Shown here piece by piece: positions 1 through 35,035 of a DNA stretch of 35,035 bases. Every line of letters starts with the position of its first letter. Positions within the stretch are counted from its first letter, which is position 1. The stretch comes from Chloroflexota bacterium (lineage in GTDB: Bacteria > Chloroflexota > Dehalococcoidia > Dehalococcoidales > RBG-16-60-22). The stretch spans positions 1 through 35,035 of the forward strand of contig JBDRGD010000020.1 of the NCBI GenBank assembly GCA_043818095.1, in the 5' to 3' direction. A model generated the notes under the pieces. That model saw nothing but the letters and a program-made list of their open reading frames with translations, did no database searches and was not told the origin of the DNA. The position numbers and the translations under genes were made by a program.

Positions 1-105
1 CAGCTGCTGGACCATCCCCGCCCGCAGGAGCAGCCGGTGGCTGACGGTATCGGCTTCCGCCGGGACTTCCCGCAGTGTCTTTCCGAACAGTCTCGAGACG
101 CGCAA
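1..105 (-). CDS. proS: proline--tRNA ligase, 5' part (runs off window start)
   Basis: Own translation from TTG at 105: [35 protein letters not shown], the typical bacterial ProRS N-terminus; GAGGAG SD upstream; usual dxr-rseP-ispG-proS neighbourhood. Confidence 0.93.
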
Positions 106-117
106 TTTTTACTCCTC

Positions 118-939
118 TTATCCCAGTTTCGTGGCCAGCCCGTTTACCTCGGCACTTATTCTGTTCAATTCGGCTTCGTGTGCTTCCTTGATTTCTACCA
201 GCTTGTCATACACCGCTTTCAATTTATCGGCGGTACTCTGGCTGGTCGTCCGATTGTGTTCTGCAATAACCTTGTTCACCTCGTCCGCTATCTGGTTTCT
301 GATACCTACTCTTACGTTGTACTCCCGAATCAATTCGTTATGGCTCTTCAATTCCCGGGGGCTATCGAAATACCAGCCCCGGTAGTAGAGGGGGTTCTGA
401 CTCTCCGGGACGACGACGCCGCCGGTAGTCTCCAGCGCCAGGCGCTCCCCGGGGGCGACGTCCGCCAGCACCCAGGCATGATTGCACAGGACGATATCGG
501 ACACCGCCGCATCCACGTCACCCACGGCGATGACGGCGCTGATGCCCTGCGCCTTGAGCATGTTCCATACTTCCGCCGCCATGTCCGAGCAGACAAACAG
601 GTCGTAGGTGCTGTAAACGTGCGTCTCGTGGTACTGCCGGGCGATGTTCGCCGCGGTCTCCGCCGGGGTCTTTCCCGCTAGTTGGTACTGCTTTTCCAGA
701 GCAATCATTTGTGTCTCAAGCTGACTATTCTGTTCCCGCAGTTTCCTAAGCTCCGCCTCCTGCTGTTGTTGTTCAATCATCTGCTGGCTCGTGTCCGCCC
801 GCAGCTCTGCGTTTTGTGACTGCACCTCGGAAATCTGCGCCCGCAGTTCCTCGTACTGTGCCGGAGACACGGCGCAGCCCCCGAGCAGAAAGACAAGAAC
901 AACAGTGAGGGGAATTGCCGATACTTTAAACGACCACAT
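118..939 (-). CDS. lipoprotein with coiled coil and putative transglutaminase/papain-like domain
   Basis: Hydrophobic signal ending in lipobox LLGG-C; Q/E-rich coiled coil; motifs FVCSDMA...NHAWV...LETT resemble a Cys-His-acid triad. Confidence 0.7.
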   Translation of the reverse strand: MWSFKVSAIPLTVVLVFLLGGCAVSPAQYEELRAQISEVQSQNAELRADTSQQMIEQQQQEAELRKLREQNSQLETQMIALEKQYQLAGKTPAETAANIARQYHETHVYSTYDLFVCSDMAAEVWNMLKAQGISAVIAVGDVDAAVSDIVLCNHAWVLADVAPGERLALETTGGVVVPESQNPLYYRGWYFDSPRELKSHNELIREYNVRVGIRNQIADEVNKVIAEHNRTTSQSTADKLKAVYDKLVEIKEAHEAELNRISAEVNGLATKLG

Positions 940-947
940 TTGCTAAC

Positions 948-976
948 ATCATAATACGCCCTCCGGAGACCGTCAA
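948..976 (-). promoter_or_regulatory. sigma70-type promoter for the lipoprotein gene (possibly also proS)
   Basis: TTGACG-17 nt-TATGAT, 8 nt before the ATG at 939. Confidence 0.65.
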
Positions 977-991
977 CTCCGGGACGCGGCG

Positions 992-2164
992 CTACTTCCT
1001 CGCGACCAGGAAACAGAACCCCAGCGCCGCCGCCAGCGCCAGCGGCAGGAGCGTCAAGCCGATATCTATCCCCACCAGGGCGCCTACCCCGCCGACAACC
1101 GGGGCACCCACCGCTACCCCCGCCGTCAGCAGCGCGTGAAAGATGCCGTTAGCCGTGCCCCTTTCCGCGGGCAGGGTCCCGTCCGCAATCAGCGCCGAGA
1201 CCGAAGGGAACAGCAGCCCGAAAGCCGCCCCGTACAGCGCCATCGTCAGGGCAATCATCACGAAGGTAGTCACCATGGGCAGGACCACCAGGGACACCGT
1301 CCCCAGGGCTAACCCGGCATAAATCATCTTCAGCCTGCCCACGCGGTCCGAGAGCATGCCGCTGGGAAACTGCAAAGCGATGAAGGTGACGGTAAAAGCC
1401 GCCAGCACAATGCCCACGTGGAAAGCTTCCATCCCGAGGCTTTTCACCCATAGCGGCAGCAGGGTGATGACGCCGCCGAAGGCAAAATACTGGGCGAAAA
1501 TGGCGGTAAAAGATACCAGCAGCACGCCCCGGCTCAGCAGGCTCTTTACCTTGCCGTATTCCTCCCGGAATGAGCCCCTCGCCGCCGCGTCATGGTGCCG
1601 GGGCGCCCGGGGCAGGGAAAGGGCGATAAGCACCCCCCCTGCCGCCATCGCCGCGCCGAAAAAGAAAAGAAAGGGATATCCCAGCCGCGAGACAATCACG
1701 CCGCTCAGTCCGAAGCCGACGAGGTTCGCCATCGCCAGGGACATCCCGTAGAAAGCCATCGTCCTGCCCCGCTGCGTTCCGCCCGCTTTCTCCGCGAAGG
1801 CGGACATGATGGCCGGGCTTTTCAGTCCCCCGCTGAAGCCGTGTACCAGCCGGACCAGCGCCAGGTGCACGGGAAGCCTGACATGAGCGTAGCTGAACAT
1901 GCTGAGCGTGCCCCCCACCAACCCTGCCACCAGCGGCAGCCTGTAGCCCAGCCGGTCGATAAGGCGGCCGGAGAAGATATTGGCGGGGGTGTTCGTCAGG
2001 GAGTAGAGCCCGATAATCAGGCCGATGGCGCCGAGGCCTACCCCCAACGTGGCGGCATAGAGCGCCATCACGGGAAGGACCAGGTTTGTATCCAGAAAGC
2101 TGAGGAAGTTAAGGGCGGAAATGGTCAGCAGCCGGGGCTGCCGGGGGGCGGAATCCTGCTCCAT
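992..2164 (-). CDS. MFS transporter (DHA1-like)
   Basis: ~12 hydrophobic segments; motif A copies GRLIDRLGYR and GMLSDRVGRL. Confidence 0.9.
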   Translation of the reverse strand: MEQDSAPRQPRLLTISALNFLSFLDTNLVLPVMALYAATLGVGLGAIGLIIGLYSLTNTPANIFSGRLIDRLGYRLPLVAGLVGGTLSMFSYAHVRLPVHLALVRLVHGFSGGLKSPAIMSAFAEKAGGTQRGRTMAFYGMSLAMANLVGFGLSGVIVSRLGYPFLFFFGAAMAAGGVLIALSLPRAPRHHDAAARGSFREEYGKVKSLLSRGVLLVSFTAIFAQYFAFGGVITLLPLWVKSLGMEAFHVGIVLAAFTVTFIALQFPSGMLSDRVGRLKMIYAGLALGTVSLVVLPMVTTFVMIALTMALYGAAFGLLFPSVSALIADGTLPAERGTANGIFHALLTAGVAVGAPVVGGVGALVGIDIGLTLLPLALAAALGFCFLVARK

Positions 2165-2219
2165 AGAAGAATCATATCATATCCGGGAGTTTTGGAGTAG
2201 CGGGCAGGCAGCGGCTAAT

Positions 2220-3266
2220 TTAAAGCCCCTCCACCTCCCGCATCAGCGCGGAAAGGAAGTCCTTCTCCGCCACCACCGCCACCTTTTTCCCCTTCTTAAA
2301 GATAACGCCTTTCCCCTTGCCGCAGGCGATGCCCACGTCGGCGTCCATCGCTTCTCCGGGGCCGTTGACCACGCAGCCCATCACCGCCACCTTCACCGGC
2401 TTGGCTATTTTCCGCAGCTCGTCCTCCACCGCCGCCGCCAGCCCGAGGATGTCCGCCTCGGTACGCCCGCAGGTTGGGCAGCTTACCAGCACGGGACCAC
2501 GCGCGCGCAGGTCCAGGCTTTTCAAGATTTCATAGCCGGCGGCCACCTCTTCCGCGGGGGGCGCCGTCAGGGAAACGCGGATGGTATCGCCGATGCCCAG
2601 ATAAAGCAGCGTCCCGATGCCCACCGCGCTGCGGATAACGCCCTGCCGGGGCGTACCCGCCTCCGTGATGCCGACGTGCAGCGGATAAGGCATTTTATCG
2701 GCAATCATGCGGTAGGCGGCAATCGTCGTCGGCACGTCGAAAGCCTTCAGGGAGACCTTTATCAAATCGTAGTCCAGGCTCTCCAGCAGCCGTATCTGCG
2801 CCAGCGCCGCGGCGACCATCCGCCCGGCGACGCTTAAATTGGGGTCGGCGTTTTTCGGGAGGCTGCCCGCGTTCAACCCGATGCGTATCGGCACTTCCCG
2901 CTCCTTCGCCGCCAGGACCACCGCTTTCACTTTCTCCGGCTCCCCGATGTTCCCCGGGTTCAGGCGCAAGCCGTCCGCGCCCGCTGCCAGCGCCATCAGC
3001 GCCAGGCGGTAGTCAAAGTGGATATCCGCCACCAGGGGCAGGTTGATGCCCCTCTTTATCTCCGCCAGCGCCCGCGCCGCCTCCGCGTCCGGCACCGCCA
3101 CCCGCACCAGCTCGCAGCCGCATTCCGCCAGCTCCCGGATTTGCCGGACAGTGGCCCGGACGTCACGGGTGTCCGTCTTCGTCATCGACTGCACAACGAT
3201 AGGCGCACCGCCGCCGATGGTCACGCCGCCGATGCGCACGGCTTTAGAGGGACGGCGCGGCATCAT
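2220..3266 (-). CDS. ispG: (E)-4-hydroxy-3-methylbut-2-enyl-diphosphate synthase
   Basis: VQSMT, LVADIHF, RLNPGNI, SCPTCGR, MGCVVNGPGE motifs; start moved to ATG 3266, which overlaps the rseP stop (ATGA). Confidence 0.97.
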   Translation of the reverse strand: MMPRRPSKAVRIGGVTIGGGAPIVVQSMTKTDTRDVRATVRQIRELAECGCELVRVAVPDAEAARALAEIKRGINLPLVADIHFDYRLALMALAAGADGLRLNPGNIGEPEKVKAVVLAAKEREVPIRIGLNAGSLPKNADPNLSVAGRMVAAALAQIRLLESLDYDLIKVSLKAFDVPTTIAAYRMIADKMPYPLHVGITEAGTPRQGVIRSAVGIGTLLYLGIGDTIRVSLTAPPAEEVAAGYEILKSLDLRARGPVLVSCPTCGRTEADILGLAAAVEDELRKIAKPVKVAVMGCVVNGPGEAMDADVGIACGKGKGVIFKKGKKVAVVAEKDFLSALMREVEGL

Positions 3267-4321
3267 GGAATCAGGCTCTCCCCGGCCATAATGCGCGCGA
3301 TGTCCTGATAGGTAAACAGGAGCATCGCGGTCAGCAGCAGGAAAAAGCCGATGGTATGAATCATGCCTTCGACCCTCGGGGATACCCGCTTGCCGCGCCG
3401 CAGCCACTCCAGCACCACGAAGGCAATCCGCCCGCCGTCCAGCGCGGGCAACGGGAAGAAATTGATGATGGCGAGGTTGATGCTGAAAAAGGCGGCGAAC
3501 TCCAGCAGGGGCCCGATGCCGGCCCGGGCGACCTCCCCCGTCAGCTGGGCCACCCCCACCGGCCCGGCGATAACGAGCGGCGCGGCACCGATAATCATAC
3601 TGATAATCACGTTCTTAAAGAGCACAAAGGTCTCCAGGCACTCCCCTACCCCCATCGGGATGGCCCGCCAGAAGGGGAAGGATTCCCGCACCAGAGCGGG
3701 GTTCTCCAGTCCCACCATAATCCCGGTCGCGCCCTGGTTTGTCGGAGTCCGCCAGCGGGGAACGACGCTGACCGTCGTCACGGCACCATTGTCTTTTTGT
3801 AATATTATGTCAATCTTCTGTCCCAGTTTAAGCTGGATGGCGCGCTGCAAATCGGAGATATTACGCACCGTCCGGCCGTCGATGCTGATAATGCGTTCCC
3901 CGGCAACGATGCCCGCCTGCCCTGCCGGGGACTGGGGTGCCACGTCCTGGACGACCACATCTCCGGAGACGACGTTATGCGGTACCAGGAAAGCGATGCT
4001 GAAAAGCAGGATAGGCAGCAGCGCGTTCATAATGACCCCCGCCGACAGCACGGTGATGCGCACTCCCGCCGGCTTGCTCGCCAGGCTGCCGGATACGCTG
4101 GGGTCTTCCTCCCCCGCCAGCTTAACGAAGCCGCCGAAGGGGACGGCGTTCAGCGAGTAGATAGTCCCGCCTCTTTTAATGCCCCAGAGCCGCGGCGGGA
4201 AACCGAGCCCGAACTCCTCCACCTTCACATGGAAAAGCCGCGCGGTCAGGAAATGCCCGAGCTCATGCACCAGCACGAGGATGAACAGCACCGCTAAAAA
4301 TGAGACAATCGTAAGCCACAT
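3263..4321 (-). CDS. rseP: RIP metalloprotease RseP (M50, PDZ)
   Basis: HELGH, GGFVKL, PDZ segment (SPAGQAGI), NFFPLPALDGG. Confidence 0.95.
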   Translation of the reverse strand: MWLTIVSFLAVLFILVLVHELGHFLTARLFHVKVEEFGLGFPPRLWGIKRGGTIYSLNAVPFGGFVKLAGEEDPSVSGSLASKPAGVRITVLSAGVIMNALLPILLFSIAFLVPHNVVSGDVVVQDVAPQSPAGQAGIVAGERIISIDGRTVRNISDLQRAIQLKLGQKIDIILQKDNGAVTTVSVVPRWRTPTNQGATGIMVGLENPALVRESFPFWRAIPMGVGECLETFVLFKNVIISMIIGAAPLVIAGPVGVAQLTGEVARAGIGPLLEFAAFFSINLAIINFFPLPALDGGRIAFVVLEWLRRGKRVSPRVEGMIHTIGFFLLLTAMLLFTYQDIARIMAGESLIP

Positions 4322-5461
4322 CTAAATTTCCTTCTCTCCTGCCAAACCCAGGGCTTTCTCCCGCGCCCAGGCGTCTGCTTCCAGAATTTGCTCCAGGGCG
4401 GGCTGCGCGATTACCTGGTGCGCCTCAATCACCGCGGCCACCAGCCGGGCAATGTCCGTGAAGCCGATGCGCCCCTTCAGGAAAAGCGCCACCGCCACCT
4501 CGTCCGCGGCACAGAGCACCGCGGGGCAGGTGCCCCCCTTTTCCCCCGCCGCCATCGCCAGCGGCAGGCACGGGAACCGCTCCCTGTCCGGTTCCGCGAA
4601 GTCCAGGGAATCGATTTTTCCCCAGTCCAGCCGGGGTATCGCGGCGTTCTCCAGTCGGTCCGGATAGGTGAGCGCGTGCTGGATGGGCAGCCTCATGTCC
4701 GGACAGCTCAACTGCGCCTTCACGGCACCGTCCGCGAACTCAACCATGGAATGGACGATGCTCTGCGGGTGCACCAGCACCCGGATGCGGTCGTAAGACA
4801 CGCCAAAGAGCCAGTGCGCCTCGATGGTCTCCAGGCCCTTGTTCATCAGCGTCGCCGAATCGATGGTTACCTTTTTCCCCATGCTCCAGGAAGGGTGCCG
4901 CAGCGCCTGCTCCGGCGTTACCCCCGCCAGCTCCTCCGCGGTGGCGTCCCGGAAAGGCCCCCCGGAGGCGGTCAGGACCAGCTGCGCCAGCGGGCTGCGC
5001 TCTCCCCGGAGGCACTGCCAGATAGCGCTGTGCTCGCTGTCCACCGGCAGGATGCGGGCGCCGCTCCGGGTTACCTCACCGGTAATAATCTCCCCGGCCA
5101 TGACCAGCGACTCCTTGTTCGCCAGCGCAATCTGCTTCCCCGCCCGCGCCGCCGCTAGCACCGGGCGCAGGCCGGCACTCCCCGCGGTGGCGACCACCAC
5201 GCAGTCCACCCCGGGGTGGGCGGCAATCTCCTCCAGTGACAGATTGCGGGCGTTGACTCCGGGCAGGCTCTGCCCGTCGGCACAGCCATAAAACTCCGGG
5301 GCGAATTCGCTTATCTGCCGGGACAGCAGTTCCCGGTTGCTTCCGGCGGCCAGCGCCACGACCCGGAAACGTCCCGGCAGCGCGCGTACCACTTCCAGCG
5401 TCTGCCGCCCGATAGACCCGGTGGCCCCGAGGACGGCGATGTTTTTCACCCGGATAACCAC
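4322..5461 (-). CDS. dxr: 1-deoxy-D-xylulose-5-phosphate reductoisomerase
   Basis: LGATGSIG, LANKES, PVDSEHSA, TASGGPF, KVTIDSATLMNKGLE; start uncertain (GTG 5461, 6 nt after TATAAT, or GTG 5449). Confidence 0.96.
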   Translation of the reverse strand: MVIRVKNIAVLGATGSIGRQTLEVVRALPGRFRVVALAAGSNRELLSRQISEFAPEFYGCADGQSLPGVNARNLSLEEIAAHPGVDCVVVATAGSAGLRPVLAAARAGKQIALANKESLVMAGEIITGEVTRSGARILPVDSEHSAIWQCLRGERSPLAQLVLTASGGPFRDATAEELAGVTPEQALRHPSWSMGKKVTIDSATLMNKGLETIEAHWLFGVSYDRIRVLVHPQSIVHSMVEFADGAVKAQLSCPDMRLPIQHALTYPDRLENAAIPRLDWGKIDSLDFAEPDRERFPCLPLAMAAGEKGGTCPAVLCAADEVAVALFLKGRIGFTDIARLVAAVIEAHQVIAQPALEQILEADAWAREKALGLAGEKEI

Positions 5462-5670
5462 GCTTTCATTATAGAACAATGATGAGAGGACTTAAACCGG
5501 GAAGCAAAGAACCTACCTCATTCCCTGTGTCCCATCTCCTGCAAAGAAGAAGACGAATATTATCGTTTAAGAGGGGCGAAGCCCTTTCCGGTAACCTTTC
5601 GCGTAAGCCGAGGTCACCGGCGGGTGAAACACCCTGCAAACGAAGTAATAAAAACCCTGCCCGGGATAGT

Positions 5671-5699
5671 TTGACACATTCAGAGGATGGTGTTAAAAT
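5671..5699 (+). promoter_or_regulatory. strong sigma70-type promoter upstream of the hydrogenase-metVF operon
   Basis: TTGACA(5671-5676)-17 nt-TAAAAT(5694-5699) with extended -10 TG. Confidence 0.8.
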
Positions 5700-5802
5700 G
5701 CTGGTGGCAATCCGAAAATACCTCAGCAAGGCAAGCCTGAGAATCCAAAACGCCGGGTGGCCGAGACTACCGATAACGATGCAGATTAAACGTGCGCGCG
5801 AC

Positions 5803-5831
5803 GCCAGGACTAACCCTCCTGGCTATTTTTT
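5803..5831 (+). terminator. intrinsic terminator-like hairpin inside the operon leader
   Basis: GCCAGGA-7 nt loop-TCCTGGC followed by TATTTTTT. Confidence 0.6.
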
Positions 5832-6024
5832 AACTGGTTACACCTGCCAATCGTCACCCGATTCCCCGATTCACGAGTAAAAGCGGACCAAAAAGTGATA
5901 ACCGGTGAGCAGCATTAAAAGCAGCGATTCGGTCAAGATTCCCCGGGCTGCTCTTTTCTCCCTGCCGATTCTCCCTTCTCCTGCGGGTAGAAGCTGCGCG
6001 CGGTACTAATCTAAGGAGGTGTCT

Positions 6025-6909
6025 ATGGGAAACGCCAAGACCGCGGAGGTCCCCGTAATCTGGGTGCAGTGTGCCAGTTGCACCGGATGCTCCGTCTCCG
6101 TCCTCAACTCGGTGAGCCCCACCATCAAGAATGTCCTCGTGGACGAGGTCATCCCCGGAAAGCACGTCAATCTCCGCTTTCAGGCGACCGTCATGGCCGG
6201 TTCGGGGGACATGGTTATCAAAGCCATGGAGGACACCCAGAAAGAGGTAAAAGGCGGCTACGTCCTCGTGGTCGAGGGTGCTCTCCCCACCGCCGGCAAC
6301 CCCGCCGATTACGGCTCCATCGGGGAGCACGACGGCAAGCCGGTCTCCATGGCGGACCGCGTGGCGAGCCTCGGTAAAGACGCCCTCGCCGTGATTGCCC
6401 TGGGTACCTGCGCCGCTTTCGGCGGCATCGCCGCGGGCAAACCCAATCCCTCCGGGTCCATCGGCGTCCAGGAGCTCTTCCGGCGCCGGAAAATCGCCAC
6501 GCCGCTGGTCAATATCCCCGGCTGCGCCCCCCACCCCGACTGGTTTGTCGGCACCGTCGCCCGTATCCTGCTCCTCGGCCTGCCCGGCGCGGATGAGGTC
6601 GATGATTACGGACGCCCGAAGGCTTTCTACGGGCAGCTGATTCATGAGAACTGCCCCCGCCGCGCTTACTTCGAGGAAGGGAAATTCGCCCGCAAGTTCG
6701 GCGACCCCGGCTGCCTTAACGAGCTCGGCTGCAAGGGCCCGGTAACCTACGCGGACTGCCCCACGAGGCTCTGGAACCACGGCGTCAACTGGTGCATCGG
6801 CAGCGGTTCCCCCTGCATCGGCTGCACGGAACCCGGTTTCCCGGACGCCCTGGCACCATTCTACGTGAAACTGACCGAAGAGGCGACGCCGAATATCGGC
6901 GCCGTCTAG
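6025..6909 (+). CDS. [NiFe]-hydrogenase small subunit, group 1a-like, no Tat signal and no membrane anchor
   Basis: CTGCS, GTCAAFGG, PGCAPHP, HENC, CLNELGCKGP, WCIGSGSPCIGC (Cys in WC implies medial [4Fe-4S]); SD AAGGAGG before ATG 6025. Confidence 0.95.
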   Translation: MGNAKTAEVPVIWVQCASCTGCSVSVLNSVSPTIKNVLVDEVIPGKHVNLRFQATVMAGSGDMVIKAMEDTQKEVKGGYVLVVEGALPTAGNPADYGSIGEHDGKPVSMADRVASLGKDALAVIALGTCAAFGGIAAGKPNPSGSIGVQELFRRRKIATPLVNIPGCAPHPDWFVGTVARILLLGLPGADEVDDYGRPKAFYGQLIHENCPRRAYFEEGKFARKFGDPGCLNELGCKGPVTYADCPTRLWNHGVNWCIGSGSPCIGCTEPGFPDALAPFYVKLTEEATPNIGAV

Positions 6910-6925
6910 AGAGGAGGATGTACGA

Positions 6926-8485
6926 TTGGGCAAGATAGTCATTGATCCGATTACCCGCATAGAAGGCCACCTCAAGATTGAAGCGGTCACCGAGAACGGC
7001 GTCATCAAGGAGGCGCGCAGCTCGGGAACGCTTTTCCGCGGCATTGAGATTATCCTCCGGGGGAGAGACCCCCGTGACGCCCAGCGCTACGTCCAGCGCA
7101 TCTGCGGTGTCTGCCCCACCAGCCACTCCACCGCCGCTACCCTGAACCTGGACAGCGCCTTCGGTATCTCCGATAAGATACCGGACAACGGCCGGCTGCT
7201 GCGCAACCTCATCCTGGGGGCGGCGCACATCGCCGACCATATCCTGCACTTCTACCACCTGGCGGCGCTCGATTACGTGGATGTCGCCAGGGTGGCGAAA
7301 TACGAGGGCAACGACCCCGAACTCAACTCCGTCAAGAGGTTCATCGAGCGCGGGGCGCTGGGGCCCTTCGTCCCCCGCTACGAGGGCGATTACCGCCTGC
7401 CCGATGACGTCAATAACCAGGCCGCCGCCCACTACCTGAAAGCCCTGGAGATGCGGCGCAAAGCCCAGGAGATGGTCTCCATCTTCGGCGGCAAGATGCC
7501 CCACAACTGCGCCATCATGCCCGGCGGGGTCACCGAGGTCCCCACCGTGGACAAGATAGCATCATTCCTCTGGAGGCTCAACGAGCTCCGAGACTTCATC
7601 GATACCGTTTACGTGCCGGATGTCCTCGCCGTCGCCGGGGTCTATAGCGATTACTTTGAAATCGGCAAGGGCTGCGGCAACCTCCTCTCCTACGGCAGCT
7701 TTGAACTGGAGACCGCCAACCCGGACTACACCACCCGCAACCGCCTCTTCAAGCAGGGCACCATCTCCGCCGACCTGAAGCCGGGCAAGCTGGACACGAA
7801 CAGGATTGCGGAAGAAGTGAAACACTCCTGGTATGCTGACGCCACCGCGGGACGGCACCCCTCGCAGGGAGCCACCGAACCCCAGCCGGGGAAGAAAGAC
7901 GCCTACTCCTGGGTAAAGTCACCGCGCTATGACGGCAAGGCGTACGAGGTAGGCCCCCTGGCGAGAATGGTGGTCACCTACGCCAGCGGCGACACTAAAG
8001 TGAAAGCGATGGTAGACTCCGTGCTCGCCCACTTCAAGGCTTCCCCCGCCGCCCTCTTCTCCGTGCTGGGACGCCACGCGGCGCGGGCGCTCTACTGCAA
8101 GCTGGTGGCGGACACCATGCCGGAATGGCTGCTCCAGGTAAAGCCCGGCGCACCGGTTTACATCGATTACGAGATTCCGGAAGAAGCCACGGGCATGGGG
8201 CTCGTGGACGGCGCCCGGGGCGCCCTGGGGCACTGGATTGAAATCAAGGACCACAAGATTGCCAACTACCAGTGCGTCGTCCCCAGCACGTGGAACCTCT
8301 GCCCCCGGGACGACAAGGGACAGCCCGGACCGGTGGAACAGGCCCTCGAGGGCACGAAAATCAGGGACGAGAGCAACCCCTATGAAATCGTCCGCATCGT
8401 CCGCTCTTTCGACCCCTGCCTGGCCTGCGCCATCCACCTGGTCACCCCGAAGGGCAGAGACTTAGGGAGATTTCAGGTCTGCTAA
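6926..8485 (+). CDS. [NiFe]-hydrogenase large subunit, group 1a-like
   Basis: IDPITRIEGH, L1 RICGVCPTSH, L2 SFDPCLACAIH with Cys (TGC, not Sec) plus 15-aa cleavable tail; GAGGAGG SD and TTG start. Confidence 0.96.
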   Translation: MGKIVIDPITRIEGHLKIEAVTENGVIKEARSSGTLFRGIEIILRGRDPRDAQRYVQRICGVCPTSHSTAATLNLDSAFGISDKIPDNGRLLRNLILGAAHIADHILHFYHLAALDYVDVARVAKYEGNDPELNSVKRFIERGALGPFVPRYEGDYRLPDDVNNQAAAHYLKALEMRRKAQEMVSIFGGKMPHNCAIMPGGVTEVPTVDKIASFLWRLNELRDFIDTVYVPDVLAVAGVYSDYFEIGKGCGNLLSYGSFELETANPDYTTRNRLFKQGTISADLKPGKLDTNRIAEEVKHSWYADATAGRHPSQGATEPQPGKKDAYSWVKSPRYDGKAYEVGPLARMVVTYASGDTKVKAMVDSVLAHFKASPAALFSVLGRHAARALYCKLVADTMPEWLLQVKPGAPVYIDYEIPEEATGMGLVDGARGALGHWIEIKDHKIANYQCVVPSTWNLCPRDDKGQPGPVEQALEGTKIRDESNPYEIVRIVRSFDPCLACAIHLVTPKGRDLGRFQVC

Positions 8486-8487
8486 CC

Positions 8488-8994
8488 GTGGAGGAAATGC
8501 TGACGGCAAACAAGTTGCGCAAGGTCGTCGTTCTGGGCGTGGGTAACCTGCTGCTCCAGGACGAGGGCGTCGGGGTGCACGTCATCCAGGCGCTGGAAGG
8601 AACAACGCCCCCGGAGGCGACCTCCCTGGAGATTATCGACGGGGGGACGCTGCCGGACATGGTCCCCCTGGCAGGCGTGGACAAACTCATCGTCGTGGAC
8701 GCCGTGAAAGGCGGCGGGAAACCGGGGAGCGTTTACCGCTTCCACCCCGAGGACATCAGCCTGGAGCGCGGCACCGCCACCTCCCTCCACCAGCTCAACC
8801 TCCTGGAAAACCTGGGCATCATGGAACATCTCGGGCAGAAGCCCGCGGAAGTGGTCATAATCGGCGTCGAGCCGGAAGAGATAACCTGGGGCCTGGAGCT
8901 TTCCCCGCGACTTCAGCAATGCCTCCCCCGGATTGTTGAAGTCGTCAACGGAGAGATTCGCTCTCTGCCCCGAGAAAGGAGTGAAAAGAGATGA
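8488..8994 (+). CDS. hydrogenase maturation endopeptidase (HyaD/HybD family)
   Basis: LGVGNLLLQDEGVGV, IDGGT, IVVDA, SLHQL motifs. Confidence 0.93.
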   Translation: MEEMLTANKLRKVVVLGVGNLLLQDEGVGVHVIQALEGTTPPEATSLEIIDGGTLPDMVPLAGVDKLIVVDAVKGGGKPGSVYRFHPEDISLERGTATSLHQLNLLENLGIMEHLGQKPAEVVIIGVEPEEITWGLELSPRLQQCLPRIVEVVNGEIRSLPRERSEKR

Positions 8995-9683
8995 TAATTT
9001 CCGAGCAAAAGCCTTTCCCGGAAATCCTCAAGTCACTGGAAGGGGAACAGCAACTCTTCATCGTCGGCTGCAAGGGCTGCGCGGAAGCCTGCCACACCGG
9101 CGGCGAGGCGCAGGTCCGGGAGATGAAGGAGAAACTGGAGCAGGAGGGCAAGAAAGTCGTCGGCTTCACCGTCGTCGATTTCCTCTGCGACAAGGCCCTG
9201 GTCAAGTTCCGGCTGCGCGCCCATGAAGACGCGGTCAAAGCCGCCGATTCCCTGCTGGTGATGACCTGCGGCCTCGGCGTGCAGGCCACCGCCAAGGTGG
9301 TGGACAAGCTGACCCACCCCGCCTGCAACACCGTCAACACCGGCGGCGCCCGCGGCGAATGGCGCGGCGAAGAGCGCTGCCTGGAGTGCGGCGACTGCGT
9401 CCTGGACTACACCGGCGGCATCTGCCCGCTGACCTCCTGCACCAAGAGCCTTATCAACGGCCCCTGCGGCGGCACCAGGGACGGCAAGTGTGAGTACGAG
9501 CCGGATACCCGGGACTGCGGCTGGCACCTCATCTACGAGCGCCTCCAGAAGCTGGGCCAGCTCGACCGGATGCGGGCGATGCTCGGCGCCAAGGACTGGA
9601 GCAAGATGCGTCCGCCCAAGGAGCTGCGGGGGACCATCATGTGGGCGCTGGAACGACCGGAGAAGGAGGTTGTCCGCAGATGA
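8991..9683 (+). CDS. metV: methylene-THF reductase Fe-S/Zn subunit MetV
   Basis: GCKGCAEAC and CLECGDC-GGICPLTSCTKSLINGPCGG-CEY-DCGW (MTHFR C-terminal Cys-rich family); directly before metF. Confidence 0.9.
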   Translation: MIISEQKPFPEILKSLEGEQQLFIVGCKGCAEACHTGGEAQVREMKEKLEQEGKKVVGFTVVDFLCDKALVKFRLRAHEDAVKAADSLLVMTCGLGVQATAKVVDKLTHPACNTVNTGGARGEWRGEERCLECGDCVLDYTGGICPLTSCTKSLINGPCGGTRDGKCEYEPDTRDCGWHLIYERLQKLGQLDRMRAMLGAKDWSKMRPPKELRGTIMWALERPEKEVVRR

Positions 9684-10546
9684 ACATTGCCGAAATGGCC
9701 AAAAATGGCAAATTCGTCGTAACCGCCGAGGTAGGCCCCCCCAAGGGCACGGACATCGCGGAGATGCTCGCGGACGCGGAGCTGATGCGGGGACGGGTGC
9801 ACGCCATCAACGTCACGGACCAGCAGAGCTCGGTGATGCGCCTCGGCTCCCTGGCGACCTGCCGCCTGCTCAAGGAAAAAGACCTGGAACCCATCTTCCA
9901 GGTGACCTGCCGCGACCGCAATCGCATCGCTCTGCAGTCTGACCTGCTCAGCGCCGCGGTGCTGGGCGTGGAAAATGTCCTCTGCCTTACCGGCGATTTC
10001 GTCGCCCTCGGCGACCATCCCCAGGCGAAGGGCGTTTTCGACCTCGATTCGGTATCCCTCCTTCTTACCGCGAAAGCCCTCGAAGGGGGTAAGGACCTCG
10101 CCGGTAACGACCTCAAGGGCAGCCCCAGGTTCTGCCTGGGGGCGGTGGTCACCCCCGGCGCCGAGCCCCTGGAACCGCAGATTATCAAGATGGAGAAGAA
10201 GGTCAAGGCCGGGGCGCAGTTCTTCCAGACCCAGGCGGTCTACGACCCCGCCCAGTTCGAGGAGTTCATGAAGGCGGTCGCCTACCTGAACGTCCCCGTA
10301 TCGATGGGCATCGTCATGCTCCGCTCCGCCGGTATGGCGCGCTTCATGAACAAGAACGTGGCGGGGGTCCACGTGCCGGAGAACCTTATCGAGGAGATGG
10401 ACAAGGCGGAGAATAAGGGGCAGAAGAGCATCGAGATTGCCGCCCGCCTCATCAACGAGATGAAATCGATGTGCCAGGGCGCGCACATCATGGCCATCGG
10501 CTGGGAGAAAAAGGTGCCCCAGGTGCTGGACGCCGCCGGCCTTTAG
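9680..10546 (+). CDS. metF: 5,10-methylenetetrahydrofolate reductase
   Basis: TAEVGPPKG, INVTD, TCRDRNRIALQ, LTGD, KVKAGAQFFQTQ; ATG 9680 overlaps the metV stop; AGGAGG SD. Confidence 0.95.
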   Translation: MNIAEMAKNGKFVVTAEVGPPKGTDIAEMLADAELMRGRVHAINVTDQQSSVMRLGSLATCRLLKEKDLEPIFQVTCRDRNRIALQSDLLSAAVLGVENVLCLTGDFVALGDHPQAKGVFDLDSVSLLLTAKALEGGKDLAGNDLKGSPRFCLGAVVTPGAEPLEPQIIKMEKKVKAGAQFFQTQAVYDPAQFEEFMKAVAYLNVPVSMGIVMLRSAGMARFMNKNVAGVHVPENLIEEMDKAENKGQKSIEIAARLINEMKSMCQGAHIMAIGWEKKVPQVLDAAGL

Positions 10547-10569
10547 CCTTTAATAAAACCGTATTCACG

Positions 10570-10607
10570 GATTGGAGCTGTCCGCGCGGCGGCTCCAATC
10601 TTTATTT
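10570..10607 (+). terminator. intrinsic terminator after metF
   Basis: 13-bp stem GATTGGAGCTGTC/GGCGGCTCCAATC (with G-U pairs) followed by TTTATTT. Confidence 0.7.
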
Positions 10608-10659
10608 CAGACATCTCATTTCCCCATCCCGAAAGCGCCGTGCTACAATAGGAATGGTG

Positions 10660-12996
10660 ATGAAAACACCGCAGGTTTCTGCCGTGAAGCGCCGGCCCGC
10701 CGGGAAATCCCGTCTCCTTATCAGCATCCGCGGCGTGGTGCAGGGGGTAGGCTTCCGTCCCTTCGTCTACCAGCTGGCGAGCAAGTACCGCCTGAACGGC
10801 TGGGTGCGCAACACCTCCGGCGATGTCCAAATTGAGGTGGAGGGAGCGCCCGCCCGGCTGGACCGCTTTCTGGCGGCGCTGCCCGCCGCGGCACCGCCCC
10901 TCGCCCGCATCGAGCACCTGACCGCTACCCCGGCGAAACCGGCCGGGTACGACCGCTTTGAGATACAGGAAAGCGTCCCCGAAGAAGGCAGGTACCAGCT
11001 GGTCTCCCCGGACATCGCCACCTGCCACCAGTGCCGGGACGAGGTCCTCTCTCCGGGAGACCGCCGTTACCGCTACCCCTTCACCAACTGCACCAACTGC
11101 GGCCCCCGCTTTACGATTATCGAAGATATCCCCTACGACCGACCCAAGACGACGATGCGCCGCTTCCAGATGTGCCCCGATTGCCAGCGGGAATATGAAA
11201 ACCCCCGTGACCGGCGCTTTCATGCCCAGCCCAACGCCTGCCCACGCTGCGGGCCCCGACTGGAACTGGTGACCGCCCGCGGCACTATTATCACCGGGGA
11301 CGCGATTACCCGCGCCGCCGAGTTCCTGTGCGAGGGAAAAATCGTGGCGGTGAAAGGGCTGGGCGGCTTTCTCCTCGCCTGCGACGCCACCAGCGCAAAA
11401 GCGGCCAAACGCCTGCGGCGGAGAAAGCGGCGCGGCGGCAAGCCCTTCGCCCTGATGCTGGCGACTATCGATGAAATCAAACAACACTGCGTCGTCAACG
11501 CGGCGGAGGAGGCGCTGCTCACCTCGCCGCAGTGCCCCATCGTTCTCCTGGAGCGCCGCCCGGACAGCGGCATCGCGGATACCGTCGCCCCCGGCCTGAA
11601 ATACCTGGGGCTGATGCTCCCCTACACGCCCCTCCACCATCTCCTCTGCCGGGAAGCGGGACGCCCCCTGGTGATGACCAGCGGCAACCTCAGCGAGGAG
11701 CCCATCGCCAAAGATAATGACGAGGCGCGGCGCCGCCTGAGCGGCATCGCGGACTATTTCCTCCGGCACGACCGGGACATTTACTCCCGCTACGATGACA
11801 GTGTGACGATGGTCGTCGCCGGTAAGCCCCAGGTCCTGCGGCGCGCGCGCGGCTACGCCCCCCACCCCGTCCGCCTCCCCTTTCCGGCGAGGCAGGTCCT
11901 CGCCTGCGGGGCGGAGCTGAAAAATACCTTCTGCCTGACGCGGGACGAATACGCCTTTGTCAGCCAGCACATCGGGGACATGGAAAACCTGGAAACGCTG
12001 GCGCACTTCGAGGACACCCTGGCGCTCTACGAGAAGCTCTTCCGCATCAAGCCCGAGGCGGTGGCCTGTGACCTGCACCCGGACTACCTGCCCACGAAAT
12101 ACGCCCGGGAGCTGGCGGAAAAGACCGGCCTGCCCCTTTTCTCCGTCCAGCACCACCACGCCCACGCCGTGGGCTGCCTGGCGGATAACGGCGCACGGGG
12201 ACCGGCCATCAGCGTCAGCCTGGACGGCACCGGCTACGGCACGGACGGTGCCATCTGGGGCGGCGAGTTCCTCATCGCTGACGAGGTAAAATTCGAGCGC
12301 CGGGGCTGTTTTCAATACGTTCCCCTGCCCGGCGGCGCCGCCGCGATTACCCATCCCTACCGCATGGCGACCAGCTACCTGCTCAGCACGCTCGGCGGGG
12401 ACGCACTGGACAAAGGCCTCCCCTTCCTGAGAGACCTCGCCGACGGAGAGACGGCTTTATTACAACAGCAGATAACCCGGGGCATCAACGCCCCGCTCAC
12501 CTCCAGCTGCGGGCGGCTCTTCGACGCCGTGGCCGCCCTGAACGGCTTCCGCGGCAGGATTGCTTACGAGGCCGAAGCCGCCATCGCGCTGGAGATGATG
12601 GCGGACGAGTCCGAAACTGCCGCCTATCCTTTCGATATCAAAAAAGAAGCAGGCGTCCACCGGGTGCTCTTCCCGGAGCTTTTCGCCGCTATCCTCAGCG
12701 ACCGGAAACGCCGCGTCCCGCGGGGCGCCATCGCCATGAAGTTTCACAACACCGTGGTGCGCATCGTCACGGAGATGTGCCGGAGGCTTTCCCGGGAGTC
12801 CGGACTGAAAACAGTCGCGTTGAGCGGCGGCGTCTTTCAGAATCGATTGCTCCTGAAGCTGACCGTGCCCGCGCTGGAAAAGACCGGCTTTACCGTCCTG
12901 ACCCACCGGCAGGTGCCCGCCAACGACGGCGGCATTTCCCTGGGACAGGCGGTGGTTGGCCACTACCGACTGGAGAGAGGTGAAACATGTGCTTAG
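10660..12996 (+). CDS. hypF: carbamoyltransferase HypF
   Basis: GVVQGVGFRPFVY, two CxxC-x18-CxxC fingers, VQHHHAH, PANDGGISLGQ; start probably ATG 10654 or 10660 behind TGCTACAAT. Confidence 0.96.
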   Translation: MKTPQVSAVKRRPAGKSRLLISIRGVVQGVGFRPFVYQLASKYRLNGWVRNTSGDVQIEVEGAPARLDRFLAALPAAAPPLARIEHLTATPAKPAGYDRFEIQESVPEEGRYQLVSPDIATCHQCRDEVLSPGDRRYRYPFTNCTNCGPRFTIIEDIPYDRPKTTMRRFQMCPDCQREYENPRDRRFHAQPNACPRCGPRLELVTARGTIITGDAITRAAEFLCEGKIVAVKGLGGFLLACDATSAKAAKRLRRRKRRGGKPFALMLATIDEIKQHCVVNAAEEALLTSPQCPIVLLERRPDSGIADTVAPGLKYLGLMLPYTPLHHLLCREAGRPLVMTSGNLSEEPIAKDNDEARRRLSGIADYFLRHDRDIYSRYDDSVTMVVAGKPQVLRRARGYAPHPVRLPFPARQVLACGAELKNTFCLTRDEYAFVSQHIGDMENLETLAHFEDTLALYEKLFRIKPEAVACDLHPDYLPTKYARELAEKTGLPLFSVQHHHAHAVGCLADNGARGPAISVSLDGTGYGTDGAIWGGEFLIADEVKFERRGCFQYVPLPGGAAAITHPYRMATSYLLSTLGGDALDKGLPFLRDLADGETALLQQQITRGINAPLTSSCGRLFDAVAALNGFRGRIAYEAEAAIALEMMADESETAAYPFDIKKEAGVHRVLFPELFAAILSDRKRRVPRGAIAMKFHNTVVRIVTEMCRRLSRESGLKTVALSGGVFQNRLLLKLTVPALEKTGFTVLTHRQVPANDGGISLGQAVVGHYRLERGETCA

Positions 12997-13235
12997 CGGT
13001 ACCCGCCCTGGTCAGGTCCGTGCACGGTCACGAAGCGGAGGTGGACATCGGCGGCGTGCGCCGGAACATCAGCATTTTCCTGACCCCCCAGGTCCGGGCG
13101 GGGGATTACGTGCTGCTGCACACCGGCTACGCCATCAACATCATTGACCAGGCGGAGGCGGCGGAAACGCTCCGGCTGCTCAATGAGCTCGCCGATGCCG
13201 CCGACGTCCTCGACGGGGAGATAACCGGTTCATGA
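12987..13235 (+). CDS. hypC: hydrogenase chaperone HypC
   Basis: MCLAVPA N-terminus, GDYVLLHTGYA. Confidence 0.96.
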   Translation: MCLAVPALVRSVHGHEAEVDIGGVRRNISIFLTPQVRAGDYVLLHTGYAINIIDQAEAAETLRLLNELADAADVLDGEITGS

Positions 13236-14326
13236 AGTTCGCCGCCGAGTACCGCGACCCCGCGCTGGCCGAGCGCCTGCTCGCGCAGATACGCCGCCAC
13301 GCCACCAGGCCCATGCGTTTCATGGAGTTCTGCGGCGGCCACACGGCGAGCATCGTGCGGCACGGCACCCGCCAGCTCCTCCCCCCGAATATCGAGATGC
13401 TTTCCGGGCCCGGCTGCCCCGTCTGCGTCACCGCCAATGCCGACCTGGATAGGGCCATCGCCCTCGCCGGAGTGCCGGACGTTATCCTGACCACCTTCGG
13501 AGACATGCTCAAGGTCCCCGGAAGCTACTCCAGCCTCCAGCAGGCGAAGGCGGATGGCGGTGATATCCGCATCGTCTATTCCGCGCAGGACGCGTTACGG
13601 ATTGCCCGGAAGAACCCCCGGAAAGCGGTCGTTTTTCTGGGCATCGGCTTCGAGACCACCGCCCCGACGATTGCCGCTTCCGTCCTCCAGGCGGAGGAGG
13701 AAAAGATTGAGAACTACGGCGTGCTTTCCCCGCACAAGCTCTGTCCCCCGGTGATGAAAGCCCTGCTGGACTCGGGGGAAATAAAGCTGGACGGCATCGT
13801 CTGCCCCGGCCACGTCAGTGCGGTCATCGGCGCGGAGCCCTATGATTTCATCCCCCGCGACTACGGTATCGCCTGTGTCGTTTCCGGCTTCGAGCCGCTG
13901 GACATTCTCCTCTGCGTGGACATGCTGGCGCAGCAGATAATCGCGGGCAAGCCTGCCGTGGAAATCGCCTACCGCCGGGGTGTCACCCGGCAAGGCAACC
14001 GGCTCGCCCTGGAAATCATGTCCCGCGTCTTTACCCCCGGGGACGCTGCCTGGCGGGGTATCGGCACTATCCCGGGGAGCGGGCTGGAATTCAAGCCGGA
14101 GTACCGAAGGTTCGACGCCTCCGCGGCTTTTCCTCTGAAACTGAAGCCCCCCCGCGAGCCTAAAGGCTGCCTCTGCGGGGAAATCCTGCGGGGGGTCAAG
14201 ACCCCTCTTGACTGCGCCCTTTTCGGGAACGCCTGCCGCCCGGAGCAGCCGGTAGGTCCCTGCATGGTTTCGGCGGAAGGCAGCTGCTCCATCTACCACC
14301 TTTACGGAGTGGAACGTGGCGGATAA
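13232..14326 (+). CDS. hypD: hydrogenase formation protein HypD
   Basis: EFCGGH, GPGCPVC, GFETT, PGHVS, C-terminal Cys cluster. Confidence 0.97.
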   Translation: MKFAAEYRDPALAERLLAQIRRHATRPMRFMEFCGGHTASIVRHGTRQLLPPNIEMLSGPGCPVCVTANADLDRAIALAGVPDVILTTFGDMLKVPGSYSSLQQAKADGGDIRIVYSAQDALRIARKNPRKAVVFLGIGFETTAPTIAASVLQAEEEKIENYGVLSPHKLCPPVMKALLDSGEIKLDGIVCPGHVSAVIGAEPYDFIPRDYGIACVVSGFEPLDILLCVDMLAQQIIAGKPAVEIAYRRGVTRQGNRLALEIMSRVFTPGDAAWRGIGTIPGSGLEFKPEYRRFDASAAFPLKLKPPREPKGCLCGEILRGVKTPLDCALFGNACRPEQPVGPCMVSAEGSCSIYHLYGVERGG

Positions 14327-15320
14327 GATACTGCTGGCGCACGGCAGCGGCGGCAAGCTCAGCCATGAGCTGATTACCCGCACCCTCCTCCCGGCTCTCG
14401 CCAATCCCCTGCTGGAGAAGCTGGACGACGCCGCCTCTTTCGAGCTGAAAGGGACGCTGGCGTTCACCACCGACAGCTACGTCGTCAGTCCCATTTTCTT
14501 TCCAGGCGGGGATATCGGCAAGCTGGCGGTCTGCGGCACGGTCAACGACCTGGCGATGTGCGGGGCAAAGCCGCTTTACCTCAGCCTTGCGCTGATTATC
14601 GAGGAAGGGCTGCCCGTGAAGGACCTGGAACGGGTGCTGGCGTCCATCCGGAAAACGGCGGACGCCGCCGGGGTGAAGATTGTGACCGGGGACACCAAGG
14701 TGGTGAACCGGGGCAGCGCGGACCGGATATTCATCAACACCGCCGGCATCGGTGTCGTCCCGGAGGGGGTGCATGTTTCCGGCTCTCAGGCGCGCCCCGG
14801 AGACAGGGTCATCCTCAGCGGCGGCATCGGGGAGCACGGCATCGCTATCATGAGCCGGCGCGAGGGACTGGAGTTCTCTGTCCCCGTCGCCAGCGACTGC
14901 GCTCCGCTGAACGGGCTGGTCGCCGCCATGCTGAAAGCCGCGCCCGATATCCGCTGCCTGCGGGACCCTACGCGCGGGGGACTCGCCGGCACCCTGAACG
15001 AGTTCGCCGGGCAGTCAAATGCCGGTATCCGCATCGTCGAAGCGGAAATACCGGTTAAGGAATCGATTCTCGCGGCGTGCGACCTGCTGGGGCTGGACCC
15101 GCTCTACGTGGCGAACGAGGGCAAACTCGTCGCGGTGGTGCCGCCGGCAAAGGCCGAGGCGGTGCTCGCGGCGATGCGCCGCCATCGTTACGGCAGGGAC
15201 GCTGCCATCATCGGAGAGGTTACCGCGGAGCACCCCGGCAGGGTCGTCATGACCACGCGCCTGGGTGCCACGCGGATTGTGGACATGCTCACCGGGGACC
15301 TGCTCCCGAGGATCTGCTAG
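14316..15320 (+). CDS. hypE: carbamoyl dehydratase HypE
   Basis: LAHGSGG, FTTDSY, GTVNDL, DPTRGGL, terminal PRIC. Confidence 0.97.
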   Translation: MADKILLAHGSGGKLSHELITRTLLPALANPLLEKLDDAASFELKGTLAFTTDSYVVSPIFFPGGDIGKLAVCGTVNDLAMCGAKPLYLSLALIIEEGLPVKDLERVLASIRKTADAAGVKIVTGDTKVVNRGSADRIFINTAGIGVVPEGVHVSGSQARPGDRVILSGGIGEHGIAIMSRREGLEFSVPVASDCAPLNGLVAAMLKAAPDIRCLRDPTRGGLAGTLNEFAGQSNAGIRIVEAEIPVKESILAACDLLGLDPLYVANEGKLVAVVPPAKAEAVLAAMRRHRYGRDAAIIGEVTAEHPGRVVMTTRLGATRIVDMLTGDLLPRIC

Positions 15321-15331
15321 CGTCGCTCCCG

Positions 15332-15592
15332 TCAGGAGTGCTCTTCTTCTCCCACAGCCACCTCGCCCATCCTGGGTAAAGTCAGCGGGTTCTTTTCCCT
15401 GTTACGGGGTGCGGGTGGGACAGCTTGCGGGACAATATTCATAAATTCCCGCCGCTCTCCACACCGCTTGCAGGTCCCGACGCTGGTGGGGCCGTTCGGA
15501 CTCTCGATAACCCAGAAATGAGCGCAGGTCTCGACCGGTGCATATTCGGCAGTTGATTGCTCAACCTTTTTTTCTTTTGTTTTGGTAGGCAT
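15332..15592 (-). CDS. small putative Zn-ribbon protein of unknown function
   Basis: GGAGGT SD before ATG 15592; CAHFWVIE...GTCKRCG (C-H-C-C ligand set). Confidence 0.75.
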   Translation of the reverse strand: MPTKTKEKKVEQSTAEYAPVETCAHFWVIESPNGPTSVGTCKRCGERREFMNIVPQAVPPAPRNREKNPLTLPRMGEVAVGEEEHS

Positions 15593-15649
15593 CACGCACC
15601 TCCAAACTGGATTCATAAAAATATTTTAGGCCAGTCCCGTATTCATGTA

Positions 15650-15665
15650 TGCGACTTTTGTCCCA
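15650..15665. promoter_or_regulatory. CRP-type box upstream of the Zn-ribbon gene
   Basis: TGCGA-CTTTTG-TCCCA, centred ~-41.5 relative to the minus-strand -10 TAAAAT (15623-15628). Confidence 0.6.
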
Positions 15666-15739
15666 TTAAAAGAACGTAAATACGAGTAAAAGGATAGGAA
15701 TAATTAGATACCCGGTGGTGATATCAGGACCGGGGGCGT

Positions 15740-15949
15740 TCAGCCCTCTTCAATGACGATTTCAAAGGGGCAGCTAATCGCCCCGTAGGGACAGGCCTCT
15801 TCGCAGATGGTGCACCATTCCTCGTCGCTGCAGTCCTTGACGACTACCGCCACGCCGCCATCCAGCTGGATAGCGCCGCATTCACAGACACTAAGACAGA
15901 CACCGCAGCCAGTACATTTTTCCGTGTCTACTACCAGCCACGCCGTCAT
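15740..15949 (-). CDS. 2[4Fe-4S] ferredoxin
   Basis: CTGCGVCLSVC and CSDEEWCTICEEACP; GGAGGAGG SD before ATG 15949. Confidence 0.9.
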   Translation of the reverse strand: MTAWLVVDTEKCTGCGVCLSVCECGAIQLDGGVAVVVKDCSDEEWCTICEEACPYGAISCPFEIVIEEG

Positions 15950-16019
15950 AGCCGGACCCTCCTCCACTTTATTAAAGCACCAACCAACCACATCTTATTC
16001 ACAGCACCCGCTCTCTGTC

Positions 16020-16035
16020 TGTGACCTTTGTCTCA
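16020..16035. promoter_or_regulatory. CRP-type box upstream of the ferredoxin gene
   Basis: TGTGA-CCTTTG-TCTCA (one mismatch to TGTGA-N6-TCACA), centred ~-42.5 from the minus-strand -10 TAAGAT (15992-15997). Confidence 0.7.
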
Positions 16036-16704
16036 GGCGAGGACACCGGCGATACCCTGCAACAGCTTCAGATCGGTTATCACGATACGGTGTCTCTCCA
16101 GCCGGATGGCTTTATCCGTTTCCAGGGTTTTCAGGGAACGCCCTACCATTTCCCGCGCCGTCCCCGCGATTGCCGCCATCTCCTGCTGGGTAAGCCGCGT
16201 CACCGGGTGCTGGCCGTCGCCCCCGTATTCCAGCAGTATCTTGGCAATCCTGCCGGTAACATTCTTGAAAGAGAGGTCCTCCACCAGCGAGACGAGATGC
16301 GCCACCTTCTCCGAGAGCACCTTGATGATGTTCCCGGCAAACTGCGGGTAGTCCCGGAAGACCGCCTCCAGGTCACTCTTCTTGATGCCGTAAAGCGTCA
16401 CCGGACCCAGCGCTTCCGCGCCGGCAAGATTGGTCTGCCCGCTAAACACGGGCACATCGTTGAAAGTCTCCCCGGGCCGGACCAGCTCGAGAATCTGCTC
16501 TTTGCCCTCGGCGGAGGTCTTGAAGACCTTGACCACGCCGGTGACCACGAAGTACAGTACCTCCGCCGGCTCGCCCTCGAAGAGGATAATCTCGCCCCGC
16601 TCCGCCGTCTTTTCCAGAACGAACCTGGAGACCGCGGCGTTCTCCGCCTCTCCCAGACCGGAGAAATAGGCGGACTTCGCCAGAAAAGCGTTGAGAACTG
16701 CCAT
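16033..16704 (-). CDS. Crp/Fnr-family transcriptional regulator
   Basis: cNMP-type beta-roll (EGEPAEVLYFVVTGVVKV...PGETF) and HTH LTQQEMAAIAGTAREMVGR; start ATG 16704; upstream TTGCCG-17-TATAAT. Confidence 0.92.
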   Translation of the reverse strand: MAVLNAFLAKSAYFSGLGEAENAAVSRFVLEKTAERGEIILFEGEPAEVLYFVVTGVVKVFKTSAEGKEQILELVRPGETFNDVPVFSGQTNLAGAEALGPVTLYGIKKSDLEAVFRDYPQFAGNIIKVLSEKVAHLVSLVEDLSFKNVTGRIAKILLEYGGDGQHPVTRLTQQEMAAIAGTAREMVGRSLKTLETDKAIRLERHRIVITDLKLLQGIAGVLA

Positions 16705-16795
16705 ACTTTTACACGCTTCGGACCGCGTCCGATGATAGATTATAGCAATTCCGAGCAGATTCGGCAAAGTGACGCCGGCAGGCAACCCGCCAGGC

Positions 16796-17494
16796 TTACT
16801 CTTTCGGCTGAAAGAAGTAACCCACGCCCGGCTCGGTGATGACATAGCGCGGCACGTTCGGGTTCGGCTCTATCTTGCGGCGGATATGGGCGATGTAGAT
16901 GCGCACGTAGTCCACGTCGTCGATATACTCCCAGCCCCAGACCTTCTCCAGTATCTGCTGGTGAGTGAGGACCGACCCGGCATTCTCCACCAGCAGGACC
17001 AGCAGGCGGAACTCCCGCGGCGTCAGCTTTATCCGCTCCCCGTTCACCAGTACTTTACGCTCGGTGACGTCCACGGTAAGGTAATCATCCTGAAAGCTGA
17101 TGCGCGCCTTCTTCTCCCGGTAGTCCGGCAGTTCCGCCCGGCGCAACACCGCCCGCACCCTGGCCACCAGCTCACGGTTCCCCACCGGCTTCAGCAGGTA
17201 CTCGTCCGCCCCGTATTCCAGCCCCCGGACGATGTCGTCCTCGGTGCTCCGCTTGCCGGTAATCATGATCACGGGCACGTCGGAGACCTCACGGATGCGG
17301 CTGCACGTCTGCCAGCCGTCCATACCGGGCATCACCACGTCCAGCATGACTATGTCCGGCTTGCGTTCGTACAGGAGACGGAGGGCCTCCTGCCCGCTCC
17401 TTACTGCCAGGACCTCGTAGCCCTTGTCCTGAAGCACCTGCTCCGCCAGGCGGAGAAGGGCGGGCTCGTCATCGGCAATCAGTACTTTTTTCAA
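16796..17494 (-). CDS. OmpR/KdpE-family response regulator
   Basis: REC (IADDE, LDVVMPG, KPV) plus winged helix (LTPREF...EPGVGY). Confidence 0.95.
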   Translation of the reverse strand: MKKVLIADDEPALLRLAEQVLQDKGYEVLAVRSGQEALRLLYERKPDIVMLDVVMPGMDGWQTCSRIREVSDVPVIMITGKRSTEDDIVRGLEYGADEYLLKPVGNRELVARVRAVLRRAELPDYREKKARISFQDDYLTVDVTERKVLVNGERIKLTPREFRLLVLLVENAGSVLTHQQILEKVWGWEYIDDVDYVRIYIAHIRRKIEPNPNVPRYVITEPGVGYFFQPKE

Positions 17495-17511
17495 CGTTCT
17501 TCACTCTTCCC

Positions 17512-17886
17512 TTATCGACGCCCCCCCAGCATTCCCGCCACCATCAGGGGCAGCTTCCGGGTATCAATCGGCTTGGAAATATAGGAAGTGCAGCCCGCCT
17601 CGAGGAACCTCTCCCGGTCTCCCTTCATGGCGTAGGCCGTCACCGCAATGATGGGCACCTGCCGGAGCTCCGGGTCCTGGCGCAGCCGCCGGGTAACCTC
17701 AAGGCCGCTCATCTCGGGCAACTGTATGTCCATGATAATCAGGTCCGGCCTTTCCCGCTGCGCCGTCTGCAAAGCCTCCGGGCCGTCCCCGGCTTTCACC
17801 AGGGCGTAACCGCCCGACTGGAGAACCATCTCCATGAGGCGCATGTTCTGCGGATTGTCCTCGACAATCAGTATCTTCTTTTTCAG
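17512..17886 (-). CDS. single-domain response regulator (DivK-like)
   Basis: ILIVEDN, MDIQLP, IIAVTAYAMKGD, YISKP; probable CTG start at 17886 behind AAGGAG. Confidence 0.88.
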   Translation of the reverse strand: MKKKILIVEDNPQNMRLMEMVLQSGGYALVKAGDGPEALQTAQRERPDLIIMDIQLPEMSGLEVTRRLRQDPELRQVPIIAVTAYAMKGDRERFLEAGCTSYISKPIDTRKLPLMVAGMLGGRR

Positions 17887-17896
17887 CGTCTGCTCC

Positions 17897-19069
17897 TTAC
17901 CCGGATTTTCCCCCGGCTTTCTCCGCCAGCGGCAGCGTGAAGCTGAAGCGGCTGCCCTTACCCTCCTCGCTTTCCAGCCGCATCCGCCCCCCGTGCTTTT
18001 CCACAATCTGCCGGGCGATGGTCAGCCCCAGACCGGTCCCACCCTTCTCCCCTGCCCGGGGGTCATTAAGCTGGCAGAAGGGCTCGAAAATCCTCTCCTG
18101 GTGCGGCACGGGGATGCCGATGCCGTCATCGCTGACGGTGATACGCGCCCATTTTCCCTCCCGCGCCACGCCCACGCTCAGGTTCCCGCCGTCCGGGGTA
18201 AACCGGCTGGCGTTGCTGAGAAGATTAATCAGCACCTGGCGCACCTTGGACTTGTCCGCGTTGACATCGGGCAGGTCAGGCTCGACGGTGACCTTGAAGC
18301 TCTGCCCCTTGAGGGAAAGCATCGTCTTCGTCGTCCGGGACAGGGCGTCCAGTAACCCCTGCAGGGAAAACCTGGTCATGCGCAGTTCCAGCTTGCCGGA
18401 CTCTATCTTGGAGAGGTCGAGGATTTCATTGATCAGGTCCAGCAGGTGGCGGCCGCTGCCCCGGATATCATGAAGGCACTGCTGCTGCGCCCCGTTAATC
18501 CTTCCCGGCACCTCGTCCAGCAGCAGCTCGGCGAAGCCGATGATGACGTTCAGGGGGGTGCGCAGCTCGTGGGACATGTTCGCCAGGAACTCGGACTTCG
18601 CCCGGGTGGCGCGCTGCAGTTCCACGTTAGCAGTATTCAGCAGCTTGTTGGAATGCTGCAGGTCATCGACAAGGCGCTTGTTCTCCCGCAGCAGCCGCTG
18701 GTGTTTCAGGGCGTTCGCCAGGGTTGTTTTCAGTTCGTCGGGATTCACCGGCTTGACGAAATAGGCGTAGGCGCCCTGGTTGACGGCGTCCACCGCCGTT
18801 TCCACGCTGGCATAGCCGGTCATCATGATGACGGGGGCATCCGGGTTGATTTCCTTGGCGATTTCCAGGATTTCCATGCCGCCGATGTCCGGGAGACGGA
18901 TATCCGTAATAATCGCCTGAAAAGAGTTATGCCGCACCAGCTCCTGCGCCGCCGCTCCGGAACCGACGGCAAGCACCCGGTATCCGGCGTCCTCCAGGAT
19001 ACCGCTGAGGGTAGCCCGGGCGCCCGCCTCGTCCTCGACGACGATTATTTTCCCTTCGGCCCGCATCAC
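17897..19069 (-). CDS. cytoplasmic hybrid kinase REC-HisKA-HATPase
   Basis: N-terminal REC (TDIRLP), H-box [14 protein letters not shown]-box NLLSNA, G-boxes DDGIGI and GTGLGL. Confidence 0.94.
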
Positions 19070-19794
19070 TTTTCCCGCACCGCGATGTTTTCCACCAGTT
19101 TAATCACGCTCTCCATCTCAAAGGGCTTGCGGATACAGGTATAGGCGCCCTGGTTGACAGCCCGCTCCATCATCTCCTCCTCGCTGTAGCCGGTCATCAT
19201 GATTACCGCCGCCCGCGGGTCCAGCTTCTTGACCTCTTCAAAGGTCTCCACTCCGTTCATGTCCGGCATGCGCACGTCCAGGAAAATAATGTCGTAATGC
19301 CTTTCCTGGACCATCCTGATGGCTTCACCGCCGTCCGCGGCCGTGGCTACGCGGTAACCGCGGTCCTCCAGCATCACTTTCAGGGTCTCCCGGTCACCGA
19401 ACTGGTCGTCCACCACCAGGATGAGGACATGCTCACTGAGCAGCTCGTCAATGAGGGCGACGATTTTGTTGATGTCGAACGGCTTGTAGACCACGGCATA
19501 GGCGCCCTCCGCCAGGGCTTCTTTTACCAGGTCCTCCACGGAATACGCGGTCATCATGATGACCGCCGCCTCCGGGTCTATTTTCTTCACTTCCCGGAAG
19601 GTCTGCACGCCGTTGATTCCGGGCATCTTGATATCCATGAAAATAACGTCGAAATGCTGCCGTTTCACCGCAGCGATTGCCTGATAGCCGTCCTCCACCG
19701 TGACCACGCCGTGCCCCTTGTCCTCCAGGATGCCGCCCAGCGTCAGGCGGATGCTGCGCAGGTCATCAACGACCAGGATATTCGTTTTAGCCAT
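19066..19794 (-). CDS. tandem two-receiver-domain protein
   Basis: Two intact REC domains (MDIKMPG; LDVRMPD), no output domain. Confidence 0.92.
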
Positions 19795-21259
19795 GATGCT
19801 CCTCCGGCACGGCGACGCCGGCGGCCGCCTTGACGGGCAGCCTCACGGTAAACGTCGTCCCCTTGCCCGCCTGGCTGGTCGCCGAAATCTGCCCGTTGTG
19901 CCTTTCGATGATGGACCGGCAGACGGCAAGCCCCAGGCCGATGCCCTTCGCCCGGGTGGTGAAGAGGGGGTCGAAGATTCTCGGCAGGACATCCCCGGGG
20001 ACGCCGCCGCCGGTATCGCTGACTTTCAACTCGAGGAAACCGTCGGCCATTCCCGCCGCGATGGTGATGCCGCCGCCCTCGGGCATCGCCTGGACGGCGT
20101 TGGTCAGGATATTCACCAGCACCTGGCGCATCTGGTCGGTATCCACCTCTATCTCCGGGAGCTGCTCCGGCAGCTTCTTCACCAGGAGGACGTTATCCGG
20201 GAGGGTGACATGGGCTAAAGCATCCGCCACTATTTTCTCGACGCGCGCCGGAGAGGTCGCCGGTTTTCCCACGCGGGAAAAGCTCAGCAGGTCGTTGATA
20301 ATTTTGTTGGAGGCGCTTATCTCGTCGTCGACGATCTCCAGGAACTCCATGACCCGCGGTTCCTGCCGGGCGACGTCGCTTTTCGCCAGCTTTCCCCGGA
20401 TGTAATATACCGCGTTCTTGATGGCCCCCAGCGGGTTCCTCAGCTCGTGCCCCACACCCCCCGCCAGCTGCCCGATTGCCACCAGCTTCTCCGAGCGCAC
20501 CATTTGCTCCTGGGCGGTGCGCAGTTCCTCGTTGGCTGCTTCCAGCTCCTCGTTGCTGGCGCGCAGTTCTTCCTCGGTAGCCCTTAGTTCCTCGTTGGCG
20601 GACTCCAGTTCCTCGTTGGAGACGCGCAGTTCTTCCTCGCTGGCTTGCAGCTTCTCATTGGCGGTTTCCAGTTCCCCGGCATAGAGCCGCGTCTCCTGCA
20701 AAGACCGCTGCAGCCGGCTGGCGGCGAACCAGCTCAGAAAGGCAATAAGGTAGTAAAAAACCGCCCATATCGCCAGGAAAAGCGGCACCGGGGTGCCCGA
20801 CACCGGCGGGATTACCGGGGTGACAAACCCGGCACTCTCCACCGGTATCATCGCCAGGTAACAGATGACCGCCAGGGTCGCCACCAGGAAGCCGTTGCTG
20901 ATGCCAATGACGATGCTGCTGACGATAACGGGAAACAGGTAGAGAATCGCCAGGGGACCGGTCACCCCCCCGACCAGCAGCGTTATCACCGGGACCATCA
21001 GCAGGAAACCGTAGACAAAAAGATAGGCGGCGAACCGCGACTTCCCGATACCGTTCAGCCAGTAAGACGCCAGGCTGATGAAAACTATTGTTCCGGCCAG
21101 CCCCGTAAACGGGACAATGGGGTACGACCTGCTGACAAGCCAGAGAGCCAGGACTATCACATATGCGGTGACGACCGCGGTGACCAGACCCAGGGAAAGG
21201 GTCTTGAGGGCTTCTTTCCTCCTTACCGGGTCATCCTGAAACAATGCCGCGGTCTGCAT
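19787..21259 (-). CDS. membrane sensor histidine kinase with Glu-rich heptad coiled coil
   Basis: SD AAGGAGG and ATG 21259; ~6 TM helices; (S/A)NEEL heptads; H-box GGVGHELRNPL; HATPase FTTRAKGIGLGL. Confidence 0.93.
   Translation of the reverse strand: MQTAALFQDDPVRRKEALKTLSLGLVTAVVTAYVIVLALWLVSRSYPIVPFTGLAGTIVFISLASYWLNGIGKSRFAAYLFVYGFLLMVPVITLLVGGVTGPLAILYLFPVIVSSIVIGISNGFLVATLAVICYLAMIPVESAGFVTPVIPPVSGTPVPLFLAIWAVFYYLIAFLSWFAASRLQRSLQETRLYAGELETANEKLQASEEELRVSNEELESANEELRATEEELRASNEELEAANEELRTAQEQMVRSEKLVAIGQLAGGVGHELRNPLGAIKNAVYYIRGKLAKSDVARQEPRVMEFLEIVDDEISASNKIINDLLSFSRVGKPATSPARVEKIVADALAHVTLPDNVLLVKKLPEQLPEIEVDTDQMRQVLVNILTNAVQAMPEGGGITIAAGMADGFLELKVSDTGGGVPGDVLPRIFDPLFTTRAKGIGLGLAVCRSIIERHNGQISATSQAGKGTTFTVRLPVKAAAGVAVPEEHHG
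20522..20668. repeat. 7 x 21-bp imperfect tandem repeat encoding NEEL/EEEL heptads
   Basis: Units like CAGTTCCTCGTTGG... start at 20522, 20543, 20564, 20585, 20606, 20627, 20648, with a 63-bp higher-order period. Confidence 0.85.
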
Positions 21260-21272
21260 ATTACGGCCCTCC

Positions 21273-22127
21273 TTAATCCGGGGAATCATCCGTGATTCGG
21301 CGATATATCGTGGCAGCGTCGTCGGCACGCCGCATGGTCCGCTGCAGTCCGGCGGGCAGTGACTCCATCTCCCCCAGCACCAGATAGCCCGGGTCCGCCA
21401 GCGTCCCGGTAAGTCTCCGCAGCACCCGCTCCTGCAGCGGGCGTTGCCAGTAAATGAGGACGTTGCAGCAGAAAATACAATCGATATCCCGGAATGGGGG
21501 CGGCTCCGGCGCGGTGAGGTCAAAGCGGGCGAAACGCACCATCCGCCGGATGCTTCCGGTTACCTGATAGCCCCGCTCCGTGCGCTCGAAGTAGCGGGAC
21601 ACCAGCCCCGGGGCTAAATTCTGAAGGTCTGCGGCGGGATAAACCGCCGCCTCCCCGTCCGCCAGTGCCCGCGGACAGATGTCCGTGGCGTGCACCGTGA
21701 TGTGGAAAGCGTGCTGTTCCTCCCCGAGGGCCTCCGCCAGCATGATGGCGATGGAGTAAGGCTCTTCCCCGCGGGCGCAGGCCGCGCTCCAGAACCTGAT
21801 TTCCTTTTCCCCGCCCTGCCGTTTCGCCCGGATAATCGCGGGCAGCACCCGGTCCGCGACCTGTTGAAACATGATGGGGCTGCGCAGAAAACCGCTGACC
21901 TTGATGGTGAGGGTATCCAGGAGCTTTTCGTACTCGCCGGGGCAGGCGTCCAGAAAGCGCAGGTATTCGGCATAGTCCCGGACGCCAAGGGTGTGCAACC
22001 GCCTCTCCAGGCGGCGGTTTACCGTTCCCGTCTTGTATTCCCGGAAATCGTAACCCCCCTCCCGGTAGAGTTTCTCCAGCACGGAGGAGAGCAGTAATTC
22101 CCTTTCCCCGACAAACTGGCCCGTCAT
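21273..22127 (-). CDS. cheR: CheR-type protein-glutamate O-methyltransferase
   Basis: YDFREYK..RRLERR, LTIKVSGFLR, WSAACARGEEPYSIA, ATDI, IFCCNVLIY; start uncertain (ATG 22127 chosen). Confidence 0.9.
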   Translation of the reverse strand: MTGQFVGERELLLSSVLEKLYREGGYDFREYKTGTVNRRLERRLHTLGVRDYAEYLRFLDACPGEYEKLLDTLTIKVSGFLRSPIMFQQVADRVLPAIIRAKRQGGEKEIRFWSAACARGEEPYSIAIMLAEALGEEQHAFHITVHATDICPRALADGEAAVYPAADLQNLAPGLVSRYFERTERGYQVTGSIRRMVRFARFDLTAPEPPPFRDIDCIFCCNVLIYWQRPLQERVLRRLTGTLADPGYLVLGEMESLPAGLQRTMRRADDAATIYRRITDDSPD

Positions 22128-22132
22128 TATCG

Positions 22133-22200
22133 ATTGCCTAATGGCATATTTATTGCCTATTGGCAATCATAATACACTTAAAATCAAATGTCAACTGGCA
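22133..22200 (-). promoter_or_regulatory. cheR-cluster promoter with palindromic operators
   Basis: TTGACA(22189-22194)-17 nt-TATGAT(22166-22171); ATTGCC-N4-GGCAAT-type palindromes at 22133-22148 and 22152-22167. Confidence 0.75.
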
Positions 22201-22240
22201 TCTTTACTGTTTTTTATTACCTCCGGTATTATTGCCGCTT

Positions 22241-22313
22241 GTCATTGCGAGCGCAGCGAAGCAATCTCGGTTATCTGAGATTGCCACTGGGGCTAGCGCC
22301 CCATCGCAATGAC
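22241..22313. repeat. REP-like palindromic element, copy 1
   Basis: GTCATTGCGA...TCGCAATGAC terminal inverted repeat with internal GCAATCTC/GAGATTGC hairpin; related copy at 24727. Confidence 0.75.
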
Positions 22314-22332
22314 CGGAATACCCGGACCAACT

Positions 22333-22551
22333 TCAAAACCGTAAGCGCTTTTTCCGCGCCAGGGTTCTCTCCAGGAGGAGAATACCGACGTCCCGCCGCA
22401 GGAAACGCCTCTCCCCCCGCGGCCCGATACGGTAGGCTTTCAGCTTCCCTTCGTGGTGCCATCGCCGCACGGTGCCGGTGCTCACCGCTAAAATCCCCGC
22501 CACCTCGCCCGTCGTCAGCAGATTACGGATATCCTCTTCCGGACCGCTCAA
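22333..22551 (-). CDS. excisionase/MerR-like HTH DNA-binding protein
   Basis: LLTTGEVAGILAVSTGTVRRW..GKLKAYRIGPRGERRF; AGGAGG SD and TTG start. Confidence 0.85.
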   Translation of the reverse strand: MSGPEEDIRNLLTTGEVAGILAVSTGTVRRWHHEGKLKAYRIGPRGERRFLRRDVGILLLERTLARKKRLRF

Positions 22552-22716
22552 CCGTTCCTCCTTTTTGCCCTCTCCCGCTATCTTAACCCCCCGGGGATTA
22601 ATAACTCATAAAAGAGAGATAAAGAAAGCATTAAAACCGGCGCCCGTTAATCTCCGAATTGCAGTTTCCCGGTGGCTGGCGCTATAATATGAGCGCCGCT
22701 GAATTATGGAGGAACC

Positions 22717-23493
22717 GTGAGCCGTTTCATTACCGCACTAAAAAAAGCCGCCGGTACCGCCCCGTCACCCATGGGCTTTCACCGGACCGTCCCCGCTGCC
22801 CGGCCGCGCATGCTGCTGGTGGCCGCCGTCGCCGGGGCAGGTGACGCTGCCGCCAGAGCCATCACCGGGAACGCCGATGCCGTCCTCTTTCCCTCGCTGA
22901 AGTCAAGCCCCGCCGGGAAGGCTTCCGCCCGCAGTAAAAAGGCGGAGGCGGACACACCGTGGGGAGTGATGCTTGCGGAAGCCGGGAAAACCGCGTTCAA
23001 AGGTATCGGCGGGAGCGATTGCGACTTCGTGGTCTTTCCGCCGGAAACCGATTTCGCCCCCGTGACCGCGCTGGAGGACATCGGCAGGATTATCCGGATT
23101 GACCCCTCGCTGGAGGAAGGGCTGGTAAGAGCCCTCAACCGGCTGCCGGTGGACGCGGTCGTCATCGCCGCTTCCGGGAAAGAATTCACCTGGCAGCAGC
23201 TGATGCGATGGCAACGGATTACCGGCCTGCTCACCAAACCCGTGCTCCTTACGGTGCCCCCTGACGTCAGCCGCGAGGTCCTGCAGGCCCTCTGGGACAG
23301 CGGCATCGACGGCGCGGTGGTCGAGGTGGGCGCAGCCTCCGCCGACCGCTTAAAAGCGCTGAAAGAGACCATCGCGGACCTGTCCCCGCGCTCTCCGCGG
23401 GATAAAAGGGAAGCCCTGCTGCCCTACCCCCGGGAAAAGACGGAAGTCTCACGGGAAAGCGAAGAGGAAGAAGAACCGGAAGAAGACGAATAG
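22717..23493 (+). CDS. hypothetical protein, possible degenerate TIM-barrel, acidic tail
   Basis: GGAGG SD and GTG; alternating beta/alpha pattern (CDFVVF, VDAVVI, GIDGAVV); C-terminal EEEEEPEEDE. Confidence 0.65.
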   Translation: MSRFITALKKAAGTAPSPMGFHRTVPAARPRMLLVAAVAGAGDAAARAITGNADAVLFPSLKSSPAGKASARSKKAEADTPWGVMLAEAGKTAFKGIGGSDCDFVVFPPETDFAPVTALEDIGRIIRIDPSLEEGLVRALNRLPVDAVVIAASGKEFTWQQLMRWQRITGLLTKPVLLTVPPDVSREVLQALWDSGIDGAVVEVGAASADRLKALKETIADLSPRSPRDKREALLPYPREKTEVSRESEEEEEPEEDE

Positions 23494-23501
23494 CCCGGCG
23501 G

Positions 23502-24653
23502 CTAGTGCTGGGTTAATTGCCAGAACTTGCCTTCCGTGCCGATGGACGGCGCAATGACCATCTCCGTCTGGTGCATCTCGGGTATCGTCGCCGCGCCGCA
23601 GACCCCCATCGCGGTCCGCAGGGCGCCCACCAGGTTCTGACTGCCGTCCGTCACCGAAGTCGGCCCGAAGAGGATTTGCTCCAGAGGCCCTTTCGTGCCT
23701 ACCTTTATCCGGGTCCCGCGCGGTAAAGCCGGATGCGGGTGCGCCATGCCCCAGTGATGGCCCAGTCCCGGGGCCTCATTCGCCTGGGCAAAAATCGAAC
23801 CCAGCATCACCCCGTCCGCCCCGGCGACCACGGCCTTGCACACGTCGCCGCCCTTGCGGAATCCGCCGTCGGTGATGATGGGGACGTAGCGTCCCGACTC
23901 CTGGAAATAGCTGTCCCGGGCCGCCGCACAGTCGATTGTTGCCGTAATCTGGGGCACGCCCACCCCCAGCACTTCCCGGGTGGTGCAGGCGGCCCCCGGC
24001 CCCACCCCTATCAGCACGCCGGCCACGCCGGTACGCATCAGTTCCAGGCAGGCGTTATAGCTCACGCAGTTGCCGACGACGATGGGAACCTTTATCTGCT
24101 GGCAGAGCTCCGAGAAAATGAGCCCGCGGTAGCTCTTGGAAACATGGCGGGCGGTGGTTACCGTAGACGCCACAACGATGATGTCCGCGCCGGCTTCCGC
24201 CGCCACCGCGGCGAAACGCTTGGTGGTCGCCGGTACGAAAGAAACGGCGCAGGTGCCGCCGCCCTTCTTGATTTGCTGCACCCGCTCGCCGATAAGTTTT
24301 TCCTTAATCGGCTCAGCGTAGATTTTCTGCATCAGCGGGGTGACCTCGTCCGGAGCCGCCCTGGCAATCTGCGCCAGGATTTCCTTCGGGTTATCGTAGC
24401 GGGCCTGCACCCCGTCCAGGTTCAGCACCGCCAGGCCGCCGTAGCGGCTCATCAGGACGGCAAAATCAACGTCCGTCACGCCGTCCATCGCAGAGGCGAT
24501 AAAGGGGAGGGGCAGGGTAATCCCGCCGATATTCAAATCGATATTGGTCTGGTCAGGATTGATGGTGAAGTCCCCGGGGACGATGGCCACCTCGTCGAAC
24601 CCGTAGGACTGTCTGAGCTGTTTGAACTGCGGGGCGCCCTTTTTGACTGCCAT
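23502..24653 (-). CDS. guaB: IMP dehydrogenase-related protein, GuaB3 type (no CBS domains)
   Basis: YGFDEVAIVPG, ASAMD, GVGPGAACTTR, ITDGG, HHWGMA. Confidence 0.9.
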   Translation of the reverse strand: MAVKKGAPQFKQLRQSYGFDEVAIVPGDFTINPDQTNIDLNIGGITLPLPFIASAMDGVTDVDFAVLMSRYGGLAVLNLDGVQARYDNPKEILAQIARAAPDEVTPLMQKIYAEPIKEKLIGERVQQIKKGGGTCAVSFVPATTKRFAAVAAEAGADIIVVASTVTTARHVSKSYRGLIFSELCQQIKVPIVVGNCVSYNACLELMRTGVAGVLIGVGPGAACTTREVLGVGVPQITATIDCAAARDSYFQESGRYVPIITDGGFRKGGDVCKAVVAGADGVMLGSIFAQANEAPGLGHHWGMAHPHPALPRGTRIKVGTKGPLEQILFGPTSVTDGSQNLVGALRTAMGVCGAATIPEMHQTEMVIAPSIGTEGKFWQLTQH

Positions 24654-24663
24654 CGTTACTCAG

Positions 24664-24692
24664 ACTATAGCAAAAACGCGGCCTTCCGTCAA
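24664..24692 (-). promoter_or_regulatory. sigma70-type promoter of guaB3
   Basis: TTGACG-17 nt-TATAGT with extended TG, 10 nt before the ATG. Confidence 0.7.
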
Positions 24693-24726
24693 GAAAATCC
24701 GGGGATGGGTCTAGTCCTTCTTACCT

Positions 24727-24798
24727 GTCATTGCGAGGAGCGCAGCGACGAAGCAATCAGTTTTTTCCTCCGCATCGGATTGCTTCGCTCGCGATGAC
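24727..24798. repeat. REP-like palindromic element, copy 2
   Basis: GTCATTGCGAG...GCGCAGCGA..AAGCAATC...GATTGCTTCG-CTCGCGATGAC, same layout as 22241-22313. Confidence 0.75.
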
Positions 24799-24881
24799 GG
24801 TAAACCGCGAACGAACCGGTCATGCCCGCGGTAAAGTTCACTCTTGCTAGATAGTGCCTAATATCAAATCAGGAGGAAATC

Positions 24882-25076
24882 ATGATGGTATTCAACGACA
24901 CAGTTGAAATGGCGAAGTGGGTGCCAATTCTTGCATTAGTTTATATTTTTTTCCTGCAAGCTCTTTTGATTTACATCGTGCGCTTACGCTATCGTGAACA
25001 CCTAAAGATGGTTGAAAAGCCAGATACAGGCGATACCCCACAAGACCACAAAACCAATAACAATCCAATCAAGTAA
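24882..25076 (+). CDS. 64-aa single-TM protein
   Basis: AGGAGG SD; hydrophobic stretch WVPILALVYIFFLQALLIYIV followed by basic residues. Confidence 0.55.
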   Translation: MMVFNDTVEMAKWVPILALVYIFFLQALLIYIVRLRYREHLKMVEKPDTGDTPQDHKTNNNPIK

Positions 25077-25175
25077 AGGGCGGGCTGTAATGAAATTGCT
25101 TAATAATCCGCCTACTGCGGCGGAACCAAGAAACCATGCTAAAAATGAGACGACAACTTTGGCTTCTTTGCTCAT
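25002..25175 (-). CDS. 57-aa two-TM protein (absent from ORF track)
   Basis: Own translation: AGGAGG-6 nt-ATG, MSKEAKVVVSFLAWFLGSAAVGGLLSNFITARPLLDWIVIGFVVLWGIACIWLFNHL*. Confidence 0.65.
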   Translation of the reverse strand: MSKEAKVVVSFLAWFLGSAAVGGLLSNFITARPLLDWIVIGFVVLWGIACIWLFNHL

Positions 25176-25372
25176 TTTGTGCCTCCTGAGTGTTTATTGC
25201 GGAGTATATCATATACGATTATATGGAAACAAGCGCCTAATGGTGCAGGTAGTGCCTAATGACTAGGCAACGATTGAACTTTGCCGTTCCCGCAAGCTAG
25301 ACACACCCGCGCGGGGTAAGCTATAATAAATAATTGGCCGAAAAAGCAACCGGAAGACACGCCAGAATTAAG

Positions 25373-26239
25373 ATGATACCAGCACTCTACGTGGTCGCCA
25401 CGCCCATCGGTAACCTGGAAGATATCACGCTGAGGGGCATCCGCGTCCTCCGCGAGGTCGGCCTGATTGCCGCCGAGGACACCCGCAAGACGAAACGGCT
25501 GCTCAATAAATACGAAATCAGGACCCCGCTAACCAGCTATCACGAGCATAACAAGCTGAGCAAGCTGAACGAATTGCTCGCCATCCTGCGGGAGAAAGAC
25601 ATCGCCCTCGTGTCTGAGGCAGGCACGCCGGGCATGTCCGACCCCGGCTATGAACTGGTGCGTGCCGCCGGCCAGCAGGGCATCCCGGTGATACCCGTCC
25701 CCGGCCCCTCCGCGGTCATCAGCGCCCTGACCGTTTCCGGCCTGCCCACGGACCGTTTTCTCTTCTGCGGGTTCCTGCCCAACCGGCAGAGCGCCCGGCA
25801 GCGCGCCCTGCGGGAAATCGCCGCGGAGAGCGCTACGCTCGTTATCCTGGAAGCGCCCCACCGCCTGATTGCCAGCCTGGAGGACATCCGGCTGGTCCTG
25901 GGGGATAGGGAACTCGCCGTCTGCCGGGAGATGACCAAGCTGCACGAGGAGCTCTTCCGGGGCACCATCAGCGAGGCGATTGCCCGTTTCACGGCGCCGC
26001 GGGGGGAACTCACCCTGGTCATCGCCGGGCAGAAAGCCGCGGAGCCGCCGCAGCTTACCGGGGAAATCACCCGGCAGCTCCGGGACATGTACCTGGCGGG
26101 CGCGACCGCCCGGGAAGCGATTGCCCGCGTCTCCCGGGACACCGGGCTGCCCCGCAAAGAACTCTACCGCACATGGCTGCAGTTCCCGGAAAGCCGGGGG
26201 CAAGATAAGGACCTGTGCCACCTCACGGGGAGGAGATAA
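25373..26239 (+). CDS. rsmI: 16S rRNA (cytidine1402-2'-O)-methyltransferase
   Basis: LYVVATPIGNLEDIT, AAEDTR, VSEAGTPGMSDPG, EAPHRL, REMTKLHEE; start ATG 25373 or TTG 25334. Confidence 0.96.
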   Translation: MIPALYVVATPIGNLEDITLRGIRVLREVGLIAAEDTRKTKRLLNKYEIRTPLTSYHEHNKLSKLNELLAILREKDIALVSEAGTPGMSDPGYELVRAAGQQGIPVIPVPGPSAVISALTVSGLPTDRFLFCGFLPNRQSARQRALREIAAESATLVILEAPHRLIASLEDIRLVLGDRELAVCREMTKLHEELFRGTISEAIARFTAPRGELTLVIAGQKAAEPPQLTGEITRQLRDMYLAGATAREAIARVSRDTGLPRKELYRTWLQFPESRGQDKDLCHLTGRR

Positions 26240-26242
26240 ACA

Positions 26243-26461
26243 ATGCGCCGAGGTTGTATTTCATTAGGCGAAATCAAGTGCGACGAATGCGGGACCATAA
26301 TTCCCCACCCGGACCGCTACCTGGTCGTGGATGAAAAGGACGGCGTCGAAGATGAAGAAGGCGAGCCGCGCCGCTACTGCGTCGCCTGCGCTGAGAAGAA
26401 AGGCTACACCCACAGCAAGGAGGAAAAGGGGGAGAACATTCTCACCTTCTTCGAGCAGTAA
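26243..26461 (+). CDS. small CxxC...CxxC putative zinc-binding protein
   Basis: GGAGGAG SD; CDEC and CVAC pairs; fills the gap between rsmI and metG. Confidence 0.78.
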   Translation: MRRGCISLGEIKCDECGTIIPHPDRYLVVDEKDGVEDEEGEPRRYCVACAEKKGYTHSKEEKGENILTFFEQ

Positions 26462-26479
26462 GTCTCCTCCTGATGCCGT

Positions 26480-28159
26480 ATGACGGAGAGAATCTTTATC
26501 GGCGTTGCCTGGCCCTACGCCAACGGCTCGCTCCACCTGGGGCACATCGCCGGGGCATACCTGCCCGCGGACATCTTCGCCCGCTACCACCGGAGCCGGG
26601 GGAACGAGGTCCTCATGGTCTCCGGGTCGGACCAGCACGGCACGCCGATAACCCTCAAAGCCGAGGAAGAAGGCAAGACGCCCGCGGAAATCGCCCGCCG
26701 TTATCACGAGGAATTCCTGGTTTCCTGGCGGCGACTGGGCATCTCCTTCGACCTTTTTACGAGCACGGAGACCGCCAACCATGCCGCCGCGGCCCAGGAT
26801 ATTTTCCTGACCCTGCAGGAAAAGGGCTATATCTTCCCGGAGTCCGTGATGCAGGCTTACTGCCCCAAATGCCAGCGCTTTCTCCCGGACCGCTACGTGG
26901 AGGGCACCTGCCCTTTCTGTAATCACACCGCCGCCCGCGGCGACCAGTGCGACAAGTGCGGCAAGCCGATGAACACGGAAGAGCTCCTGGAGGCCCGCTG
27001 CCGCGTCTGCGGCACCACCCCGGAGTTCAAGACTTCGGCGCACTTCTTCCTGAAACTGAGCGCCTTCCAGGAAAAGCTGGAGGAGTGGGCCGGCTCGCAG
27101 ACACAGTGGCGCCCCAACGTGATGAACTTCACCCGGCGCTACCTGAAAGAAGGCCTCCGGGACCGGGCGATTACCCGGGACATCGCATGGGGCATCCCGA
27201 TACCCCTCCCCGGCTACGAGGGGAAACGCCTCTACGTCTGGTTTGAGGCAGTTATCGGCTACTTCTCCGCCGCCCGGGAATGGGCGCAGAACCGCGGCAC
27301 GCCGGAAGCGTGGCGTCCCTTCTGGGAAAAGACCGGCGGGGCGAAAAGCTATTATTTCATCGGCAAGGACAACATCCCTTTCCACACCCTCATCTGGCCC
27401 GCGATGCTCATGGGCTACGACGAGGCGCTCAACCTCCCCTACGACGTCCCCGCCAACGAGTTCCTCACCATCGAAGGACGGAAGCTCTCCACCAGCCAGA
27501 ACTGGGCGGTCTGGGTGCCGGATTTCCTGGCGCGCTACGACCCCGACCCCCTGCGCTACATCCTCGCTATCAACATGCCGGAGACGGGAGACACGGACTT
27601 CTCCTGGCGCGAGTTCGTCCGCCGCAACAACGACGAGCTGGTGGCGACGTACGGCAACCTGGTCAACCGGGTGCTCACATTCGTCTATAAGAACTTCGAC
27701 GGCGGCGTGCCGGACGGGGGAGAGCCCGACGAGGCGGCGCGGCAGCTCCTGGCGGAGAGCGAGGCCTGCCTGGCGGAGACCGGCCGGCTCATCGAAAGCT
27801 GCAGCTTCAAGCAGGCAATCATGCGGGTGATGCAGCTCGCCCAGGCGACGAACCGTTACCTGGACGCCGCAGCGCCCTGGAAAGCCATCAAGGAGGACCG
27901 GCAGGCGGCCGCCGGGTCTCTTTACACGGCGCTGACCGTGATTACCCAGTTGAAAAACATGTTCTATCCCTTCCTCCCTTTCAGCTCCCAGAAAGTCCAC
28001 GAATACCTGGGCTTCCCCGGGGAGGTGGCCGACACCGGCTGGCGCTGGCAGGAACTGCCCCCCCACCAGAAGCTCATGCCACCCCAGCCCGTTTTCCAGA
28101 AACTTGAGGAGAGCGTCGTTACCGAGGAGACCGGAGCCCTCGGGCAGACGGCGGCTTAG
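26480..28159 (+). CDS. metG: methionine--tRNA ligase
   Basis: PYANGSLHLGH, GSDQHG, Zn knuckles, YVWFEA, GKDNIPFH, KLSTS. Confidence 0.97.
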   Translation: MTERIFIGVAWPYANGSLHLGHIAGAYLPADIFARYHRSRGNEVLMVSGSDQHGTPITLKAEEEGKTPAEIARRYHEEFLVSWRRLGISFDLFTSTETANHAAAAQDIFLTLQEKGYIFPESVMQAYCPKCQRFLPDRYVEGTCPFCNHTAARGDQCDKCGKPMNTEELLEARCRVCGTTPEFKTSAHFFLKLSAFQEKLEEWAGSQTQWRPNVMNFTRRYLKEGLRDRAITRDIAWGIPIPLPGYEGKRLYVWFEAVIGYFSAAREWAQNRGTPEAWRPFWEKTGGAKSYYFIGKDNIPFHTLIWPAMLMGYDEALNLPYDVPANEFLTIEGRKLSTSQNWAVWVPDFLARYDPDPLRYILAINMPETGDTDFSWREFVRRNNDELVATYGNLVNRVLTFVYKNFDGGVPDGGEPDEAARQLLAESEACLAETGRLIESCSFKQAIMRVMQLAQATNRYLDAAAPWKAIKEDRQAAAGSLYTALTVITQLKNMFYPFLPFSSQKVHEYLGFPGEVADTGWRWQELPPHQKLMPPQPVFQKLEESVVTEETGALGQTAA

Positions 28160-28167
28160 GAACGAAG

Positions 28168-29133
28168 TTGGAACTGAACGAGATTTACGCGCCGGTACAG
28201 GCAGACCTGGACAAGGTCAAGGACGAGCTGAAGTCCATCAGCAGGGTCGATTTTCCCTGGCTCTCGGAGCAGCTGGAGCACGTCGTCAAGGGGGTGGGCA
28301 AAGGCATCCGCCCGGCGCTGACCCTCCTCTCCGGAAAGTTCCACCACTACGACCTGGAATACCTGCTGCCGATGGCGGTCTCCGTGGAGCTGATGCATAC
28401 CTCCACGCTGGTGCACGACGACGCCATCGATAAATCTTCCGTAAGGCGCGGGCAGCCCACCATCAACTTTCTCTGGGGACAGGACATCGCCATCCTGCTG
28501 GGCGATTACCTCTTTGCCAAGGCCGGGGAGTATGTCTCCGACACGCGGAACCCGCGCGCCATCAAGCTCTTTTCCCAGACCCTAGGGATTATCTCCAGCG
28601 GGGAAATCAACCAGTTCCGGGCGGCTTTCAACCCGGACCAGACCCGGGACGCCTACCTGAAACGCATCGGCGGGAAGACCGCCTCGCTTTTCGCCCTGTC
28701 CACCGGGTCCGGCGCCATCCTGACCAAAGCCCCCGAGTCCGCCATCGCCATCCTGCGGGACTACGGCTATCACCTGGGCATCGCTTTCCAGATTGTGGAC
28801 GACATCCTGGACTTTATCGGCACAGAGGATACGCTGGGGAAACCGGTGGGGTCGGACCTCGCCCAGGGGACGCTCACTCTCCCGGCCATGCTCCTGCTGG
28901 AAAAATATCCCGGCCCGGGCAACCCCGTCCGGAAATCCTTTACCGAGAAAAGCTCCGCCTATATCGCTGAGGCCATCGACCGCATCAAGAACTCGTCCAT
29001 CGTCGACGAATGCTATCGGGTGGCTTCGGAATACTGCGACAAAGCCTGCCGCGACCTCGGCAGCCTGCCGGAAAGCCCGGCAGGCCCGCTGCTGAGGGAA
29101 CTGGCGGATTATGTCCTCCGCCGCCGGATTTAG
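28168..29133 (+). CDS. trans-polyprenyl diphosphate synthase (HepT/IspB family)
   Basis: GKGIRP, FARM HDDAID..RRG, GKTA, SARM DDILD, GKPVGSD. Confidence 0.93.
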   Translation: MELNEIYAPVQADLDKVKDELKSISRVDFPWLSEQLEHVVKGVGKGIRPALTLLSGKFHHYDLEYLLPMAVSVELMHTSTLVHDDAIDKSSVRRGQPTINFLWGQDIAILLGDYLFAKAGEYVSDTRNPRAIKLFSQTLGIISSGEINQFRAAFNPDQTRDAYLKRIGGKTASLFALSTGSGAILTKAPESAIAILRDYGYHLGIAFQIVDDILDFIGTEDTLGKPVGSDLAQGTLTLPAMLLLEKYPGPGNPVRKSFTEKSSAYIAEAIDRIKNSSIVDECYRVASEYCDKACRDLGSLPESPAGPLLRELADYVLRRRI

Positions 29134-29164
29134 CCTTTCCCGGTAACGCCCGCAGCCCCACCGC

Positions 29165-31105
29165 CTATTCGGTTGGCGTCGGCTTTTGCTCCGGCACCAG
29201 GCGCGGCACCGGCGGGGCTTTCTTCGGCTTCGGCCCGATAGTGACGGAGGCTTCCGGAGTTACCGGCACCGGCTCCGCGGAAGGCTTGGGCGGCTTCCGC
29301 CGCCGCCGGGGTGCATTCTCATTCAGCAGGGCGTCCAACTCGGTCCCTTCGATGGTCTCCTGGGCGATAAGCTTGTCCGCAATCAGCTTCAGCTTGGCTT
29401 TGTTCTCCGTTAATATCTTCTGCGCTGTCTCCATTGCCTGATTGATAACGCCGTTTACTTCCTCGTCAATGGCATCCGCCAATTTATCGCCGTAATCTTT
29501 CTGTTCCGAGAGTTCCCGGCCCAGGAAAACAAGCTCCTGCTTGTCTCCGAAGGTACGCGGGCCCAGTTTATCACTCATGCCATATTCCGTAACCATCTTG
29601 TGCGCCCATGCTGTAGCCTGCTTGATATCAAAAGAGGCACCGCTGGTAATTTCATCAAAGACGAGCTTCTCCGCCACATGCCCTCCCAGCAAAGTTGCCA
29701 CCTTATCCTTTATCTCAGAGCGACTCATAAGATAGCGGTCTTCGATGGGCAACATTTTGGTGTGCCCCAGGGACATCCCCCGGGCGACTATCGAAATCTT
29801 GTGCACGGGGTCGGCGTTGGGCAGCAGCTTGGCGACGAGGGCATGCCCGGCCTCGTAGTAAGCGATGATTTCCTTCTCGCGGGTGCTTATCTTGCGGCTG
29901 CGCCGCTCCGGACCGGCAATCACGCGGTCCACGGACTCCTCGAACTCCTCCATGCCGACGCTCTTCTTCCCGCGCCGCGCCGCCAGGATCGCCGCCTCGT
30001 TCACCAGGTTGGCGATGTCCGCACCGCTGAAGCCCACCGTGCCCTTCGCCAGGTTCTCCAGGCTGACCCCCTTCGCCAGGGGCTTGCCCTTGGAGTGCAC
30101 TTTCAGAATCGCCAGCCGCCCGACGATATCGGGGCGGTCCAGCATCACCCGCCGGTCAAAGCGTCCCGGGCGCAGCAGGGCGGGGTCCAGGATGTCCGGG
30201 CGGTTCGTGGCGGCGATAACGATGATGCTGGTATTGGTATCAAACCCGTCCATTTCGACGAGAATCTGGTTCAACGTCTGTTCCCGCTCATCGTGGCTGC
30301 CCCCCAGCCCGGCGCCGCGCTGCCGTCCCACGGCATCAATCTCATCGATAAAAATGATGCAGGGGGCGTTCCGCTTCGCCTGGTCAAAGAGGTCACGCAC
30401 GCGCGAGGCCCCCACGCCGACGAACATCTCCACGAACTCGCTGCCGCTGATGGAGAAGAAAGGCACGTCCGCTTCCCCGGCGACGGCGCGGGCGAGCAAC
30501 GTTTTCCCCGTCCCCGGGGGACCGATGAGCAGCACCCCGCGCGGGATGCGCGCCCCCAGGCTCTGGAACTTCTCGCGGGCCTTGAGGAACTCCACCACCT
30601 CCCGCAGGTCCTGCTTCGCTTCCTCCACACCGGCGACATCCTCGAAGGTCACCGTGGAGCGGTTAGCGGAAAAGAGCCGCGCGCGGCTCCGCCCGAAGGT
30701 CATCGCCTGGTTATTGGCGCCGCGGGCCTGCCGGAAGAGGAAAAAAAGCAGCGCCCCGAAGAGAATCAGCGGCAGGAAGTTGATGAACAGGCTGCCCCAG
30801 TTAATCCCGGAAGAGCCCTTGACGTCGACGATGACGCTGTCCAGGTTCAATCCCTTGATGTCGTAGATATTGGCATTCGGCTCTTTGAACGTCTTGTATT
30901 CCTTGCCACCGACGGTAGTAATCAGCAGGGCGTCTTCTTCCACCGCGATTTTGGTAATCTCGTGGTTCTGGGACATGGTGACCACCTGGGACAGGGGCAC
31001 CTCTTCCGGCTGAGGAGTCTCCGGCATAATCATAATAAACAGGAAGATGCCGGCGATCATAATCGCCAGGAAAATCATCGTGTTGTTCTTCAGGTTCGGT
31101 TTCAT
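29165..31105 (-). CDS. ftsH: FtsH AAA+ metalloprotease, variant with YEAGH in place of HEAGH
   Basis: 2 TM, Walker A GPPGTGKT, pore FVG, Walker [32 protein letters not shown]41 domain. Confidence 0.95.
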
Positions 31106-31222
31106 CTTGCCACCTCAAAGCCCCGGCAAAGGGCTATCTCTATTATAACAGAGATGGTGGAAAAAGCTATAAAGGCAACCCCGGCTTTATCCGCGGTGAA
31201 GAAACGCCCGCCCTGCCGGCGC

Positions 31223-32272
31223 TCAGTCGCCCGTGGCCGTCCCGGCCCGGTATTGCCGCTTCGCCTCCTGGTATGCCCGGCTCCGCGCCGCGATCATTTC
31301 CCGGATGGGCAGGTGATAGGGACAGCGTTCTTCGCAAAGACCGCACTGGGAACATTTGACCGCGTCTTCCACCGCCTGCCCGAAAGACCCGCTCATGATA
31401 AGCTCCATATTCAGGCGCTTGAAAAAGGTATCGCTGGTCATCACCGTGGAGATGTGGATGCCCTCGGTGCAGGGCTGGCAGTAGTCGCAACGCCGGCAGA
31501 AATTCTGCCCCAGCTCCCGCCGCAGCCTTTCGATTTCCCGCCGGTCGGCGGCCGTCAGGGAATGCGGCCCCGACTCTATCCGGAGAATCTCCTCCATTTC
31601 CGCGGGTTCCTGGATGCCGGGAATAATGAGGAGGTCCGGATACTGGAGGAGGAATTTGAAAGCCAGGGAAACGTCCGCCAGCATCCCCCCGCCCAGCGGC
31701 TTCATTACGATAAAGCCCACGTCATGCGCCCTGGCCAGGGGGATAAGCTCGTCCGCGGGCTCATGGGTGATGAAGTTGAAGGGAAACATTACCGTCTCGA
31801 ACTCGCCCGATTTCACGATGTCCCTGGCGGTGTCTATCTGGTGAGAACTGGCGCCAATGTGCCGCACCAGTCCGGCCTGTTTCGCCCCCTGGAGGAAAGC
31901 CAGCGGCCCGCCGGGCGCCATAACCTTCTCCAGGGTCGCCGCGTCGCTGACGTTATGCAGCATATAAAGGTCGATGTCGTCCACCCCCAGGCGCTTCAGA
32001 CTGAGTTCCAGGTCCGCCTCCACCTCCGCGCGGGTGCGGTGGGGCGATTTCGTCCCCAGGATAACGTCCTGCCGCCGTCCCGCCACCGCCTTGCCGATGC
32101 GCCCTTCGCTGGTGGTGTAGCCGTGGGCGGTGTCGATAAAGTTTACGCCCATGTCCAGGCAGGCGCGGACGGTGGCGACGGCCGGCCCCTCCTCGAGGCG
32201 CTGGATGGGAATCCCCCCGAAACCCAGCCTCGTGACCATCATCTCCGTCCTGCCCAGCCTTATCTTCTCCAT
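31223..32272 (-). CDS. aldo/keto reductase with C-terminal 4Fe-4S dicluster domain
   Basis: LGFGG, FIDTAHGY, SLKRLGVDDIDLYMLH, MKPLGGG; CRRCDYCQPC and CSQCGLCEERCP. Confidence 0.93.
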   Translation of the reverse strand: MEKIRLGRTEMMVTRLGFGGIPIQRLEEGPAVATVRACLDMGVNFIDTAHGYTTSEGRIGKAVAGRRQDVILGTKSPHRTRAEVEADLELSLKRLGVDDIDLYMLHNVSDAATLEKVMAPGGPLAFLQGAKQAGLVRHIGASSHQIDTARDIVKSGEFETVMFPFNFITHEPADELIPLARAHDVGFIVMKPLGGGMLADVSLAFKFLLQYPDLLIIPGIQEPAEMEEILRIESGPHSLTAADRREIERLRRELGQNFCRRCDYCQPCTEGIHISTVMTSDTFFKRLNMELIMSGSFGQAVEDAVKCSQCGLCEERCPYHLPIREMIAARSRAYQEAKRQYRAGTATGD

Positions 32273-32483
32273 AAGCTATCCATTTCCCGTGAAAAACGTC
32301 TCTTTTAATTATAGATACCCGGCACATACAGGTCAAAAAGGGACCTGACGGCAGCCCGTCCGGAGCCGAACCCGGTTTCTGTAAATTTCTTCCTCCGGTT
32401 ATTGGTTTCACCGCGCGCGGGATGTATAATCAATGCGAGTCCCGCCCGCCGGAAGCGGGCGGAGCGGACACGAACGCAACCGA

Positions 32484-33752
32484 ATGACGAAGAAGTTCCA
32501 CATTTTTTACGGCTGGTATATCGTAATCGCCAGCGTGCTCATCACCGTCTACGTCGGCGGGCTGCTCGCCTACGGCTTTACCGCCCTGATAAATCCCATT
32601 GCCGCCACCTTCGGATGGAGCTACGCCCAGATATCCCTCGGGCTGACCTTCCGAAGCATGTTGTCCGTACTGCTGAATCCGTTCATGGGGAAGGTCGCGG
32701 ACCGTTTTCCGCCAAACCGGCTGATACTCATCGGCGTGATTATCTCCGGCCTGGGCCTGTTCTTTTTAAGCAGGGTCCAGAACCTGTTTGCCTACTACCT
32801 CAGCTTCCTCATTATTGCCCTGGGCCATACGCTCAGCGTCACCATGGTCCCCACGACGGTCGTCGCCCGGTGGTTTAAAAGCAACATCGGCAAGGCGAAC
32901 GTCGTCCTGGCGATGGGCTTTGACGTGGGAGGACTGCTCATCCCGGTGCTGGTGAGGCTTATCGATATCTACGGCTGGCGGACTTCCCTGGTCATCTTCG
33001 CCTCAGGGCTCTGCCTGCTCGGCATTCCGCTCTCCTTCGTTTTCCGGAGCCGACCGGAAGAATACGGCCTCACCCCGGACGGACGGCCTCACGAAGTGCC
33101 CGGTCAGAACGGGCGTAAGCTCGTGAGCGATATCGAAATCGGCATCAGGAAAGCGGCGACGATGCGCACCTTCTGGCTGATAAGCATCGCCTGGATGCTG
33201 CACGCCGCCGCGGTCATCGCCCTGCTGGTGCACGTCATGCCCTCCCTGACGAGCGTCGGGTTGGACCGGGCGACGGCCGGGACGATAGCAGCCCTGCTGC
33301 CCATCAGCAGCCTCATCTGGAGGCTGCCCTTCGGCTGGTTCTGCGACGTTTTCAACAAGAAACTGGTGGTGATGATTTCCATCGCCCTTTCCAGCACGGG
33401 ACTGGTCCTCTTTACTTTTATCGACAGCGTCAACTACCTGCTCATCGGGGCCTTCGTGGTCACCTTCGGCCTCGGCCTGAGCAGTTTCATGGCGCTGCGG
33501 CCGGCGCTCCTGAGGGAATATTTCGGCTCGCGGAACTTCGGGACGATATACGGGGTATCGTTCATGATTGCGGAAATCGGCGTGCTGGCGTCCCCGCCGC
33601 TGGTAGGCTGGGTCTTCGATCTGCGGCACGTCTATAACCCCACCTGGCTGGTGCTGGGGCTCATCTGCCTGGCAGGGGTGCTGCTGATGGCGGGCGTCCC
33701 CTCGGAGGCGCAGAGGGCGGGAGAACACCCGGACTTGATGCCTGCCCATTGA
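32484..33752 (+). CDS. MFS transporter (OFA/monocarboxylate-like)
   Basis: FYGWYIV N-terminus, GKVADRF, GWFCD, EYFGSRNFGTIYG; ~12 TM; start set to ATG 32484. Confidence 0.9.
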   Translation: MTKKFHIFYGWYIVIASVLITVYVGGLLAYGFTALINPIAATFGWSYAQISLGLTFRSMLSVLLNPFMGKVADRFPPNRLILIGVIISGLGLFFLSRVQNLFAYYLSFLIIALGHTLSVTMVPTTVVARWFKSNIGKANVVLAMGFDVGGLLIPVLVRLIDIYGWRTSLVIFASGLCLLGIPLSFVFRSRPEEYGLTPDGRPHEVPGQNGRKLVSDIEIGIRKAATMRTFWLISIAWMLHAAAVIALLVHVMPSLTSVGLDRATAGTIAALLPISSLIWRLPFGWFCDVFNKKLVVMISIALSSTGLVLFTFIDSVNYLLIGAFVVTFGLGLSSFMALRPALLREYFGSRNFGTIYGVSFMIAEIGVLASPPLVGWVFDLRHVYNPTWLVLGLICLAGVLLMAGVPSEAQRAGEHPDLMPAH

Positions 33753-33784
33753 TACCGTACGGGTATTATTAGGACTTTAATCAC

Positions 33785-33834
33785 TGGAGCCAGCGATAGG
33801 ATTCGAACCTACGACCCGCGGTTTACGAAACCGC
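33785..33834 (-). mobile_element. att site: 3' fragment of tRNA-Thr(CGT) at the boundary of an integrated element
   Basis: Reverse complement GCGGT-TTCGTAA-ACCGC GGGTC GTAGG-TTCGAAT-CCTAT CGCTGGC T CCA gives anticodon arm, T-arm, acceptor 3' strand and CCA; no D-arm or 5' acceptor strand; GC falls to ~40% beyond it. Confidence 0.88.
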
Positions 33835-33848
33835 AAACTACACTCAAA

Positions 33849-34805
33849 TTGCTTAACAAACTAACAGTTTCTGAACTCGCAGAGTTAAGCAAGTTTAGTA
33901 AAGCCTACATCTCACAAGTTAAGCATGGTAAGAGACCACCATCCCAAAAACTTCTTGATATTCTTGGTGAATACAAACAATTTGAAAAGCCTGCCAGAGA
34001 TTACTACAGCCTATTTATGCAATCACGGCTCGCCAAAGAAGTATCTCCTACAACAATAAGATTCTACGAGGTAAAGCTGGGCAGGTTCCTTGATGATATT
34101 AATCCCGATAAGGCTAAGCAGCATCACATTGAGAAATTCCTGCTTCAATTTGAAAATGTAGGGAATCGCCACGGGTATTATCAGGTTATAAAGACATTCT
34201 ACATCTGGAGAGAGGACATACTGAGTCTCCCAAACCCTGTTAAACATATGGCTGCCCCAAGGCTTGGAAAGTTGATATTACCAAGTTTAACCGAAGAACA
34301 GGTAAGAACACTGTTAGAAAAAGCTGAAAACGTTAGGAACAAAGCTATAATATCACTGTTCACAGAAAGCGGATTAAGACTTTCAGAACTTGCTGGAATC
34401 AAACCAACAGACATCGATTGGGATGCTCATACGATAAGAATCATAGGCAAGGGTAGAAAAGAAGCGTATGCTCCATTTGGTACGCTCTCAGAAGGGTATT
34501 TGAAGGAATGGCTTTCTGAGCATAAAGCCAATGGCAATATATGGGGAATCAACGCCTGGGGTATCAATATAATGCTAAGAAGATTAAAGGCTAAGACTGG
34601 CCTTCCCTGTAATCCTCATACGTTCAGGAGAACATTTGCTTGTCTATTACGTAAGCAAGGTTTGGATACTATGACGATAAAGGATTTGGGCAGGTGGGAA
34701 AGACTGGAGATGGTGCAGAGATATACCAGGTCTGTTACTTTTCAAGATTCTTTGAAGTTCTACAAAGCACCACTCTCCTATTGTGAAGGACAAAACACTC
34801 ATTAA
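33849..34805 (+). CDS. tyrosine recombinase/integrase with N-terminal XRE-like HTH
   Basis: HTH TVSELAELSKFSKAYISQVKHGKR; catalytic GLRLSEL, GKGRK, HTFRR, LGRW, MVQRY; adjacent to the att site. Confidence 0.92.
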   Translation: MLNKLTVSELAELSKFSKAYISQVKHGKRPPSQKLLDILGEYKQFEKPARDYYSLFMQSRLAKEVSPTTIRFYEVKLGRFLDDINPDKAKQHHIEKFLLQFENVGNRHGYYQVIKTFYIWREDILSLPNPVKHMAAPRLGKLILPSLTEEQVRTLLEKAENVRNKAIISLFTESGLRLSELAGIKPTDIDWDAHTIRIIGKGRKEAYAPFGTLSEGYLKEWLSEHKANGNIWGINAWGINIMLRRLKAKTGLPCNPHTFRRTFACLLRKQGLDTMTIKDLGRWERLEMVQRYTRSVTFQDSLKFYKAPLSYCEGQNTH

Positions 34806-34832
34806 AGAGTCTAATGCAAGTTTAATTAATAG

Positions 34833-35035
34833 TTACTTACTGAAATGGGCATCGCAATTATTGCAATGATAATATTCTCTTGGTTGGGAAGGAGATGATT
34901 GGAGGCTCTCAATTTTTTGGATTGACTTATTCCATTTGGCTTCACGAATTACATTTCGGCTGTAACATTTTGGACACTTTATTTTATTGGGGTGGTGGTC
35001 TCCCGATAATATGAGTTCAGCTTCGTCTAATATAT
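34833..35035 (-). CDS. 3' end of a cargo gene with C-terminal Zn ribbon (truncated by window end)
   Basis: Own translation, open from the window edge: ILDEAELILSGDHHPNKIKCPKCYSRNV...YYHCNNCDAHFSK*. Confidence 0.6.
   Translation of the reverse strand, partial: ILDEAELILSGDHHPNKIKCPKCYSRNVIREAKWNKSIQKIESLQSSPSQPREYYHCNNCDAHFSK

What the first reader, a model, noticed from the sequence alone, without database searches (positions are those of the whole stretch)
6025..10607. Cytoplasmic group 1a-like [NiFe]-hydrogenase co-transcribed with MetVF: candidate H2-driven methylene-THF reductase module
Seen: small subunit, large subunit, protease, metV and metF are tightly packed (gaps of 16 and 2 nt, then two ATGA overlaps), with one consensus promoter before and a terminator straight after metF. 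The small subunit has no twin-arginine signal or C-terminal anchor, and no cytochrome b, Hdr, MvhD or RnfC2 gene is present. Established: characterised MetFV enzymes pair with RnfC2 (Acetobacterium woodii), are encoded with HdrABC-MvhD (Moorella, Sporomusa) or use ferredoxin (Clostridium ljungdahlii); H2 (-414 mV) to methylene-THF (~-200 mV) is exergonic. Inference: the hydrogenase feeds MetV directly or via ferredoxin, an input module I do not know to have been described, serving the Wood-Ljungdahl methyl branch or methionine synthesis.
Basis: partly seen in the sequence, partly recalled or inferred. Interest (0 to 1): 0.85.

Follow-up and report, generated by a model that had tools for sequence, protein, structure and literature searches.

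The report
Cytoplasmic hydrogenase wired to methylene-THF reductase
A normally periplasmic nickel-iron hydrogenase that has lost its export signal sits in one tight operon with the two-subunit methylene-tetrahydrofolate reductase MetVF, and this pairing recurs across many uncultured Dehalococcoidia, pointing to an undescribed enzyme that uses hydrogen gas directly for one step of the Wood-Ljungdahl carbon-fixation pathway.

Summary
Window 6025-10546 encodes a [NiFe] hydrogenase small subunit, large subunit, maturation protease, MetV and MetF. The junctions are 16 nt, 2 nt, ATGA and ATGA. A strong hairpin follows, then hypFCDE.

The small subunit is closest to [NiFeSe] (group 1a) small subunits. 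It starts where their mature chains start and has no Tat motif or membrane tail.

The linkage is conserved. Of the 80 nearest hydrogenase loci in public species genomes, 69 have metV directly after the hydrogenase. Four more have metV and metF flanking it. The 7 without metVF are Tat-positive where the small subunit is seen. About 39 of 401 sampled genomes of the class, in 16 families, show the adjacency, as do MAGs labelled Syntrophaceae/Thermodesulfobacteriota. In 19 loci a cooC homologue lies beside the module, in most as part of an acs/cooC/fdh cluster.

In this 95%-complete MAG it is the only hydrogenase detected. ACS and FTHFS are present; MetH and MetE were not found. A second HdrA-NuoEFG-MetV-MetF locus exists.

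Best reading: an H2:methylene-THF oxidoreductase, a new input module for MetVF. Physical contact has only weak model support (0.49 against a best control of 0.00). No description was found in eight literature searches. No biochemistry or RNA data were available.

The parts
5671..5699 (+). Sigma-70-like promoter candidate (TTGACA, 17 nt, TAAAAT, with TG)
   Evidence: 11 of 12 matches. It is the only such site in 5300-16500, but 1.9 are expected by chance. It lies about 320 nt upstream of the small-subunit start.
5803..5823 (+). Terminator-like hairpin plus U-run inside the leader: attenuator, small RNA end, or chance
   Evidence: 7-bp stem, -12.2 kcal/mol, z = -3.2. No Rfam match. The leader is not conserved at DNA level in the 80 related loci.
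6025..6909 (+). [NiFe] hydrogenase small subunit, group 1a-like, without Tat signal or C-terminal anchor
   Evidence: PF14720 + PF01058. Best solved relatives are the [NiFeSe] small subunits 1CC1/4KL8 (269 bits). The Cys/His cluster ligands align, including the extra medial-cluster Cys.
6926..8485 (+). [NiFe] hydrogenase large subunit (Cys, not Sec, in the C-terminal DPC..C motif), with a 15-residue C-terminal extension for protease processing
   Evidence: NF033181 at 733 bits (cut-off 600). The RICGVC and DPCLAC motifs are read in the translation.
8488..8994 (+). Hydrogenase maturation endopeptidase (HyaD/HybD type)
   Evidence: PF01750; TIGR00072 at 128 bits (cut-off 47).
8991..9683 (+). MetV, the Fe-S subunit of MetVF-type methylene-THF reductase; proposed electron entry and docking subunit
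   Evidence: PF12225; invariant Cys columns across 63 hydrogenase-linked MetV sequences. MetV copies directly after the hydrogenase cluster together in the tree.
9680..10546 (+). MetF, the flavin-binding catalytic subunit of methylene-THF reductase
   Evidence: PF02219 at 126 bits. Distant match to solved MTHFRs (1V93, 3APT).
10569..10611 (+). Strong hairpin with a weak U-tail after metF; likely end of the operon
   Evidence: 14-bp stem, -22.8 kcal/mol, z = -4.0.
10654..15320 (+). hypF, hypC, hypD, hypE maturation genes (10654-12996, 12987-13235, 13232-14326, 14316-15320)
   Evidence: TIGR00143, TIGR00074, TIGR00075, AIRS/AIRS_C.

Best explanation
The five genes encode a soluble, cytoplasmic H2:methylene-tetrahydrofolate oxidoreductase.

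Proposed path of the electrons:
1. A group 1a-type [NiFe] hydrogenase (HydSL) oxidises H2 at the Ni-Fe site. This enzyme descends from periplasmic uptake hydrogenases and has lost its Tat signal and membrane tail.
2. Electrons run down the three [4Fe-4S] clusters of the small subunit.
3. From the distal cluster they pass to the Fe-S subunit MetV.
4. They then reach the flavin of MetF, which reduces methylene-THF to methyl-THF for the methyl branch of the Wood-Ljungdahl pathway.

Shown here: gene identities, tight packing, the cytoplasmic topology of the small subunit, deep conservation of the gene pairing, and its Wood-Ljungdahl context.

Inferred: that the four proteins form one complex, that transfer from HydS to MetV is direct, and that the direction is H2 uptake.

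The direction follows from the potentials quoted in PMC8760232 (-414 mV for H+/H2, -200 mV for methylene/methyl-THF). By my arithmetic this gives about -41 kJ/mol, still exergonic down to roughly 1e-7 atm H2.
For: 1. Anatomy. The junctions are 16 nt, 2 nt, ATGA and ATGA. No internal promoter-like site was found.

2. Synteny in relatives. Of 14 loci holding an orthologue of at least 50% identity, 11 carry metV, with metF wherever the contig allows, right after the hydrogenase.

3. Synteny in the 80 nearest loci (65-84% large-subunit identity):
- 69 have metV directly after the large subunit or the protease.
- In 61 of those 69, metF follows within 2.5 kb. Seven of the other 8 run off the contig.
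- 4 have the order metV-hydS-hydL-about 2 kb-metF.
- 7 have no metVF.

4. Topology tracks the linkage. 0 of 68 linked small subunits with a complete N-terminus have a twin-arginine motif anywhere in the upstream open frame. 6 of 6 unlinked ones have RRGFL plus a 47-63-residue hydrophobic tail. Two further sisters, G009 and G033, are Tat-positive with tails and lack metVF.

5. Phylogeny. In a tree of 89 large subunits, 73 linked rows form one clade (SH-like support 96) next to Tat-positive sisters.

6. Breadth. By my pairing of the listed coordinates, about 39 of 401 sampled genomes of the class, in 16 families, have the adjacency. Six MAGs labelled Syntrophaceae, Thermodesulfobacteriota or 'delta' carry the whole cassette.

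7. Pathway context. In 19 of 80 loci a cooC homologue lies beside the module, in most within cdhD-nuoE-nuoF-cooC-[module]-DUF3786-fdh. The own genome has ACS and FTHFS. MetH and MetE domains were not found.

8. Sole hydrogenase. The genome has one PF00374 hit and no [FeFe] hydrogenase. Its only PF00346 protein lacks CxxC motifs.

9. Partner surface. Clade-specific conserved residues Y215, E218 and K220 lie between the distal-cluster ligands H207/C210 and C230/C236. Others lie at the C-terminus (Y280, K282).

10. MetV as the docking subunit. 42 longer MetV homologues were found. Roughly 30 of them are RnfC-like-MetV fusions, so donor modules do attach to MetV. The donor-metV-metF gene order here matches that.

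11. Complex model of HydS with MetV. Median ipSAE was 0.49, against a best of 3 controls of 0.00. Partner pLDDT was at least 83 and the runs shared at least 96% of contacts. The tool's verdict was 'weak support'. The pass mark was reached by 58 of 80 solved complexes and 2 of 110 mismatched pairs. However, scores of 0.60 or under came from only 7 of those 80 solved complexes and from both mismatches that passed. No MetV relative is in the PDB by profile search, so the pass is not memory of a solved complex.
Against: - There is no biochemical, proteomic or RNA evidence. No RNA run was listed.
- The complex model passes only weakly, and the tool says such passes are more often wrong than right unless the prior is high.
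- No hydrogenase-MetV fusion was found among 42 longer MetV homologues.
- The flanking redox modules differ between lineages: NuoEF, CooC and Fdh (19 loci for nuoF and cooC), EtfBA (7 loci) with a CCG Fe-S protein (12 loci), and HdrA/NuoEFG (3 loci). In many organisms the working complex may therefore be larger, and electrons may not pass straight from HydS to MetV.
- The MetF partner is of two sequence types: window-like in 32 loci and HdrA-locus-like in 33, counting the four alternative-order loci.
- The association of Tat loss with metVF may reflect one ancestral event. The tree needs 2 changes, and well-supported branches force only 1. It is not a set of independent replicates.
- A hydrogenase that feeds only this step cannot by itself support growth on H2 + CO2.
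- The genome also has an HdrA-NuoEFG-linked MetVF.
- The promoter and terminator calls are not above chance in number, and a terminator-like hairpin lies between the promoter-like site and the operon.
Confidence: 0.6

Rival explanations
1. Co-regulated but not complexed. The cytoplasmic hydrogenase reduces a soluble ferredoxin, or another small carrier. MetVF is then a ferredoxin-dependent type II reductase, as reported for Clostridium ljungdahlii. The operon only ensures that both enzymes are made together.
For: Type II MetVF uses reduced ferredoxin in vitro (PMC8760232, passages read). The complex model gave only weak support. No hydrogenase-MetV fusion was found.
Against: - In 26 protease-less loci, the 21 I checked start metV 13-25 nt after the large-subunit stop; L108 is an exception at about 300 nt.
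- The pairing has survived wide divergence and apparent transfer between phyla as one cassette.
- No ferredoxin gene travels with the cassette in the window.
- H2 at environmental pressures is a poor reductant for ferredoxin (established thermodynamics), which would waste the advantage of the high-potential acceptor.
Confidence: 0.17
2. Electron-bifurcating enzyme. The exergonic H2-to-methylene-THF reaction is coupled to endergonic reduction of ferredoxin (or another low-potential acceptor) by a second H2. This would happen either in the bare HydSL-MetVF or, in other lineages, together with the neighbouring NuoEF, HdrA or EtfAB modules.
For: - About 41 kJ/mol would otherwise be dissipated (my arithmetic from the potentials in PMC8760232).
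- Known bifurcating flavoprotein families lie immediately beside the module in many loci: nuoF in 19, etfBA in 7 and hdrA-like genes upstream of hydS in 3 of 80.
- This is the only hydrogenase detected, yet CODH/ACS needs low-potential electrons.
Against: - The window operon holds no HdrA, NuoF or Etf.
- Per the Introduction passages and Fig. 1 legend of PMC8760232, type II MetVF takes reduced ferredoxin in vitro, and a second, still unknown acceptor is proposed only for the type IV (Hdr-containing) enzymes. I did not read its results on bifurcation.
- Nothing in the sequence analysis here identifies a bifurcating flavin site.
Confidence: 0.13
3. Reverse operation. Methyl-THF is oxidised and H2 is produced, during syntrophic acetate or methyl-group oxidation through a reversed Wood-Ljungdahl pathway.
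For: The cassette occurs in MAGs labelled Syntrophaceae. Reversed Wood-Ljungdahl operation is discussed for syntrophic acetate oxidisers (PMC10689502 and PMC6895022; passage and abstract seen).
Against: The reaction is endergonic by about 41 kJ/mol under standard conditions. By my arithmetic it would need H2 below roughly 1e-7 atm with no energy input. Published models invoke membrane-driven reverse electron transport for this step (PMC10689502), and a soluble enzyme cannot provide that.
Confidence: 0.05
4. The adjacency has no functional meaning: a chance or purely historical gene order.
For: The linkage may trace to a single ancestral event.
Against: - The pairing is retained in 73 of 80 loci, down to 65% large-subunit identity and about 52% MetV identity.
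- It holds across three gene orders, with or without the protease between.
- It spans 16 families of the class and a second phylum.
Confidence: 0.03

Closest known systems
Type II MetVF methylene-THF reductase (Clostridium ljungdahlii and others; PMC8760232, PMC8515935)
   Same: MetV (PF12225) plus MetF (PF02219) encoded side by side. An Fe-S subunit feeds a flavin subunit.
   Different: There the donor is free reduced ferredoxin in vitro, and no hydrogenase is encoded with it. Here a [NiFe] hydrogenase is encoded immediately upstream, in the position of a donor module.
Type III RnfC2-MetV-MetF reductase (Acetobacterium woodii; described in PMC8760232)
   Same: A dedicated electron-input subunit combines with MetVF. 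RnfC-like-MetV fusion proteins exist, so MetV is the attachment point for the donor.
   Different: The input there is an NADH-oxidising flavoprotein, not an H2-oxidising Ni-Fe enzyme.
Type IV HdrCBA-MvhD-MetVF (Moorella thermoacetica, Sporomusa ovata; PMC8760232, PMC9430772)
   Same: MetVF is embedded in a larger redox complex. In S. ovata, washed membranes reduce methylene-THF with H2.
   Different: In S. ovata the proposed H2 oxidation is periplasmic, by Tat-exported cytochrome-b-linked hydrogenases, with electrons passing through quinone (passages read). Here the hydrogenase is cytoplasmic, and no Hdr, MvhD or cytochrome b is in the operon. The genome's own HdrA-NuoEFG-MetV-MetF locus lies elsewhere (C137/C59).
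Periplasmic group 1a [NiFeSe]/[NiFe] uptake hydrogenases (solved: 1CC1, 4KL8, 2WPN) and the Tat-positive sister enzymes of Dehalococcoidia (G009, G033 and family f10)
   Same: Best sequence matches. Same cluster ligands, including a four-Cys medial cluster. Same protease-processed large subunit. A sister in the same family (G009) has TGA at the DP-U position, which marks a [NiFeSe] enzyme.
   Different: No Tat signal, no C-terminal membrane helix, Cys instead of Sec, and clade-specific residues around the distal cluster. The partner is MetVF instead of cytochromes or a respiratory complex. Equating the f10 enzymes with the Hup of cultured organohalide respirers is my inference and was not tested.
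MvhAGD-HdrABC (group 3c) and the hydrogen-dependent CO2 reductase of acetogens (both recalled; Mvh and Hdr are also mentioned in PMC7325909 and PMC8760232)
   Same: Works alike: a cytoplasmic hydrogenase wired directly to a reductase of C1 metabolism, so that H2 is used without a free carrier.
   Different: Different hydrogenase lineages (group 3c [NiFe]; [FeFe]) and different acceptors (heterodisulfide/ferredoxin; CO2). The large subunit here scores 100 bits against the VhuA model, whose cut-off is 800.

Membership tests
Group 1 [NiFe] hydrogenase, subgroup 1a-like (definition of subgroups recalled from HydDB) | Large subunit with N-terminal RxCGxC and C-terminal DPCxxC nickel ligands and a cleavable C-terminal extension | tested here: met
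   RICGVC and DPCLAC, followed by 15 residues after the His, are read in the translation. PF00374 at 545 bits; NF033181 at 733 bits against a cut-off of 600.
Group 1 [NiFe] hydrogenase, subgroup 1a-like | Small subunit with three clusters, the medial one with a fourth Cys as in [NiFeSe] enzymes | tested here: met
   Residue-by-residue alignment to 1CC1/4KL8 (269 bits). The Cys and His ligands align, including the Cys in N-W-C. These columns are invariant across 63 orthologues.
Group 1 [NiFe] hydrogenase, subgroup 1a-like | Tat signal peptide on the small subunit and a periplasmic location | tested here: not met
   Only 6 codons are open upstream of the ATG. No twin-arginine motif in 68 of 68 linked orthologues. 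Sisters without metVF have RRGFL, SRRDF or TRRDF.
Group 1 [NiFe] hydrogenase, subgroup 1a-like | Assignment by the HydDB classifier | not testable with these tools
   No HydDB is available here. The nearest solved structures and NCBIfam models are [NiFeSe]/group 1.
MetVF-type methylene-THF reductase | MetF (MTHFR domain) and MetV (PF12225 Cys-rich domain) encoded together | tested here: met
   PF02219 at 126 bits and PF12225 at 105 bits, with an ATGA overlap.
MetVF-type methylene-THF reductase | FMN and Fe-S content; methylene-THF reduction activity | not testable with these tools
   Needs purified protein.
Type III (RnfC2) or type IV (HdrCBA-MvhD) MTHFR | RnfC-like, or HdrA/B/C and MvhD, genes encoded with metVF | tested here: not met
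   None is present in the operon or in the window ORFs scanned. HdrA-NuoEFG sits with the second metV on C137/C59. MvhD on C135 lies in an Flx-like cluster.
Group 3c Mvh-type hydrogenase | Membership of the MvhA/VhuA large-subunit family | tested here: not met
   The VhuA model scores 100 bits against a cut-off of 800.
Hydrogenase maturation endopeptidase | Match to the HyaD/HybD/HycI family | tested here: met
   TIGR00072 at 128 bits against a cut-off of 47; PF01750.

The most novel reading that the evidence does not exclude
HydSL-MetVF is a flavin-based electron-bifurcating enzyme. It would use the large drop from H2 to methylene-THF to push a second pair of H2 electrons onto ferredoxin. In this organism the sole detected hydrogenase would then supply both the methyl-branch reductant and the low-potential electrons needed by CODH/ACS. 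That would give the long-sought energy-coupling role of the methylene-THF reductase step, in a minimal four-subunit form. The NuoEF-, HdrA- and Etf-flanked versions would be elaborations of it.
Probability: 0.12. Interest if true: 0.92.

Novelty: new variant of a known kind. Interest (0 to 1): 0.75.

Why it matters
The electron donor of methylene-THF reductase, and whether that step conserves energy, has been an open question in acetogen bioenergetics for decades. Four enzyme types are recognised in PMC8760232, and none of them is a hydrogenase-MetVF enzyme.

Separately, the redox partner of group 1 hydrogenases in non-respiring Chloroflexi was called unclear in PMC3971608.

This module offers one answer to both. 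It is a widespread (roughly one in ten sampled Dehalococcoidia species genomes), previously periplasmic hydrogenase lineage that moved into the cytoplasm and became tied to MetVF.

If it works as proposed:
- H2 could be consumed down to very low partial pressures by abundant subsurface Chloroflexota.
- It would be a fifth MTHFR type.
- It would be a compact H2-driven C1 reductase that can be tested directly by heterologous expression.

Tried and rejected
- **RNA families.** An Rfam scan of the whole window at gathering threshold, and of the leader 5480-6040 at E up to 1, gave no match. A riboswitch explanation for the long leader is therefore unsupported.
- **Leader conservation.** blastn of the leader against the 80 related loci found nothing.
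- **RNA evidence.** No RNA holder was listed for window 5600-10700.
- **MetV compared with MvhD.** hhalign of the MetV alignment against the genome's MvhD gave probability 0.2, so there is no detectable relationship.
- **MetV fold.** The AlphaFold2 model had mean pLDDT 80.6 and pTM 0.81. Foldseek against the PDB gave 0 matches at E up to 0.001. The weak hits were generic alpha/beta domains such as periplasmic binding proteins and were uninformative. pdb_via_wide was not tried.
- **MetV in the PDB.** A profile search gave 0 hits.
- **Rosetta-stone fusion.** Among 42 longer MetV homologues, none carried a hydrogenase domain. The tool says that finding none is weak evidence.
- **Methionine synthesis as the sink.** PF02574 and PF01717 were not found in the 95%-complete MAG. 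This reading is less likely but not excluded.
- **A second hydrogenase on C82.** The protein is NuoD-like with no CxxC motif and was rejected as a hydrogenase.
- **tRNA.** ARAGORN called a tRNA-Ser at 14042-14133, inside hypD. I treated it as a false positive.
- **Literature.** Eight searches and passages from 9 papers gave no description of a [NiFe] hydrogenase-metVF cluster. Subscription journals and supplementary files could not be searched and may hold one.
- **Not run.** An AU test of monophyly and a more careful IQ-TREE analysis were not run. The trees are FastTree only.

Full report
**What is in the window.**
ORF listing and Pfam/NCBIfam scans give five genes on the + strand:
- A [NiFe] hydrogenase small subunit, 6025-6909 (PF14720 + PF01058).
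- A large subunit, 6926-8485 (PF00374, 545 bits; NF033181, 733 bits against a cut-off of 600).
- A maturation endopeptidase, 8488-8994 (TIGR00072).
- MetV, 8991-9683 (PF12225).
- MetF, 9680-10546 (PF02219).

The junctions, read directly, are a 16-nt gap, a 2-nt gap and two ATGA overlaps, each preceded by a GGAGG-like site.

A 14-bp hairpin follows at 10569-10601 (-22.8 kcal/mol, z = -4.0). Then come hypF, hypC, hypD and hypE.

Upstream, dxr, rseP and ispG run on the other strand.

A good sigma-70-like site lies at 5671-5699, about 320 nt before the small subunit. The number of such sites is not above chance (1 found, 1.9 expected). A terminator-like hairpin with a U-run (5803-5823, z = -3.2) lies between that site and the operon.

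**What kind of hydrogenase it is.**
- The large subunit's best solved relatives are periplasmic Desulfovibrio-type [NiFe] and [NiFeSe] enzymes (466-428 bits).
- The small subunit's best relatives are the [NiFeSe] small subunits 1CC1/4KL8 (269 bits). The Cys and His cluster ligands align, including the extra Cys that makes the medial cluster a [4Fe-4S].
- The alignment begins at residue 7 of the mature, signal-cleaved chains.
- The window protein has only 6 open codons upstream of its ATG and no residues beyond the end of the alignment.
- The large subunit has Cys, not Sec, in DPCLAC, and a 15-residue C-terminal extension for the protease.
- A Tat-positive sister in the same taxonomic family (G009) has TGA at that position, which marks a [NiFeSe] enzyme.

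'Cytoplasmic group 1a-like' is thus a fair label. The family's defining export signal was tested and is not met.

**Is the pairing with metVF conserved?**
The genome is a 1.86-Mb MAG in 160 contigs, 95% complete. Public relatives are labelled Dehalococcoidia/Chloroflexota.

Relatives. I searched 40 relatives and fetched 20 regions.
- Of the 14 regions holding an orthologue of at least 50% identity, 11 have metV directly after the hydrogenase, with metF wherever the contig allows.
- In two of those 11 the protease lies between, as in the window. In nine it does not.
- The three exceptions (G009, G033, G039) have a protease but no metVF.
- The six regions with a 43-44% paralogue have none.

The 80 nearest loci in one-genome-per-species contigs (65-84% identity):
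- 69 have metV immediately after the large subunit or the protease.
- metF follows within 2.5 kb in 61 of those 69. Seven of the other eight run off the contig, and one (L051) does not.
- Four Anaerolineae-type loci have the order metV-hydS-hydL-about 2 kb-metF.
- Seven loci, labelled Aminicenantes, Acidobacteriota or 'Clostridia', have hydL-protease-hydS and no metVF.

An even sample of 401 genomes of the class. By my pairing of the coordinates listed:
- 39 genomes in 16 families have the large subunit and MetV next to each other.
- Three more are cut by contig ends.
- 117 MetV matches were not listed, so 39 is a lower bound.
- Family f10, made of complete small genomes, has a 59-63% identical enzyme in 12 of 12 genomes and MetV in 0 of 12.

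**Topology follows the linkage.**
- I read the whole upstream stop-to-stop frame of every small subunit. 0 of 68 metVF-linked ones with a complete N-terminus have a twin-arginine motif. 6 of 6 unlinked ones have RRGFL.
- G009 and G033 have SRRDF and TRRDF.
- The unlinked ones also carry a 44-74-residue tail with a hydrophobic helix. The linked ones end within 12 residues of the alignment.
- In a FastTree of 89 large subunits, 73 linked rows form one clade (SH-like support 96). One further linked row is unresolved beside it. Tat-positive enzymes are the nearest outgroups.

The linkage and the loss of export may therefore be one old event, not many independent ones.

The event has nonetheless been kept through divergence to about 52% MetV identity. 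It has also been kept through three gene orders, and through what looks like transfer of the whole cassette into MAGs labelled Syntrophaceae/Thermodesulfobacteriota.

MetV copies that directly follow the hydrogenase cluster together in a MetV tree (3 changes; well-supported branches force at least 1).

The MetF partner comes in two sequence types: window-like in 32 loci, and like the HdrA-locus copy in 33, counting the four alternative-order loci. This fits MetV, not MetF, as the subunit that meets the hydrogenase.

**Which pathway it serves.**
- In 19 of 80 loci a cooC homologue lies next to the module. In L056 the full order is cdhD-nuoE-nuoF-cooC-[hydS-hydL-protease-metV-metF]-DUF3786-formate dehydrogenase fusion.
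- Other lineages have etfB-etfA and a CCG Fe-S protein upstream (7 and 12 loci), or HdrA/NuoEFG upstream (3 loci).
- The window and its nearest relatives have only the bare core.
- The window's genome has ACS with cdhD, DUF3786 and nuoEF on C40, and FTHFS on C10.
- The MetH and MetE domains were not found.
- It has a second MetV and MetF on C59, separated by a histidine kinase and preceded by NuoF, NuoE, a NuoG-like protein and HdrA. This is the layout Sewell et al. described for one of two metVF sets in a deep-sea Chloroflexi single-cell genome (PMC5736913, passages read).
- The window hydrogenase is the only one detected. There is one PF00374 hit and no [FeFe] hydrogenase, and the single PF00346 protein lacks Ni-binding CxxC motifs.

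**How it most likely works.**
- H2 is oxidised in the cytoplasm.
- Electrons pass along the three clusters of the small subunit to MetV, then to the MetF flavin, then to methylene-THF.
- The potentials quoted in PMC8760232 give about -41 kJ/mol. By my arithmetic the reaction stays favourable down to roughly 1e-7 atm H2. Uptake is therefore the plausible direction, and H2 evolution from methyl-THF is not.

Support for direct contact is indirect:
- Translational coupling of the genes.
- A donor-metV-metF gene order that matches the RnfC2 type, together with RnfC-like-MetV fusion proteins (roughly 30 of 42 longer homologues).
- Clade-specific conserved residues (Y215, E218, K220) inside the distal-cluster loop of the small subunit.
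- A weak pass of the complex model: median score 0.49, best of 3 controls 0.00, partner pLDDT at least 83, and at least 96% of contacts shared between runs. The pass mark was reached by 58 of 80 solved complexes and 2 of 110 mismatched pairs. Scores of 0.60 or under came from only 7 of those 80 solved complexes and from both passing mismatches. No MetV relative is in the PDB, so the pass is not memory of a solved complex.

Against direct contact:
- No hydrogenase-MetV fusion was found.
- The flanking modules vary between lineages.
- There is no RNA or protein evidence.

**Comparison with what is known.**
- PMC8760232 (passages read) groups acetogen MTHFRs into four types: MetF alone, MetVF, RnfC2-MetVF and HdrCBA-MvhD-MetVF. 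It hypothesises Rnf-MetVF or Ech-MetVF membrane complexes.
- PMC9430772 (passages read) shows H2-dependent methylene-THF reduction by Sporomusa ovata membranes. It models this as running from Tat-exported, cytochrome-b-linked hydrogenases through quinone.
- Hug et al. (PMC3971608) noted that group 1 hydrogenases of Chloroflexi lack a known partner.
- Eight full-text searches found no description of a soluble [NiFe] hydrogenase encoded with metVF. Subscription journals and supplements were not searchable.

I file it as a new variant of a known kind: a MetVF reductase with a new, H2-oxidising input module, and a group 1a-derived hydrogenase with a new location and partner.

**Verdict.**
- Confidence that the module couples H2 oxidation to methylene-THF reduction in some way is about 0.8.
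- Confidence that it does so as one complex with direct HydS-to-MetV transfer is about 0.6.
- Interest: 0.75.

Noticed in passing
window 5700-5835: Between the promoter-like site (5671-5699) and the hydrogenase start lies a 7-bp GC-rich hairpin followed by a run of six U (5803-5823; z = -3.2). It could end a small RNA of about 125 nt, or act as an attenuator of the operon. It has no Rfam match and is not conserved at DNA level in related loci.
   Followed up: partly
G000 contigs C137, C59 (L006) and C135 (L126): A second MTHFR locus: HdrA - NuoG-like - NuoE - NuoF - MetV - histidine kinase - MetF - two response regulators. A kinase gene splits metV from metF. C135 appears to join the start of C59, with an MvhD/FlxD-FlxC-FlxB-FlxA-like cluster.
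   Followed up: partly
L056 2399-16471 (and 18 similar loci): Here the hydrogenase-MetVF module is inserted in a Wood-Ljungdahl cluster, between cooC and a DUF3786 gene. It is followed by a 1366-residue fusion of a 2Fe-2S domain, a GltD-like flavoprotein and a molybdopterin formate dehydrogenase.
   Followed up: partly
L105 2345-6535 (and L062, L068, L085, L087, L107, L112): In the protease-less Dehalococcoidia clade, etfB, a ferredoxin-domain-fused etfA and a 656-residue CCG-domain Fe-S protein lie directly upstream of hydS. This may be a further electron route.
   Followed up: partly
L036 (G009:C4) 9970-15007: The Tat-positive sister hydrogenase has an in-frame TGA at the DP-C position (a likely selenocysteine [NiFeSe] enzyme). 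About 2.6 kb separates its small- and large-subunit genes.
   Followed up: partly
proteins P0009-P0040 and P0022: Many proteins fuse an RnfC-like NADH-binding module directly to a MetV domain. One 882-residue protein fuses a GltD/pyridine-nucleotide-disulfide oxidoreductase module to MetV. MetV-MetF fusions of about 545 residues also occur.
   Followed up: no
window 33849-35035: G+C falls from about 0.6 to 0.40 in the last kilobase, next to a phage-type integrase gene with an HTH domain (33849-34805). This is probably the edge of a mobile element at the contig end.
   Followed up: no
window 16033-21523: Downstream of the hyp genes lie a Crp/Fnr-type regulator (16033-16845, minus strand), an OmpR-type response regulator, hybrid histidine kinases and a CheR methyltransferase. 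These are possible regulators of the hydrogenase locus, but no link has been shown.
   Followed up: no
window 14042-14133: ARAGORN calls a tRNA-Ser (gga) inside the hypD coding region. It is probably a false positive.
   Followed up: no
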